A stretch of 64,000 nt of DNA from Gemmatimonadaceae bacterium (GTDB lineage: Bacteria; Gemmatimonadota; Gemmatimonadetes; Gemmatimonadales; Gemmatimonadaceae). A program made the translations under genes and the position numbers. The notes under the pieces were generated by a model. The model worked only from the letters and a program-made list of their open reading frames with translations. It was not told the origin of the DNA and did not search any database. The stretch lies in NCBI GenBank assembly GCA_051859245.1, contig JBHYGA010000007.1, forward strand, positions 64,001 to 128,000, given 5' to 3'. Positions 1 to 64,000 of the stretch are shown one piece after another. How positions within the stretch are numbered: position 1 is the first letter of the stretch; every line of letters begins with the position of its first letter.

Positions 1-1
1 C

Positions 2-673
2 AGCGGATTGAGCGCGCGGGGCGCGCCGGGTATCACGGTGGAAACGCGCATGCGATTCAATCCCACCATGGAAAGCGCGAATCTGTTCGTGCCAGGATTG
101 ATCGCGCTCGTGGTCACCATTGTCTCGGCGATGATGACGGCGGTGGCCATCACTCGCGAAAAGGAAATGGGCACGATGGAAATGCTGCTCGTGTCGCCGC
201 TACGACCCTCGACCATCGTGCTCGGCAAGGTGGTTCCGTATGCGGTGCTCGGCCTGGTCAATATCGCGATCGTGCTCGCGGCGGCGATCACCGTGTTTCA
301 TGTGCCGGTTCGCGGCAGCATGCCCCTGCTGCTCGCGATGTGTCTCTTGTACGTGATGACCACGTTGGCTATCGGCATTGTGATTTCGACGGCAGCGCGC
401 ACGCAGCGAACCGCCATGCTGGCGGCGCTTGGCGGGTTGTTGCTGCCCACGATCATGCTGTCAGGGTTCATCTTTCCGATTGACTCGCTGCCAGCGCCGC
501 TCCATGCGGTTTCGAACATCATTCCGGCGCGCTGGTTTCTGGTGATTGTGCGCGGCATCATGCTCAAAGGGTCAGGTGTGAGTGTGCTGTGGCAGGAGAT
601 GCTGATTCTCTCAGCGCTCACGGTGGCTCTGCTGGCGGCCGGTATACGAAGGCTTTCTGTGAGGCTCGACTAA
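2..673 (+). CDS. ABC-2 type transporter permease (YbhS-like), 5' partial
   Basis: VPGLIA...AITREKEMGTMEMLLVSP...GKVVPY and LSGFIFPI motifs, several TM helices; frame open to the window edge. Confidence 0.9.
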   Translation, partial: SGLSARGAPGITVETRMRFNPTMESANLFVPGLIALVVTIVSAMMTAVAITREKEMGTMEMLLVSPLRPSTIVLGKVVPYAVLGLVNIAIVLAAAITVFHVPVRGSMPLLLAMCLLYVMTTLAIGIVISTAARTQRTAMLAALGGLLLPTIMLSGFIFPIDSLPAPLHAVSNIIPARWFLVIVRGIMLKGSGVSVLWQEMLILSALTVALLAAGIRRLSVRLD

Positions 674-674
674 G

Positions 675-1796
675 ATGCGCGTGCTTCGAGCCCTCGTGCG
701 CAAAGAGTTCCTGCAGGTGTTCCGCGATCCTGCCACCGCGGTTCAGATCTTCGTTATTCCTGTGCTGCAGCTGTTGATTCTGTCGAACGCGGCCACGTTT
801 GATGTGCCACGTGCCGGTATGCTTGTGGTGGACGAAGATCGCTCGGCGTACTCTGCTCAACTCATTGACCGGCTCGATGGCAGCGGCCGGTTCTCCGTGG
901 TCGCGGTTGTGCCGACCGAGGCCGGGGTTGAACAGGCCTTCCTCGATCGCGAGGCGCGCGCCGTACTGCGAATTCCACGACAGTTTGAGCGGGATCTGGT
1001 GCGGACTGGGCAGGCTACTGTACTGCTCTCGCTCGATGCGGAAGACGGTGGCGCCGCGGGTATTTTGCAAACGGCGGCGATGCAGATCATTGGTGACGCG
1101 TCGCGGAATCTCGTGCCAGCACGTACAGCTGCGATCACGCTGCAGGCGGGTCCACCCGTCGAGATCCGTTCGAGTAACTGGTTCAATCCATCGGGTAACT
1201 ACAAGCACTTCATGGTGCCGGGGCTGCTGGTGTCGCTCACGTCAATCATTGGATTGCTGATCACCGCGCAGAACATTGTGCGGGAAAAGGAGATCGGCAC
1301 GATCGAACAGCTGAACGTCTCGCCCATCACGCGCACACAGTTTCTGCTGGGCAAGTTGCTGCCGTTTTGGATCCTGGCCATGATCATTTTTTCACTGGGC
1401 ATGACGGTTGGCGTTTTTGTCTTCGGTATACCCACCGTTGGCAGCGTGCCGCTCGTGTTTTTGTCCGCCGCGATCTACCTCGTGGTGGCGCTCGGTCTCG
1501 GTCTGCTCATCTCCACGGTCGCGCGCACGCAGCAGCAGGTCATGTTCATTGCGTTCTTTCTTCTGCTGCTGTTTTTGCTGCTGAGCGGAATCTTCACCCC
1601 TCTTGAATCCGCGCCGGGGTGGGCACAGGGCATCGCGGCGTTTAATCCGGTCAAGTATTTCGTATACATCATGCGCACCGTGCTGGTGCGCGGTGGCGGA
1701 ATCGCTGAGGTTGGTTCGACGCTTGTGGGGCTGGCGGTTGCGGGTGTGGCGGTGATGACGCTGGCCGTGCGTCAGTATGACAAGCGGAGTGACTGA
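675..1796 (+). CDS. ABC-2 type transporter permease (YbhR-like)
   Basis: KEFLQVFRD start, VREKEIGTIEQLNVSP...GKLLPF, LSGIFTP; 1 nt after the previous permease. Confidence 0.92.
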   Translation: MRVLRALVRKEFLQVFRDPATAVQIFVIPVLQLLILSNAATFDVPRAGMLVVDEDRSAYSAQLIDRLDGSGRFSVVAVVPTEAGVEQAFLDREARAVLRIPRQFERDLVRTGQATVLLSLDAEDGGAAGILQTAAMQIIGDASRNLVPARTAAITLQAGPPVEIRSSNWFNPSGNYKHFMVPGLLVSLTSIIGLLITAQNIVREKEIGTIEQLNVSPITRTQFLLGKLLPFWILAMIIFSLGMTVGVFVFGIPTVGSVPLVFLSAAIYLVVALGLGLLISTVARTQQQVMFIAFFLLLLFLLLSGIFTPLESAPGWAQGIAAFNPVKYFVYIMRTVLVRGGGIAEVGSTLVGLAVAGVAVMTLAVRQYDKRSD

Positions 1797-1865
1797 TGGC
1801 TGGAGCCAGGCACCGGCTGCGCAAGGCACGGGAAGCGGTGTAGGCGGGGCATCAAACAGCCCGTG

Positions 1866-4800
1866 TTAGAACATTGACTTGAACCAGTGCGCCACGCGCG
1901 TGAGCACCACACCGCGTCTGGGCAACAGCTCGTCGAGCTCTTCGGTCGTTTCCACCCATCGACTCTGCCCGATGATCGAGAGCAGATCGAGGTACGGAAT
2001 CACCGCCGGCCAGTTCGAAAGAGCGATCACCACTTCTCCGTCGCTGACAAAGCTGCGGTCATTCTGATTGGCCGAACCCAGCAGCGTCATGAAGATCACC
2101 CGTTCGCGCTCGGCGGACGGCAGTTCATTGTACCACCGTTGCACCACATCACTGCCGATATCGATCAGGGGGTCAGGATGCGGGCCAAACGATTGGACAG
2201 CCGTACGCCGCGAGGCAACCTGCGTCATGCGTCGTGGTACGTACTGCTCGGTGAATGACACCCACTCCTCACGCGCCATTACACGCCAGGCTTCGCGCGA
2301 AGCAATGAAGTTGGCCTTCATGTGCAACTGCGGATTCGTCCGGTACTCAAAGTCGGCGGAGTCAAGCGCGGCACTGGGAGTGACGGCGTACCGCGCCGCC
2401 AGTGCTTCGAGGCCAGTATACACGGATGGCGGAAAATCAAAGAGATCGTGCAGCCATTCGTGTCGCTGTAAGGTGTTGCGTACCCCGAGCACTTTGGCCG
2501 GGATGTTCGTGATTGGCAACTCGGAGTTGAATAGCCCCACCTTGAGCATACCACCGTGCCGCCCAAACTCGTTCTTGAGTACGCGCGAAGCCGTGAGCAT
2601 GCGCCAGAGCAGCTCGTGACTGCGAATGATTGAGCCGAACGATCGAGCAGGCGCATTCACGTACGCGGGTGTGATGACCAGTACGCGCCCGCCGCGCAAC
2701 GCACAGCCGAGCAGTGCCGATCCCCAAAACGTGCCGTTCCACAACGAGTCCGGAATCTTGAACACCGAGCCGGGCGGCATCATGGTATACAGAATGGCTT
2801 TGGCCACGTTGACGTCTTTCGAATCGAAGCCGGTTCCGTTCTGCAGAATCGCAGCGCGCTGGAGGCGCGGTTCACCGTCGCCGAGCCCGTCTCCACGCTC
2901 GGCAATGCGCCTGTCGTAGTCCGCGGGTTTGAGTGTTGGCTGGAGTGCGGTGGGAAGGCGTGCTCCACCGAGCCCCTGACGTTCGAGCAGACCGCGAGCC
3001 GCGTCTTTCAGCGCAAGCGCCGCCGGCCCGCGAAGCAGCAAAGAACGATCCTCCCACGACAGGTTGGCGTAGTGCTCACCCACGCCGGCTCCCGTGAGCA
3101 GCGCTTCGCCGCGATACGGATCTGCCTCCGTAATGTCTCGGAGCACAACCTTGCGATGATCGCGCATCCACGTGTCTGGTACCGGAAAGCCGGTAGCGAG
3201 TCGCCAGCTCCAGAAGGTTGGATCGGAAATGTTCGTGATGCTTACGTGTACTTTGATCAGATTCTGCAGCCACGCCTCTCCGTACTGGCGACGCTGTGCC
3301 GTCAGCAACGCGGAATTGTCGACCGCTTCACGCAACGCGTTCTGGGCCGCGTCGAGGGAGTCTGCCCACGCATCAAATGCGCGCGGCAAGGCGACGCGGT
3401 GGTGCAACGGGTCCTCAAGCAATGTCATCCATAGCCGTGACTTGCGCGCTTCGTAGAAGAACTGATCCAACAGAATGAGATACGTTGGAAATCGTCCCGT
3501 TTGATCGTAGGCACGCACACGGGCTGTCATCGTTGACAGATATGAGTGCAGTACATGACGAAAACTCATTTCGTCCGGATCACCTTGTGCGTCGTAGCCG
3601 CGGATATCGTGAATCCAGAGTACGTGATAGTCTTCGGCCTCTCTGATGGTACGATTGAGTTGCCACTGGAACTGCTCATTAATGACGTACGAGACCTCGT
3701 TCCCTTCGTGAAAGGGCTCGCCGGTGGCACTCGCGAGCAGCGCGTCAATCTCGCTCTGCGAATCGTGCTCTTCTGGTCGAAGGGCAAACTGCAGTGGAAG
3801 CCACGTGTAGCGCGCGCTTCCCCATTCGCGTGTGCCTTCCGCTCGCGCCTTGTCCACCACATCGAGCAGTTCGGCGAATACGGCGAGCGTTGGGGCAACG
3901 GCTTCGCGTGGCACGCCGCTCGACACGTGTAGCCAGCGCAGCAGCGCGCCACGTGCGAGTATGGCGAACGGTTCGAGTGTGTCGTCCTTTTTGTCTTGAC
4001 CGAGTAGTCGGTCGTACGGAAGCAGCACCTCGTTGAGCAACACACGACGCGCCTCATTGGACACGCGCACGCCAAGCAGTGTCGGAACACTAGGAAGGGT
4101 GCGTTCGGTCGCAATCAGCGTTCCGCTGTGGTTTGCCACGTGGTCACCGAGCACAACCGCCAGCGAAAACGCGAGATCGATCGCGTCGTGATAGCGACGC
4201 GTTTCTCTCTCAACAGCGGGCACTGATGTATCACCTGCAATCACTGCCAGGCGGCGACGAAGGGTATCCAGTCTCGCGACAACGGCTCGATCGCTCGCTG
4301 CCCCGCCGCCGCCTTTATGATCCAGCCAAGGGACGGTGAGCCACCGTACGTTGTGTGCGGCTTCCCGTACGGTTTCCATGGCTGCGCGAACGGCCGTGTG
4401 TCGAACAATCGGAACTGCAGAGGGCGCTCGCTCAACGCGATGCTGAACAAAGTCATGCGCTGCGCGTGTTTTTCCAAGCGGCGCGCTGCGTCGCACTGGT
4501 GTTTCGAACCCAACAACGAACGCGGGCTCAGCACCTGCAATGAGATCTACGCGCAGTACCGAACCGTCGCGAAAGAGTCCGCCTCGGCGCACCGGCTGCA
4601 GAAAAGAAACATGCGGACGCCATTGTTCGGTGCCGAAGTTATAGTCCGTTCCTACCGCGAGCCGCAGGAACGGTGATGCAACGCGTAGTCGTGCACCACC
4701 CGACGCCCGCGTATCGAGTGAGCCGGCATACAGTTCGCCGTGCAGTCCGCCAATGCCGAGCACTCGGCTGGCCAGCTCGGTGTACGCGCCTACTCTGGCT

Positions 4801-5000
4801 TCGGTCACCGCGGCGTTTTCACCCGAGCGCGCCTGAACACCAGTTGCGAATCCAACTGATGGTAGCCACCGCAACGGCTGACCCAGTGATCGTGTAGTAC
4901 CGCCTTCGTCAGGGCGTCGCGACTGCGCGTTGGCTGTTCCAGTACTGAGCAGCAGAGCCCACGTGAGCAACATCGTGGCGCACGGTGCAGGTCGATTCAT
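1866..5000 (-). CDS. Large exported phospholipase D / cardiolipin synthase-like protein with long N-terminal extension
   Basis: HRKVVLRD (HxKxxxxD), WEDRSLLLRGPAA, second HMK plus distal GSANQNDRS; signal peptide ending ANA-Q; ATG at 5000 overlaps upstream stop (ATGA). Confidence 0.75.
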   Translation of the reverse strand: MNRPAPCATMLLTWALLLSTGTANAQSRRPDEGGTTRSLGQPLRWLPSVGFATGVQARSGENAAVTEARVGAYTELASRVLGIGGLHGELYAGSLDTRASGGARLRVASPFLRLAVGTDYNFGTEQWRPHVSFLQPVRRGGLFRDGSVLRVDLIAGAEPAFVVGFETPVRRSAPLGKTRAAHDFVQHRVERAPSAVPIVRHTAVRAAMETVREAAHNVRWLTVPWLDHKGGGGAASDRAVVARLDTLRRRLAVIAGDTSVPAVERETRRYHDAIDLAFSLAVVLGDHVANHSGTLIATERTLPSVPTLLGVRVSNEARRVLLNEVLLPYDRLLGQDKKDDTLEPFAILARGALLRWLHVSSGVPREAVAPTLAVFAELLDVVDKARAEGTREWGSARYTWLPLQFALRPEEHDSQSEIDALLASATGEPFHEGNEVSYVINEQFQWQLNRTIREAEDYHVLWIHDIRGYDAQGDPDEMSFRHVLHSYLSTMTARVRAYDQTGRFPTYLILLDQFFYEARKSRLWMTLLEDPLHHRVALPRAFDAWADSLDAAQNALREAVDNSALLTAQRRQYGEAWLQNLIKVHVSITNISDPTFWSWRLATGFPVPDTWMRDHRKVVLRDITEADPYRGEALLTGAGVGEHYANLSWEDRSLLLRGPAALALKDAARGLLERQGLGGARLPTALQPTLKPADYDRRIAERGDGLGDGEPRLQRAAILQNGTGFDSKDVNVAKAILYTMMPPGSVFKIPDSLWNGTFWGSALLGCALRGGRVLVITPAYVNAPARSFGSIIRSHELLWRMLTASRVLKNEFGRHGGMLKVGLFNSELPITNIPAKVLGVRNTLQRHEWLHDLFDFPPSVYTGLEALAARYAVTPSAALDSADFEYRTNPQLHMKANFIASREAWRVMAREEWVSFTEQYVPRRMTQVASRRTAVQSFGPHPDPLIDIGSDVVQRWYNELPSAERERVIFMTLLGSANQNDRSFVSDGEVVIALSNWPAVIPYLDLLSIIGQSRWVETTEELDELLPRRGVVLTRVAHWFKSMF

Positions 5001-6184
5001 GGTTCGTCGTGTAAATGCGCCGTGTTCGGCACTGGTGAACGGACCGTGCACTCAACGAGCGCGGAGTCCGGGCGCACAACTCGCAACAATCGCCATACGC
5101 CCGCGGTATCTCGTCGACCCGTGCCAAGGACACTCCGGCACGATGGATCGAGTCTTCTGCCAACGACATGCGTAAGGTCCCACAGCAGGCCCGACGCACG
5201 CTTGATGGCATGGCGATTCCCAACGAGTCGTTGCAACCAGCTATCGCTCGCGAAGGCATTCGATACGTCCACCGATTCCAGGCCGTCCCGCGCCAACGGA
5301 TTCGGGTCAGCGAGCCCAGCGCGCGGCGAGTCGTGCACGCGGCGTGAAATCGTGAGCGCCCGGTCATGTCGCTCGGTATACAGCACAACGCGGGACGCGG
5401 CGCGACGCAATGCAGGCAATAATGAGTCGGCAAAACGAGCGGCACCGTGATCGAGCGCCACGAAAGCCAATGCACGAAGCTTGTCACGCGGGGATGTGTC
5501 CGACGACTCTCGCGCGAGAAGTTCGCTCACCATGCGTCCGCCGAGTGAGTGGGTTGTCAGCAGAACGTGATCGGCACCCAACGTAACCACTACCTGATCG
5601 AGTGTTTGCCGAAAGACGCCTTCGCTGGCGGTCACCGAGGCGGTGTCTTCTTCATACGCGCGAACGAACACGCTTCCCAGTCGTGGCCACGTGATTCCTG
5701 ATCCATGCGAGGGCCAGCAAAACGCGATCCACGGCGCGCTGGAAAGTGAACGCGTGCGCGCGAACACCGGATGGCTTCGACATTCATCTAGTCCAGTGCC
5801 AAAGCCATGGACATAGAGCACCGCGAAATCCTCCGGCACGCGTTGGGACTGGACGCGCGCGTACACAGCGGCCAGAAAGTCGGTGCGCGAGAGCCGCACA
5901 GAATCCCGCAGGGTAAACGTCAGCTTGCCAGCAAACGCATCGCGCACCGCCGAACGCTCGAAGATCGCGGCCCCGTATTCGAGGGTGTCGGTCAGTTTGC
6001 GGAGGTCCCGTCCTCGATCGTCACGCGCTCGCGCGGACACATACCAGATGGTGTCCTTTATCACCACGCCGCTCCGACGCGTCGTTGCGCAAGCCGTGAC
6101 TGTGCAGGTGATCATCACCGAGGCCAGAACCCACAACACAGCGCCATGGCGAGTTGCGGAGCAGCCCAGTCTTCGGGAGGCCAT
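4997..6184 (-). CDS. Alpha/beta hydrolase (DUF900-like esterase/lipase), probable lipoprotein
   Basis: VLYVHGF, FCWPS, THSLGGR nucleophile elbow, DRAL..S; hydrophobic N-terminus with VTAC lipobox-like motif. Confidence 0.8.
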   Translation of the reverse strand: MASRRLGCSATRHGAVLWVLASVMITCTVTACATTRRSGVVIKDTIWYVSARARDDRGRDLRKLTDTLEYGAAIFERSAVRDAFAGKLTFTLRDSVRLSRTDFLAAVYARVQSQRVPEDFAVLYVHGFGTGLDECRSHPVFARTRSLSSAPWIAFCWPSHGSGITWPRLGSVFVRAYEEDTASVTASEGVFRQTLDQVVVTLGADHVLLTTHSLGGRMVSELLARESSDTSPRDKLRALAFVALDHGAARFADSLLPALRRAASRVVLYTERHDRALTISRRVHDSPRAGLADPNPLARDGLESVDVSNAFASDSWLQRLVGNRHAIKRASGLLWDLTHVVGRRLDPSCRSVLGTGRRDTAGVWRLLRVVRPDSALVECTVRSPVPNTAHLHDEP

Positions 6185-6430
6185 GAAGTCGACGGCGAGA
6201 GGACGCGCTACTGTGGAGCGCTAAACCTGCGGTATGCCCGAACGATCGCAGTGGCAGCTCCGCTTTACCGTCGGATTATCCCTCTCCCGCATGTCCGGCG
6301 TTACCTGTCAGCCCAACCTGATGCTCTGTTTGAACAACTGCAGAGAACAGATGGCACGCGCACTTACCTCAAGTGGTATAAATGCCGTACGTTGGGCGTA
6401 CCCACCAACCCATTCTCCAGGAGAACACGG

Positions 6431-6790
6431 ATGAAACGCCTCACAGTAGTCGGTGCGATCGCAGTACTCGCCTTCTCGGCAGGCTGCGGCAACACCGCCG
6501 ACGGACTCAAGAAAGACGCAGATAACGCCGCTGAGAAGACCGAGCAGGCCGCAGAAGTGGCGGACACGAAGGTGGACGGCGCGCTGCAGACTGGCGAGGT
6601 CAAGTCGGCGCTGCTTGCGGACACGCGAGTTGGCGCCACTGATATCAACGTGGACACGAATGAAGCCACGAAGACCGTCACGCTGAACGGCACCGTGAAG
6701 ACCGAAGCCGAGAAGACGCTCGCCGGCGAAGTGGCGTCGTCGAAATCGACCGGTTACACGGTGGTCAACAACCTCACCATTAAACCGTAA
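6431..6790 (+). CDS. BON-domain lipoprotein
   Basis: MKRLTVVGAIAVLAFSAGC lipobox; VKSALLAD...INVDT...VTLNGTV...VVNNL BON pattern; GGAGA RBS before ATG 6431. Confidence 0.88.
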   Translation: MKRLTVVGAIAVLAFSAGCGNTADGLKKDADNAAEKTEQAAEVADTKVDGALQTGEVKSALLADTRVGATDINVDTNEATKTVTLNGTVKTEAEKTLAGEVASSKSTGYTVVNNLTIKP

Positions 6791-6804
6791 CTGAGCAGCG
6801 CTGC

Positions 6805-8925
6805 TTAGTTTCGGGTAAAGACGCTTACCGCTCCGGGCTGAATCGCTCGGAGTGACGCAACGCGCCCGCTGTTGTCACGCACAAACTCCACGGTTGCGCC
6901 CTGCACGCCTTTGATCGTGAACCGGTCTGTCTCCAACGGTTCCATCTCACTTGGTGTGCCGGCCTGCAGCCATACGAGCGTGTTGTTTCGCAGAACCAGC
7001 TCAATCTGCAGTGCGGGATTGTTGTAGCGGCCAACGAACGACTGCAGGTATGCAACCTCGCGCAGTCGCGCGTCGGCCTGTTTGAGAAACGTGACGGGTG
7101 GCACGTTCGCATCAAGCACGACTTGCAACGCGTCTACTCGTCCCGCACTGTTTGTGCGGAACGTCACTTTCTGGTTTTCGAACGTCGGATCGTCGGGATT
7201 ACGCAGGCCGTTGAATGTCTCGTAGTGCCAGTGGGCAAACTTGGCCGAAATGCCGTTGTATGTGCCATGCAGTGTGTCGCGCTCCAATGTGATGTTCAGG
7301 GTACCATAGCCTGAATCGGCATACGCCCCCACGTACTGCGAAAGCGTGTGATTAGGCTTCGTGCCAGCTACGCGTGCGACGGCCTGCAGGCTCGGCGCGT
7401 TACGCGCGGCCAGCGCCGCAGCGTTTCGGCGCGTGATCCCTTCACCGCTCCAGTCTCGCGTCTCACCACCGAGCAAGCGATCCATCGCGTGACGTGAAAT
7501 CAACTCGCCGAGCGCCGAGCCATTCTGATTGACCAGGACCACAATACCAATTCGCTTAGTCGGAAGCATCTGCACGGCCGCGGTGAAGCCATCAATATTG
7601 CCGCCGTGCTGCACGCGATACTGTCCGCGATACGTGTCCACGAACCAGCCGAGCGCGTACGACTGTGGTCCGAGTTCGGGATCGGTGCCCAGTCCTGAGA
7701 TCGGAGTGTACGGGCGGTACATGTCGCGCAGCGTATTGGACTGGATGACTTGTGTGTCACCACGCTTGCCACCGCTGAGATGCAGATTGAGCCAGCGCAG
7801 CATGTCTTCGGCACTGCTGTTGATGGATCCGGCGGGACCAACCAGCGAGATGTCGCGAAAAGGAATGCGTGTGATGGTATCGCCGTTGGTGCGATACGGG
7901 AGCGCGTGATCCGCGTCGAGCTGTGACTGCTTGACACTGAAGTTCGTACGCGTCATGCCGAGGGGATCAAGCACCAGCTGCTGCAGTCCGGCTTCCCATG
8001 TGGAGTTGGTCAGCTCGCCGACCAGAAAGCCAGCGGTCAGGAACATGAGATTGTTGTACTGAAACGTGGTGCGCAGATCTTTGCTCAGCGGCAGATGCGC
8101 GATGCGGCGTACAAGTTCTTCCCGCGTGCTGGAGTTGTTGTTGTACCAGACGAGGTCGTGACGCGGCAACCCACTGCGATGGGTGACCAGATCGCGCGGC
8201 GTAATGCGAAGCGTGGCGACATCGTCGTGCATGCGAAACCAGGGCAGGTACGAGCGGACCGGCGTATCCCACTGCAGGATGCCTTTGTCAACCAGTGCAC
8301 CCATGGCGAACGTAGTAAACGCCTTCGACGACGAGCCAATCGCGAAGAGTGTTTTGGGCGTGACGGGTAGTTTACGTTCGCGATCGCGGAGCCCATGCCC
8401 GGCGAGATAGACCGTTTCACCGTCCACGGTTATGCCAATCGAAAGCCCCGGCGCGTGCCAGTTGGCGATGGTGGAATCAATCCACGGGCCAAATGTCGCG
8501 AGTGCTGCCCGGGCTTTCTCAGCCGGTGACGCGCCCAGGGACATGCTGAACGGAAAGCGAGTTCCTGCCTGCATGAACGTACCGCTCACGGTGCGTGCGC
8601 CTGTGGTGCGTGCGGCGGAGAACGTGGGATTGCCTGGTACACCGCTGATGGTAAAGCGGAGCGAATCGGCAGAGGCCAGTACATTCAAGAGCGCCACATC
8701 ACGCGCGTTCTGCATCGGTATTGAGATGTCGCCGGTGCACGCTCCATCGGCAGCGCGTCGCAGATCCACATCAAAGCCCAGCGCACCTGTTGGCAGCGTG
8801 ATGGCGCCTTCCCATCGTGCCGTGCAGATGTCGGCGGGTTGCGACTGCGCAGACTGCGCGACACCGCTCAAGGCGAGTACGAGCATCATCACGTGAGCGG
8901 CTGCCCTGATTAACGGCTGGTGCAT
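6805..8925 (-). CDS. Serine hydrolase, class C beta-lactamase family, with C-terminal DUF3471-like domains
   Basis: SSSK, YNN, HGG motifs, LVTHRSGL; signal peptide; GAGGAAGGA RBS before ATG 8925. Confidence 0.88.
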   Translation of the reverse strand: MHQPLIRAAAHVMMLVLALSGVAQSAQSQPADICTARWEGAITLPTGALGFDVDLRRAADGACTGDISIPMQNARDVALLNVLASADSLRFTISGVPGNPTFSAARTTGARTVSGTFMQAGTRFPFSMSLGASPAEKARAALATFGPWIDSTIANWHAPGLSIGITVDGETVYLAGHGLRDRERKLPVTPKTLFAIGSSSKAFTTFAMGALVDKGILQWDTPVRSYLPWFRMHDDVATLRITPRDLVTHRSGLPRHDLVWYNNNSSTREELVRRIAHLPLSKDLRTTFQYNNLMFLTAGFLVGELTNSTWEAGLQQLVLDPLGMTRTNFSVKQSQLDADHALPYRTNGDTITRIPFRDISLVGPAGSINSSAEDMLRWLNLHLSGGKRGDTQVIQSNTLRDMYRPYTPISGLGTDPELGPQSYALGWFVDTYRGQYRVQHGGNIDGFTAAVQMLPTKRIGIVVLVNQNGSALGELISRHAMDRLLGGETRDWSGEGITRRNAAALAARNAPSLQAVARVAGTKPNHTLSQYVGAYADSGYGTLNITLERDTLHGTYNGISAKFAHWHYETFNGLRNPDDPTFENQKVTFRTNSAGRVDALQVVLDANVPPVTFLKQADARLREVAYLQSFVGRYNNPALQIELVLRNNTLVWLQAGTPSEMEPLETDRFTIKGVQGATVEFVRDNSGRVASLRAIQPGAVSVFTRN

Positions 8926-9122
8926 GTCCTTCCTCGCTGAGGTCGTGAGTGGAACATCCGACCAAAAGGTCACGCGCATCGGCCACAAGCGCAAGCGGTG
9001 TCTCACCCCTTCGGGCTATATCGCAAGGAGTACCGAACGCATGCCGCGCTCGCGTGTATGCCACACAGTCATCATACCATGACATGTTGCCGACTGTCGC
9101 GTTCACGTTTCACTTCTCGTTG

Positions 9123-11471
9123 ATGATCCAATGCGCTACCAAACGCTTGATGTTCGCGGTATGCGGCGCGCTGCTCTTGAGCGTGACGCCGTCAGTCGTG
9201 CTATTCGCGCAAGCACGAGAACGTACCGACGAAATGGAAGCGCCTGAGATTCGCGAACTGCGCATTACCGGTGTGCACTCCGTTGACAAGTCCGAACTGA
9301 AAGAGAGTCTTGTCACAAGGCCGTCCGCGTGTCTGAGTTTGCTGCTGAAGCCGTTTTGCCTGGTGAACAAGTCACGTTTTGTCTACGAGCGCCGCTATCT
9401 CGATGCCGAAGAATTCTCGCGCGACGTGTTGCGCGTGCTCGTGTATTACTACCGTCGAGGCTATCGCAGTGCGACGGTAGACACAGTCGTTGCGCGGGGT
9501 AGCGACAACACGGTCAAGCTGACCATGAATATCACAGAGGGTCCACCCACTAACGTTGCAACGCGCACCGTGGCCGATAGCGGTGGACTCTCTGCGCGCG
9601 AGCTGGGCGAACACTTCAAGCCACGTATCGGAGAACCGCTCGACCTGCTGACGCTCGACTCGAGCCTGGTCAAGTTGCGAGGACTACTTTGGGATCGGGG
9701 CTACGCGGATGCCACGGTTACAGCGACGAACAACGTCAACGACACGCTCAACAAGGCGGATCTTCAGCTGACCGTTGAGCCACGTTCGGTGATGACGATC
9801 GGCGAGATTCGCATCGCAGGCAATCGAACGGTTGATGAACAGACCATCCGCAACTCGCTGCTGATCAGTTCGGGTGACCTCTTTCGACGGTCCACGATTG
9901 GTCGAAGCCAGCGCGCGCTCTACGAATCGAGCCTGTTTCGACGCGTGATGATTGATACGGTGAGCCGCGCCAACAGTCCGGCGGCAGATACCTCCATGGA
10001 TCTGGTGGTGCGGGTGCAGGAAGCGCCGCTCCGCGAGGCACGACTACGCGCCGGATTCACCACGGCCGACTTTGCACTGGTCGACGCGAGGTTCACACAC
10101 AACTATTGGCTCGGTGGTGCACGCCGACTCGATTTGAACGCCGCTGTTGGCAATCTCTTCGCGAAGCAGCTGAGCACCACGCCGATCTTTGCCGACTTCG
10201 CGAATATCGTGCCGGATAATGCGCTGGGGCGATTCTTTGTCCCCACCTATCAGGTGAGCGCCGATGTGCGACAGCGCTGGTTCCAGTCGCCTCGCAACAC
10301 GGTAGGTGCGGGCGTGTTCAGCCATCGCCGCAGCTCACCAGGTGTATTCGTGGATCAGGGGTACGGTGCGAACACCACGTTTACGCGGGAGCTGGCCGAA
10401 CGCACAACACTCAGCGCCATTTACCGGTTCGAAATCTCACGCGTGCAAGCAGGAGATGTGTACTTCTGCGTGAACTTCGGGGTCTGTGATAACGGTACCA
10501 TCGATGCGTTGCGCGGCGACCAACGGCTGTCACCCGTTGCGCTGGCACTCAACCTGAGCACCACGGACCTTCCGTTTTCTCCTACGCACGGCATGCGCGT
10601 GCGAGCCGAACTGGAGCACGCATCGGCGTACACGGGGTCGTCGTTCCGCTACAACCGCGCGTACGCCGAGGTTGCGATGTACCGCACGCTGCCGTTGCGC
10701 ATTGTGGCGGGCAAGGATGTGGTGGTCGCAGGCAACGTGCGCGCCGGTTGGGTCGATCCACTCGCCAGCACAACAGACGCGGTCGGGATTGGCGGCTCGG
10801 CAAGCGTGCCCGGTGCTGCGATTGGCGCCGTGCTGCATCCGAGAAAGCGCTTCTACGCCGGTGGTTCGCAGAGCGTGCGTGGTTTCGGTGAAAACCAACT
10901 CGGTCCGCGTGTGCTCACCATTGATCCCGATCGCCTGCGCGGGCGACGCGACTCAGCCGGTATCACGTTGTATGCCTGCGCGCCATCCACGCCGATTCAA
11001 CAGTGTGATCTCAATCGGGACGGCCTCACCGATGCCGACTTTCAGGCGCGCCCACTCGGCGGAACGACCTTGCTCGAAGGTGGCGTTGAAGTGCGCATCC
11101 CCGTGTGGGGGTCAGTCGTTGGCGCATTGTTTGTCGATGGTGCGATCCTCGGTGAAGGCACCCTGAGCTCCATTACCCGTGGGAGTGGTGCGATCACTCC
11201 CGGGTTTGGCGTGCGGTACGAATCACCCGTGGGGCCCATTCGCATTGACCTCGGTGTACGCCCGTTGCTGCGACGAGCGTTGCCTGTGATCACGCAGGAA
11301 ACCGACAGCACCGGCACTCGAAGACTGGTGGATCTCACGCCGCCTGGTGGTTGCATCACAGCAACGACAGCAGGCTGTCGCGTGTTTCCCGCGCCGGATG
11401 AGCCGCGCAGTTTCATCAATCGACTCGTTAACCGCCTTACGTTACACCTGTCGATCGGTCAGGCGTTCTGA
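9123..11471 (+). CDS. tamA: Omp85/TamA-like outer membrane protein with POTRA domains
   Basis: POTRA repeats (YYRRGY, DRGYADA, IRIAGN), RFYAGGSQSVRGF, SPVGPIRIDLG, C-terminal IGQAF; start codon uncertain (9123 or 9150). Confidence 0.82.
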   Translation: MIQCATKRLMFAVCGALLLSVTPSVVLFAQARERTDEMEAPEIRELRITGVHSVDKSELKESLVTRPSACLSLLLKPFCLVNKSRFVYERRYLDAEEFSRDVLRVLVYYYRRGYRSATVDTVVARGSDNTVKLTMNITEGPPTNVATRTVADSGGLSARELGEHFKPRIGEPLDLLTLDSSLVKLRGLLWDRGYADATVTATNNVNDTLNKADLQLTVEPRSVMTIGEIRIAGNRTVDEQTIRNSLLISSGDLFRRSTIGRSQRALYESSLFRRVMIDTVSRANSPAADTSMDLVVRVQEAPLREARLRAGFTTADFALVDARFTHNYWLGGARRLDLNAAVGNLFAKQLSTTPIFADFANIVPDNALGRFFVPTYQVSADVRQRWFQSPRNTVGAGVFSHRRSSPGVFVDQGYGANTTFTRELAERTTLSAIYRFEISRVQAGDVYFCVNFGVCDNGTIDALRGDQRLSPVALALNLSTTDLPFSPTHGMRVRAELEHASAYTGSSFRYNRAYAEVAMYRTLPLRIVAGKDVVVAGNVRAGWVDPLASTTDAVGIGGSASVPGAAIGAVLHPRKRFYAGGSQSVRGFGENQLGPRVLTIDPDRLRGRRDSAGITLYACAPSTPIQQCDLNRDGLTDADFQARPLGGTTLLEGGVEVRIPVWGSVVGALFVDGAILGEGTLSSITRGSGAITPGFGVRYESPVGPIRIDLGVRPLLRRALPVITQETDSTGTRRLVDLTPPGGCITATTAGCRVFPAPDEPRSFINRLVNRLTLHLSIGQAF

Positions 11472-14400
11472 TGAGAACGGCGCTCAAGGTTACCGCGATT
11501 GTGCTTGCTGTCGCGCTCGTTCTGCTGCTGGGTGGCACGGCTGTGCTCACCAGTAGTGATTGGGGGCGTGAAAAAATCCGGACGCAGATCGTATCGGCGC
11601 TGCAGGGCACGGCGAACGGAAATGTCTCCATCGGTCGACTGGAGGGCAGTGTCCTCACCGGTTTGCGGTTGCATGATCTGACGATTACCGACAGCACCGG
11701 CGCGCCGTTTGTGAGCGTGCGCGAGGTGCGATCCGGATACTCTCTTGTGCCGCTCGCGTTTCGCAAGCGTATTGAACTGCGTGACGTCGTACTCGATCAT
11801 CCGGTCATCGTGCTTGAGCGCGCCGAAAATGGTAAATGGAACTACGAACGCATTTTTCCCGTGGATTCCACGGGCGGTCCAGCGAGCCAGGAGTTGCAGT
11901 GGGGCGAGTGGCTGGTGCTGCACGATGTGCAAATGGTGCAAGGCTCCGTCACCGTGCGCATGCCCTGGCAGCCAGACAGCACACTCACGGCCCAACAACG
12001 CGATAGCGCGCTGCGTTTCGCGTTGAGTGACCAGAGTCGAGTCGTGGTCCAACGCATTGATGATCGGCTTCAGGTTGTGCAGCGGTTTGAACGCATGGAC
12101 GCACGCTTGCCGCTCATTCGCTGGGCGCATCCGGACTACCAGACGCGTCGAATCGAAGCCGATTCGCTACGCATGATCGCGCATGCTTTCGCACCGCCGG
12201 CCGTGGATGTTCGCCAGGCGCGCGGAGCCATTGAACTAGATGCGGATTCGGTATGGTTCGATGCGCTTGAGGTGCGACTCCCGGCAACGGACGCCACGAT
12301 TGGTGGGCGGTACACCATCAACAATGGTGATCTCGCCTTACAGGTCGAAGGGCGGCAGGTCGCACTTGCCGATGTACGATTCGTGTACCCATCGCTCCCG
12401 GAAACCGGTACCGCCAGATTCAATCTTGCGCTGCTCTGGCAAGGCGACACGCAGCGCTACGATGTCCGTGATCTCGACGCCACCACCGGCGCAGCGCGCG
12501 TGCAAGGTCAGGTGGGTGTTGTCATGCGGGACTCGAGCATGGTGTACGAGCAGACAGACGTCACGTTCTCCGGCATTTCGACGGCGCTGATTGAGCAACT
12601 GCTGCCCGCATGGAATGTGCCGGCCAAAGGCGAGCTCTCTGGCCGCGCCAGTCTCAATGGCACGCTGTCGGCGCTCGATGTCGACGGTGACATCACCTTC
12701 GTTGACGACCTGTCCGGTCGCAGCCGACTGGTCGCGCAAGGCCTTGTGGGTACCGCGGGTGACGTGATCAGCGCGCAGGATCTGCGATTGACCTTCTCAC
12801 CAATGCAGGTCGCGCTGGCGCACAACTTTTCACCCGAAGTTCCTGTTGGCGGCACCATCACCGGGCGAATCACACTTGATGGTGCAAGTGACGTGCGGCT
12901 GGCGTTCAGCGGTGCGGACCTCACACATCGTGATCGTGGCGCACAGTCTCGTGTCACAGGATCGGGCGGCGTGCGGCTGGGATCATCGCCATTTATCGAC
13001 GCGGCCCTGCAGGCAGCACCGCTCTCGCTCACAACAGTAGGACGCTTTGCGCCCGCGGCGGGACTGCGCGGCGATGTGACAGGTCCTGTAACCGTGCGCG
13101 GTCCGTTGCGCGATCTGGAGATTGTGTCGACGCTACGCGCACCCGACGGTGGCACCATTGCGGCGCGGGGAAAGGTTGATCTGGAAAGTGAAGTGATCGG
13201 ATACGACATGGAAGTATCAACGGTGCTCTTCAATGCCAACCTGTTGGCCGAGACAGCACCAGTGACGTCACTCAGCGGATTGCTGCGCGCCACAGGACGT
13301 GGATCTGAGCCGGCGACGATGCAGGCCGACCTGTTCGCCAACATCTCAACATCGACGCTCGACACGGTGGCCGTGGACTCCGCGCGCGTACGCGTGCGCA
13401 TTGCCAATGGTATGGCGTCAATTGATACGTTGTACATCGGTGCACCTGGAACACGTGTCAGCGCACTCGGCACATTCGGTCTCTCCGAGACGGCCCGCGG
13501 CAGCCTGGCGTACGATGTCGCGATAGATTCGTTGCGTGGACTGGCGCGCTATCTCCCCAGAGATACCGCGATTGTGGCGCCGCGTCCGTCCATCATGGCC
13601 GAACGACTCGCACGTGCGCGCGCGGATTCCATGGCCGAAGCGCAGCGCTTGCTCGTTGCTCGTGCCGCCGGCGTTGCGCCGCCCGCCGCTCCAGTGCGAG
13701 TAGACTCGATTCCCTCGCTTCGACGCGATGCGCTGGCCGGGTCCATACGTGCGATTGGCACGGTTGACGGTGGACTCGGCGGTTTTGATGTCCGCGGTAA
13801 CGCGAGTGCAGAAGGCGTGGTGGTACTGGGCAACAGCGTGCGCGTGGCTCGCGCCAAGTACACGTGGCTCGGTGTGCTGACAGACAGCGCCATCGCCAGC
13901 GCTGAGATCAGCGCGGATACCGTGAGCGCGTCCGGCTTCGCGCTCGATAGCGTGTCGGTGAAGGCCACCTATCGAGCGCCAGGTGGAACTGCTGAAGTCG
14001 CGGTGTTCCAGGATGACACACGGGAGTACAGCGTGGCCGCGAACTACGCGCTGTATACTGACAGCAGCGAACTGTTGCTCAACCGGGTGCGTGTGCGGTT
14101 TGACACCACCTTGTGGGCTTCGGCTCGCGCAGGTTCGGTGCGGTGGGGACAGCCTGGCATTGTGATTGATTCCATAGATCTGCGAAGCGGAGCGAACGGT
14201 CGACTGTTTGTGAATGGACGAGTGCCCACCGAAGGTGATGCCAATCTTGATGTTGTGGTTGAGCGGTTTCAGCTTGGCGATCTGCTCGGGCTGCTTCAGA
14301 GCGACGTGCCCGGACGCGGTCTGTTGTCGATCAAGTCCTCCGTGTCAGGAACTGGCGAAGCACCGCTGATCCGTGGCAACGCGTCGCTTACCGAAGCGAT

Positions 14401-16051
14401 GTATGCGGGCGACACCGTGCCCGACGTGCGCACCACGTTTGACTACAAGAATCTGCAGCTCACCGCTCGTGCCGACGCCACATACTTCGCACGCGAGATC
14501 GCGCAGGCCGATGCCGTCATTCCCATCAATCTGGCGCTCAAGTCGGACAGCGCGTCACGTCTGCTTGACAGGCCAGCCACCGCGAACGTTCGTCTGGACA
14601 GCTTGCCGCTTGCGCTGGCATCACGTTTCACCGACGCTGTATCGCAGATTGAGGGATACGCGAAGGGTGAAGCGTCGCTGCGCGGTACGCTCAAGGAGCC
14701 TGAACTGACCGGCGATCTTGATGTCGCACTCGGCAGCGGGCGGATCAATGCGCTCGGCGTGACGTTCCGCGATATCACCGGCACGCTGCGTTTGCAGGGC
14801 GATACGGTGCTGCTGGATTCACTCACGGCGCGCAGTCGTGGTAGCATCGGACTTCGCGGCGGCATTGGCATTGCGAAAATCGCCGAGCCGAGTTTTGACC
14901 TTCGGCTCACGGCTGACAACGCGCGAGTGCTGGACAACGAAACGGGTCGCGTCGACGCCAACGCTGCGATTCGTATTCAGGGTCCATTCAGCGCTGTCGT
15001 GGTGAACGGCACCGCGCGTATTCGCGAGGGCGTGCTCTACATCCCTGAGACAAGCACGGCCACTGCCATCACGGCGAGTGATCCGGCGGTTTTCGCGGTG
15101 GTTGATACGACCAACGAAGCGGAAACGGTGCTCGTGCCAGAACGCTCAGCGCTCGTGGACAATCTGCGCATGAACTTGCGGTTGTCGGTCGATCGCAACA
15201 CGTGGGTGCGTTCTCCCGAGGCGAATGTTGAGATCTACAGTGACGGTAACCTGCGCATTGTAGTTGACCAGCGACGCAAAGCGCTGGCGCTGGATGGCAT
15301 CGTCAATACCGATCGCGGCGAATACGAGTTTCTCAGCAAGCGTTTCCAGATCAAACGCGGCACGGCCACGTTCATCGGCACAGAAGAGATCGATCCGTTG
15401 TTGCAGCTCACTGGCGAGTTCGAAGTCAAACAGGCCTCGCAGCAAGCGCTGGCCGTGCGCGTAAATATTGGTGGCACGATGCTCAGTCCGCGCATCACGC
15501 TTGAAAGCGATGCGCAGCCGCCGATTTCACAAAGCGACTTGCTCAGCTACCTCGCGTTTGGCAGTGAATCAGGCTCGCTGCTCCAGTTTGGCGGTTCGAG
15601 CGTGTCTGGTGGCACCGCGGGCGGAAGTCTGGTTGGTACCAGCGCCGCACTAGCCACGCGACAGCTTGCCAGCGTTGCACTTGGTGTCGCGGTGAACGAA
15701 CTCGAAGGGCAGGCATCACGCTCGCTCGGCGCCGACGTCTTTAACATCACACCGGCGAATGTGCCGACAGAACTCGCGAGTGGGAATTTCGGCGCCTTCG
15801 AAACGTTCCTGAAGGGAACGCAGTTCGAGTTTGGCAAATACATCAGCACCGGCACGTTCGTCGGCTTGCAGGCGCAACTCACCAGCGTGCCAGGTTTTCG
15901 CGTGGAGCATCGATTCCGCCGCAATCCGGGCTTCAGTATTGAGTCGACGTTTCAACCGCGGTTCTTTTTGCCAGACCCGTCGCTCACGCAGCAGGAGCTG
16001 CGTCGTGCACACGCGCTTGGGTTCTTCCTTACCCGGCTCTGGCGGTTCTAG
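11471..16051 (+). CDS. tamB: Translocation and assembly module TamB (DUF490) family protein
   Basis: 1526 aa beta-rich protein with N-terminal TM anchor; C-terminal GEYEFLSKRFQIKRG...DPLL...GTMLSPRITLESD...DLLSYLAFG; coupled to tamA (TGATG). Confidence 0.88.
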   Translation: MRTALKVTAIVLAVALVLLLGGTAVLTSSDWGREKIRTQIVSALQGTANGNVSIGRLEGSVLTGLRLHDLTITDSTGAPFVSVREVRSGYSLVPLAFRKRIELRDVVLDHPVIVLERAENGKWNYERIFPVDSTGGPASQELQWGEWLVLHDVQMVQGSVTVRMPWQPDSTLTAQQRDSALRFALSDQSRVVVQRIDDRLQVVQRFERMDARLPLIRWAHPDYQTRRIEADSLRMIAHAFAPPAVDVRQARGAIELDADSVWFDALEVRLPATDATIGGRYTINNGDLALQVEGRQVALADVRFVYPSLPETGTARFNLALLWQGDTQRYDVRDLDATTGAARVQGQVGVVMRDSSMVYEQTDVTFSGISTALIEQLLPAWNVPAKGELSGRASLNGTLSALDVDGDITFVDDLSGRSRLVAQGLVGTAGDVISAQDLRLTFSPMQVALAHNFSPEVPVGGTITGRITLDGASDVRLAFSGADLTHRDRGAQSRVTGSGGVRLGSSPFIDAALQAAPLSLTTVGRFAPAAGLRGDVTGPVTVRGPLRDLEIVSTLRAPDGGTIAARGKVDLESEVIGYDMEVSTVLFNANLLAETAPVTSLSGLLRATGRGSEPATMQADLFANISTSTLDTVAVDSARVRVRIANGMASIDTLYIGAPGTRVSALGTFGLSETARGSLAYDVAIDSLRGLARYLPRDTAIVAPRPSIMAERLARARADSMAEAQRLLVARAAGVAPPAAPVRVDSIPSLRRDALAGSIRAIGTVDGGLGGFDVRGNASAEGVVVLGNSVRVARAKYTWLGVLTDSAIASAEISADTVSASGFALDSVSVKATYRAPGGTAEVAVFQDDTREYSVAANYALYTDSSELLLNRVRVRFDTTLWASARAGSVRWGQPGIVIDSIDLRSGANGRLFVNGRVPTEGDANLDVVVERFQLGDLLGLLQSDVPGRGLLSIKSSVSGTGEAPLIRGNASLTEAMYAGDTVPDVRTTFDYKNLQLTARADATYFAREIAQADAVIPINLALKSDSASRLLDRPATANVRLDSLPLALASRFTDAVSQIEGYAKGEASLRGTLKEPELTGDLDVALGSGRINALGVTFRDITGTLRLQGDTVLLDSLTARSRGSIGLRGGIGIAKIAEPSFDLRLTADNARVLDNETGRVDANAAIRIQGPFSAVVVNGTARIREGVLYIPETSTATAITASDPAVFAVVDTTNEAETVLVPERSALVDNLRMNLRLSVDRNTWVRSPEANVEIYSDGNLRIVVDQRRKALALDGIVNTDRGEYEFLSKRFQIKRGTATFIGTEEIDPLLQLTGEFEVKQASQQALAVRVNIGGTMLSPRITLESDAQPPISQSDLLSYLAFGSESGSLLQFGGSSVSGGTAGGSLVGTSAALATRQLASVALGVAVNELEGQASRSLGADVFNITPANVPTELASGNFGAFETFLKGTQFEFGKYISTGTFVGLQAQLTSVPGFRVEHRFRRNPGFSIESTFQPRFFLPDPSLTQQELRRAHALGFFLTRLWRF

Positions 16052-16203
16052 GCCTCTGTTGTGCGCGACGCGAGCGTCCGAGGCATGAGTACGCCCGTTG
16101 AGTCAGCTCCGAGCCCTCTCCATGATCCAGAATCACGAAGTCTGACGCTTACAGGGTGAGCGTGCGCTCCACACGAATCTCATCCTCAGTAACGAGCTCA
16201 GCA

Positions 16204-16908
16204 ATGCGAACAGTTCTTGGCGTCACCCTGGTCCTCTCAACGCTTCTCGCATCGCCGGCAGAGGCACAGTTCACCATACTCGGCTTTGATGATCTGCCGG
16301 GCACGGAAACGGCGATCCCAAATGGTTACGGCGGTTTCGTCTGGGATAATTTTTCAAGTCGTAACACCTGCGACATCAGCCCGGACTACGCGTTTTGCGC
16401 CGGCAGTCTGATCTCTCCGCCCAATGTTGCGATCAACGGAGGTGGAAATCCTGCCGCTGTTCGCGCCGTGAATGGGATGCCGTTCAATTTTCTCGTGGGC
16501 ACGTTCAGCAGCGGAACCAACTACGACATGCGACTCGAGCTTGCCGGCTTTCTGAACGGATCGCTTGTGCACGCTCTCGACATCGATCTGCCGTTTAATA
16601 GCATCAATGCGTGGTCGGTGGACTGGATTGTCGACGAACTTCGATTCACCGCGTTCGTTGATGATCTCGGCGCGCCGGCGGAAACACCGGCGCGCTTTAC
16701 ACTTGACGAGTTCTACTTCGCGGAATACGTGAACGTGGTGCCAGAACCACAGTCCGTCGGCATGCTGATTATGGGACTCGCTGGGCTCGCCACGGTGCGG
16801 CGCCGACGCGCCACCATCGCAAGACCCAGAAATCCGCTGGCCAAGAGCATGAATGCCGCCGGCTCTGGGACAACGCTCGCTTCGTCAAAGCGAGTAACAA
16901 GTCCCTGA
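16204..16908 (+). CDS. PEP-CTERM sorting domain protein
   Basis: Signal peptide (AEA-Q), GFDDLP..IPNGYGGFVW domain, VPEPQSVGMLIMGLAGLATVRRRR; abnormal tail runs into the convergent gene. Confidence 0.82.
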   Translation: MRTVLGVTLVLSTLLASPAEAQFTILGFDDLPGTETAIPNGYGGFVWDNFSSRNTCDISPDYAFCAGSLISPPNVAINGGGNPAAVRAVNGMPFNFLVGTFSSGTNYDMRLELAGFLNGSLVHALDIDLPFNSINAWSVDWIVDELRFTAFVDDLGAPAETPARFTLDEFYFAEYVNVVPEPQSVGMLIMGLAGLATVRRRRATIARPRNPLAKSMNAAGSGTTLASSKRVTSP

Positions 16909-17501
16909 CCACGAATGCCGTTGCTCGCGAGTACGCCGAACTGACGATCGCTCGCGGTAGAGACAAGAAACTCTCCCTGTGCATCACGATAGAGATCGAA
17001 CACGGCGCGAGCGGGAATCGCGAATCCACCGCCGATCGCGGTAAAGTCTACCTCGAGCAACAGGTTGCCCTGCAAGGGGTCGTACAGAAATGGCGACCCG
17101 GTCACGGTGAGCACCGAGGGTGCCGCCGTGTTTGCGGCAATCGTTAGCGTGCCGAACGCCTGCCGTGGACCCGTTACGTTTGCACTTGGAGTACTCGTGT
17201 TGACGTTGACAGCTGCAACACTTGTGGTCGAGAAGAAGAAGTTGAATGTGCCTTGCTGCAGGATACCGGTATTCGGTTTTGTGAAGAAACTCACAGAGCC
17301 GATGTTGAGCTGCTCCGCGAACAAGCTGGACGAATACAGTTGCTGAAACTTCGTCCATCCGCCGGAATGACCGAACGGATAGTTCGTTCCGTTTCCGGCC
17401 GCCCCGGGTGTGCCGATCGTGACTTGTGCGGATGCGGCACTACCGGCGACGGCCGCCAGCACTGTGGCAACAACGGTGCACCTGAGCGTGCGTCGTAGCA
17501 T
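16713..17501 (-). CDS. PEP-CTERM sorting domain protein
   Basis: Signal peptide (ASA-Q), VPEPAAFMLLASGFLGLAMVARRRR; abnormal tail runs into the convergent gene. Confidence 0.85.
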   Translation of the reverse strand: MLRRTLRCTVVATVLAAVAGSAASAQVTIGTPGAAGNGTNYPFGHSGGWTKFQQLYSSSLFAEQLNIGSVSFFTKPNTGILQQGTFNFFFSTTSVAAVNVNTSTPSANVTGPRQAFGTLTIAANTAAPSVLTVTGSPFLYDPLQGNLLLEVDFTAIGGGFAIPARAVFDLYRDAQGEFLVSTASDRQFGVLASNGIRGQGLVTRFDEASVVPEPAAFMLLASGFLGLAMVARRRRTVASPASPIISMPTDCGSGTTFTYSAK

Positions 17502-17642
17502 GAAACCCGACCCCTTGCAAAGAATGAGAAAGCCCTCGCGGATAGGGGATACGTGAGACGGGAGCCGGTGGATCTGTTCGCAGGATAATTCGTCACTGCT
17601 TACCTTTCCTGCTCGACCATCACCTGACTCAATCTTCGCCGC

Positions 17643-19253
17643 GTGACTCTTCTCTCCTGCTCCAATATCGGGATCTCCTTCGGAGCGACCGAACTACTCA
17701 AGAACATCACCTTTACCGTTGCCGAGGGCGAGCGGTGGGGGATCATCGGGCGTAATGGCGCCGGAAAAACGTCGATCTTCAGCGTCATTACGGGCGAGCG
17801 ACAGCCCAATGTTGGCGCGGTGGCGCGTAAGCCGGGACTGCGACACGCGCTGCTCGATCAGCATCGGGCGTTCGAAGGCGCAACTACGGTGTGGCAAGCC
17901 GGCGCCGCGGCCTGGCGCGAGGTGATTGCGCTTGAGCAGCGCATCGCCGAACAAGCCATGGCGCTCGGCGAGATGGGTGACAAGATCACCGACGAAATGC
18001 TGGAAAAGTTCGGCCACGATCAGGAACGGTTTGCAGACCTTGGTGGCTACGTGTACCACGCACGCGTGGACGCCGTGTTGCAGGGACTTGGCTTCGATGC
18101 GGAAGAATCCAAGACGCGGCTCGTGTCAACGCTTTCCGGCGGAGAACGCGGACGTGTTGGCCTCGCGGCGCAGCTGATTGCACCAGCCGATCTGTTGCTG
18201 CTCGACGAACCCACCAATCACCTGGATCTCGACACCACCACGTGGTTGCAGGACTGGTTGAAAGACGCAGAAGAAACGGTGCTCGTGGTGTCACACGATC
18301 GTGCGTTTCTTGACGCGGTGTGCACGAACATTCTGCATGTGGAAGCCAAGTCGAGCGAAGCATACAAGGGCAACTACAGTCAGTTCGTTCCGCAGCGCGC
18401 GGAACGCCGGCTGACGCGCGAACGCGAGCTCGAAAAGCAGCGCGCGTACGTGAAAAAGGAAGAGGAGTACATTCGCCGCAATCTTGCCGGCGTGAACTCG
18501 TTTCAGGCCAAGGGTAAACGCAAGCGTCTTGAGCGGTTGCCGCGACTGGCGCCGCCACCAGGCGATCCCGCGGCCATGTCACTCGAGTTCAAAGTGGCCG
18601 AACGCGGCGGTGATCAGGTGGTGGCCATCAAGGATCTGCGCGTGGAAGTGCCTGGTCGTGTGCTCGTTGACGACTTTACCGCCGTGCTGCGGCGCAATGA
18701 CTTTGTCGCGCTCGTGGGACCAAACGGCGCCGGCAAGTCGTCGTTCATCTCCACGATCCTTGGCGACCGCGCGCCGGCCGCCGGTTCCGCGAAGGTGGGC
18801 GCGTCGATCATGCCGGCTTGGTTCCGACAGGATCTCGCGGATCTGCCACTGCGCTCGTCCATGTCGGATGCAATCCACGCCCAGCGCCCGCTATGGAATC
18901 GCGGACAGGTGCAAAACCACCTCGGCGCGTTCGGATTCAGCGGTGAGGAAGTATTCCGCGAAATCCACACGCTCAGTGGTGGTGAACGCGCGCGTATGGC
19001 GCTCGCCATCATGACGCTCACTGGCGCGAACCTGCTCGTGCTCGACGAACCCACCAATCACCTCGACGTGGAAAACATCGAAGTGCTTGAAGACGCACTC
19101 GACGAGTACGAGGGTACGGTGCTGCTGGTGAGCCACGATCGTGCCTTCTTGCGCGAAGTCGCAACGCGCGTGTGGTGGTTCAACGGCACGCGCCTGATGG
19201 ATTTCGACGGGCCGTTTGTCGAGTGGGAGGAGGATCAGGCGCGGCGGAGGTAG
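17643..19253 (+). CDS. ABC-F family ATP-binding protein
   Basis: Two ABC cassettes (GRNGAGKT/LSGGE/DEPTNHLD and GPNGAGKS/LSGGE/DEPTNHLD) with a charged linker, no TM segments. Confidence 0.93.
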   Translation: MTLLSCSNIGISFGATELLKNITFTVAEGERWGIIGRNGAGKTSIFSVITGERQPNVGAVARKPGLRHALLDQHRAFEGATTVWQAGAAAWREVIALEQRIAEQAMALGEMGDKITDEMLEKFGHDQERFADLGGYVYHARVDAVLQGLGFDAEESKTRLVSTLSGGERGRVGLAAQLIAPADLLLLDEPTNHLDLDTTTWLQDWLKDAEETVLVVSHDRAFLDAVCTNILHVEAKSSEAYKGNYSQFVPQRAERRLTRERELEKQRAYVKKEEEYIRRNLAGVNSFQAKGKRKRLERLPRLAPPPGDPAAMSLEFKVAERGGDQVVAIKDLRVEVPGRVLVDDFTAVLRRNDFVALVGPNGAGKSSFISTILGDRAPAAGSAKVGASIMPAWFRQDLADLPLRSSMSDAIHAQRPLWNRGQVQNHLGAFGFSGEEVFREIHTLSGGERARMALAIMTLTGANLLVLDEPTNHLDVENIEVLEDALDEYEGTVLLVSHDRAFLREVATRVWWFNGTRLMDFDGPFVEWEEDQARRR

Positions 19254-19283
19254 CGCAGCGTGCGTGTCACCTGAAAGGCCCGT

Positions 19284-20240
19284 CTACACACTCGCTGCAA
19301 GCAGCGACTCAAGCTTGTCGAATGAACCCGTCCACCCACTCGTCATCCCCGCGCGTTCCTCGATAAACGCCGAGATTTCATGTGGTGCCGCGGTTCCGAA
19401 AACGGACGTGCGAAGTGTGACGCGCGTGTGTCCCGCCGCTTCTTCAGTAAACTGCACGGTGGTGTACAGCGCTTCGGGCCAGTCCGGCGCGCCGGGATGT
19501 CGCGCAATGCCTTCGTGTTCATCCGTGAATACCTGCGTGTACTCGATGCGGTGCGGGCGATCGACCGCGAGGTAGTGGATGCGTCCATACATCGTGAACT
19601 CACCGTTCGACATGGCGAACACATTCTCGCCGCCGCTCGCGATATTCGCGCGACGAATCTCCATCGTGAAGCCAACCGGTGGCAGCCACTGCGCCAGGTG
19701 TTCGGGCGTGGTAAACATATCGAAGAGGGTATTGATCGGCGCGTCGAAACTGCGATTGATCACGAATACGTCTTCGTTTGACGCCTGCTTCTCGAGATAC
19801 TCGGCCAGTCGATCCCACGTGGAGTTGCCACCAGCCGCCTTGATGAACACGCGCGCGTTCTGCGCTGCTTCCGCCGACTCGAGTGTCATACACAGTTCAA
19901 GCTCTGTACGATCACCGAGATCGCGAAAATTCACTGTCATGCGAAACATCGGTGCGGTGTCGGCCGACGTCGCGCCGTGATCGTACACCAATCGCGACTG
20001 CGGCACGACTTCGTGATAGCGGGTAAAGTTCGGCCAGTCTTTGCCGTCGGGACCGTGCATGGTATACACCCACGTGCCTCCCACGCGCAGATCTTTGCTG
20101 TGTGTGGTGATCGTGAATCCACGCGGCCCCCACCACTGCGATGCGTGCTTGTCGTTGGTGTAGGCTTCCCACACAAGCGCTACCGGCGCTTCATACACAC
20201 GGGTGATGCGAATTTCGCGAGCGCTCTCAGCAGTGGTCAT
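19284..20240 (-). CDS. Tandem SRPBCC (AHSA1/START-like) domain protein
   Basis: Two repeats: ITRVYEAP..LVWEAYT..QWWGPRGF and INRSFDAP..MFTTPEHLAQWLPP..GWTGSFDKL. Confidence 0.9.
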   Translation of the reverse strand: MTTAESAREIRITRVYEAPVALVWEAYTNDKHASQWWGPRGFTITTHSKDLRVGGTWVYTMHGPDGKDWPNFTRYHEVVPQSRLVYDHGATSADTAPMFRMTVNFRDLGDRTELELCMTLESAEAAQNARVFIKAAGGNSTWDRLAEYLEKQASNEDVFVINRSFDAPINTLFDMFTTPEHLAQWLPPVGFTMEIRRANIASGGENVFAMSNGEFTMYGRIHYLAVDRPHRIEYTQVFTDEHEGIARHPGAPDWPEALYTTVQFTEEAAGHTRVTLRTSVFGTAAPHEISAFIEERAGMTSGWTGSFDKLESLLAASV

Positions 20241-20613
20241 CGGTCGAGTGGTGTGAGGTGTCGGTGTCTTTCGCTCCGGCAGGCGCAGCGGTGGTCACGG
20301 TCTTCAGGTATTCGCCGAGGCGATCAAGGCTCGCTTCCATGTGCGCGCGGTACTCCTCCATCCACGCGGCCACATCGTGCAGTGGTTCGGCGTTGAGCGT
20401 GCACGGACGCCACTGCGCCTCGCGGCCCTTGGTCACCAGCCCGGCCTTTTCCAACACCTTGAGGTGCTTGGTCACTGCGGGCAGTGTCATGCGGCCGAGG
20501 AACGGCTCGGCCAGCTGGGTCACGCTCGCCTCGCCATGCCTGAGACGCGACAGGATCGCGCGGCGGGTGGGGTCGGCGAGGGCAGAGAAGGTTTGGCTGA
20601 GGGCGTCTTGCAT
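20227..20613 (-). CDS. ArsR/SmtB family transcriptional regulator
   Basis: FSALADPTRRAIL...AVTKHLKVLEKAGLV..GREAQWRPC; overlaps the SRPBCC gene. Confidence 0.93.
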   Translation of the reverse strand: MQDALSQTFSALADPTRRAILSRLRHGEASVTQLAEPFLGRMTLPAVTKHLKVLEKAGLVTKGREAQWRPCTLNAEPLHDVAAWMEEYRAHMEASLDRLGEYLKTVTTAAPAGAKDTDTSHHSTDDHC

Positions 20614-20616
20614 AAA

Positions 20617-20646
20617 ATACCAAAGGGTTAAATAACCAGAAGGTAT
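20617..20646. promoter_or_regulatory. Probable ArsR operator (palindrome of two ACC-N4-GGT units)
   Basis: ATACC-aaag-GGTTA-aa-TAACC-agaa-GGTAT directly upstream of the ArsR ATG in an AT-rich patch. Confidence 0.7.
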
Positions 20647-20748
20647 AATAAGCAGTCATTTTGATCGCGCAAGGGCTGGCACGGCGGTCAAAGAACACTG
20701 CATCTTCGGCACCATCTGCAGGCACTCACCTCGACATCCTCAGGCACC

Positions 20749-22452
20749 ATGCGTCGCACACCCATTGGTTACGCCGTCGCGTTCGTTGGCGCGCTTATCA
20801 CGTTCGCCACGTCGGCTCAGGCCCAACACATCGTGGGCACACGTGACGCGCGGTCGCTGCGCACGGACAGCCTCTTTCAACGCTTCGACCGCACCGACTC
20901 TCCCGGCTGCGCGGTAGGCGTCTATCAAGACGGCAAACTGCAGTACGGACGCGGCTACGGTATGGCCAGTCTCGAACACGGCGTGCCGCTCAACACGCGC
21001 ACCGTGCTCGACGTGGGCTCCATTTCCAAGCAGTTCACAGCCATGGCCATTCTCATCCTCGAGAAGGACGGCAAACTCTCGCTCGAGGATCCGCTGCGCA
21101 AACACTTCCCCGAGATGCCACCGTACGCTGCCAAGGTGACCCTGCGTCGTGCGCTGAGTCAGACGAGCGGACTGCGCGATCTCTGGACCATGTGGGGGCA
21201 GACCGGTCGCACTTTCGCGGGCGACACGATTGATGCGCTGCGGGTGATTACGCGTTCGGCCGAAACCAACTACGTCCCTGGCGAGAAGTATCTGTACACG
21301 AACTCGGGGTGGATTCTGGCCGCGCAACTCGTGTATCGCCTGACCGGCAAAACGCTCGCGCAGTTTGCCGAAGAGCGCATGTTCGCACCACTCGGTATGC
21401 GCGACACGCGATTCTTTTCCGATAACGCCGCTGTCATTCCGAATCTCGCCACCGCGTACTCGCCACGCGCCGGTGGTTTTCGTGTCGCACGCAACACGTA
21501 TGACGGCGCGATCATGGGTGCGGGTGGTGTGCACACCACCATCGAAGACTATGGTCGCTGGCTCAACAACTACGACGATGCCACCGTTGGTGGACGCGAT
21601 GTGATCACCACCATGACCACGGCCACAACGCTCAACGATGGCAAACCCGCCAAGTCTGGGGCAACGCAGGCGTACGCCGTTGGGCTGAACGTGGGCACGC
21701 TGCGCGGACTGCCCGTGGTCTCTCACGGCGGGAGCTGGGCGGGCTACCGCGCACACTTTCTGCGTTTTCCTGAACAGCGATTTGCCGTGTCAACATTTTG
21801 CAATCACAGTGCTGCCGGTCCGGACTCACTCGCGCGCAACGTTGCCGCAATCTACCTCGGCGAAAAAATGCGCCCCGACAGTGCGGCCCTGTGGCGCGCT
21901 GCACTCGCGAAAGCGTCGCCGGTGCAGATGCCGCTTGACCAACTGCGCGCGCTCCCGGGTGTGTGGCGCAACGTTGAGCGCGGCGAAGTTCGGCGTACCA
22001 GGCTTTCCGGAGACACACTGTACCTCCTGACGGGTGAGCGTACCCGTCTCGCGCCAATTGCCCGAGGCGGGTTTCGTGCCGGCGCCGATTCCGAGATCGG
22101 ATTTCAAGGCGAGGCGGGCTCGCTCACCCGAATGCTCGTAATCGGAAGTGCAGACACCGCTGTGTTCACGCGCGCTGACACGGTGGTGTTGAACGCCGCA
22201 AGACTCGCGGAATACGCTGGTGAATATCGCAATGACGAGATCGAGACGACGCATCGTTGGGTCGTCGAGAAAGAGCAGTTGATGCTCATTGCAAACGAGC
22301 GTCACATGGGGGCGCTCGAGCCGACGTATGCTGACGGCTTTCTGCGTGGTGCTTCGGTGATTGATGTGCAGCGGGACGGGCGCGGACGCATCACGGGTTA
22401 CACCGTGCAGTCAGGGCGCGTGCGTAACCTGCGCTTTACGAGAGTGCGATAG
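20749..22452 (+). CDS. Serine hydrolase, beta-lactamase family
   Basis: SISK, YTN, HGG motifs; PGCAVGV; signal peptide AQA-Q. Confidence 0.88.
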   Translation: MRRTPIGYAVAFVGALITFATSAQAQHIVGTRDARSLRTDSLFQRFDRTDSPGCAVGVYQDGKLQYGRGYGMASLEHGVPLNTRTVLDVGSISKQFTAMAILILEKDGKLSLEDPLRKHFPEMPPYAAKVTLRRALSQTSGLRDLWTMWGQTGRTFAGDTIDALRVITRSAETNYVPGEKYLYTNSGWILAAQLVYRLTGKTLAQFAEERMFAPLGMRDTRFFSDNAAVIPNLATAYSPRAGGFRVARNTYDGAIMGAGGVHTTIEDYGRWLNNYDDATVGGRDVITTMTTATTLNDGKPAKSGATQAYAVGLNVGTLRGLPVVSHGGSWAGYRAHFLRFPEQRFAVSTFCNHSAAGPDSLARNVAAIYLGEKMRPDSAALWRAALAKASPVQMPLDQLRALPGVWRNVERGEVRRTRLSGDTLYLLTGERTRLAPIARGGFRAGADSEIGFQGEAGSLTRMLVIGSADTAVFTRADTVVLNAARLAEYAGEYRNDEIETTHRWVVEKEQLMLIANERHMGALEPTYADGFLRGASVIDVQRDGRGRITGYTVQSGRVRNLRFTRVR

Positions 22453-22455
22453 CGC

Positions 22456-23325
22456 CTATTCCTTGGCCGCTGTGCTCGATGCACGCAGCATCATTGTTGC
22501 GGCGTACACCACCACCACAATCACCAGCCAGCGCAGCAAATTGATCGGCAGTGACGTCACGAGCAGCGCCGCTACCAGCACGCCGGGAATACCACCAAGT
22601 GTAAGACCGAGTGCGGGCTGATTCACCTGACTGCGCTGTTTCACAAACGCGATGCTGCCAAGTACCGCCGCGAAGGCGCCACTTCCCATCATGATCGGGA
22701 ACGCGGCACGCGGATCCATGCCGAGCACACTGAGCAGCACAAACGTTGGTCCGTAGTTGCCGACGCCGAGCATGAGCAGCGCGCCCAGCACAAAGTTGAC
22801 GCCTAGCGCAATAAAGAGTGCACTGCCGCTGAGCGATAGCGCGGTACCGCCCAGCGGCATGGCGTTGAGTTGTGCAACCGTCATGAACAGCGCGGCCACC
22901 AGCAACGCGGTGCCCATGCCAATCTGAATCGGGCGCCGCGGCAAGCGGGAAACAACACGGGCGCCCGCAAAGCCGCCAACGATGGCAACGGCGATCATGA
23001 GCAGCAGCAGTGTGGAGTCAATCTCCACTTTGGTAATGAAGATGAGCGCCTGCGCGACCACCGGCAGTGTGAGCCCGACAATCATCGTGCCCGGCAATCG
23101 TTCATCCGGCACCATGCGCAGCGTCTTGAACGCGGTGGTGGTAGTGGCCAGTGATCCGATGCCAAGCGTGTCGAAGAAGTTCACAAAGAACCCGATCACG
23201 ACCTGCACCAGCGTTGGGCGCAGGCGCTCGGGGGAATGTGGGTCGACGGACTGCCACCACCGCCACAGAAAGAACGCGGCTTGCAGCACGATGGCGGCGA
23301 GGAGAAACTTCCGGATATCGGTCAC
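22456..23325 (-). CDS. TauE/SafE (TSUP) family membrane transporter
   Basis: FFDTLGIGS, AAFPIMMGS, GGIPGVLVAA; many TM helices. Confidence 0.8.
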   Translation of the reverse strand: MTDIRKFLLAAIVLQAAFFLWRWWQSVDPHSPERLRPTLVQVVIGFFVNFFDTLGIGSLATTTTAFKTLRMVPDERLPGTMIVGLTLPVVAQALIFITKVEIDSTLLLLMIAVAIVGGFAGARVVSRLPRRPIQIGMGTALLVAALFMTVAQLNAMPLGGTALSLSGSALFIALGVNFVLGALLMLGVGNYGPTFVLLSVLGMDPRAAFPIMMGSGAFAAVLGSIAFVKQRSQVNQPALGLTLGGIPGVLVAALLVTSLPINLLRWLVIVVVVYAATMMLRASSTAAKE

Positions 23326-23378
23326 GGCGCAAATCTACAGCCTGCGTTCACGAAATATGAGGCAACAACGAGGTTGTC

Positions 23379-23732
23379 ATGAGCACGAACGATGAGTTCA
23401 CGCTGTTCGACCTGAAGGTAGAAGTCGTGGCCAACCGCGGCCGCATGATGTGCCACGAGCGCATCGGCGATTACTTCGAGGTGCGATCAGGTACGATCGT
23501 CATGCCTAACGGCCAGGGCTTTCCGCTCTACGCCATGGCAGCGTTGTTGCCGCTGTTGCCCGCCAAGCAGCGTGTCACGCACCCGAACGACTGGATGACG
23601 ACCGACTCGGATATTGCCTGTCCCGACGTGCACTGCGGCGCCGTGTTTCGCATCTCACGCACTGGTACGCGCACATTGCGACATTCCGAAGAAAGCGGCG
23701 AGTCGCTCTCCAGTACGCGCGAGCACCCGTGA
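23379..23732 (+). CDS. TIGR04076-like conserved protein
   Basis: FTLFDLKVEV..C..GDYFEV...LLPLLPAKQR...DWMTTD..IACPD..CG pattern; GAGG RBS. Confidence 0.7.
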   Translation: MSTNDEFTLFDLKVEVVANRGRMMCHERIGDYFEVRSGTIVMPNGQGFPLYAMAALLPLLPAKQRVTHPNDWMTTDSDIACPDVHCGAVFRISRTGTRTLRHSEESGESLSSTREHP

Positions 23733-24778
23733 GCCAGATCGCACGACGCGCGCTCTCGCCGGACTACGATATTCCGCCCATCATTGCTGGCGCGTGGCAG
23801 CTCTCGGAAGGGCACTCAGCAAACGCGATCGATCGCCAGGAGTTGTTTGCGGCGTGGGACCTGCTCGCGGCCCACGGGTGCGATACGTTCGATTGCGCGG
23901 ATATTTACACTGGCGTTGAATCGCTGATCGGTGATTACCGCGCGGCGCGGCCGGGCCAACGTGTGCAGGTGCACACCAAGTTCGTGCCGGATCGCGATGC
24001 CCTGATGCATGTTGATCGAGCGTACGTGACACGCATTGTTGAGCGCTCACTGTCGCGGCTGCGCACCGACGCACTCGACCTCGTGCAGTTCCACTGGTGG
24101 CGCTACGACGTGCCCGGCATGGTGGACATTGCGGGTGTGCTCACTGACCTGCGCCAGGCGGGCAAGATCCGGAATCTAGCGCTCACCAACACCAACTCGG
24201 CGTACACGCGTGCACTGCTTGACGCTGGTATTCCGCTGGTGGCAACGCAGGTGCAGTACTCAGTGCTTGATCGCCGCGCCGCCGCGCAACTCGCACCGCT
24301 CGCTGTTGCACACAATATGCAGCTGCTGTGTTACGGCTCGGTGGCTGGCGGATTCCTGAGCGAAGCGTGGCGCGATGTGAATGAGCCAGATGGGACGCTC
24401 GAGAACCGTTCGCTCATCAAATATCGTCTCGTGATCAATGACTGCGGCGGATGGCCGGCGCTTCAGCAGCTGCTCACGGTGCTCGGCGATATCGCATCGC
24501 GGCACCAGGTGGGTATTGCGAACGTCGCGCAAAGATGGGTGCTCGACCAGGCAGGTACCGGTGCGGTGATCGTGGGTTTCCGCACCGTCGCGAGCGCGCG
24601 GCGTACCGTGTCTACGCTTGGTCTTCAGCTGAGCGCAGATGATCACGCCCAGCTTGAGGCAGTGCTGTCCGGCATGCCGATGCCTGCGGGTGATGTGTAC
24701 GACGCCGAGCGTGATCCGCACTCGCCGCACGCCGGGATTATTCGGTACAATCTGAATACGGTGAGCGCGGGCGAGTAG
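23729..24778 (+). CDS. Aldo/keto reductase
   Basis: GAWQL, TFDCADIY, HTKFVP, SLSRL..DLVQFHWW, QVQYSVLDRR; GTGA overlap with upstream gene. Confidence 0.9.
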   Translation: MSQIARRALSPDYDIPPIIAGAWQLSEGHSANAIDRQELFAAWDLLAAHGCDTFDCADIYTGVESLIGDYRAARPGQRVQVHTKFVPDRDALMHVDRAYVTRIVERSLSRLRTDALDLVQFHWWRYDVPGMVDIAGVLTDLRQAGKIRNLALTNTNSAYTRALLDAGIPLVATQVQYSVLDRRAAAQLAPLAVAHNMQLLCYGSVAGGFLSEAWRDVNEPDGTLENRSLIKYRLVINDCGGWPALQQLLTVLGDIASRHQVGIANVAQRWVLDQAGTGAVIVGFRTVASARRTVSTLGLQLSADDHAQLEAVLSGMPMPAGDVYDAERDPHSPHAGIIRYNLNTVSAGE

Positions 24779-24870
24779 CGCGGCGCCTGTATACGCAGGG
24801 CGCTGGCCTATGCGCGGCGCCGAGCTAGATGCAGTTTGCCTCTCCCGAAACCCCATCCCGAGGGCATCGT

Positions 24871-26658
24871 ATGGATACCATGGCCCTCAACGATCCCACG
24901 CCCTCGCCTGAGTTCCTCGCCCTGCAAGCGCAGGTTGCCGGCCGCTACTCCCTCGACCGCGAGATTGGCCGCGGCGGCATGGGCATTGTGTACCTCGCGC
25001 GCGAAGTCGCCCTCGACCGTCTCGTGGCGATCAAACTGCTGCCGCCCGCCCTGGCGGCCGATCAGAGACTGCGCGATCGATTCTTGCGTGAGGCGCGAAC
25101 GGCCGCGCAGCTGTCGCACCCGCACATTGTGTCGATCTACGCGGTGGAGTCGCACGAGTCACTCGTGTTTTTTGTCATGGAATACATTGCCGGTGAAACG
25201 CTCGGCGAACGTATTCGCACACGTGGGGCGTTGCCCACGGCCGATGCGCTGCGCGTGATGCAGGAAGTGAGTTGGGCAATCGCGCACGCGCACGCGCGTG
25301 GCGTGGTGCATCGTGATATCAAGCCGGACAACATACTGATCGAAGCCGGCAGCGACCGCGCGCTTGTCACGGACTTCGGTATTGCTGCCTTCGGTGATAC
25401 CAACACGCCGGTCGGCGGGGCCATGGGCACGATGCATTTCATGAGTCCGGAACAGGCGCTCGGTAGCGCGCCGGATGTGCGCGGCGATGTGTACGCGCTT
25501 GGAGTCACGGCGTACGCTGCGCTCGCGGGTCGAAAGCCTTTCGAGGGCGCCAACGGCATGGCGGTGGTGGCGCAGCAAGCGAGCAGCGCTGCGCCGGCCA
25601 TTCGCACGTTTGTACCAGCGCTTTCGTCTGCTGCGGCGGCGGTGGTTGATCGGGCGCTTGCACGCGATCCGAGCGAGCGCTGGGCCTCGGTTGAGGAGTT
25701 CGCCGCTGCGCTGCAGGGTGCTCGCGCATTGGCGCCGGCGCTACCGATTCCACTCCGGAAATTTGTGCGTGACGCGCTCGAAAATGGCAATCAGCTGAGT
25801 GCTGTTGTTGGAGGAACCGTCAGTGCCGCGGCCGCTGCCGCGCTCGTCGACGCGTTCGTTACCAATAGTTTTTTGGGGCTTGAAAGCTTTTTGTTCCTGA
25901 TCGTGGCCGCGCTCGGTACGGGTCTCACTTTGCTGTTGCTCGGTACCCAGGTGCAGTCGATTCGTGCGATTGCCAAGGGTGGCTACACACGTGACGCCGC
26001 GTTGCGCGCGGTGCGTCAACTTGACGAAGAAAACGAAGCCGTTGCGCCATCGACGTCTGGTCGACTCGGCGGCCTTTGGGATCGCCCTGTTGCTGTGAAC
26101 GGGATTGGTGTTGGTCTCACCGCGCTCGGCATCATCGGCACCGTGCAGATTCAAAGTCTGCTCACGATTCCGTTCATTCTCACGGCACTCATCATGCCCG
26201 TTGTCACCGTGCGGCGACTGCTTGAGTTGCACGGCGCCAAGGGCTCGTGGTGGGGCAGGCTCTTTCGCACCAAAGCAGGGCAGCGTGTGTGGTCGCTGGC
26301 CACGATCGGTCTGAAGAAGATTCGCTCCGCACCCAGTTCCGGCGAGCCCACCGCGATGGTGCTCGGCAGTGCGATTCACGAGTTGTATGACGCACTGCCA
26401 ACCGCCGAGCGTCAGGTGCTGGCCGATGTGCCAAGCCTGATCGATCGTCTGTCAGCGCGCGCGCTTGATCATGCCGACGCGCAGCGGGTGGATGCGATCA
26501 TGGCGCTCGAAACGCTGCGACTTGATCTCATGAAGCTGCGCGCCGGACAGATCGCGGCGGATGGCATGACCGCTGATTACGAACGATTGCGCGAAGTGGG
26601 CTATCGGGTGGACGCGGTAGGTGAGCTGCGTGATGAGCGGTTGTTGACGCCGGTGTAG
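24871..26658 (+). CDS. Hanks-type Ser/Thr protein kinase with C-terminal TM helices
   Basis: IGRGGMGIVY, VAIK, HRDIKPDN, DFG, GTMHFMSPEQ, DVYALG; start may be 24829, 24871 or 24880. Confidence 0.92.
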   Translation: MDTMALNDPTPSPEFLALQAQVAGRYSLDREIGRGGMGIVYLAREVALDRLVAIKLLPPALAADQRLRDRFLREARTAAQLSHPHIVSIYAVESHESLVFFVMEYIAGETLGERIRTRGALPTADALRVMQEVSWAIAHAHARGVVHRDIKPDNILIEAGSDRALVTDFGIAAFGDTNTPVGGAMGTMHFMSPEQALGSAPDVRGDVYALGVTAYAALAGRKPFEGANGMAVVAQQASSAAPAIRTFVPALSSAAAAVVDRALARDPSERWASVEEFAAALQGARALAPALPIPLRKFVRDALENGNQLSAVVGGTVSAAAAAALVDAFVTNSFLGLESFLFLIVAALGTGLTLLLLGTQVQSIRAIAKGGYTRDAALRAVRQLDEENEAVAPSTSGRLGGLWDRPVAVNGIGVGLTALGIIGTVQIQSLLTIPFILTALIMPVVTVRRLLELHGAKGSWWGRLFRTKAGQRVWSLATIGLKKIRSAPSSGEPTAMVLGSAIHELYDALPTAERQVLADVPSLIDRLSARALDHADAQRVDAIMALETLRLDLMKLRAGQIAADGMTADYERLREVGYRVDAVGELRDERLLTPV

Positions 26659-26677
26659 ATGAATCCAGGAGGCAGGG

Positions 26678-28192
26678 TCACCCCCACGCCGCCAGCACTG
26701 CCTCCACCTCATCCGACGCGTCAAGCGATTCCAGCGCAGCGCCCGCTTCCAGCAACTGCTTCGCGATGGCAGCAAACGCACCATTGCGAGGCCCGTTGAG
26801 TGAGCCGTGGCAGCACCAGCCGAGCGGCGTGCTCTGATACCTCGCGTCGCGAGTCGCAAGCAGCGCGCGCCCCGCGGGATAGCCAAGAATCGCAGCCACG
26901 CTGTCGTGTGAGCCTTGCCACGCCGCACAGTGCAACGCGGTACCGGAGTCGTGTCCTGGTGTTGACGGGTCGAATCCCAGCTCGAGCATTAGTGCAACAG
27001 CGGGCGCATTGCCGTCCCACGCGGCATCGCTGATCAGGCGTTGATCGGCAGCGCTGAGCGATGTGACAAGCGCAGGATGATCACGCAGCAGTGTGTGCGC
27101 TCGCGCGCGATCAGCGCTTCGACACGCCAAACGCAACTGCTGTAGCGGTGTCGCAAACGGCAGCATTGCGTTGACCGTGTCGGGATGCCCGAACTGCGCG
27201 GCCACATCAAGCGGTGATCGATTGCTGCCAATCGTCCAGAGATAAATGTGTGAACTGCTGGGCGGTTGTTCTGCGTACTCGCCGCGCCCCGTCTGTAGAT
27301 CAAGCAGCGTTGGATCACGTTGCAGCATGGTGACCACATCGCCTGTGCGCCCCAAGGCAGTGGCGAGAAAAATATCCGCAGCTGCACCGCGCTCCACGAG
27401 ATATTGCGCCAGTGCGTAGCGGCCCGCACCCTGTGATCGTTCGAGCATCCACTCGGCCGGCGTTGCGCGATGGTCCACGTCGCGCGCGTTGATGTCAGCG
27501 CCGGCATCGAGCAACAGATCGACCACACGTTGCGAACGCGCAAAATGCAGCGGCGTTTGTCCGTCACCGCCACGTTCCATGGCGCGTGTACGATCGTGAG
27601 CCAGTATGGCCGACATCGCTGACACGTTGTCGAGGTGAGCAGCAGCGCACGCGTCCATCACGGCACCCGCCGCGATTAAACGATCCGCCGCCTCTCCGGT
27701 TGCGACGTGCAACGCGTGAAAACCGCCGGCCCACCAGTTGCTGCGTTGATTTGAATTTGCGCCAAACTCAAGCAGAACCTCTACCATCGCCGCATCGTTG
27801 GCACAGGCCACGATCGCCGGCGAGTTAAACGGGAACAGCGGCGCGTTGATCAGCGGCCGGAACTCCGCGTGCTGCGAGAACAGCTGACGTGCCGCCGCCG
27901 CGTCGCCCCGCTGCATGGCGTAGTGCAGCTGTTCATGCGGCGCGCGTGCCGCAGCGATGCGATCGGTAATGTGCGTTTTGAGCGCACTCCAGTCGTGAAA
28001 GCCGTACTCGCGCGCCAGGACAAACTGCGCGTCGGCCAGCACGATTGTGTTTTTGTCAGGCAGCACCGCACGCACACGCGCGGTTGCCGTGGGATCGGCC
28101 GCGGCGTAGTCACGCAGCAGTTCTTTCGCCTGAGTTTTTTGCTGCGCGAGATCAACACGCGCGGGCAAGGAACGTGTAAACGGTGACACCAT
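26678..28192 (-). CDS. Ankyrin repeat protein with a small N-terminal helical domain
   Basis: GQTPLHFA..VDLLLDAGADIN, GTALHCAAWQG, STPLGW; N-terminal LPARVDL..QAKELL...AQFVLAREYGF.DW..L. Confidence 0.88.
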   Translation of the reverse strand: MVSPFTRSLPARVDLAQQKTQAKELLRDYAAADPTATARVRAVLPDKNTIVLADAQFVLAREYGFHDWSALKTHITDRIAAARAPHEQLHYAMQRGDAAAARQLFSQHAEFRPLINAPLFPFNSPAIVACANDAAMVEVLLEFGANSNQRSNWWAGGFHALHVATGEAADRLIAAGAVMDACAAAHLDNVSAMSAILAHDRTRAMERGGDGQTPLHFARSQRVVDLLLDAGADINARDVDHRATPAEWMLERSQGAGRYALAQYLVERGAAADIFLATALGRTGDVVTMLQRDPTLLDLQTGRGEYAEQPPSSSHIYLWTIGSNRSPLDVAAQFGHPDTVNAMLPFATPLQQLRLACRSADRARAHTLLRDHPALVTSLSAADQRLISDAAWDGNAPAVALMLELGFDPSTPGHDSGTALHCAAWQGSHDSVAAILGYPAGRALLATRDARYQSTPLGWCCHGSLNGPRNGAFAAIAKQLLEAGAALESLDASDEVEAVLAAWG

Positions 28193-28306
28193 GGAACGCC
28201 TCCTTCGTGGTGGCCGGCGTCCGCACCATCGGCCCGAAGAGGGCGTGTGGAGTCATGCGAGTGCGTGGGTGGGCGCTGCCCTTTCCGCGGACCGGAGGCG
28301 TTCCAT
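28191..28306 (-). promoter_or_regulatory. Candidate structured 5' leader RNA sequestering the RBS and start codon of the ankyrin gene
   Basis: Perfect 13 bp inverted repeat 28191-28203 / 28294-28306 covering GGAGG and the AU of AUG; internal GUCCGC/GCGGAC and GGGC/GCCC stems. Confidence 0.6.
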
Positions 28307-28365
28307 CACGCCGAGCCGCAATATCTGAGCACCATGGCGTTTTGGCAAGCGTGGTATTCCGCCCG

Positions 28366-29628
28366 TCAGGGAGTGATGCTGCCAGATCGCCGGTTGCGCG
28401 GATCCGCCAAGGTGAGGGTATATGCACGCGCCACGATGTATCCGTCGTCGTCTTCTGTAAGGCGCCCAACCACGCCCGCACTCACTCGCACTGCGCGAAA
28501 CGGAAGTTGCAGACTCGCCAGACGAACGCCGAGCTGCGGGTCGATCACGTCAACGGTGCTGTGATGGCGTCGGTCTTGCACGGAAAGCGGAATCGTGCCT
28601 TCGCCTGGCGCTTCGTATTTCGCTCGATACTCTGTTTGCAGCGCGATGGTGTCGTAACTTGGCGCGGGAATCACGCGCGTGATCCACAGCAGGCCAGTGC
28701 GGTCGACGTCGAGCCATTGGTCGAGTCGAAGACCGCGCGTGCTTGGCATGTATGGTGTCGCGACCGAGCGTTTCTGTGTAGCTGCGGCCGCGATGTCATT
28801 CTCGTTCATGATCAAATCCGGTTCATCAGTGCTACGCACACCGAATAGTTTGCGAGCAACGCCGACCGAGTCATGCCATTCCAGGCGATTAGTGCCGCGT
28901 CCGAATGTCCAGAATCCGCTGCGTACGTCTGCCGTGACGCTCGACTCGATTCGCGGGTGGAAGTACACCTCCTTGCCTTCAACCAGCACTCCCATCTGCA
29001 CACTCGTGTTGAGCGGCGAGAAGATCGCCACGCTATCCTCGATCTGGCCATTCGCGTTGATTCGCAACACATACTTGGGCGGCTCGTCCTGGATGAACGG
29101 CACATAGCGTTGCGCGAGAAACCGTGTGGGATGCGATACGGTTGCCGCCGAGGGACGCACGCCGTCGATCACGGCACTGCGCACGAACTCTCCGTCAGGC
29201 GAATACACTAGCAAGACGCGATCTGCGCTGAACACATAGAGCGAGTCGCCGGCACCAGCAAACGTCGCACGCGTCATCACATACTCGCCTGGTCCGCGTC
29301 CCAGAGTGCCGATGCGTCGCACAAACGTACCGTTGCTGTCGTACTGCAGGATCGGCTGATTGACCCAATCGTGAAACAGCAGATAGTAAAAGCCGCGCGA
29401 ATCGCGCAGCAAGTCGGGCTCACGCAGCGGAATTACGGAATCAGTGGTGTTCCCAAAGCGAATCGAGTCGCTGATCGAGAGCGTGCACTCGGCGCAGCCA
29501 GATGCGAGCTCAATAATGGCCGTGTCGCGTTGCGCAACAACGTCAGCCGTGGCAGCGTTCGGCGATTCGGCGCAGGCGAGCAAGATGCTGCCAAGCAGCG
29601 CGGCGGAAATTCGGCGAGTGCGATGCAT
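28366..29628 (-). CDS. 6-bladed beta-propeller (NHL-like) lipoprotein
   Basis: LLAC lipobox, YDSNGTFVRRIGTLGRGPGEY, GDSLYVF, YSPDGEFVRS. Confidence 0.75.
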   Translation of the reverse strand: MHRTRRISAALLGSILLACAESPNAATADVVAQRDTAIIELASGCAECTLSISDSIRFGNTTDSVIPLREPDLLRDSRGFYYLLFHDWVNQPILQYDSNGTFVRRIGTLGRGPGEYVMTRATFAGAGDSLYVFSADRVLLVYSPDGEFVRSAVIDGVRPSAATVSHPTRFLAQRYVPFIQDEPPKYVLRINANGQIEDSVAIFSPLNTSVQMGVLVEGKEVYFHPRIESSVTADVRSGFWTFGRGTNRLEWHDSVGVARKLFGVRSTDEPDLIMNENDIAAAATQKRSVATPYMPSTRGLRLDQWLDVDRTGLLWITRVIPAPSYDTIALQTEYRAKYEAPGEGTIPLSVQDRRHHSTVDVIDPQLGVRLASLQLPFRAVRVSAGVVGRLTEDDDGYIVARAYTLTLADPRNRRSGSITP

Positions 29629-29709
29629 GACCGATCTTCGGGTCTGTACGGGAGTCGCGCAAGTATTGCTGCAACGCGTAGCCACGTGCGCTGACAGCGA
29701 GCTGAAGTG

Positions 29710-30144
29710 TTAGCGCAACTGCAGAGGGTTCGTAAACCGCAGCCCGCGAAACCGCGCAAAGTCACCGTCTGCCGAATACAGTTCCGCACCGTGTTCAATG
29801 GCGAGCGCGGCCAGGTGTGCGTCGGAACTCAGGTTGCCGGCTGTGCCCGATTCGGTGAGTAGTGCTCGCAGAATGTCCCAGTGACGATCGCCCGGTACGA
29901 CGAGCTCCACATTGGGATGCGCGAGCCATTCATGGATCATGGCCAACGCACGCTCCACCCCGAGCGGTCGGTCGAATACGCGGGCATTCGTGGTTAGCCG
30001 CAAGAAGCCGAGCACGACCGTCCATGACAGGCCGATCGTTTCATCACCGTCGAGACTGTCTTCGAGCCACGCTTTGGCTACGTCGTGCCGTGGCGCGTCG
30101 CGGTTGATGGCGTACAGCAGCAGGTTCAGGTCAACGACGCGCAC
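29710..30144 (-). CDS. vapC: VapC PIN-domain toxin
   Basis: VVDLNLLLYA, GFLRLTTN, GNLSSDAHLAALAIEHG..SADGDFARF; GTG start 30144 just after the antitoxin stop. Confidence 0.9.
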   Translation of the reverse strand: MRVVDLNLLLYAINRDAPRHDVAKAWLEDSLDGDETIGLSWTVVLGFLRLTTNARVFDRPLGVERALAMIHEWLAHPNVELVVPGDRHWDILRALLTESGTAGNLSSDAHLAALAIEHGAELYSADGDFARFRGLRFTNPLQLR

Positions 30145-30145
30145 G

Positions 30146-30406
30146 TTACTTTCGCAGCTGCAGGTCGCGCCGGTGCTCTTCGTCTTCGAGCGCGTCAGCG
30201 AGCTGCAGCGCGCGGTCCATATCCACGCGGGGTGCGCCGAGTGAAACCGTGTCGACCTGATAAGCAGCCCGCGGTTCGGCAACGCGTGCGGCGAGGCCAG
30301 CCCGAAGCGCCGTGTTCAGGAGCGCTTTCACGGTCGTGCCGCGGCGGACCGCTTCGAGGCGGAGCTGTTCGAGCAGAACGGGGTCGATATCAATGGTCGT
30401 CCTCAT
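30146..30406 (-). CDS. vapB: VapB antitoxin (ribbon-helix-helix)
   Basis: MRTTIDID..LL..LR..A...GTTVKALLN.ALR.GL; directly upstream of the PIN gene. Confidence 0.87.
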   Translation of the reverse strand: MRTTIDIDPVLLEQLRLEAVRRGTTVKALLNTALRAGLAARVAEPRAAYQVDTVSLGAPRVDMDRALQLADALEDEEHRRDLQLRK

Positions 30407-30410
30407 GAAA

Positions 30411-30448
30411 TGATGCTAACGCATCAATGGTATGATTGCAAGGCATCA
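30411..30448. promoter_or_regulatory. Probable VapB autoregulatory operators
   Basis: TGATGC-taac-GCATCA (30411-30426) and TGATTG-caag-GCATCA (30433-30448) immediately upstream of vapB. Confidence 0.7.
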
Positions 30449-30617
30449 CTCCTGCGCTCCTGAGGCCTCGTCTCCCTTACCGCCTCGGCTTGGCGCGCCT
30501 ACGTTTGCTGCCACGTGCTGCGCCCCGGTTGAAATATCGGGAAAAGAAGCCAGCGAGCATCACCATTTGAGCGCGGCTCCTGTCATTGCCACGCCGACCC
30601 GCCCCTTTGAACGCCAT

Positions 30618-31943
30618 ATGCGTCTCCAAAACCTGATCGCTTCCGCGGCTGCCGCGCTGCTCATCCTCGCCGCGCCGCCAACGATGGCCGCTCAGCCGTC
30701 CGCCGCCGCCGTGCTGCTCCGCGACATCGAATCACGGTTGCCTGGCGTGATGCCCAAAGTCGTGGCCTGGAGACGCGACATTCACGAACATCCCGAACTT
30801 GGCAACGAAGAGGTGCGCACCGCCGCGCTGGTCGCGGCGCATCTCACGTCGCTTGGGCTCGAGGTGCAAACGGGCGTTGGCAAAACCGGTGTGATTGGCA
30901 TTCTGCGCGGCGGCAGACCTGGTCCTGTGGTTGCGCTTCGTGCCGACATGGACGCGCTGCCCGTCACGGAACTTGTCGACCTGCCGTTTCGCAGCCGTGT
31001 GCGTACGCAGTGGCAGGGCGCCGAAGTTGGTGTGATGCACGCGTGTGGTCACGACAATCATGTTGCGATTCTCATGGGTGCCGCAGAAATACTCGTCGGC
31101 ATGAAGGCCACGTTGCCCGGTACCGTCAAGTTCATTTTTCAACCCGCTGAAGAAGGACTTGGTGGAGCGAAAGCCATGATTGCCGACGGTGCGTTACGTG
31201 CACCGGTACCGAATGCCGTTTTTGGCATGCACGTGTGGCCAACCGCGGTTGGTTCAATTGGTGTGCGGGCCGGCCCGCAAATGGCGTCGGCGGGCAACTT
31301 CTCCATCATCGTGAAGGGACTGCAGACCCATGGTTCGCAGCCGTGGTCGGGTGTGGATCCTGTTGTGGTGTCGGCGCAGATCATTCTGGGTTTGCAGACG
31401 ATTGCGAGTCGACAAGTGAACGTGGCGTACTTGCCGAGTGTGTTGACGGTGGGATCGATTCACGGCGGCAATCGCAGCAACATCATTCCCGACAGTGTGG
31501 TGCTCGTGGGTACACTGCGCACCTTTGACGACGCCATGCGCAGCGATATCGCGGCGCGCATCACGCGCACAGCCAAGGATATTGCAACGTCTGCGGGTGC
31601 GACGGCCATTGTGCAGATTGATGCGGGCGGACTCGTGCAAGCGAACGACACCTCGCTCACCGAGCGCATGCTGCCAACGCTGAAGCGGTCTGCGGGTGCA
31701 GGCGGATTTCAGTTGATCAATCCCATCATGGCTTCCGAAGACTTTCCGGAGTTTACGCGCGACATTCCGGGTGTGTTCTTCTTTCTTGGCGTGACGCCAA
31801 AGGGGCAGGATCCCGCGAAAGCGCCGGCCAATCACTCGCCGTTGTTCTTTGCCGACGAAGCCGCCTTGGAAACGGGCGTGCGTGCAATGTCGGCGTTGGC
31901 GACCGACTATCTCAGCGCAACAGGTAGTGTAAGCGGTAGGTGA
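30618..31943 (+). CDS. M20 family amidohydrolase (exported)
   Basis: RRDIHEHPELG, ALRADMDALP, MHACGHD, FQPAEEG, GMHV, ASEDF, NHSP; signal peptide. Confidence 0.92.
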   Translation: MRLQNLIASAAAALLILAAPPTMAAQPSAAAVLLRDIESRLPGVMPKVVAWRRDIHEHPELGNEEVRTAALVAAHLTSLGLEVQTGVGKTGVIGILRGGRPGPVVALRADMDALPVTELVDLPFRSRVRTQWQGAEVGVMHACGHDNHVAILMGAAEILVGMKATLPGTVKFIFQPAEEGLGGAKAMIADGALRAPVPNAVFGMHVWPTAVGSIGVRAGPQMASAGNFSIIVKGLQTHGSQPWSGVDPVVVSAQIILGLQTIASRQVNVAYLPSVLTVGSIHGGNRSNIIPDSVVLVGTLRTFDDAMRSDIAARITRTAKDIATSAGATAIVQIDAGGLVQANDTSLTERMLPTLKRSAGAGGFQLINPIMASEDFPEFTRDIPGVFFFLGVTPKGQDPAKAPANHSPLFFADEAALETGVRAMSALATDYLSATGSVSGR

Positions 31944-31990
31944 ACCGGTGTAGCGAACGTTGACGGCAACCGACTCCCTTACCAGACATT

Positions 31991-33904
31991 ATGTGCGGCA
32001 TCAGCGGTATCGTAACGCGCGACGTGCAACAGCCTGTAGATCGCGTGCTGCTGGAACACATGACCGACCTGCTCGAGCATCGCGGCCCTGACGGTCGCGG
32101 CTTTCATGTTGCGCCCGGTGTGGGGCTCGGCATACGCCGACTCAGCATTGTTGATCTTGAGACCGGCGACCAGCCGATCAGCAATGAGACGGGCACCGTA
32201 CATCTCGTGTGCAACGGCGAGATTTACAATGCACCCGAGTTGCGACAGGAGCTGCTCGCGCGCGGTCACACGCTCCGCGGACACTCCGACGTGGAAGTGA
32301 TCGTGCACTTGTACGAGGAGCTCGGCCTCGGATTCCTGTCTCGATTGCGCGGCATGTTCGCCTTGGCGTTGTGGGACCACGCTGCGCGCACACTGCATCT
32401 GGCACGCGATCGCTTCGGCATGAAGCCGCTCTACTACGGGCAGGCGTCAAACGGCTCGCTGGTGTTTGGTTCGGAAATCAAGTCAGTGCTCGCATCAGGT
32501 GTGTTGCCACGCGCGCTCGATCCGGCGGGCTTGAGCGACATTCTCGCAATTGGCGGACCGATGTTCACGCGCAGTGCGTTTCGCGGCGTGCATCAGCTCG
32601 AAGCGAGTCATTCGCTGTCCTTTCACGCGGGACATATCACCACGACAAGGTATTGGGATCTGGACTTCAGTCGCGCGGCGCCGAGTGCGTTGCCGCGGTC
32701 TGAGGGTGAGTGGGCAGAAGCGATCGCAGCCAAGTTGCGCGAGTCGGTGCACATCCATTTGCGCGGTGACGTGCCGGTGGCGGCGTATTTGAGTCCCGGT
32801 ATCGACTCCAGTATCGTCACCCGCTTTGCGACTGACGAGATGACTGGTGTGATGCGTACGTTTTCGCTTGGCTTTACCGATCCGGCGTATGACGAACTGC
32901 GCACGCAACGCACACTCGATGCGTTTCCCGGTCAGCGTCTTTCGGGCGACCGCGTTGCGTATCACGGCACATTGCTGGACCATCTCCCGGCCGCGATCTG
33001 GCACGAAGAGCAGCCGGTCACGTTGCAGTACTCTTGGCAGGCACTCGGTGCGGCCATGAAGGGTGAATACAAGGTTGCGCTCACGGGTCAGGGGTCTGAC
33101 GAAATGTTCGGCGGTTATCCGTGGCATCAGGTAGATCACAAGTTGAGGCACTTGTATGCGTTGCCGGGGCCAGTGCGTCGTGCCATGGCCAGGCATCTTC
33201 CGCGTATTTCGGGCAAGGCGAGGCGCGCACTCGCGGCGGATCCGGTCATGACCATCAAGCGCTACTTTGCGCTCAGGAGTCCGCACTGGAATTCGCTCAT
33301 GCCGCTGTTTCAACCGGCGTTGCGTGAGGAGATCGAACGCTCACAGCTCGAGCTGACGCTTCCGGGTGTGCCGGACGGATTCGAGCGTTGGGATCGCTTT
33401 CAGCGGTTCATTTACATCGAACAGCGCACGCGACTGCCGAGCTACATCAATCGCGGGCTCGACGCCTCAAGCATGGCACAGTCGATCGAACCACGATTGC
33501 CGTTTCTCGATCACGAGTTTGTGGAGTTGTGCTTGCACATTCCTCCGGCGCTACGGTATCGGCGCATGGAGAAACACATGCTTCGGCGCGCGGCAGAGCC
33601 CTTTCTTCCAGCAGAGATTGTGTGGCGGAAAAAGCGTGGACTGCAATCGCCGAGTGCTTCGTGGAGCGCAGAGCGTGGCACACCGCCGGCATTCGCACAG
33701 GAGTTGTTATCCGATGAGGTGGTGCGCGCAAAGGGCTACTTCCGTGCGGATGCGGTACGCGCGCTGCGCGACAAGCAGCCGCGCATTGGCGGGGCGCTCT
33801 CAGCCGTGCTGGGGTTTCATTTACTCGACGAGATGTTCGTGCAAGGGCGCGGGCAAATCGTGGAAGCGGTTAGCGAACGCTTCAGCTTCGGCACACTACG
33901 TTAA
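31991..33904 (+). CDS. asnB: Asparagine synthase (glutamine-hydrolysing) family amidotransferase
   Basis: MCGISG, HRGPD, RRLSIVD, NGEIYN, ARDRFGMKPLY, YLSPGIDSS, ALTGQGSDEMFGGY, RLPFLD. Confidence 0.9.
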   Translation: MCGISGIVTRDVQQPVDRVLLEHMTDLLEHRGPDGRGFHVAPGVGLGIRRLSIVDLETGDQPISNETGTVHLVCNGEIYNAPELRQELLARGHTLRGHSDVEVIVHLYEELGLGFLSRLRGMFALALWDHAARTLHLARDRFGMKPLYYGQASNGSLVFGSEIKSVLASGVLPRALDPAGLSDILAIGGPMFTRSAFRGVHQLEASHSLSFHAGHITTTRYWDLDFSRAAPSALPRSEGEWAEAIAAKLRESVHIHLRGDVPVAAYLSPGIDSSIVTRFATDEMTGVMRTFSLGFTDPAYDELRTQRTLDAFPGQRLSGDRVAYHGTLLDHLPAAIWHEEQPVTLQYSWQALGAAMKGEYKVALTGQGSDEMFGGYPWHQVDHKLRHLYALPGPVRRAMARHLPRISGKARRALAADPVMTIKRYFALRSPHWNSLMPLFQPALREEIERSQLELTLPGVPDGFERWDRFQRFIYIEQRTRLPSYINRGLDASSMAQSIEPRLPFLDHEFVELCLHIPPALRYRRMEKHMLRRAAEPFLPAEIVWRKKRGLQSPSASWSAERGTPPAFAQELLSDEVVRAKGYFRADAVRALRDKQPRIGGALSAVLGFHLLDEMFVQGRGQIVEAVSERFSFGTLR

Positions 33905-34235
33905 CTGTCACGCGCGTTGACGAGCGATCAAGGCGCACCGGACTACCCGACATAGTTTGCGCGCGAAACGCCCACGGCCGCCCGCCTACGCGAGGCGGCA
34001 GCGCGAGCTCAGCGCGTGAACTGACTGTACCCAGCGACATGCCGGCGCCGCCCACGATCAAGACTTCAACCGGTGCGCCGGAATTGTTCTGAACGACTAC
34101 GGCTTCCGTACCGGCGCATGGCCCAGGCGTCGCGGCGGCTTTGGGCGTGCTCGCGCACGCGGTGAGTCCGAGTAGTACGGCAACGCTGGTGAGCGTGTTG
34201 TACGGCCAGCGGCGAGGGCTGCGGGTGGTCGACAT
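33882..34235 (-). CDS. Small hypothetical lipoprotein
   Basis: LLGLTAC lipobox followed by a short beta-rich domain; 23 bp convergent overlap with asnB. Confidence 0.65.
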   Translation of the reverse strand: MSTTRSPRRWPYNTLTSVAVLLGLTACASTPKAAATPGPCAGTEAVVVQNNSGAPVEVLIVGGAGMSLGTVSSRAELALPPRVGGRPWAFRAQTMSGSPVRLDRSSTRVTVNVVCRS

Positions 34236-34423
34236 GGTGACGGCAGGAAGAGGTGGGGTATAGCGCAGCGGGGCACATGCTTCCGCGACCGACGCTGTGC
34301 TTTACCCCGCTGGCGACCAAGGGTTCTGGCTGTAGGTTTCACGCCACCTCCTACCCTGCTTATGTCGAACGCGACAATCGTGCACACCTTTCAACCAGCG
34401 CCCACCGCGTCCTCGTGGTGCCA

Positions 34424-35071
34424 GTGACCACCGCCATCGTGCTCGGCGCGTCAGGGCTTGTTGGGTCTGAGCTCGTCAAGCTGCTGCGTGCGTCACCGCA
34501 CTATCGCCACGTGTTGCTGCTCAGCAGGCGCTCCTCGGCGGCAACGAACGACAAAGTGGTGGAGCGCATCATCGATTTTGACGCGCCGGATCTTTCCGGG
34601 ATCACCGAGGGACATGTGTTCTGCGCCCTTGGCACCACATTGCGACAAGCCGGATCAGAAGCGGCGCAGTTTCGCATTGACTGTGAGTATCCGACCGCGA
34701 TTGCCACCCAACTCAGGGCGCAGGGTGTGCAGCGCATGATTCTCGTGTCATCGGTTGGTGCGAGTGCAACAGCCGGAAACTTCTACTTACGCACGAAGGG
34801 GCAGCTGGAAGACAACATCATGGCGCTGGGATTTGAGAGCACGTCGATTCTCCGACCGTCGTTGCTGGTGGGGCCGCGCAAAGAGTTTCGCGCGGGTGAG
34901 AGAGCTGCGTCACTGCTCATGACAGTGGCGAATCCGTTTCTGCTCGGCTCGCTACGCAAGTATCACAGCGTTGATGCGCGTATGGTTGCGGCGAGTATGG
35001 TGAGGTTGGCGGAAGCGGGGGCGGCGGGCGTGCGAATTGTTGAGTATGAGGGAATGCGCGAGTTGGTGTGA
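34424..35071 (+). CDS. NAD(P)-binding oxidoreductase (YraR/TIP30-like atypical SDR)
   Basis: IVLGASGLVG, FCALGTT, VSSVGA..NFYLRTKG, RPSLL.G.R.EFR.GE; GTG start inferred. Confidence 0.85.
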   Translation: MTTAIVLGASGLVGSELVKLLRASPHYRHVLLLSRRSSAATNDKVVERIIDFDAPDLSGITEGHVFCALGTTLRQAGSEAAQFRIDCEYPTAIATQLRAQGVQRMILVSSVGASATAGNFYLRTKGQLEDNIMALGFESTSILRPSLLVGPRKEFRAGERAASLLMTVANPFLLGSLRKYHSVDARMVAASMVRLAEAGAAGVRIVEYEGMRELV

Positions 35072-35223
35072 TCGCTGACTGCAGCGTCCACGCTGGAGTA
35101 ATCGCGTACTCCGCAGCACGCCATACATCCAAAGTCAGATGCGAAGCGCTGTCTCCTTTGCCAGAGTGCAGCGCGCACTTCGGCGCACAAGCAACCGTTG
35201 CAGACTGGCCGAGGAGATTTCAC

Positions 35224-35379
35224 ATGTCGTTACAGCTACGACTCGAGGCAGACGAATCGCTGGCATACACCAAAGTGGGGAGCGTGCCGGCGGTGGTGCT
35301 CGTCCACGGCATTAGTCGTCGCTTCTTTTCTCGACCGTTGAGCCGCACACGCTCAATCATGCTCGATATTACGGAGTGA
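35224..35379 (+). pseudogene. N-terminal remnant of an alpha/beta hydrolase
   Basis: GAGGAG RBS + ATG, then LAYTKVGSVPAVVLVHGI followed by unrelated sequence and an early stop. Confidence 0.55.
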
Positions 35380-35382
35380 ACC

Positions 35383-35970
35383 ATGAGCACGTCTGAGCGA
35401 CACGCAAATATCTATGCCAATGCCGTAACAGGGGCCACGCCGAACCCGTTAATGCCAACGCCAGACGCGATTGATGAGGCGTTCGCGGACGGTGCAAACC
35501 GGGTGCTGTCCAATGCCGTAGAGCTGGCACGCGACCTTATCGGCGCGCACCAGGGAGCGGCTGCGGTCATGGTGAATCGTGATTGGGGTACGATCAGAAA
35601 ATTCTTTTCACTGTCAGCCAAATACGCTGCGTGGTCCGAGTACTCAACGCCGGCGACGGGAGTGGGCACCCACGCCTGGCTCATGGAGCAAACGGCGTGC
35701 GTGCGGTTCACGCAGGCTGAGCTTGAACAGCATCCCCATTGGCTGAACTTCGGTACGGAAGCGGGCAAGCATCCACCGATGCGTGGGTGGCTTGCGGTAC
35801 CGATTCGCGATCGCGCCGGAATCACCTGGGGATTGCTGCAGCTATCCGACCGCTACGAGGGAGATTTCACCGAGGACGACGAACAAAGATTTACTGCCTT
35901 CGCTGCACTGGTGGCGGAAGCACTCGAAGCATTGTGGGAGCTGCGAAACCTGCGGAAGCAGACAACGTGA
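35383..35970 (+). CDS. Stand-alone GAF domain protein
   Basis: ELARDLIGAHQGA...HPPMRGWLAVPI...GLLQLSD...DFTEDDE; no output domain. Confidence 0.82.
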   Translation: MSTSERHANIYANAVTGATPNPLMPTPDAIDEAFADGANRVLSNAVELARDLIGAHQGAAAVMVNRDWGTIRKFFSLSAKYAAWSEYSTPATGVGTHAWLMEQTACVRFTQAELEQHPHWLNFGTEAGKHPPMRGWLAVPIRDRAGITWGLLQLSDRYEGDFTEDDEQRFTAFAALVAEALEALWELRNLRKQTT

Positions 35971-35994
35971 TTGTCACCGAGAGTAATGCGAGGA

Positions 35995-36720
35995 CTAGAG
36001 AGACACTTCTCTGGTCGTCCCCGCATGCAGATCCGTCAGCAGCACGCGACGCGTTACCGAAAACGAGCCCATGTCAGCGTCGCCATTGATCAGAATGCCA
36101 CCAAAGCGCAGCAGCCAGCGCGATGGGAACCTGGTGCGTTCCACCAACAGATCGACGCGTGCGGCGATGGCTTCGCCGATGACCTCTGTGGCTTCCTTGA
36201 GCGGTTCGGTCGAGTTCAAAACACGTGCTGCCGACTGCAACAGCAGTTGCTCAATTGTTGCTTGCTGGTAATCGAGCTCCGACGGCGCTTCCTCGCGCAG
36301 CGACCCCGACTGCAGCTTGGCCAACGCCGCCCGCGCTGCGCCACAGCATCCCGATAGTGTCTGCTGCCCCGGTCGTCGGATCACACCAAGTGATCCGTCA
36401 CGCGACACACCGATGTGCGGTGCATGATAGATCACAATGCCACCGTCGTCGGGCACGTGGGCAGCAAAGGCAGCCATGCCCGTGAGTCCTGCATGCGGAA
36501 ATCCGTCCAGTCCGCCCAGGCGAAACGGTCCCAACATGACCTGGGCGCGCTTGGGGTATTCGAAGGCGTTGACATCATCACTGCAAATGGAATCGGCGAG
36601 CAACACGCGCTCCGCAGGCAACCCGCACTCGCGCTGCAACAGGTCCAGTACGTTGTGCACGGCGTCGTCGGTTGGAACGGCTGTCGGATAGTGTTGCCGA
36701 ACGGCGTCGAGAGCATTCAT
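35995..36720 (-). CDS. LCIB/LCIC-like (theta-type) carbonic anhydrase homologue
   Basis: ADSICSDD, LGGLDGFPHAGLTGMAAFAAHVP, APHIG, CCGA: the Cys-x-Asp / His / Cys pattern of the LCIB family. Confidence 0.78.
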   Translation of the reverse strand: MNALDAVRQHYPTAVPTDDAVHNVLDLLQRECGLPAERVLLADSICSDDVNAFEYPKRAQVMLGPFRLGGLDGFPHAGLTGMAAFAAHVPDDGGIVIYHAPHIGVSRDGSLGVIRRPGQQTLSGCCGAARAALAKLQSGSLREEAPSELDYQQATIEQLLLQSAARVLNSTEPLKEATEVIGEAIAARVDLLVERTRFPSRWLLRFGGILINGDADMGSFSVTRRVLLTDLHAGTTREVSL

Positions 36721-36771
36721 GTGGCGAACCCGCAGAAGTGAAAAGTGAACATCGGCCCTGCTACGTCTTGG

Positions 36772-37773
36772 TTACATGAGAACGTCATGAACGGGAGTCA
36801 GCGGCGGCGGAATGAGTTCTTCGCCGAGCATTTGTCGTAGATCGATTTCTATGGTGCGACTGAGCGCGGTAATGGGCACGTCATTCGCGCTTCCTTCAAA
36901 CGGGTTCTCGGTGCTTTCTCCCACCTTCTCCAGCGCCAGGAAGAGCCACGTGACCAGCACGCTGAACGGAATGGTGAGCCACACGCCACCGTGATCGAGC
37001 TTCCGAAATTCCTGCAGCATGCCAAAGGGCACGAGCCACACGAAGAGTCGGATAAACCAGTAGTTCAGCGTGGCGAACTGACGTGGATACGGAAAGTTCT
37101 TGATGCGTTCGCAGCGACCTTGCAGATCGAGCAGCTCGGCGATCTGTCTTGCGAGCGCCACGTGTTGGTACGTGTCAATCGCCGCTGCCGACGACAGCTG
37201 TTTCAATCGATCCGATTGTATTGACATGAGCGCCGTGGCGCGGTTTGCCTGCGACAAGACAAACGCAGCCTCCGCTTCACCGAGCAGGTTGGTTAGCGCC
37301 TGGGCGAGCGCACCGTCATGTTCCGACACGGTAAATCGCGTCTGCTGAAAGCGGCGATTGTCCGCACGATCAAAGTTTTCCCAGCTGCGGCGCTCGCGCA
37401 GTTGGTAACGAAGCGCGGTAAGCCACGCGACATGCCGATAGATCAATGTCTGCGGCGAATCGGTGATCGCTGGTTTGCGATAGTCCACCAGATCACGCGC
37501 CATGATCCCCCACGCGCGACTGGCATTGACAATGCCACCCCAGATTTGCCGAGCCTCCCACAGGCGCGCGTACGTCGCATTGTTGCGGAAACCCACCGTG
37601 AATGCAGACGCGGTACCCAGCATCGCCACAGGAACCCACGGTATCTCCACCCAGCTCCATCCGAGGCCAACCGAAAGAGCCATCGGGACAAACGCAACCA
37701 CCAGCATGTACAGCGACTCGTTCCTGGTCCACAGGAGCACATCACGCACGCGATAGAGGCGACCTGCATACAT
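36772..37773 (-). CDS. Bestrophin-family (YneE/UPF0187-like) anion channel
   Basis: GFRNNATYARLWEARQIWG, CERIKNFPYP, ENPF...NDVP; four TM segments. Confidence 0.88.
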   Translation of the reverse strand: MYAGRLYRVRDVLLWTRNESLYMLVVAFVPMALSVGLGWSWVEIPWVPVAMLGTASAFTVGFRNNATYARLWEARQIWGGIVNASRAWGIMARDLVDYRKPAITDSPQTLIYRHVAWLTALRYQLRERRSWENFDRADNRRFQQTRFTVSEHDGALAQALTNLLGEAEAAFVLSQANRATALMSIQSDRLKQLSSAAAIDTYQHVALARQIAELLDLQGRCERIKNFPYPRQFATLNYWFIRLFVWLVPFGMLQEFRKLDHGGVWLTIPFSVLVTWLFLALEKVGESTENPFEGSANDVPITALSRTIEIDLRQMLGEELIPPPLTPVHDVLM

Positions 37774-37987
37774 GAAGTGTCCCGGTCTGGTAAACACGCA
37801 ACTTCGCGACGCGCATAGTCTGCTCGCTCACGTGCATATGTGCGTCGCACCAGTGGACGGTGCGAACTATGACGTAGGTGATATGCGCCTATTTCTCACG
37901 CGCTGTATATCCAACGACAGACGCGCAATCGCTGATGTATCTGTATGCTCAGCGTGGTATCGCACCCGGTAATCACTCGAGGACGCC

Positions 37988-38815
37988 ATGCTGCATCGAT
38001 GGGTTCTGCCCGCCATCCTTCTGGGAACAGCACCGCTGCCAGCGCAGCGCGCCGAGCCGAACGTGGTCACGATCGAGGTCGCGGATTACGCGTTCCTTCG
38101 GTTGCCGCCGACCATTCCTGCGGGTTTGACGACCATACGACTGGTCAACAAGGGCAAGACGTTGCATCACCTGCAACTGAACCGACTTCGCGATGGCAAG
38201 AGTGTCACCGAGATGATCAAGGACTTCACGCCTGGCGCGCCGCTTCCTGCATATATGTCCGGGAGCGGTGGGCCGTCAGCCGCGTGGTCCGGACAAACGA
38301 TTGAAGCGACGATGATGCTCGAGCCAGAAACCTACGGCGTCATCTGCTGGGTTCCGGCCGCTGATCATCAGTTGCATTTGCAGAAAGGTATGCTGGGACA
38401 GATCACGGTCACGCCAAACAAAGCAGTTGCCCCAGCACCGGAACTGCCGAAGGCCGATGTGACGGTCACGGCGTTCGATTTCAACTACACGATGGACAAA
38501 CCCATTACGGCGGGCCGACGAACCGTTCGTTTTGTGAATCGTGGGCCACAGCACCATGAGTTCGTGTTGTTGCGACTGGCCAAGGGCAAAACAGTACGGG
38601 ACGCGAGTGCGTGGGCCGAGCGTGGCCAAACCGGTGAGCTTCCGGGCGTAATGCTCAGCGGTGTTGCCGCGATTGCGACAGGCTCCGCCGCAAACGTGAC
38701 CAACTCGTTCGAACCCGGCGAGTATGCCATCCTGTGTTTTGTGCCGAGTAACAGCGACAAAAAAGGACTGCCACATGTGCACTATGGCATGATGAAGCAG
38801 TTCACCGTGCAATAG
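37988..38815 (+). CDS. Exported tandem cupredoxin-like protein
   Basis: Two repeats with N.G...HH and C-x-V-P...H-x3-GM; signal peptide; GAGGA RBS. Confidence 0.7.
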   Translation: MLHRWVLPAILLGTAPLPAQRAEPNVVTIEVADYAFLRLPPTIPAGLTTIRLVNKGKTLHHLQLNRLRDGKSVTEMIKDFTPGAPLPAYMSGSGGPSAAWSGQTIEATMMLEPETYGVICWVPAADHQLHLQKGMLGQITVTPNKAVAPAPELPKADVTVTAFDFNYTMDKPITAGRRTVRFVNRGPQHHEFVLLRLAKGKTVRDASAWAERGQTGELPGVMLSGVAAIATGSAANVTNSFEPGEYAILCFVPSNSDKKGLPHVHYGMMKQFTVQ

Positions 38816-38852
38816 ATCGTAGTCAGATCATTCACAGTTCTCCGAGCAACGC

Positions 38853-39245
38853 ATGCCAACAGCAGTTGAAATTGCGCAACGGTACATCGAACACACCTAC
38901 GCGGGGCGCATCGCTGACGCGTCTGCTCTCCTCACTGACAACGTGCAGTTGGTCATGGGAGGCGGCGGCGCGATGGTTGGTCTTTATGAAGGCAGAGACG
39001 CGTACTTCGCCGCATTCGGCCGCATGATGTCGTTAACGAATGGCACGTATCGCACGGTTGGTGATACTCGGTGGGTTGATGGTGGTGATATGGCCATTGC
39101 CTTCGCCAAGGAACAGGTAACGCGCAATGGCACGATTATTGAGCTCGATCGTGTGATCACATTCGAGTTGCATGGCGCGCTGATTCGCCGTGTGCGTGTG
39201 TACGAGGGCGATCCGGCCGCCGCAGACAGTGCTTTCGCTGCCTGA
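38853..39245 (+). CDS. SnoaL/NTF2-like protein
   Basis: Short protein with LLTDNV, GLYEGRD, FELHGALIRRVRVY pattern. Confidence 0.75.
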   Translation: MPTAVEIAQRYIEHTYAGRIADASALLTDNVQLVMGGGGAMVGLYEGRDAYFAAFGRMMSLTNGTYRTVGDTRWVDGGDMAIAFAKEQVTRNGTIIELDRVITFELHGALIRRVRVYEGDPAAADSAFAA

Positions 39246-39269
39246 GGTTCAGCACGCCAAACGACCGGG

Positions 39270-41648
39270 CTAGCGCACCGGTTCGGAGCTCCACGACACG
39301 AGCATCTGCGTACCGTACGCTGGATCACTCTGCCACGCGACCTGTCCGCCAATGAGCGTCGCGCGCTGGCGGATGCTTTCAAGGCCATAACCGCCGCGAC
39401 CCGGCTTTGCCGGATCAAAGCCACGACCATCGTCTGCAACGAGCACTGTTGTTTCGTCGGACGTTTGCGACAGTTCGATTCGCAGCTGTGAGGCATTGGC
39501 ATGCTTCACCACGTTCGACGTCGCCTCCTGTACAATGCGGAACAGGTGATCTTCGACGTGTGCGGGTAATGGATTCCACAGTGGTGGGTGCTCCATGGAG
39601 ACCCTCAGCGCTGTACCCTGCGTCAGCTGCTGCACCAACCGCTCCAAGCCGGCGGGAAGTTGTTGATGCAACAACTCTTGCGGTCGCAGGGCGCTGACGG
39701 CTCGTCGCGCTTCATTCAAGCCATGCACGGCCATGGTCATGACGTCTGAAAGAAGCTCGCTGCGCCGGATCTCCATCGGTAGTTGCTTGATCTGCATTTG
39801 AATCGCAACGAACGCTTGTGCAATACTGTCGTGTATCTCGCGCGCCAGCCGATTCCGCTCGGCGAGCACTGCGGTTTGTTCCGCATGACGACGCGTCGTT
39901 GCACTCTGCCGATTCAACTCGAGCGTGAGCGCCACCAGTTGTGTGAGGCTCTGGATGTGCTGACGTTGCGATTCCGTGGGCGCCACGTGCTCCATGAAGA
40001 CCATGCCGATAAAACCAACGACACGATCACCAACGCAGAGGACTTGCACCGCATTCGCGGCATGCTGCTCCTGCCTGTGCCATACCAGCGTCGCGGGCAG
40101 ATAGGCGGCTTCGTCCACCTGTTCACGCAACGATCGCCAGACTAGCTGATCGGATGCCCGGAGTCTGCGACTGACTGGTCCGTACATATCAAACCCTTGA
40201 CGGAACGAGATGGGATCTCGCTCCTCGCCCTCGGGAGAGAACCGGCCATCACGGTAGGAACCGACCAAGCGCATGATCCCGTCGTCTTTTTCGGAGCGAA
40301 ACAGCCAGACGGTGTGCGCGTTTGCGAGTTGCTGAATAGCGCTCATGCAGGCGCTGAACATGTGCGTCTCATCGCCGGATTCGGCGAGTGCCTGCGTTGC
40401 CGCGCGGAGTGAGGCGTTGGCACGCGCCAACTCGGCAACCTGGGCCTGCTCCGCACGCTGACGTTCCGCTTCAATGAGCATGCGCTGCGCTGAATCGGCG
40501 AGCCGGTCCTGATAGATTGCGAGCGCTGCCATGTGGGCCAACGCACGAACGTGCGGATAGTCCACGTTGGACGCTTCTTCTCTCGATACGAACAACTGCG
40601 ACAACACGCCAACGAGCTGATCGCCCGCCATCAGTGGCAAATCAATTTCGAAGTGCAGGTGATCACAGTGTCCCCACGGCATCGCCAGGGGGCAGGAGCC
40701 GGTGCGCTCCGCCTCAACACGGTCCATACTGACCAGCTGCTCCCGACCAAGCGCATGCGTCCAGCGTGCCGTGAGTTCGGCGGGCAGCGGTTGAAACCAC
40801 GGCGCCTCATCGTTGGGCTCCGCCACAAAGAACGGTCCACCTTTACTGCCACTGACGACCAGTCGCATCGTGGCATCCGATTCGTCGTACAGAAAGATGC
40901 CGCCGGTTGATGATCCGCTGACCACCGACACTTCGCGTACGATCGTCTTGAGAAAGTCGAGCAGCGTGGTGCCGGGCATCAACGACTGCGCGACCAATCG
41001 CAACGACTCGTTCGCAGCGCCGAGTTCGCGCGACCGTGATTGTTCGCGGGATAGAAGATCCCGTTCCATGCGAAGGCGCTGTTCACGCTCCTCCAGCAGC
41101 TCGGTCAGCGCGTCGTCGCGCAGCATGGCAGCCGCCACGCCGTCAGCGGCGGTACGGAGCACGCCGGCAATCGCGGCATCGTAAGCGAACTCTGACGCGA
41201 ACCCGAGTGATAGCCACGCAATCGTGCGGCCGGAGTGCACCACCGGCACGAGGACGTTGGACTTTCGCCCCGCGGCGTCCCAGTGGTAGATGGTCTGAGG
41301 ATCGCGCAGGTCGGAGCGTTGTGTCCACACGACTTCGCCAGCCTCGAGCGTCTCGACCCACCGCTTCACGTCGGTGCTGTCGGGAATCGCAAAATCAGCG
41401 CGCGGCAACGGCGAGTGCGGATCGCGAGTCCATCGCGACATCACGCGCGCTCGACGCGTCGTTCCTTCGAGGCGGCGCCCTAACATGGCCGAATCGGCAC
41501 CGGCCGCGCTGCCGAGATGGCGCAGCCAGGCGTGAATGCCCTCGGAAAGACGATTCGATTCGATCAACAACCGCGACGCACGAAGAACCCCTTCAAGCAG
41601 TCGAATCAGCAGAGCCCCCTGGAAGCCTTTCATCCCCACGCAGAACAT
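39270..41648 (-). CDS. Cytoplasmic multi-GAF sensor histidine kinase (HisKA_3/NarX type)
   Basis: ERNRLAREIHDSIAQ, RIVQEATSNVVKHA, ADDGRGF, GYGL; three GAF-like blocks separated by coiled coils; start uncertain. Confidence 0.88.
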   Translation of the reverse strand: MFCVGMKGFQGALLIRLLEGVLRASRLLIESNRLSEGIHAWLRHLGSAAGADSAMLGRRLEGTTRRARVMSRWTRDPHSPLPRADFAIPDSTDVKRWVETLEAGEVVWTQRSDLRDPQTIYHWDAAGRKSNVLVPVVHSGRTIAWLSLGFASEFAYDAAIAGVLRTAADGVAAAMLRDDALTELLEEREQRLRMERDLLSREQSRSRELGAANESLRLVAQSLMPGTTLLDFLKTIVREVSVVSGSSTGGIFLYDESDATMRLVVSGSKGGPFFVAEPNDEAPWFQPLPAELTARWTHALGREQLVSMDRVEAERTGSCPLAMPWGHCDHLHFEIDLPLMAGDQLVGVLSQLFVSREEASNVDYPHVRALAHMAALAIYQDRLADSAQRMLIEAERQRAEQAQVAELARANASLRAATQALAESGDETHMFSACMSAIQQLANAHTVWLFRSEKDDGIMRLVGSYRDGRFSPEGEERDPISFRQGFDMYGPVSRRLRASDQLVWRSLREQVDEAAYLPATLVWHRQEQHAANAVQVLCVGDRVVGFIGMVFMEHVAPTESQRQHIQSLTQLVALTLELNRQSATTRRHAEQTAVLAERNRLAREIHDSIAQAFVAIQMQIKQLPMEIRRSELLSDVMTMAVHGLNEARRAVSALRPQELLHQQLPAGLERLVQQLTQGTALRVSMEHPPLWNPLPAHVEDHLFRIVQEATSNVVKHANASQLRIELSQTSDETTVLVADDGRGFDPAKPGRGGYGLESIRQRATLIGGQVAWQSDPAYGTQMLVSWSSEPVR

Positions 41649-41833
41649 ACAAAGCTCAGAACGGGACCGCCTCGCGTCCAGCCTGTCGTTTGTTCTGGTA
41701 CATACCTCGACCTTCGTCGAGGTGTTGCGGTGCGTGTACCGCGCCCATGTTATGCGGGGCGCAGCAGTATTGTTGGTGGGCACTCATTCGCGGAACCGCC
41801 GGTTCATTTGCCATGCGATTTGACGAAGCGACG

Positions 41834-42472
41834 ATGACGTCCTCGTTCCGGAAGATTCGGGTGTTGGTCGCCGATGACCACACCATTGTGCGACGTGGCG
41901 TGGTGGCCATGTTGGCGCAGTCGAGTGACATCGATATTGCCGGTGAGGCAGACGACGGTCAGTCGGCGGTCGAGCAGTACGAACTCTTGCGTCCCGATGT
42001 CACGCTCATTGATCTGCGCATGCCGCGCCTCGATGGATTTGGCGTGCTCGACGCACTGCGCACTCGGGATGCTGCGGCCAGGGTGATCGTGTTAACAACG
42101 TTCGATACCGACGACGACATTGAGCGCGTCTTGCGCGCCGGCGCGAAGGCGTATTTGCTGAAAGACGTGTCTTCTGCAGACCTCGTCGCGTGTGTGCGGG
42201 CAGTGCATCAGGGACGGCGGTGGTTATCGCAGGACATTGCGAGTCGTCTGGCCGATCGGATGACGCGTGTCACGCTCACGCCACGCGAGATGACGGTGCT
42301 GCGTGAGCTTGCTGATGGAAAAAGCAACAAGCAGATTGCCGCAGCACTCGGCATCGTTGAAGGCACGGTGAAGCTGCACGTGACGCGAGTGTACGATAAA
42401 CTCGGGGTGTCGAGTCGCACCGAAGCACTTGGTGTCGCGCTTCGGCGCGGACTGTTGCGTCTATCGGTGTAG
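41834..42472 (+). CDS. NarL/LuxR family response regulator
   Basis: IRVLVADDH, DLRMP, LTTFD, AYLLKD, LTPRE...SNKQIA...GTVK. Confidence 0.93.
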   Translation: MTSSFRKIRVLVADDHTIVRRGVVAMLAQSSDIDIAGEADDGQSAVEQYELLRPDVTLIDLRMPRLDGFGVLDALRTRDAAARVIVLTTFDTDDDIERVLRAGAKAYLLKDVSSADLVACVRAVHQGRRWLSQDIASRLADRMTRVTLTPREMTVLRELADGKSNKQIAAALGIVEGTVKLHVTRVYDKLGVSSRTEALGVALRRGLLRLSV

Positions 42473-42486
42473 CTCTCCTAATCAGG

Positions 42487-43116
42487 CTACAGCGTGATCA
42501 AGCCGTAGCGCGCAGCCACTGCCACGGCTTCCGTGCGACTACTCACGCCGAGCTTGGCCAGGATCGAGGTCATGTGAAACTTGACGGTGCCTTCGGTGAT
42601 GCCGGTTGCCACCGCGATCTCGCGATTGCTTCGCCCCAAGGCCACCAGATTCAGGACACTGAGTTCGCGCTTTGAGAGTTCTGGCTTGCTGAGGCGATCT
42701 GCCAGCCGCGCGGCCACAAAGCCGCTCAGATATTTTTCACCGCGTGCGGCGCCGCGCACGCACGCCAGGATTTCTGCGGCAGGGGCGTCCTTGAGGAGAT
42801 ACGCCAGCGCACCAGCACGCATGCCGCGATAGATCTCTTCCTCTCCATCGAACGTCGTGAGAATTACCACATTCGCGTCAGGATCACGCGAACGAATTGT
42901 TCTGATTGCTGTCACCCCGTCTACACCTGGCATGCGCAAGTCCATCAGCGTGACGTCAGGTTGGGTCGCGAAATATTCACGAATCGCGTCATCGCCATTA
43001 GCAGCCTCCCCGACCACCACAAAGTTGGCGTCGCCAGCAATGATGCCAGCAACGCCAGCCCGAACGATCGGGTGATCATCGCAGATCAGTACGCGAATAG
43101 ACTCGTGCGCAAGCAT
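42487..43116 (-). CDS. NarL/LuxR family response regulator
   Basis: IRVLICDDH, MDLRMP, LTTFD, LSKRE...SNREIA...GTVKFH; GGAGG RBS before ATG 43116. Confidence 0.93.
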   Translation of the reverse strand: MLAHESIRVLICDDHPIVRAGVAGIIAGDANFVVVGEAANGDDAIREYFATQPDVTLMDLRMPGVDGVTAIRTIRSRDPDANVVILTTFDGEEEIYRGMRAGALAYLLKDAPAAEILACVRGAARGEKYLSGFVAARLADRLSKPELSKRELSVLNLVALGRSNREIAVATGITEGTVKFHMTSILAKLGVSSRTEAVAVAARYGLITL

Positions 43117-43407
43117 GGCGACCTCCCGGCGTGAGCCGAGTGCACAACCGGCAGTGCACGCCATGGCGGAGGTGCCCGACGTGCGCCCTTTCAATGGTTA
43201 ACGCTATGCCCAAGGGCATAGTTCGAGCTGGCGAGAGGTGTCGGCGCGGGGTGCCCATTCGCGACACGCGAATCGCAGCTGCGGAGACCTAACGTAGAAC
43301 GCGTTGCAACGCGACGCCACGCGTTTGTTGTCCTCAACCCTCCTGGCCATGCACAACCTCCTCCCCTGCAGCAGTGGAACGTGTCAACCACATCGCGCGA
43401 TCGCTTT

Positions 43408-44187
43408 ATGACTGACGCGACCGAAGTAGCGGCCGCGAGCGGTCCGCTTTCCGGCACGCGTCTGGTCGTCTTGGGCGCCGCCGGTGAGATCGGCGAGGGG
43501 TTGGTTCGCGAAGCACTCCGTCACGGGGCCGACGTGGTGGCGGTATCGCGTTCGAGTGAACGCCTGGCGGCATTGGAGGCCAGCCTGCGTACCGCCAATC
43601 TCCACAACACGTGGACGCGTCGATTTACGCCGCTGCAAGGTGGGGTACACAGCGAGGCTGGAGCCGAAGCACTGGCCGCGTTTTTCAGTGAGACGACGCG
43701 ACGCCCTGTGGCAGTGATCGCGTCGTTGGGAGGATGGCGACAAGGTGCGTTTGTCACGGACACCGCGCTCAGTGTGTGGCACGAAGCATTCGAGCAGTCG
43801 CTCACGGCGCACATGCTTGCGGCGCGCGCGCTGCTGCCCCTGATCGCGACTGAAGAGGGTGCCAGCTACACGCTGGTGAATGGTGGCGCGGCGCTTCGTG
43901 CGGTGCCCGGTGCGGGTGCAATGTGTGTGTCCGCTGCTGGTCAACTCATGCTCATGCGGGTACTCAGCGCGGAATACAAGCAGGATCCGGTACGCATCAA
44001 CACGCTCTTACTCGACACGCCCGTGCGAACGCGGTCGCGTCTCGTGGGCCCTCCGTCGTGGATCTCCGCATCTGATGCCGGTGCTGCGGGCGCCTATCTC
44101 GCGTCGCGCGCCAGCACCCTGCGTGGCGAGGTGCTGGTGCTTGATCATCCCGATGCGCGCAAGCAGCTCGGTGCACCGTTTGCGTGA
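43408..44187 (+). CDS. Short-chain dehydrogenase/reductase (atypical)
   Basis: VVLGAAGEIGEG Rossmann motif, VIASLGGW, VRIN; no canonical YxxxK seen. Confidence 0.78.
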   Translation: MTDATEVAAASGPLSGTRLVVLGAAGEIGEGLVREALRHGADVVAVSRSSERLAALEASLRTANLHNTWTRRFTPLQGGVHSEAGAEALAAFFSETTRRPVAVIASLGGWRQGAFVTDTALSVWHEAFEQSLTAHMLAARALLPLIATEEGASYTLVNGGAALRAVPGAGAMCVSAAGQLMLMRVLSAEYKQDPVRINTLLLDTPVRTRSRLVGPPSWISASDAGAAGAYLASRASTLRGEVLVLDHPDARKQLGAPFA

Positions 44188-44294
44188 TAGCGAATCGCGC
44201 AACCGAACAATCGGTCAAACCTTTTGCGTGTGAGTCATTACATGTCGGTAGCGAGAAACGTCAACGATCGAGCACACTCGTGAGTGATACGTCA

Positions 44295-44741
44295 ATGGAC
44301 GATCTGGCGATTCGTAATCTGGTCGCGAACTTTGCGCTCGCGGCCATGCAGCGTGACTACACGCGATTCAGCGATACGTGGGCGCCAGAGGGTGTGTGGC
44401 GTATCTCGCCTCCCATCAATGTCGAGTTCTCCTCCCGAGCCGCGATCGCCGAGGCAATTCCTGGCATGCTCGCGCGATGGCAGTGGTTCATTCAGATCCC
44501 GCATTCCGGTGTCATCACGCTCAACGGTGACAAAGCAACTGGTGAATGGATTATGACGGAGCGCGCCAAACCAGCCGCAGGAAGCGGAGGCCACTTCAAT
44601 CACGGATTGTACCGCGATGCGTACGTGCGCCATGACGGACGCTGGACGTTCGCCGAACGCACCTATCACTACCTCTACATCGACCACAGCGATCCCGCCG
44701 GCGAGGGCGGGTTGCTCGGCACGGTTGGGAGCACGTCATGA
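44295..44741 (+). CDS. SnoaL-like / NTF2 family protein
   Basis: DDLAIRNL..FA...WAPEGVW...GDKATG...GLYRDAYVRHDGRWTFAER. Confidence 0.85.
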   Translation: MDDLAIRNLVANFALAAMQRDYTRFSDTWAPEGVWRISPPINVEFSSRAAIAEAIPGMLARWQWFIQIPHSGVITLNGDKATGEWIMTERAKPAAGSGGHFNHGLYRDAYVRHDGRWTFAERTYHYLYIDHSDPAGEGGLLGTVGSTS

Positions 44742-45592
44742 TTGAGACGCATATGACAGATGCAAACGGCATTCGTTTGCAATATCTGAAAACCGGGAGC
44801 GGACCCACGGTCGTATTGCTCCACGGGTGGCCGCAGCATTCGCATCACTGGCGCCGGATCATGCCGGAATTAGGCGAACACTTTACAGTGATTGCCCCTG
44901 ATCAACGCGGCGCCGGCGGATCTGCCATTTCCGTTGGCCCGTACGACAAGAACACACTCGCCGACGACATCATTGCGTTGGTACGCACGCTGAATCTGGG
45001 ACCTGTTGCTGTGGTGGGCTATGACCACGGCGGCGGGACAGCGTACGCGATGGCCGCACGATTCCCTGCGGAGGTGTGGGCGCTGGGCATGTTCGAGTAC
45101 GCGCCAGCCGGATTCGGATACGAAATGGGATTGACCGCTTCACCGTACAATGAGAACTGGCAACTCGCCTTCTTTACCAACCCCGATGTTGCGACCCGCT
45201 TTCTGCAAGGACAGGAGCGCGAGTTGTTGAGCTGGTACTTCTGGCACTGGAGCTACAACGCCAATGCGATCAGCATGAGCGACTTCGAGCTCTATGTGCG
45301 TGAGTTGCAAAAACCAGGCGCGCTACGCGCCGGTTTTTCGTACTTCGCGTCTGTGTTTCAAGACATGGAGGCGAACAAGATTCTTGGCGCGACAAAACTG
45401 ACGCAGCCGGTGCTCGCCCTCGGTGGTCGGCGAGGTGCCGGCGAATACCCGATGATGGCCATGCGCGCGCTCGCCGACCGCGTTGAGGGTGGCGTGGTGG
45501 AAGAAGCGGGACACTGGCTCACCGATGAGCAACCGGAGCGCGTGTCTGCGTGGCTTATCGAGTTTCTGCGCGCGCATCAGCCCCGGCGCTGA
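44738..45592 (+). CDS. Alpha/beta hydrolase, epoxide hydrolase/dehalogenase-like
   Basis: LLHGWPQ, APDQRGAG, GYDHGG (Asp nucleophile), AGHWL.DEQP; ATGA overlap. Confidence 0.88.
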   Translation: MIETHMTDANGIRLQYLKTGSGPTVVLLHGWPQHSHHWRRIMPELGEHFTVIAPDQRGAGGSAISVGPYDKNTLADDIIALVRTLNLGPVAVVGYDHGGGTAYAMAARFPAEVWALGMFEYAPAGFGYEMGLTASPYNENWQLAFFTNPDVATRFLQGQERELLSWYFWHWSYNANAISMSDFELYVRELQKPGALRAGFSYFASVFQDMEANKILGATKLTQPVLALGGRRGAGEYPMMAMRALADRVEGGVVEEAGHWLTDEQPERVSAWLIEFLRAHQPRR

Positions 45593-45622
45593 TCATTCGC
45601 ATCTTCTCTTTGCACTTAGATC

Positions 45623-46387
45623 ATGACTCAGCGATTAGTGCTGTGGGCGGCTAACCTCCGCACGAAATCATTCGCGGATCGACTGGATGCTGCGGTCGCC
45701 GCTGGCTATCAGGAGATGTCGATATTCCAAATCGATGTGCAGTCGTTTGGGGAACAAGGTGTCAACGCTCGCGAGCTGCGCACGCGTGCCGCAGATCAAG
45801 GAGTTCAGATCTCGGTACTTGATCCATACGCACAATGGGCGCCCAACACGACGCCGGCAGCTTGCGCGCAGCCGTCAGATCTCGCGTTTGTTGGCTTTCA
45901 CGAAGTAGAACTGTTCGCCATGGCCGAGGCGCTCCGTGTTGAGTCCATCAACCTCATCGAAACGTTCGGCAACGCGGTGCCACTCGAAGCAGGCGCCGAG
46001 CGGCTCGCGGCATTCGCGGCTCGTGCCTGGTCCAATGGTTGGCGTACGCAGGTTGAGTTCATGCCGTTCTCCGGCATTCCGGATTTACGATCCGCATGGA
46101 ATCTTGTGCGTGCGGTGAATCAACCATACGTGGGGCTCACGTTTGACACGTGGCACTATTTTCGCGGCACGCCAGACAATGCGTTGCTCGCGGAGATACC
46201 AGGCGACCGCATCTTTCAGGTACAACTTGCAGACGCCATGCACGCGCTCGCCGCGCCAACATTGGTGGAAGATCTTTTGCATCATCGCCTGTTGCCGGGA
46301 GAGGGTGAGTTCCCGATCAGAGACGTGGTGCAGACACTCCTTAGCGACGCGCCCCCGATTCCCGTCCAAAGTTCCACACAAAATTGA
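45623..46387 (+). CDS. Sugar phosphate isomerase/epimerase (xylose isomerase-like TIM barrel), probably C-terminally truncated
   Basis: VEFMP, FDTWH, VQLAD, RLLPGEG; last strand with terminal Glu not seen and the tail reads into the convergent gene. Confidence 0.75.
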   Translation: MTQRLVLWAANLRTKSFADRLDAAVAAGYQEMSIFQIDVQSFGEQGVNARELRTRAADQGVQISVLDPYAQWAPNTTPAACAQPSDLAFVGFHEVELFAMAEALRVESINLIETFGNAVPLEAGAERLAAFAARAWSNGWRTQVEFMPFSGIPDLRSAWNLVRAVNQPYVGLTFDTWHYFRGTPDNALLAEIPGDRIFQVQLADAMHALAAPTLVEDLLHHRLLPGEGEFPIRDVVQTLLSDAPPIPVQSSTQN

Positions 46388-47255
46388 CCATCGGAAAGCA
46401 GCATCCGACGCCGGATCCAGCGGCGCCGATCACGCCAAAATCGCTGGACAGTCGCTCGCCAATAAAGCGCACCGCCCCGCTCACCAGCGAAGCGCCATCG
46501 GAGCCGCCCGTAAAAACCCAGTTCTCAGTGATGAACTTCACGCGCCGACTGACGCGCGTTTCGCCGCCAAGCACGATCACCGGTGCGTTGCTCATGGAGG
46601 ATTGATTCCCGCCCCACCGGAATCCCCATCCGGCGCCGGCCGTGAATGCGCGGTCTCTCGTGCCCCATGTGCCCACGCCATATGCCATGCCGAACGTTCC
46701 TGCATCGCTCTCGTTCGGCAGCGCAAATGCGAGTGCGCCAACGGACACAGCCGAGCGTTCGCGTTGTGAGACGGTGAACTTGGGCGCCACATAAAAGATT
46801 TCGCCCATCGCACCGGGAATCACCGGTGTGCCACCTGCAATGGTGAATCGATCGGTCACGCCGTATGCGACCATCGGAAAGAACAAGAAGTACGCCGACA
46901 CGTAGCCCTGACCCGCGCCGAGCGCCCGCCCGGTGCTGGTGAAGAGCAAACGCGTGTGATTCGGGTCTTCCAGCCAGTATTCACCAGCAACCACGCTGCC
47001 CGCGGCGCGTTGTTGGCTCGTGATCTGGTCGGCCGTGAGTTGCATGCGGGCGCCGGACACGGTGCGCAGCACGAAGGTGTCACCGGCGGTGCGTTCAATG
47101 GTGCCATAAAGCACGGATCCGTCGCGCAAACGCACTTCCATCACGGATGCAGAGTCGGCGAGCGGCGTGCGACTGGTGTCAGCTTGCGCGGACGCCAGTT
47201 GGGTGGCGAATGCGGAGAAAACGACGCTGAGCAACAACAGAATGCGTTTGGACAT
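46341..47255 (-). CDS. Exported hypothetical protein, possible outer-membrane beta-barrel
   Basis: Signal peptide ASA-Q, VRLRDGS..YG N-domain, amphipathic strands, FPMVNFVWNF near C-terminus. Confidence 0.7.
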   Translation of the reverse strand: MSKRILLLLSVVFSAFATQLASAQADTSRTPLADSASVMEVRLRDGSVLYGTIERTAGDTFVLRTVSGARMQLTADQITSQQRAAGSVVAGEYWLEDPNHTRLLFTSTGRALGAGQGYVSAYFLFFPMVAYGVTDRFTIAGGTPVIPGAMGEIFYVAPKFTVSQRERSAVSVGALAFALPNESDAGTFGMAYGVGTWGTRDRAFTAGAGWGFRWGGNQSSMSNAPVIVLGGETRVSRRVKFITENWVFTGGSDGASLVSGAVRFIGERLSSDFGVIGAAGSGVGCCFPMVNFVWNFGRESGARR

Positions 47256-47363
47256 GACAGCCTCGCGTGTGGGAGCGGTGACGGGTTGATGTCACGGTAC
47301 CCAGGCCGCGCAAGCGAGGCGATACGTCAGATAGCGTAGGAGGTGGGCGTCCGCCTGTCTTCA

Positions 47364-48137
47364 TTACTTACCATCGGGCAACACAAACTTGACCAGCGCC
47401 GACAGATCAGCTCCCACCGCATCGGCGGAGACCCCAAGTTCTTCCTGAGGCGCGCTCGTGCGATTGGCCCAGAACGTTGGGTAGCCGAACCACTTGGCAC
47501 CGGCAACATCCCAGCCGGCAAACGCGACAAACAGGATGTCTTCTTTGCGCAAACGCAGCGTGTCGACACCGAGTTGATACGCACGACGATCGGGCTTGTA
47601 GGAACGAACTTGATCAGTGCTGATGACCGCTTCAAACAACTGGTCGAGTTTGGCGGCGATGAGGCCGTCAGTAAGCACACGTGACGTCATGTTCGACAAA
47701 AAGGCCAATCGTACACCGGCGTTTTGCAAGGTGTGGAGCGATGCTGCAGCGTCAGGCCACACCTGAAGGTTTGACCACGCGGCCATGAGTTGAACATGCT
47801 TTTGAGGAGACGCTTCAAGCCGCAATTGTTTGATCGCAAAAATCAGACTGTCTCGTGTGGCCTGAAGAAAATTCACGTACTCGCCACCAAGCGCCCGCAG
47901 CCACTGATACTCAAACTGGCGAATGCGCCACGCATTCATCAACGCCTGTCCGTTCCCGGGAAACAACGACTCGGCCAGCGCACCAATGGGCCGTGGATCG
48001 AAGATCGGGAAGGCATCAAACGCGATCGCTCTGAAGCGCGGCTGTCGCACGTCGTGCGCGAACGATACCGTTGGTAGTGCGCCGGCGAGAATGCTACCTG
48101 CCGTGAGTCCCAGGAACTGTCGTCGATCCAGTGTCAT
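47364..48137 (-). CDS. Haloacid dehalogenase type II-like HAD hydrolase with Tat signal
   Basis: DRRQFL twin-Arg signal; AFDAFPIFD, WR..Q.EY.WL, LSN, YKPD..AY, WDVAGAKWFG. Confidence 0.85.
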   Translation of the reverse strand: MTLDRRQFLGLTAGSILAGALPTVSFAHDVRQPRFRAIAFDAFPIFDPRPIGALAESLFPGNGQALMNAWRIRQFEYQWLRALGGEYVNFLQATRDSLIFAIKQLRLEASPQKHVQLMAAWSNLQVWPDAAASLHTLQNAGVRLAFLSNMTSRVLTDGLIAAKLDQLFEAVISTDQVRSYKPDRRAYQLGVDTLRLRKEDILFVAFAGWDVAGAKWFGYPTFWANRTSAPQEELGVSADAVGADLSALVKFVLPDGK

Positions 48138-48364
48138 TCGAGCATCCTCATGTCGTGTTGCGCAGGTCAAAGCACAGCCGAGCTGTATGCGCGGTGAGTA
48201 CACCTGACACGACATGGTGGCGTGTTTGTTCCCTACCTCACCGCCTCCCCCACTCGGCGATCACAGTCCGCCGTTGGTCCCACAGGTGTTGCGTCAGCGT
48301 GCTACGATACGCTGCGTGCTGCCTGCGAAGAACGCATACCGAAGGACTTTCATACTGTGACCTC

Positions 48365-48742
48365 ATGACAAGAGATCTCTTGTGGCTTGATAGTAGAGCC
48401 GGACTGGCAGTTGGTGCGGGATTGCTCGCACTCAACAGCTGGCTGAGCCCGTTGTATGGCCTGCCGCGCGAGTTTTTGTGGGTCGTGGGCGTGGCCAACG
48501 TGGGTTATGGCCTCTACTCGGGCTGGCTCTTCACTCGGCGGCCGCGTCCGCGTGGAGCGATTGTGGCGCTGGTGTTGGCCAATGCAGTGTGGGCGCTCGT
48601 ATGCATGCTGGCCGTATACCACTACGCGCATGTAGCGACGGTGTTTGGCGTGGCGAGCGTTGCGGGCGAGGGACTGTTTGTGGGAACGCTGGCGGCGCTG
48701 GAGTGGCGAGCTCGGGAGCGGTTGGTGATGCGACAGGTGTAG
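48365..48742 (+). CDS. Small hypothetical membrane protein
   Basis: Four hydrophobic segments, AN..Y..YS and EGLFVG.LA.LEW pattern. Confidence 0.65.
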   Translation: MTRDLLWLDSRAGLAVGAGLLALNSWLSPLYGLPREFLWVVGVANVGYGLYSGWLFTRRPRPRGAIVALVLANAVWALVCMLAVYHYAHVATVFGVASVAGEGLFVGTLAALEWRARERLVMRQV

Positions 48743-48865
48743 GCGTGAGCGCGCACACATGCGCTCGTCTTCTAATGACAACCGGGATTGCACTTCGGAT
48801 ACAACTTCTGGTTGCACTCGTCCCAACCGCGAAACCCAGACAAAGCGCCGCTCGTACGCGGGGGC

Positions 48866-50011
48866 ATGACGAGACGAAACAAAATCCTCGGCGGCACCGC
48901 GCTGCTCTTCGCCACGGCGTTGCTCACGCTCGCGCTGGTCCTCAGCTACGACGCGGCTTGCCCGGCTGCCGAAGCGCTGCCTCGTGAACGAACGGCGACA
49001 GCGCCGGACACAACAACGGAACGCGCGGCGAAGTCCATGCAGGCCGCGCGATATCACTGCTATGGCGATCCGCAGGTGATCACATGGGAGACCGTGCCAC
49101 GCCCCGACATTACCGACAGCGGTGTGCTCGTGCGTGTGCACGCTGCAGCCACGAATCCGCTTGACTGGCACTTCATGCGCGGCAAGCCGTACATCATGCG
49201 TTTGTCGAGCGGCATCGGTCGCCCGAACGACGAGCGGCTTGGCGCTGACTTCGCGGGTGTTGTGGAAGCCGTTGGCGCCAGCGTCACGCGCTTTGCACCA
49301 GGTGACTCGGTGTTCGGCTCGAGCAGCGGCGCGTTCGGGCAGTACGTTGTGGTACGTGAAGCAGGATCGATTGCGCGGCTGCCCAATGGTGTAAGTCTCG
49401 AGCAAGCAGCGGTCGTAGGCGTTGCGGCAACTACTGCTCTGCAAGCGGTGCGTGATGTCGGCCAGGTGGCCAGCGGGCAGCGCGTGCTCGTGAACGGTGC
49501 GTCGGGCGGCGTTGGTACGTACGCTGTGCAGATTGCAAAAGCCATGGGCGCGCACGTCACAGGCGTCGCCAGCACTCGCAATGTGGAGCTGGTGCAATCA
49601 CTCGGCGCTGACACGGTGATTGACTACACGCGCGACGACTTCACCACACACACCGCGCAATACGATGTGATCATCGACAACGTGGGAAATCACGCGCCAT
49701 CGGCACTGCGTCGCGTGCTCACCGCGACGGGACGCGTGGTCATGGTAGGCGGTCCGGATCGCGACCGCTGGCTCGGTCCGATACGATCATTGCTGTACGC
49801 GATCGTGTACGGCTGGTTCACCCGGGAGTCATTCAGCGGCTTGCTCGCCACAACCACTTCCGCAGATCTGTCGTACCTTTCCAGGCTGATGACGGAAGGC
49901 AAGCTGCGGTCCATTATTGATCGGCGATTCGAAGCGTCGCAGCTGCGTGACGCGATTGCGTATCAGGAGGCCGGTCGCTCGCGGGGCAAGAATGTGGTGC
50001 TGATTCCCTGA
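48866..50011 (+). CDS. Zinc-independent MDR/quinone oxidoreductase-like NAD(P)-dependent dehydrogenase
   Basis: VHAAATNPLDW, GADFAGVVEAVG, VLVNGASGGVGTYAVQ, LGADTVIDY; N-terminal TM/signal. Confidence 0.88.
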   Translation: MTRRNKILGGTALLFATALLTLALVLSYDAACPAAEALPRERTATAPDTTTERAAKSMQAARYHCYGDPQVITWETVPRPDITDSGVLVRVHAAATNPLDWHFMRGKPYIMRLSSGIGRPNDERLGADFAGVVEAVGASVTRFAPGDSVFGSSSGAFGQYVVVREAGSIARLPNGVSLEQAAVVGVAATTALQAVRDVGQVASGQRVLVNGASGGVGTYAVQIAKAMGAHVTGVASTRNVELVQSLGADTVIDYTRDDFTTHTAQYDVIIDNVGNHAPSALRRVLTATGRVVMVGGPDRDRWLGPIRSLLYAIVYGWFTRESFSGLLATTTSADLSYLSRLMTEGKLRSIIDRRFEASQLRDAIAYQEAGRSRGKNVVLIP

Positions 50012-50028
50012 TGCAGAGAGCGGCAGCT

Positions 50029-51453
50029 TCACTCAAGGCGGTCGGTTTCATGTGTGCCTGACAACACGTCGTGAAAACGACCCTTCCATGGCACGGTGAA
50101 AGAGTCCCAGATGTCCGGTTTGTTTGTACGCTGTTCCTTCATCTGCGCCATGGTCAGTACCTTGCCATTTGAGCGCGCATTGATGAGCCCGAAATGGATC
50201 TTCGCTCCGCTTACAGCGCGCGCAAGCTCGGTTGAGAAGAAGAGCGGATGCTCGCCGCGCGTGTGTCTGGCGACCGCACCGACCGCGTCCGCGACCGGGT
50301 GGTCGAAGCTCTTGTTGTCGCCAGACGAAACCACATTCGCGTGCGGGCGGACTTTCTTCAGGAACTGAACAAGAAAATCTGATGATCCGTGGTGGCACGC
50401 CTTCGCCACATCGCACGTGAACGGATTCGCGTCCCCGTAGTAATTGAAGAGATGCAGCTGCGCGGGAATATTGAGGTCACCGCCGAAGAGAAACGCATGC
50501 TCGCCGAAATGGAGCTTGAGCACAATGGAGTGACCGTTGCGCGTGTGTGACGAGCTGGGCCTCGGTATCTCTGCACGATCTCTTTTGTCCTGCCGCTTGA
50601 CCACAACATCTTCGGCGTCTGGAAACGTGACATATTCGACGGTGCCACTCGCCTTCGTTGGCACGGGGGCGAGCACCTCGATGAAGAGTTTGTCGTCGCC
50701 GCGCTCTGAAAAGCCTGGAAGTGTCTTGTTCCGCACGGTGATGCGCTTTGCGCTGCCTAGTCGCCCTGCAGCCTTCGCGTTGAGAGCGGCCGCCCAGAAC
50801 TTCTGAAACGTTGTGGGATTTCCTGTGGCTGTCAGGAGATGTCCGCTGTCGATGAGCGCCTTCACATCATTCAGCGTATCGATGGTCTCGACAAGCACAT
50901 GCTCAACCTGTCCATCGACGGTTGTCGTCTTCAGCTTGCCCAAATCAAAATCGGCGTGCGCCGGAAGATTCTTTTCCGAATAACGAATGATGCCGTTGTG
51001 GTATATGGTGTCGACCTCGAACGCCGGATCGTTCAGTACCGCGATGAACGCTTCGTAGTGATCCTGATCCGGATGGCTGACGACCATCGCCTTGATCTTG
51101 ACCTTTCCGTCCTGTGCGATGAGCGGCCGGTAGCGGTGCTTCATGAAGCGGTAGAGATGCTGGGCCGGGCCGCCATCAATCAGAACGAGCCCTTGTGGCG
51201 ACTCGATGATTGCGCCATCGCCCTGTCCTACATCGACAAAGAAAACTTTCAGCCCCGGATTGTCGCGCACGTCATCCTGATGCACCCATCCGCCCGGACC
51301 TTCTGAATGCGTAGTCACGTTCAGCCAGTCGCCCTCTTCTGCTTTGACGATCAGGTACGTACCGAGCAGGACGTGATTGAGCTTCTTCGCGTGTCGACTC
51401 GGATTCTCGTAGAGAATGGTCTCGGGTTTGTCACCGTATACTTCGGTTCGCAT
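50029..51453 (-). CDS. Stand-alone ComEC/Rec2-like metallo-beta-lactamase-fold hydrolase
   Basis: DVGQGD, LIDGG, SHPDQDH, N..S.VL, GGDL, HHGS, HP; short SH3-like N-terminus (GGWV); no membrane domain. Confidence 0.85.
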   Translation of the reverse strand: MRTEVYGDKPETILYENPSRHAKKLNHVLLGTYLIVKAEEGDWLNVTTHSEGPGGWVHQDDVRDNPGLKVFFVDVGQGDGAIIESPQGLVLIDGGPAQHLYRFMKHRYRPLIAQDGKVKIKAMVVSHPDQDHYEAFIAVLNDPAFEVDTIYHNGIIRYSEKNLPAHADFDLGKLKTTTVDGQVEHVLVETIDTLNDVKALIDSGHLLTATGNPTTFQKFWAAALNAKAAGRLGSAKRITVRNKTLPGFSERGDDKLFIEVLAPVPTKASGTVEYVTFPDAEDVVVKRQDKRDRAEIPRPSSSHTRNGHSIVLKLHFGEHAFLFGGDLNIPAQLHLFNYYGDANPFTCDVAKACHHGSSDFLVQFLKKVRPHANVVSSGDNKSFDHPVADAVGAVARHTRGEHPLFFSTELARAVSGAKIHFGLINARSNGKVLTMAQMKEQRTNKPDIWDSFTVPWKGRFHDVLSGTHETDRLE

Positions 51454-51571
51454 CGCAGTTCCCCCGTTGAGTCGGTACGCTTGACCGCTGACGATGACGC
51501 GCGCAGTTCACGTCCACCAGAAATGATTCATGGTGACGGCGTCTAGAGAATAGAGGGATTTTTTGAGGGCG

Positions 51572-51597
51572 GCGCTACCGGACTGAGCTATATCGGC
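51572..51597 (-). pseudogene. 5' fragment of a tRNA gene (Thr-like)
   Basis: Minus strand GCCGATA-TA-GCTC-AGTCCGGTA-GCGC = acceptor 5' strand and D-arm; no anticodon arm, T-arm or 3' end follows. Confidence 0.55.
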
Positions 51598-51660
51598 AAG
51601 ACGCGTCGGTACAGAGGGACGGTGCTATGGCCCGCAGTTTGTCGGCGCAGCGATGCAGGC

Positions 51661-52341
51661 TTATTGTCGACAGTCGCGCGCTGTTGCCAATCGTGCGCTC
51701 AACACGCGCGTGATTTCAATGCCGTACGGGGTAACTCCGCCGTGTCCAAACTGTCCCGGCCCGCGCACGGTGCCTTCGACTGTCACTGCCAGCGTGTGCA
51801 TGCGGGCCCGAGGAAGTCGCACACGAGCAATCCGCGCGCTCGCCTCGGGAGAAAAGGTTGGCCACGCCCGTATGGACTGGTCACACGACACAAATCGCAG
51901 CCCCTCGAACTCGTTCGTATAGAGGCCAACAAACGTGCCGGTGCGTACCGTATACGGGCGCATGTCGCAACCTGTCACATCCGCGCGGACATCGCGGCGT
52001 CGCACCAAGCTGTCGGTGGGCTGGAGGGTCTCACGATAGAGAAACCGACGGCTTAGCTCGCCCCGCTCGCCGGGACAAGAGATAGAAACAGTATCTGGCT
52101 CCATGCGAAGGCCGGCTAACTCGAAGTAGCCGGTGGAGTCCACTCGCACGCAGAGACGCGTGCCGCTACCAATCAGGCTGCAGACATCGGCGCGAAGTAC
52201 TGGGCGACCGGTCACAGAATCGCGGATGGTGCCGATGAGCTTGATTGAGTCTTGAGGTGCGCTCGTGGGCTGCGCCGCGAGCGGCGATGCGCACAGCCAG
52301 AGCAAAGCGATAGTAGCGGCGTACAGGGAGGGCCGCATCAT
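51661..52341 (-). CDS. Exported protein with carboxypeptidase regulatory-like domain
   Basis: Signal peptide LAA-Q, GTIRDSVTGRPV..VDSTGYFELAGL; C-terminal EGTVRGPGQFGH. Confidence 0.68.
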   Translation of the reverse strand: MMRPSLYAATIALLWLCASPLAAQPTSAPQDSIKLIGTIRDSVTGRPVLRADVCSLIGSGTRLCVRVDSTGYFELAGLRMEPDTVSISCPGERGELSRRFLYRETLQPTDSLVRRRDVRADVTGCDMRPYTVRTGTFVGLYTNEFEGLRFVSCDQSIRAWPTFSPEASARIARVRLPRARMHTLAVTVEGTVRGPGQFGHGGVTPYGIEITRVLSARLATARDCRQ

Positions 52342-52503
52342 GTTCCCACGCGCGTGACGTCTGTCCAAATCAAGGTGCAAGCGAGTCTCGTGAAGCAGGC
52401 AGGTGCGTAGGTTGCTCAAATGAGCAGCCGAGGTGACAGGTGCTCGATCGGTACGGCCGTGCGCGTTCGGTCCCACTCAGAAAACAGGAGTTCCGCGCCC
52501 TCG

Positions 52504-53412
52504 TCACTGAGGCGATGCGCCCATTGGCGGCAAGCGGCGCATCCACTCCTCACAGGTTGGCGCCGGTTCACGCCGCGGAAACGTCGGAAGCTGCCTCAAC
52601 TCAGTGGGCTCCCCAAACCGGAAGAACTCCACCATGTCGAAGAAACACGAGAAGGGGACGGTGGGCATCATTACCACCTGATAACCCTCCGCGCGCCGCT
52701 GCTGCCCGGGAATGTTGGCCAACGTGTTGAACGCATCGAACAACCGCGCAAAGCGCACAGGCCCCGCGTCCCACGGATCGACGCCAAGGTCGAACAAGAG
52801 GTTCGCCACCGTCTCTCGCGCTGTTGGATCGTTACCGGCCACAAACACAGTGGCACGTGTCTTCGTGAGCAACGGATCCATGAAGTACACGATGTTCGGC
52901 AGGTTGATTCTGACCACGCGCATCGTCGGGTGCCGCGCCTGGATAAGCTCAGCGCGCGCACTGTCGGACGTCAGTTCCTGATAACCGTCAGCTGCGACCC
53001 TTTTTTCACCGCCGCTCACATCAATGACGACCTTGCCGCTCAGGTCACCCAGAGAGCCCGCGACCTCAACAACCACCTCACCCGGCACTGCGAGCACGAT
53101 CACCGGCGCCTGCGACGCGGCCTCGAGCTGAGTTACGGCGGACGCGTTCGGCCCGGTCCGCTGCACGAGCTCGCGCACGGCGTCGCGATCGGGCTCTCGG
53201 CTGCCGTAGATCACTCGATAGCCCTGTGCTCCAAGGGCCGGACCGAGGGCGCCGGCGAGCGTGCCCGTACCGATGATCGCTACAGCGCCCTTCTGCACAG
53301 CGGGCGCAGCACGGTTGGCGGCGGGAGTCTTCTCCGCGGGCGGGGTTCCGCAGGCCGAAGTGATCGCGAGGGCGGCGAAGAGAATGGGGCGGGCGTAACG
53401 CAGTGGAAGCAT
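52504..53412 (-). CDS. NADPH-dependent F420 reductase-like oxidoreductase with lipoprotein signal
   Basis: IIGTGTLAGAL, YGSREP, VIVLAVP, GKVVIDVS, VAGND..A; ITSAC lipobox. Confidence 0.8.
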   Translation of the reverse strand: MLPLRYARPILFAALAITSACGTPPAEKTPAANRAAPAVQKGAVAIIGTGTLAGALGPALGAQGYRVIYGSREPDRDAVRELVQRTGPNASAVTQLEAASQAPVIVLAVPGEVVVEVAGSLGDLSGKVVIDVSGGEKRVAADGYQELTSDSARAELIQARHPTMRVVRINLPNIVYFMDPLLTKTRATVFVAGNDPTARETVANLLFDLGVDPWDAGPVRFARLFDAFNTLANIPGQQRRAEGYQVVMMPTVPFSCFFDMVEFFRFGEPTELRQLPTFPRREPAPTCEEWMRRLPPMGASPQ

Positions 53413-53501
53413 GAGGCGGTCGCTGGATCAGAGTGCGTTTCGGATCGAGAGAAAGTGCACGTGGCATGCGTCCACCGTCAATCCGCGTCGCGGGGGCGCT
53501 G

Positions 53502-53704
53502 CTACCAGCGCCACACCACAGAGGCCACACCGTAGTGCACCCACGCAAAGCTGTAGGCCTCGTCAATGTCGGTACCGAGTTGCCAGCGCGAAGTCAGGCG
53601 CCAATCACCGGCCACATGCAACAGCGGCACGAAGCCGAGATCGTCTTTGCGTGCGGATACGTTGTCCTGCGCAAGCTGGTTAGCCGACAGTGACACGCGC
53701 GCAG
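53502..53704 (-). pseudogene. C-terminal remnant of an outer-membrane beta-barrel-like protein
   Basis: DLGFVPLLHVAGDWRLTSRWQLG...YSFAWVHYGVASVVWRW-stop, amphipathic strands and terminal Trp, no plausible start or signal peptide. Confidence 0.5.
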
Positions 53705-54238
53705 TTATTGCAGCTGAGCGAACACCACGCAGTAGTTGTGTCCGTATTTCTTCGAACACTTCGGACAATAGGCGTAATGGAAGTAGTAGCTGATCGCCTT
53801 CCGGCCGCGAGACGCGAGCAGCGCGTTCGTCGCCTTGATCCACTTCGGGGCGTCCTGATACGGGCCGTCGAATACTTTGGCGAAGAAGGTTCCCGAAAGC
53901 TTCGTCATGCTACCTCCGGGCACGTCCTTCGTCACCGTCATGAGGATCTCCGACTTCCACGGCGACGAGTCGTGTAGAAGGATCAGAAACTCTTTCGGGT
54001 CGGGCATTGCCTGCGCGTCAAGGATCTGACTCATCATCCGCGTGACGACCGATCCCATGTCGATGGGCACGTGCAGCAGCGCGCGGACGTCGTCCGTGAA
54101 GAACAGCTTCTCGCGCCAATCGTGCGTTACGCCGTCCCAAGGGGTCGGATCGAATACGGCGCAGCACACGTCGTTGTCCGGCATGGCCGAAGGAGTGGTT
54201 GCGGTGGCGCGTCGATCACCGGGTGCCTGGCTGGTCAT
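53705..54238 (-). CDS. Conserved hypothetical protein (GyrI-like/hydrolase-annotated family)
   Basis: CC..FDP.PWD, LSGTF..KVFDGPY, YFHYAYCPKCSKKYGHNY. Confidence 0.7.
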   Translation of the reverse strand: MTSQAPGDRRATATTPSAMPDNDVCCAVFDPTPWDGVTHDWREKLFFTDDVRALLHVPIDMGSVVTRMMSQILDAQAMPDPKEFLILLHDSSPWKSEILMTVTKDVPGGSMTKLSGTFFAKVFDGPYQDAPKWIKATNALLASRGRKAISYYFHYAYCPKCSKKYGHNYCVVFAQLQ

Positions 54239-54616
54239 AGTGGTCTCGCCGTGGAGGGGGACGAAGGGAAACCGTCTGGTACTCTGCATGGTGCGGGTCG
54301 GCGCGGTAGCCCGCAGTCGGGCAATGCACCGCTCACTCCTCGGGAAAACCCCTTGAAGCGCTAGCCGTTCTCCCTGCTTGCGCTCCCGCACCCCCCGCCA
54401 CACGTTCTTGAATGACGAGTGCAACCCACTCGCCCCACGTTCGCTGCCCCTCGCGGCGAACGCGTGTCCTCACCCCCACCGTCGTTCGGCGGCGCGGGGG
54501 ACGCCCGGTGGAAGCGAGGCCCGCGCACACGCGCCCGCACACTTCCCGGTCAGGACGCCCCCGCGTCCCGCGCGACACGACCGCGCGGTAGCAGTATCGC
54601 GTTCTTTGGAGGGACG

Positions 54617-56719
54617 ATGCGGGAGTATGACAGTGCCGGTATCAGGAACGTGGCCGTGGTGGGCCACGGCGGCAGCGGAAAAACGAGCCTCGTAGACGCG
54701 CTCTGCTTCGCCGCCGGCAACGGCAAACGCCACGGCCATGTACGCGACGGAACAGCCCTGACCGATCACCTCCCCGAGGAGATCGAGCGGGGCTTTTCGA
54801 TTGCACTAGGCTGCGCATTCGCGGAATGGATGGACAGCAAAATCAACTTCGTCGACACACCAGGTGCACTCGACTTTCAAGGCGAAGCACTGGCCGGACT
54901 CTCGGCGGCCGACGGTGCACTGTGCGTCATCAGTGCGGTGAGCGGCGTAGAAGTTGGCACCGATCGCATGTTCCACTGGGCCGTGGAACGCGATGATCCC
55001 GTGCTCTTTGTGGTGAGCATGATGGACAAGGATTCGGCAGACTTTGACGCCGTGTACGAACAGGTGAAATCACAACTCACGAGTAAAGTGGTGCCGGTAG
55101 AAATCCCCATTGGCGCCGGCACCAATTTCACTGGCGTGATGAACCTGTTCACACAACGCGCGTACACATACTGCGCCGGGAACAAAGGTGAATACGAGGA
55201 AGCCGACATTCCCGCGAACGAACGCGAACGCTTCGATCGCTACAGACAAGAACTCATCGAAGCCATCTCCGCCACCGACGACGCACTCTTAGAGCGTTAT
55301 CTCGAAGGGGCCGAGATTGATCGTGATGAAGCGATCTACGGTATGAAAGAAGCGATGAAGCGCGGCGAACTCTTTCCTCTATTCTGTGTAAGCTCCGAAA
55401 ACATGATCGGCGTGCGCGCGCTGCTCACTGAAATCGTGCAGCTCATGCCCAATGCGTATGAAATGGAAGAGCTGCACGGATTCACAGGCGCTGAAGGCAA
55501 TAACAGCGTGGAAATTCACGCGCGAGACGACGCACCGTTCGCCGCAATCGTGTTCAAAACGGCCAACGAACAACACGTTGGCGACGTGAGTTACTTTCGC
55601 ATTCTCTCCGGCTCCGTGCGCAACGGCGACGAAGTGTACAACGCCACGCGCGACGTCGCCGAGAAACTCAATCACATTTCATTGCCACTGGGCCGAGAAC
55701 GTGTAGAAGTCTCCCGCCTGCACGCGGGTGACATCGGCTGCATTGCCAGACTGCGCAACACGCACACCAACGACACACTCTCCACGCGCGAACATCCTAT
55801 TCGTTTGCCGGAACTGCGCTTTCCGGAACCGCTCGTACACTTTGCCGTACACGCCGAGTCGCGGAACGACGAAGAAAAACTCCAGCAGGGACTGCACCGG
55901 CTGCACGAAGAAGACCCCACGCTCACGGTGCACTACGAACCAGAGACGCACGAAACAATTGTGAGCGGCATGGGCGAACGTCATCTCGATATCGCGATGG
56001 CCACATTGCAACGCAAGTTTGGTGTGAAGGCCGAACTCACCAAACCCAGAATTGCCTATCGCGAAACACTCACCGCGAGCGGAGAAGGCCAAGGCAAACA
56101 CAAAAAACAATCCGGTGGACGCGGACAGTTTGGTGATTGCTGGGTGCGCATGGCACCACTGCCACGTGGCGAAGGCTATTTATTCGAGAACAAGATCGTG
56201 GGCGGTGTCATCCCATCACGATTTGTGCCCGCGGTCGACCGCGGTGTGCAGGAAGCCGCCGCGCGTGGTGTTCTCGCCGGCTATCCACTCGTGGATTTCC
56301 GTGCCGAATGTTACGACGGCTCCACGCACTCTGTCGACTCGAACGAAATGGCGTTCAAGATGGCGGGCATTCTCGCCTTCCGCGCCGTTGCACCCAAGTG
56401 CAAACCGGTGCTGCTCGAACCACTCGATCTGCTCGAGATCACCGTGCCCGATCAATACCTGGGCGACGTGCTCGGCGACGTGAGCGCGCGTCGTGGACAC
56501 ATTCACGGCACCGAACCGGCCGGCGACGGCCGACACACTGTGGTGCGCGCGGTGGTACCGCACGCCGAGCTGCACTTGTATGCCACACCGCTGCACAGCA
56601 TGACGCACGGACGCGCAACCTTTACGCGTCGCTTTGCGGGGTACGATCAGGTGCCGCCTGACGTCGCGTCGAAACTCATCGCGGAACACGCGCGCGAGGT
56701 GGCGGAGGCGAACGCTTAG
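54617..56719 (+). CDS. fusA: Elongation factor G paralogue (EF-G2-like)
   Basis: IRNVAVVGHGGSGKT, DTPG, GMGERHL, YRET, KKQSGGRGQFG, YDGSTHSVDSNEMAF; GGAGG RBS; not in an rpsL-rpsG-tuf context. Confidence 0.92.
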   Translation: MREYDSAGIRNVAVVGHGGSGKTSLVDALCFAAGNGKRHGHVRDGTALTDHLPEEIERGFSIALGCAFAEWMDSKINFVDTPGALDFQGEALAGLSAADGALCVISAVSGVEVGTDRMFHWAVERDDPVLFVVSMMDKDSADFDAVYEQVKSQLTSKVVPVEIPIGAGTNFTGVMNLFTQRAYTYCAGNKGEYEEADIPANERERFDRYRQELIEAISATDDALLERYLEGAEIDRDEAIYGMKEAMKRGELFPLFCVSSENMIGVRALLTEIVQLMPNAYEMEELHGFTGAEGNNSVEIHARDDAPFAAIVFKTANEQHVGDVSYFRILSGSVRNGDEVYNATRDVAEKLNHISLPLGRERVEVSRLHAGDIGCIARLRNTHTNDTLSTREHPIRLPELRFPEPLVHFAVHAESRNDEEKLQQGLHRLHEEDPTLTVHYEPETHETIVSGMGERHLDIAMATLQRKFGVKAELTKPRIAYRETLTASGEGQGKHKKQSGGRGQFGDCWVRMAPLPRGEGYLFENKIVGGVIPSRFVPAVDRGVQEAAARGVLAGYPLVDFRAECYDGSTHSVDSNEMAFKMAGILAFRAVAPKCKPVLLEPLDLLEITVPDQYLGDVLGDVSARRGHIHGTEPAGDGRHTVVRAVVPHAELHLYATPLHSMTHGRATFTRRFAGYDQVPPDVASKLIAEHAREVAEANA

Positions 56720-56730
56720 GACGGTGCTCG

Positions 56731-56812
56731 GCGCTGACGTCAGGGACCGCTCCGGGTTCGCCACTGCCGCTTCGCGACAGAAGCGCCCCGGAGCGGCCCC
56801 TGACGCCAGCGC
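56731..56812. repeat. Long palindromic element, copy 1 (GCGAAGC-loop core)
   Basis: 26 bp arms 56731-56756 / 56787-56812 (2 mismatches); core 56760-56784 matches 59059-59083 at 24/25 nt in reverse orientation. Confidence 0.8.
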
Positions 56813-56981
56813 TGCGGGTGTCGGGGAGCGGGGGCGGCGACAGGCGCGTGTGGTCGCGCTGGTGTCGAGTGCGACGGCGGCGTACGATCAGGTTGGCAAG
56901 CGAGCGCGGGAGGTTGCTGGCATTTCGCGCGGGCCTGGAGCGTGGCGCTGAGATAGGAGTATGGGCGTGGCGGGGATACGA

Positions 56982-58196
56982 ATGCGCGCTGTGGCGTGTG
57001 CGGGGCTGCTGGTTGCGTTCGCATCGTGTGATGTCGCGACCGACCGCGCTCGCCAAGGTGTGGTGAGCGACATTAGCGCATCCGCGCTGAGTGTCATCGA
57101 AGACACAATCGCCGCGTGTGGCGCATGCGACGGCGTAGCGACGAAAGTGCTTACGCTCAAAGCGCCGCTTGAATCGGCGATCCTGTTTGAGCTGCCTGAC
57201 GTTGAAAGGGCGGCCAACGGCACGTACTACCTCGGCACGCGTGACGGCGCGATTCATGCGTACGACACGAGGGGTAGGCGGCTGCGTCAACTCGGACGGC
57301 GGGGACGCGGACCGGGTGAGATCGATCGTCTTGTGACGTTTAGCGTTGGCGCTGACGACTCGGTGTTTGCCGTGAGCAGCGACCGGAGACTGCTGGTGTT
57401 CGGGCCAGATCAGAAATTCGCGCGCGGCACAACGCTCGCGCATGGCGTGTCCACCATGTCGAATGTTGCGCCAAGCATTCAGACGCTGCCGTCGGGACGC
57501 GTAGTGATGTCTGCATTTGTCCGTACGCCGGCACTCGATGGGTTGCCCGTGTTTCTCATGGACACCAGCGGCAAACTGGCGCAGGCGTTCGGTTCGCTGA
57601 GCATTGCACTGCCGAGGTCGTTCACGACTCGCGTACTGACGCGAGAAGCACACACGGGCGCGCTCTGGGTTGCAGACCCGGCCTGGTATCGATTTGAACG
57701 CTACGAAGCACAGGGCGACAGTTTTGCGCGCGAGCCCAGTCGCGTACTCGGCGTGCGTTCGCCGTGGGTGTTCGGCGGCAATCGTCCACTCATGACTGCA
57801 GCCGAAGGCCACGAACTTTTTGAGAACGCCAAGCAGGTCATCATCAAATCTGATGTGCGCGCACGTCCGCGCGTACTCGAGCGCGAGCCGACTACCACCA
57901 TGCGCAGTCTTCGCATAGCTGGCGACACGATGTGGGTCGCGTGGCAAGTCCCCGCACCAAACTGGAACAAGGTCGAGCTGACCTATCCACTCGCGAACGA
58001 GATGATGATCAGCTCCGACCTGAACGATTCACTCTGGAACACTGTGGTTGAAGTGCTCGACGTACGAACGAATCGTGTGCTGTTGCGCAAACACTTCCCG
58101 TTTCACGCGCAACTCGCCGCGCCCGGTACACTCGCACATCCCTACTTCGACGAGGTGGGCAACGTCCTGATCGACATCTGGGCCATCAGACCGTAG
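56982..58196 (+). CDS. 6-bladed beta-propeller lipoprotein
   Basis: FASC lipobox, YDTRGRRLRQLGRRGRGPGEI, DDSVFA; start 56961 or 56982. Confidence 0.75.
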   Translation: MRAVACAGLLVAFASCDVATDRARQGVVSDISASALSVIEDTIAACGACDGVATKVLTLKAPLESAILFELPDVERAANGTYYLGTRDGAIHAYDTRGRRLRQLGRRGRGPGEIDRLVTFSVGADDSVFAVSSDRRLLVFGPDQKFARGTTLAHGVSTMSNVAPSIQTLPSGRVVMSAFVRTPALDGLPVFLMDTSGKLAQAFGSLSIALPRSFTTRVLTREAHTGALWVADPAWYRFERYEAQGDSFAREPSRVLGVRSPWVFGGNRPLMTAAEGHELFENAKQVIIKSDVRARPRVLEREPTTTMRSLRIAGDTMWVAWQVPAPNWNKVELTYPLANEMMISSDLNDSLWNTVVEVLDVRTNRVLLRKHFPFHAQLAAPGTLAHPYFDEVGNVLIDIWAIRP

Positions 58197-58251
58197 CGCC
58201 ACTCCAACCGCACGAGTCCCGCCCGCACCCCCCTCGGCGAAGACACAAATC

Positions 58252-58848
58252 TCAAGCGTGCTGACCTTCGTGCACGCCCTCAAAAATCTCCTCGACCATC
58301 TTGGCGTTGAAGGCCGGCAGATCTTCCGGGCTGCGGCTGGTCACGAGACCCTGATCAACCACCACTTCTTCGTCCACCCAGTTCGCACCAGCGTTCATGA
58401 GATCCGTACGAATCGACGCGTATGACGTGAGCTTCCGTCCATTCACCACGCCCGCTTCAACGAGCAGCCACGGACCGTGACAAATCGCCGCGACTGGCTT
58501 GCCGGCGGTGAAGAAGTCTTTCACGAATGACACCGCGTCTGCATTCGCGCGCAGCTTATCCGGATTCATCACACCGCCCGGAATCATCAGCGCGTCAAAA
58601 TCGGCAGCCTTCATTTCGGGCACCGTACCGTCGACGGTGATGCTGTCTTCCGCCCAATCGTGCTCCGCCCAACCGCGAATCGTAAGCGCCGTAGATCCGA
58701 TCGACACAATGCGCACCGTCGCGCCCGCCGCCTTGAGCGCCGCCACTGGCGAGGTCAACTCCGACTCCTCAAATCCGTCCGTCGCCAACACCGCAACCGT
58801 TCGTCCCGTCAAATCATGCTGCGCGTTGTTCTTCGATGATGCCGTCAT
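58252..58848 (-). CDS. pfpI: PfpI/DJ-1 family type 1 glutamine amidotransferase-like protein
   Basis: LATDGFEESEL, IPGGVMNPDKLR, AICHGPW, TSRSPEDLPAF; GGAG RBS. Confidence 0.92.
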   Translation of the reverse strand: MTASSKNNAQHDLTGRTVAVLATDGFEESELTSPVAALKAAGATVRIVSIGSTALTIRGWAEHDWAEDSITVDGTVPEMKAADFDALMIPGGVMNPDKLRANADAVSFVKDFFTAGKPVAAICHGPWLLVEAGVVNGRKLTSYASIRTDLMNAGANWVDEEVVVDQGLVTSRSPEDLPAFNAKMVEEIFEGVHEGQHA

Positions 58849-59032
58849 GTAAAACACTCCGTGTCAGAATGGGCCAACATATTCACTACAAACCCCAACC
58901 CATTCCGTTCCGATGCGCGTCGTACATCACAACCGCGTTGTAACAAACGCACGATCGCGCTGTTCAGCCCCCACCAGTCCCGATCCTGCGAACGCGCACC
59001 GCACTACCGTTCAGCTACCCAGATGCTCGAAA

Positions 59033-59110
59033 GGCCGAGAGGCCTCCCCTCTCGGGCGGCTTCTGCCGCGAAGCGGCAGTGGCAAGCCCGGGAGGGGAGG
59101 CCTCTCGGCC
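59033..59110. repeat. Long palindromic element, copy 2 (GCGAAGC-loop core)
   Basis: 25 bp arms 59033-59057 / 59086-59110 (one T.G); inner CTGCCGC-GAA-GCGGCAG. Confidence 0.8.
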
Positions 59111-59128
59111 CCCCGCACCGACACGCAG

Positions 59129-62017
59129 TTACTGCACCACAGGAGGCTGCGCGTTCCAGTTGATCACGGCGTTGAAAATCATGTTGAACTCGCCGTGGTT
59201 CTGCCAACGATAAATCGGATTGTTGGAGAACATGATCACACGTCCCTTGCCTTTGTACGCGCCGGGAATGTCTACCGCAAACGGACGCGCCTTGAGTGAG
59301 TCGGCACCAACCATCAGTCCCGACAATACCGACTTGTCACCCCCAACGTAGCGACCAATCACGTTGGCTTCGTTGGCAATGCCAACCTTGAACGGTGAGC
59401 CGCCCACGTACTTGATCGGAATGGTCTTGGAGCCAAAACCGTAGAACACCGGATGCTCCGGCTTCACGATTTCCGCTTCAATCAGCGGACGCTGCGCGTT
59501 CAGTCCTGGCACGTTCGTTTTGTCCACGCTGCCCGCCCAGCCAAACTCGATGGGCAAACGCGCCGCATCGCCAACGGCGATGAGTGTACCGCCGCCTTCG
59601 AGGAACGCAGCGAACGCGTCAACACCCGCCTGACCAAATCCGCCCGACATGTCATCCGTCTCGCCGTACATGCCGAGGAACTGATACTTGTCAGACTTCT
59701 TGTATGGCGTGGGGTTGGCCGCCTTCGGCATCATCACCGTCTGACGGCTCAGGTTCTGCTCGGCCATGAGAATCACATCGTAGTCATTGCGCAGGTTGCC
59801 TTTGACCACGCGCTCTTTGTAGATGAGATCAAACGGCACGCCGAACTTGTCGAACGTGAGGCGATACCATCCGAGGCTCTGCGTGCCGCTCCACTGCGTG
59901 TAGATCGCAACGCGCGGAACAACCGCGTCGTGCGTGGCAACGGTTGGTGCCGCGCTCAACGACGCGGCCGTGAGCCCGAGTTCAGCAACAGCCGCCTTCA
60001 CACGATCGGCCGCGGCCATGTCCGTCACAATGAAGGAACCTGCCGGAAACTCAATGCCTTCCGCCGTGAAGCTCTTCTCGGCCACGCGCATTGCTACGTC
60101 TTTCAGTTTGTAGCGCAGCGAGATCATGTTGTTCGATCCAAAATGCGCAATCGCTATGCCAGCGGTGCCGTTGCCCTTGGTAGTGCCGGCCAACTTCACG
60201 TCGGTCACCGGTGTGACGTTCGCTTTGAGAATCGTGGAGTCGGCGACTTCAACAACTTCCACGCCCATCGCAAAACCCATAGACCAACCGCTGTCGTCGT
60301 ACGTGCGCAAACGCGGATCCGGATAGTTCTGCTTCTCCATCAGGTTTTTCGCGAGACGACCGTACGGCTGATCCAGCTTGATGATGTACGAGCCCGCGGC
60401 GTACGTCTTGTCACCAACCTTCACCGCGTCACGCGCCACACCTACTTCAATACGCTGGAAACGCAGAATCTTCACCATCTCGGCGGGCTTCGTCATGTCG
60501 CGCTGCACGGGAATCACGTAGGCGTACGGCGCCTTCGTCTTTCCATGCTCCATGGAGTTGCGCGTCTTGACATAGAAGTTTTCAAGAATGGTTTCCGGGA
60601 ACATCGATGCCAGCTGCAACGCGCTGAGCACACCTGTCTGCATGTAGTTGGCGTTCGCACGACGCGTGAATGTAGCGACGTCGTTAAAACCCACCTGAAT
60701 GCCGCGGTACCATTCGCGGTCCTGTCCACCACCGCGTCCTGTTGGCACGCCACCAGCAGCGCCACCAATGCCAGCACCACCACCACCGCCGCCGGCCGCC
60801 GCCGCGCCGCGTGTGGGTCCGGGCGCGGTGGGATTACGCGCACGTGCAACGGCCGCGCTGTCGAGATCACGTCCCGACTGCGTCTCATACATTTTCATGA
60901 GGCCGTTGTGATTGTAGGCCACAGAGCCGAGGTAACCGGGCGACCAGCCGTCCATGAATGCGTGTGTGTACACACCCGGCATGCCCCACTTGGTCATCTG
61001 CGCCATTTCCCAGTTTGCAAACCACGGGAGTTCAGCAAAGAGCAACGGATCAAGATTCGGGTTCTGCGGCGCACCACCGCTGTACGTGTACAGCAGCGAC
61101 AGCGACTCATGCAGATCGTGCATGATGGGCGGATGCGCGGTGAAATACCAATCGGCGATCGCGCGCATCTGATCGAGTACGAGATTGATGTCGCGGTTGT
61201 TGTCGTGATACGCGTACTTGCCCCAGTACGGCACGGCGCCAATGCCGCGTCCGCCGCCAGCAGGTGTTGCCGCCGAGTCACCAGCACCCGCAGCAGGCGA
61301 ACGCGCAGCGTCGGCCACTTCGAGTCCACGATAGAACCAGTCCACGTTCCGATCGCGTCCGTCAGCGTCAGCCACCGGCGTAATCGATACGTAGAGATTC
61401 TCGCGAATCTTTGAAATGATTGGCGACGTTTCGGTGGCCAGACGATACGCGAGCTCCATCAACATTTCTGACGGGCCCGTTTCACCGCTGTGCAAACCGC
61501 CCATGAAGTGGTAGTGCGGTTTGGTCTGACCAATGATCGTCTTCACCTGCGCTTCGGTCATGCCGCGCGGGTCTGCAATCTTGGCCAGGTTCGCACGATT
61601 GGCTGCGAGCTTGGCCATGTTTTCTTCCGACGACACCCAGATCACGACCAGCTCGCGCCCTTCATCCGAGCGACCAATAGACTCGATCATCACGCGCGGT
61701 GATGCGGCATCGAGCGCGCGGTAGTATTTGAGCTGGTCGGCGTAGTACGTAAGCTTTTTCGGCGCGCCAATGTGATAGCCGAGGATGTCTTTCGGCATCG
61801 GAATGCCCGGCACGACCGGCAAGTGGTCCACAAGCGGACTGCCATGCTTGGGGCTCATGATCCACTCGCGATACGCCTTCTCGAAGCTTTCGTCCTGCTT
61901 CTGCGACGGGTCGCGCGTATCGAGGGACATCATCTGCGCCGCAGCCGTGGAGCATGGCACGAACGCGAGCGTGAGCAAAGCGCGTCTGACGGTACGCGCG
62001 ACGGTAGAACGGATCAC
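59129..62017 (-). CDS. M14 family zinc carboxypeptidase with C-terminal GATase1-like region
   Basis: IGRSDEGREL, GLHSGE, HDNNRD, HDLHE; signal peptide. Confidence 0.88.
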   Translation of the reverse strand: MIRSTVARTVRRALLTLAFVPCSTAAAQMMSLDTRDPSQKQDESFEKAYREWIMSPKHGSPLVDHLPVVPGIPMPKDILGYHIGAPKKLTYYADQLKYYRALDAASPRVMIESIGRSDEGRELVVIWVSSEENMAKLAANRANLAKIADPRGMTEAQVKTIIGQTKPHYHFMGGLHSGETGPSEMLMELAYRLATETSPIISKIRENLYVSITPVADADGRDRNVDWFYRGLEVADAARSPAAGAGDSAATPAGGGRGIGAVPYWGKYAYHDNNRDINLVLDQMRAIADWYFTAHPPIMHDLHESLSLLYTYSGGAPQNPNLDPLLFAELPWFANWEMAQMTKWGMPGVYTHAFMDGWSPGYLGSVAYNHNGLMKMYETQSGRDLDSAAVARARNPTAPGPTRGAAAAGGGGGGAGIGGAAGGVPTGRGGGQDREWYRGIQVGFNDVATFTRRANANYMQTGVLSALQLASMFPETILENFYVKTRNSMEHGKTKAPYAYVIPVQRDMTKPAEMVKILRFQRIEVGVARDAVKVGDKTYAAGSYIIKLDQPYGRLAKNLMEKQNYPDPRLRTYDDSGWSMGFAMGVEVVEVADSTILKANVTPVTDVKLAGTTKGNGTAGIAIAHFGSNNMISLRYKLKDVAMRVAEKSFTAEGIEFPAGSFIVTDMAAADRVKAAVAELGLTAASLSAAPTVATHDAVVPRVAIYTQWSGTQSLGWYRLTFDKFGVPFDLIYKERVVKGNLRNDYDVILMAEQNLSRQTVMMPKAANPTPYKKSDKYQFLGMYGETDDMSGGFGQAGVDAFAAFLEGGGTLIAVGDAARLPIEFGWAGSVDKTNVPGLNAQRPLIEAEIVKPEHPVFYGFGSKTIPIKYVGGSPFKVGIANEANVIGRYVGGDKSVLSGLMVGADSLKARPFAVDIPGAYKGKGRVIMFSNNPIYRWQNHGEFNMIFNAVINWNAQPPVVQ

Positions 62018-62351
62018 TGAGCGACTTCCTGCGTCATCGGTGGGGGATGGGACTGCTTAACCTCCACTACGCAGCACTCTCGCTTCGTGTTCGGCAAGGG
62101 CTTCTTCGGTGTGGGGCCTGGGGCGCGGACGTCCCCCTCCGCGCCCAGCGGTCGGCCCGGGCGCGCCGGGCGGGGCGCCGGCGCTGGCCGACCGACGGCG
62201 CGTCGCGCGACGTCCGCGCCCCGGGCCGCGGGCGCTGGGGAGCTCGGCCGCGGGGCGGGCGCCGCGGGTTGCGCGGCTGCACCAAGGCGCGCGCGTTGCA
62301 CGTTATTTTGATGATCCGGGCCGTTACTTACCCATTTCTCGGATATTCGTC

Positions 62352-62645
62352 ATGGGCACGTTCGAGTTCACCCATACAGAAGACGGTAACAAAGGCAGTT
62401 TCGACGCCGCCGCGAACGGGGAGCGCGCGGGCGAGCTGACCTACTCGCGCATGAATGCGCACGCCGTCATTGTGGACCACACCGGCGTGTCGGCCGCGTT
62501 CGAGGGGCACAATCTGGGCAAACAACTCGTCGAGCACGCCGTTCAGTGGGCGCGAGAGAATCAGCAAAAGATCATGCCGCTTTGCCCGTTCGCACGCGCC
62601 CTGTTCGAGCGAACGCCGGCGTACGGCGATGTCTGGTATCGCTAA
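62352..62645 (+). CDS. GNAT family N-acetyltransferase (YjdJ-like)
   Basis: AGELTY, IVDHTGV...EGHNLGKQLV, KIMPLCPFA. Confidence 0.9.
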   Translation: MGTFEFTHTEDGNKGSFDAAANGERAGELTYSRMNAHAVIVDHTGVSAAFEGHNLGKQLVEHAVQWARENQQKIMPLCPFARALFERTPAYGDVWYR

Positions 62646-62662
62646 GCGCCAAATCTGTCGGA

Positions 62663-62691
62663 GCGGTGGTCGACGCGAAGCCGACCACCGC
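62663..62691. terminator. Hairpin between convergent genes, possible bidirectional terminator
   Basis: GCGGTGGTCG / CGACCACCGC 10 bp arms, loop contains GCGAAGC; no U-tract. Confidence 0.45.
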
Positions 62692-62704
62692 CGGCCTTCG
62701 GGGC

Positions 62705-64000
62705 TTATGGGCGCTTGGTGGTAACGCTGATCACGCCGTTCGCCGCGCGGGAGCCGTAAATGCGCTCGGCGGCGTTACCCTTGACGACTTCGATCTGTTG
62801 GATGTCATCGGGGTTGAGGTGCGCCAGTCCGCGGGTGTTGATGACGCCGTCGATGATGATCAGGGGTTCACCTCGCACTGCGGTTGAGATCGAGTCCCCG
62901 CGCAGTACCACGCTGTCGGCCGTCACGGCGCAGTTCGCGCACTGAAGCCGAGTGAATGGCTGTGCGGCTCCATCGCGTCGAGCGATCAGCACACCAGCGG
63001 TGCTATCGCGCATCAGGGCCACCCGAGTGCTGGAGTCGCGCCGTACCATCATTGAGACGATTGCCGTGGTATCGCGAATGCCGACACGCGCGCGCACACT
63101 ATCCATGCGTGCAAGACGACTTGTACTGTCCACGCGTCCAAGGCGACTGCTGTCGAGCACATACTCCGTCAGCGTGCCGCGAACCGAGTCCACCGCCGAT
63201 GCATCGAGCCGTGACTCCGCATACTTGCGCGTGAGAATGCGCACTTCATCGGCACGCCGGCCACCGCTGCGACCAACCACATTGATCGTCGCAATGTCTT
63301 CCGCCTTTACCAGCTTGGCTTCAGTCGCGGACACGGGGCGCTCGTCAACGGTATACGCGATCGACTCGCCCGCCGGCAAGCCGAGCGCTTGCACCACGCT
63401 CGTCGCATCGGCATCGCGGATCTGCGCCGCAGTCGGCACATCAGTATTGCACGCCGCAAACACCATCGCGGAGCAAGCGAGCAGGAACGCACCAACGGCA
63501 ACCGGTGTGCGACGTGAGGGACGGGAAGTCATGGCGAGCAGTCTCCGTTCAAGGTGGCGACGTGAGTCGAGCAGCGCGAGCGCGTGCAGTGCGCTGCGAC
63601 GTGAGGGCATTTGTGTAGCAAGGGTGAGCAGTAGCTCAGCGTAGCGACGCGGTGACGCACCACTCCGCAGCACGCGCGCGTCGCAGTCCACTTCAATCGC
63701 GAGACGCAATCGCGACGCCATCCACCAGGCCAGTGGGTGCCATGGTACCAGTGCTACGGCGATCGCCGTCACCGAGAGCAGGAGCGGATCACGCGCGCGG
63801 CGGTGCTCTTCTTCATGCGCGAGTACAAGCTGCTGATCCGCCGGTGACTGCGTGAGCAACGTGCTTGGCAACACAATGTCTGGTTGCAACACACCATACA
63901 CCGCTGGGCCGTGCGTCTTCGCCACACGCACGCGATGGCCGAACATGGTCGCGACGGGCCACAAACGACGCGAGCGATCGAGCTTTCGCATCATGTGCAG
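62705..64000 (-). CDS. M56 (BlaR1/MecR1-like) metallopeptidase fused to TonB-dependent-receptor plug-like domain, 5' partial
   Basis: LAHEEEH, WHPLAWW..RL..AIEVDCDARVL, LERRL..M; C-terminal PLIIIDGV...LNPDDIQQIEVVKG..A..IYG.RAANGVI.VTTK. Confidence 0.88.
   Translation of the reverse strand: MHMMRKLDRSRRLWPVATMFGHRVRVAKTHGPAVYGVLQPDIVLPSTLLTQSPADQQLVLAHEEEHRRARDPLLLSVTAIAVALVPWHPLAWWMASRLRLAIEVDCDARVLRSGASPRRYAELLLTLATQMPSRRSALHALALLDSRRHLERRLLAMTSRPSRRTPVAVGAFLLACSAMVFAACNTDVPTAAQIRDADATSVVQALGLPAGESIAYTVDERPVSATEAKLVKAEDIATINVVGRSGGRRADEVRILTRKYAESRLDASAVDSVRGTLTEYVLDSSRLGRVDSTSRLARMDSVRARVGIRDTTAIVSMMVRRDSSTRVALMRDSTAGVLIARRDGAAQPFTRLQCANCAVTADSVVLRGDSISTAVRGEPLIIIDGVINTRGLAHLNPDDIQQIEVVKGNAAERIYGSRAANGVISVTTKRP

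Follow-up and report, generated by a model that had tools for sequence, protein, structure and literature searches.

Our analyses identify, in the genome of a Gemmatimonadaceae bacterium, a bestrophin-family gene followed on the same strand by a gene of the LCIB family of carbonic anhydrases (CA), an adjacency that recurs among bacterial LCIB loci more often than expected by chance. We judge the chances to be slightly better than even that the two genes constitute a bicistronic module, in which a cytoplasmic LCIB-type CA works with an HCO3--conducting bestrophin for pH and ion homeostasis.

Background

To our knowledge, LCIB proteins have been studied almost only in algae, where debate continues over both their activity and their partnering with bestrophins. 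Structures of bacterial bestrophins have been solved, whereas no physiological role of theirs is known to us, so that a conserved two-gene unit is a testable clue to what they do. The bacterial operon moreover offers a simple, genetically tractable system in which LCIB and bestrophin can be studied as a unit, together with the ion carried and its direction. No description of a bacterial bestrophin-LCIB operon was found in the literature searched. A preliminary description of this DNA had proposed that the pair serves anaplerotic carbon supply or pH control in a likely heterotroph, and that it might be connected with how the algal pairing arose.

Results

Organization of the two-gene unit

The unit and its 5' flank occupy the following positions of the window, that is, the whole 64,000-nt stretch of DNA that was analysed:

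35995..36720, minus strand: putative carbonic anhydrase gene of the LCIB family (theta-type, beta-CA fold), encoding 241 aa, downstream gene of the unit
36721..36771, minus strand: intergenic spacer, 51 nt between the bestrophin stop (36772) and the LCIB ATG (36720)
36772..37773, minus strand: gene for a bestrophin-family channel (333 aa when read from ATG 37773), first gene of the two-gene unit
37774..37987, minus strand: 5' non-coding region between divergent genes, presumed from gene geometry to hold the promoter of the unit
37988..38815, plus strand: cupredoxin-like gene, divergent neighbour sharing the 5' non-coding region with the unit

The ORF list and the Pfam matches agree with the arrangement first described, an LCIB gene 51 bp downstream of a bestrophin gene on the same strand. 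Genes of the opposite strand flank the two on both sides, no terminator-like site was found in the 51-nt spacer, and the corresponding spacers of relatives, as estimated from alignment ends, mostly measure 4-34 nt and at most 125 nt. This geometry supports an operon-like unit. A scan of positions 35300-38300 returned no sigma-70-like consensus, 1.3 being expected in shuffles. The long ORF containing the bestrophin gene (36772..37797, minus strand) spans 341 aa from an in-frame GTG at 37797, which would add 8 residues; ATG 37773 is the likely start because homologues align from residue 9 of the 341-aa ORF, and M1 of the 333-aa form is nearly invariant in the homologue alignment.

The LCIB-family protein

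The second ORF matches Pfam PF18599 (LCIB_C_CA) with an E-value of 4.6e-57 and 193.3 bits against a cut-off of 25, over profile positions 3-219 of 223, and its translation contains every LCIB-family motif claimed beforehand (SICSDD, GGLDGFPHAGLTGMAAFAAHVP, PHIG and CCGA). Its PDB matches are 6kfs (1e-25), PtLCIB4 5b5y (6e-23) and CrLCIB 5k5w (8e-12). The zinc ligands, two Cys and one His, and the Asp that follows the first of these Cys presumably correspond to C46, D48, H102 and C126 (PtLCIB4 numbering); C46-S47-D48 of the window protein aligns with PtLCIB4, as checked against the S47R mutant chain. Residues C46, D48, H88, C125, C126 and R116 are kept in 82/82 relatives, and H102 in 81/82. The AF2 model (pLDDT 84.2, with low-confidence loops at 47-53 and 66-75 near the active site) retrieved PtLCIB4 5b5y (TM 0.78) and 6kfs (TM 0.84) as top Foldseek matches, followed by CrLCIB and LCIC (TM 0.65-0.70) and then by classical beta-CAs (TM about 0.3-0.4); as modelled, the protein shares the beta-CA-like fold of solved LCIB proteins. 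It is predicted to be cytoplasmic, because sequence prediction revealed neither a signal peptide nor a hydrophobic segment.

LCIB might, however, be a non-catalytic or regulatory partner, for instance a CO2/HCO3- sensor gating a channel that carries Cl- or a cation. We regard this as unlikely, since a catalytic set (Cys, Asp, His, Cys, H88, R116) that all or nearly all of 82 relatives retain fits an enzyme better, and since the closest solved relatives of the window protein are the diatom-type ones, presumably the active ones, the solved homologues inactive in vitro presumably being CrLCIB/LCIC. What speaks for a regulatory role is the absence of CA activity in vitro for some solved LCIB homologues, as reported in a review, together with the nature of KpBest and of a third gene found in some relatives, both described below.

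The bestrophin-family channel

The first ORF belongs to Pfam PF25539 (Bestrophin_2; E 7.9e-47, 160.6 bits against a cut-off of 27), is matched by KpBest structures (4wd7, 4wd8, 6iv*) at about E 1e-24 over residues 50-330, and contains hydrophobic segments at residues 20-38, 44-62 and 263-281. Both family assignments of the preliminary description are thus borne out by Pfam, PDB matches and Foldseek. In a quick tree with SH-aLRT support, the LCIB-linked channels form one clade, far from the YneE-type paralogue of the same genome.

Mapped by reading the HMMER alignment with an inferred PDB chain offset, the pore-neck positions of the window protein, T54 and F58 of the 333-aa form among them, are T-F-F, the first being Thr and the second and third hydrophobic, and 43/44 members of the LCIB-associated channel clade have the same neck. 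KpBest, whose neck is I-I-F, is the one bacterial bestrophin characterised so far; one report describes it as a Na+ channel whose selectivity switches to Cl- when a mutation places Phe at the middle neck position, and gives I-F-F as the neck of eukaryotic anion-selective bestrophins (PMC8496536). As an argument for anion selectivity the neck nevertheless carries little weight, because a related channel linked to a beta-CA in an Acidobacteriota genome (L103) has S-I-F rather than T-F-F. The earlier premise that bestrophins can pass bicarbonate stands for animal proteins only, and the Na+ selectivity of KpBest, which goes against it for bacteria, would suit a regulatory LCIB beside a cation channel. 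HCO3- is a candidate permeant ion.

Conservation of the pairing

A bestrophin gene directly adjoins LCIB on the same strand in 57/75 informative bacterial LCIB loci, lying upstream in 55 of those 57, and no channel gene is found next door in the other 18/75. When LCIBs at >=95% identity were merged, the pairing was retained in 49/64 informative clusters. Among the Gemmatimonadota genomes sampled, LCIB is present in 4/401 and the LCIB-associated channel clade in 6/401; with each gene confined to about 1% of these genomes, the adjacency exceeds chance, and the count confirms the conserved two-gene unit that had been proposed. Gemmatimonadota genomes and an Acidobacteria MAG are among the named carriers of the pair. 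Linkage is far from universal when counted from the channel side: the 13 copies of the clade in 802 genomes comprise 4 linked to LCIB, 1 linked to a beta-CA and 8 unlinked, i.e. without a CA within about 1.5 kb, the latter including a 48-51% identical paralogue in the host genome itself.

In the L103 genome, a beta-CA (Pro_CA) replaces LCIB beside a same-strand bestrophin that is 36% identical to the window channel. Directly upstream of the bestrophin, 15/37 informative loci carry a K+-channel-like gene (Ion_trans_2, filter TSIGFGD), a third operon member that would also be compatible with LCIB acting as a sensor, and at one related locus (L006) a Na+/H+ exchanger adjoins the pair. A SnoaL-like gene was rejected as a conserved third member: tandem downstream copies occur in 6 loci and have no BLAST similarity to the SnoaL-like gene of the window.

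LCIB and channel distances correlate in a mirror-tree comparison (r 0.55 over 38 pairs, 0/2000 permutations as high), to which we give no weight because any two genes of the same genomes would correlate. Fusion to a bestrophin domain was seen in 0/40 long LCIB-domain representatives drawn from among the 150 representatives listed, and a complex prediction for the window channel monomer with LCIB scored 0.00, an outcome that gives no answer and speaks neither for nor against binding.

Genomic setting of the host

The host is a soil-type bacterium. At the DNA level, nothing in 14 same-genus genomes matches about 35.1-46 kb of the window, the stretch in which the pair lies; to the right of about 35.1 kb the sequence is strain-specific. 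None of the 14 other genomes of the genus has the bestrophin-LCIB pair. The cupredoxin-like neighbour was discarded as a synteny anchor for the empty site, its same-genus matches being merely 35-40% identical and paralogue-like. This location, and the patchy distribution of both genes, would be expected if the pair were uncoupled neighbours carried together on a mobile accessory island. Such an explanation is nonetheless hardly credible to us, given that the adjacency outlasts divergence to the point where LCIBs are about 47% and channels 36-38% identical, and persists in both gene orders and in differing flanking contexts.

A single RuBisCO_large match was found in the genome; it is considered a Rubisco-like protein because its score, 186.9 bits against 497, lies far below every NCBIfam Rubisco cut-off. 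The window contains no Rubisco or carboxysome genes, and the earlier assumption of a heterotrophic host is accordingly plausible, at least in the sense of a non-autotrophic one. Four beta-CAs are encoded in the host genome, in which no alpha-CA was found.

These features bear on a supply of inorganic carbon, in which the channel would admit HCO3- and LCIB would equilibrate it with CO2, feeding carboxylases (anaplerosis, biotin enzymes) during CO2 shortage. Both protein families act in algal carbon concentration, and at least one LCIB homologue comes, by its name, from a Nitrospira MAG, a CO2-fixing lineage. We nevertheless hold carbon supply to be quite unlikely: with the membrane potential negative inside, no passive channel can build up an anion in the cell, the four beta-CAs can already provide HCO3-, authentic Rubisco is absent from the genome, and carbon supply can hardly be a core need met by a pair that is missing in all other genomes of the genus. 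Of the two purposes originally suggested, pH control is plausibly the better one.

Discussion

A proposed module for pH and ion homeostasis

In the homeostatic mechanism that we favour, the LCIB-type cytoplasmic zinc CA would hydrate metabolic CO2 to HCO3- and H+, and a pentameric bestrophin of the distinct LCIB-associated clade would conduct the anion across the cytoplasmic membrane. Because the bacterial membrane potential is inside-negative, the channel should export rather than import HCO3-, which would leave down this potential while the proton remains inside. An outward direction with retained protons would therefore indicate pH or ion homeostasis rather than carbon supply. The net result would be acidification of the cytoplasm, an electrical potential being converted into a pH difference, which may be of use under alkaline conditions, for instance. 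Where relatives encode a K+ channel in the operon, it could carry the counter-ion, an idea that requires K+ efflux: K+ entering the cell would depolarise the membrane, just as HCO3- leaving it would.

The same parts could also run in the opposite sense, the CA reaction being reversible. Under acid stress, with the potential collapsed or reversed, HCO3- or Cl- would enter through the channel as an electrical shunt, and the CA would consume protons (HCO3- + H+ -> CO2), alkalinising the cytoplasm; ClC proteins have been suggested to act in this way in resistance to extreme acid. The Na+/H+ exchanger beside the pair at L006 fits a pH role in either direction. With no acid-resistance genes in the window, we consider an acid-stress shunt very unlikely.

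Homeostasis through HCO3- export can be taken a step further, to a version that we find doubtful in its full extent: the pair would be a membrane-potential-driven CO2/HCO3- proton shuttle acidifying the cytoplasm without an antiporter, balanced by a K+ channel in some lineages. In it, CO2 would diffuse into the cell and be hydrated by LCIB before the potential drives HCO3- out. If true, this would add an unrecognised bacterial route of cytoplasmic acidification for alkaline pH homeostasis, and algae would have arrived at the same physical principle on their own with the LCIB-BST step of the thylakoid.

Comparison with known systems

The closest parallel is the CO2-recapture step of the carbon-concentrating mechanism of Chlamydomonas, in which LCIB/LCIC and the thylakoid BST1-3 belong to the same two protein families. 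In both cases the soluble LCIB lies on the cytoplasmic or stromal side, the bestrophin sits in an energised membrane, and anion flow is directed toward the positive side, as we propose here for the bacterium. Unlike their algal counterparts, the bacterial genes form an operon-like unit, the channel falls in another bestrophin clade, and the organism has no Rubisco, pyrenoid or lumenal alpha-CA partner; for these reasons the purpose of the bacterial pair is probably not carbon concentration. The suggestion that the bacterial pair may be connected with how the algal pairing arose found no support, since the plant 'bestrophin-like protein' 7ek1, which we take to be plant VCCN1, matches the window bestrophin at only E 0.0025, as against 7e-19 for the unlinked YneE-type paralogue. 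By sequence, the window channel does not appear to be of the thylakoid BST/VCCN1 type, and the bacterial and algal pairings appear to have separate origins. If this separate origin holds, an enzyme-plus-channel logic was adopted twice, which bears on the rebuilding of carbon-concentrating parts in crops. For the algal side, one source reports that LCIB/LCIC interact with BST1 and BST3, and gives a proposed two-step model in which LCIB makes HCO3- and BST moves it (PMC6708349).

As regards the single components, PtLCIB4/PtLCIB3 and 6kfs share with the window LCIB the same profile, fold (TM 0.78-0.84) and aligned active-site residues, the window protein differing as a 241-aa single domain that is 27-28% identical and has no targeting peptide. 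KpBest of Klebsiella pneumoniae, for which we know of no described gene partner, belongs to the same Pfam family as the window bestrophin and differs from it in the neck and reported selectivity given above, the window protein falling in a separate clade. The L103 pair likewise places a cytoplasmic CA directly beside a same-strand bestrophin-family channel, with a CA of another family (Pro_CA) and a more distant channel. Finally, whereas DAB and the cyanobacterial NDH-1 CupA/B are energy-coupled pumps that accumulate HCO3- in autotrophs, and the window partner is a passive channel in a host without authentic Rubisco, these systems have in common with the unit described here, as a review describes them, a CA-type protein genetically coupled to a membrane ion-translocating partner.

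Organization of the two-gene unit

The bestrophin gene and the LCIB-family gene follow one another on the minus strand and constitute a self-contained two-gene unit, as judged by geometry, with genes on the opposite strand at both sides.

Genes of the unit and its immediate flanks
35383..35970, plus strand, stand-alone GAF-domain protein, converging on the unit
35995..36720, minus strand, LCIB-family protein, 241 aa
36772..37773, minus strand, bestrophin from its likely ATG start, 333 aa
36772..37797, minus strand, long bestrophin ORF, 341 aa from GTG
37988..38815, plus strand, cupredoxin-like protein (ORF listing and Pfam), diverging from the unit

Since homologues of the bestrophin start to align at residue 9 of the 341-aa ORF, where a Met is nearly invariant, the ATG at 37773 is the likely start, in agreement with the coordinate of the preliminary description. 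No terminator-like site was found in the 51-nt spacer between the two genes, and no sigma-70-like promoter in a scan of window positions 35300-38300. The G+C content is ~60% throughout the window, the region of the pair not being deviant, and no mobility genes were seen near the pair in the window. A GAF-containing histidine kinase (39270-41783, minus strand) and a LuxR-type response regulator (42487-43194, minus strand) are encoded 1.5-5 kb upstream of the unit; together with the stand-alone GAF protein they are possible regulators of the pair, and none of the three is conserved beside it in the other loci. Elsewhere in the window, Pfam at E 1e-6 or better gave no match for a 1061-aa ORF (1866-5051, minus strand) or for four consecutive ORFs of 271-474 aa (48350-53535).

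Family assignment and features of the LCIB protein

Both family assignments of the preliminary description were confirmed by Pfam (LCIB_C_CA, E 4.6e-57; Bestrophin_2, E 7.9e-47), no NCBIfam model existing for either protein. Searched against solved structures, the LCIB protein hit every chain of its family (6kfs, 1e-25; the diatom protein PtLCIB4, 6e-23; Chlamydomonas LCIC and LCIB, ~1e-11). When the chains are profile-aligned, the S47R mutant of PtLCIB4 departs from wild type exactly opposite S47 of the window protein, which establishes C46-S47-D48 as the equivalent of the active-site stretch in PtLCIB4. All 82 bacterial relatives compared share C46, D48, H88, R116, C125 and C126, and 81 of them H102. 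A structure search with the AlphaFold2 model (pLDDT 84.2) retrieved 6kfs (TM 0.84) and PtLCIB4 (TM 0.78) first, followed weakly by classical beta-carbonic anhydrases (beta-CAs). The protein should be cytoplasmic, because neither a hydrophobic segment nor a signal-like N-terminus was found in it.

The LCIB family is large overall, with 1296 clusters at 90% identity (E 1e-5 or better) and 1160 representatives at 50% identity; organism names on the homologues, all annotated as 'hypothetical', include Gemmatimonadota, Nitrospira, Blastocatellia and Myxococcaceae. Among long LCIB-domain proteins (P0129, P0165, P0156, P0134, P0153) some are fused to a DUF1275 membrane domain, Na_Ca_ex plus Calx-beta, cNMP-binding or PAP_fibrillin domains, and many others contain LCIB domains in tandem, two or three per protein. 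A bestrophin domain fused to LCIB occurred in none of the 40 long representatives scanned.

Conservation of the linkage

Gene linkage was assessed in 83 loci with an LCIB relative (3 from species genomes plus the best 80 of 233 metagenome hits), whose LCIBs are 47-77% identical to that of the window.

Position of the bestrophin gene in the 83 loci
Directly upstream, same strand: 55 loci
Directly downstream, same strand: 2 loci
Absent despite at least 300 bp of upstream sequence: 18 loci
Upstream sequence too short to tell: 6 loci
Both sides uninformative: 2 loci

A same-strand bestrophin thus adjoins LCIB in 57 of 75 informative loci, so that the adjacency first noticed in the window is real and the pairing conserved rather than due to chance. 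As locus rows are not independent, LCIBs were merged at ≥95% identity (L007, L048 and L063 dropped as duplicates, L011 and L028 lost for short alignments, the window and L089-L091 added). The co-localisation count across bacteria that had been suggested earlier, repeated on these clusters, placed the channel upstream in 46, downstream in 3, absent in 15 and undecidable in 8, i.e. 49/64 informative clusters retain it. The scan used two of the peptide motifs of the window's LCIB clade and the sample is therefore biased toward it; within this sampled clade, LCIB mostly travels with the channel (57/75 loci), the latter being CA-linked in 5/13 copies.

In the LCIB tree, unlinked genes turn up at about eleven positions among the linked ones, many of these positions being weakly supported; the pattern would fit a paired ancestor whose genes came apart secondarily on several occasions. 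No consistent alternative partner emerged for LCIB-only loci: three near-identical loci have an Amidohydro_1 gene upstream (L058:29-1093, L065:1132-2499, L085:14-745) and another has one in convergent orientation (L005:5770-7146), a urease alpha gene lies at ~1.6 kb in one locus (L035:690-2411), and in two the upstream gene encodes an H+-pyrophosphatase of 899 aa that, unusually, ends in an OmpA domain (L077:19-1422, L080:1137-3836). In L028 LCIB is preceded by a K+-channel-like gene, and the gap between the two is too short to contain a bestrophin.

Distribution in Gemmatimonadota and Acidobacteriota

LCIB was present in 2/61 close relatives (own genome counted), in none of the 14 other genomes of the genus, and in 4/401 Gemmatimonadota genomes; among the three other carriers the channel is upstream in one, downstream in one and missing in one. 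At a membership threshold of E 1e-30 or better, the LCIB-associated channel clade was found in 6/401 Gemmatimonadota genomes (7 copies: 3 LCIB-linked, 4 unlinked, the latter with no CA family among flanking ORFs within ~1.5 kb) and in 4/401 Acidobacteriota genomes (6 copies: 1 LCIB-linked, 1 beta-CA-linked, 4 without a nearby CA). No DNA counterpart of the window from ~35.1 kb to at least 46 kb exists in the 14 same-genus genomes, hence the pair sits in strain-specific DNA. Window 28377-31912 is conserved at 65-81% in same-genus genomes, and in one genome (G002) the DNA matches are contiguous except for the absence of the asparagine synthase gene (31991-33904).

The bestrophin clade and its pore neck

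Hydrophobic segments stand out clearly in the channel (residues 20-38, 44-62 and 263-281), which aligns with the Klebsiella pneumoniae bestrophin KpBest over residues 50-330 (E ~1e-24). In a quick maximum-likelihood tree with SH-aLRT support only, all LCIB-linked channels fall into one group, the four unlinked Gemmatimonadota copies are nested inside it, and a very long branch parts this clade from the third bestrophin of the same genome, a YneE-type paralogue on contig 5. The second bestrophin (G000:C4:828330-829373; L003/L098), on contig 4, belongs to the LCIB-linked clade, is 48-51% identical and has a T-F-F neck; no CA adjoins it, its neighbours being a D12 DNA methyltransferase and an ORF without a Pfam match.

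KpBest, whose neck is formed by I62, I66 and F70, has been reported to be a Na+ channel that the mutation I66F or I62R switches to Cl- selectivity, and the anion-selective bestrophins of animals are described in the same source as highly HCO3--permeable, with an I-F-F neck (PMC8496536). In the HMMER alignment the sole I-x3-I-x3-F pattern of the KpBest chain is aligned with the window channel's T, F and F, the chain offset not being given and the mapping deduced from the pattern. T-F-F occurs in 43/44 clade members, with I-F-F in the remaining one; the YneE-type paralogue reads I-L-F by eye, S-I-F occurs in the beta-CA-linked channel of L103, and T-I-F in another unlinked copy. The T-F-F neck may lean, weakly, toward an anion channel.

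Additional partners and a possible role

A same-strand gene of ~225 aa abuts the channel gene upstream in 15 of the 37 loci whose sequence extends 500 bp or more beyond the bestrophin on that side. It matches Pfam Ion_trans_2 (E 2.8e-11), carries a K+-channel-like filter, TSIGFGD, and is absent beside the window pair.

Loci with additional or alternative partners
L021:2283-2960, plus strand, K+-channel-like gene (order K+ channel, bestrophin, LCIB)
L022, L029, L030, L043, L045, L047, L051, L055, L057, L061, L066, L069, L073, L075, further loci with the K+-channel-like gene
L103:283-969, plus strand, beta-CA (Pro_CA, E 3.5e-49), Acidobacteriota genome G826
L103:1072-1992, plus strand, bestrophin directly after the beta-CA, 36% identical to that of the window

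In L103 the place of LCIB beside the bestrophin is taken by another CA family, and in one related locus a Na+/H+ exchanger adjoins the pair. Tandem small SnoaL_2/DUF4440-like genes follow LCIB in six loci (L055, 4779-5180 and 5254-5655; L057; L069; L083; L086; L054), with no BLAST similarity to the SnoaL-like gene of the window (38853-39245).

Sequence comparison establishes an intact LCIB-type zinc site in a predicted cytoplasmic protein, a membrane bestrophin and their tight, conserved linkage, and a CA coupled to an anion or HCO3- channel would be a reasonable reading. The CA would turn CO2 into HCO3- and H+ in the cytoplasm. By the Nernst relation, passive flow of HCO3- through an anion channel can only be outward when the membrane potential is inside-negative and of ordinary magnitude; HCO3- would leave through the bestrophin while the proton stays inside. 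With reprotonation outside and re-entry of CO2, the cycle would import protons at the cost of electrical potential. On the Nernst argument, pH homeostasis appears to fit better than carbon acquisition, and we infer that the flux is directed toward export. The K+ channel added in the operons of some relatives strengthens the case for a module concerned with ion and charge balance. K+ efflux through such a channel would give electroneutral KHCO3 release, equivalent to K+/H+ exchange.

The genome encodes four beta-CAs, no alpha-CA and no Rubisco beyond one Rubisco-like protein, so classified because it, the genome's sole RuBisCO_large match, scores far below every NCBIfam Rubisco cut-off (best 187 bits vs 497-700, OiaX decarboxylase model included). 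This gene lies ~8 kb from one of the beta-CA genes (gene region L088:10837-12069, minus strand, = G000:C1:982851-983615; L088:2217-2915, plus strand).

Comparison with the algal module

A bacterial LCIB-bestrophin operon was not found in the full-text literature, which yielded only algal/plant or unrelated work and leaves most subscription papers uncovered; the tables of the reviews seen give theta-CA for diatoms and green algae only. The earlier suggestion that the bacterial pair relates to the origin of the algal pairing was not borne out. In a comparison made with one plant structure, the 'bestrophin-like protein' 7ek1 (VCCN1), the window channel matched at E 0.0025 vs 7e-19 for the unlinked YneE-type paralogue; as the latter is closer, common descent of the two pairings, and with it an evolutionary link, is not supported. 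In the model proposed for Chlamydomonas, LCIB/LCIC make HCO3- that BST1-3 carry in the direction of the lumen, the acidic and positive side, and interaction between the two sets of proteins is reported (PMC6708349). The stromal half of this recapture loop has the same topology as the bacterial pair.
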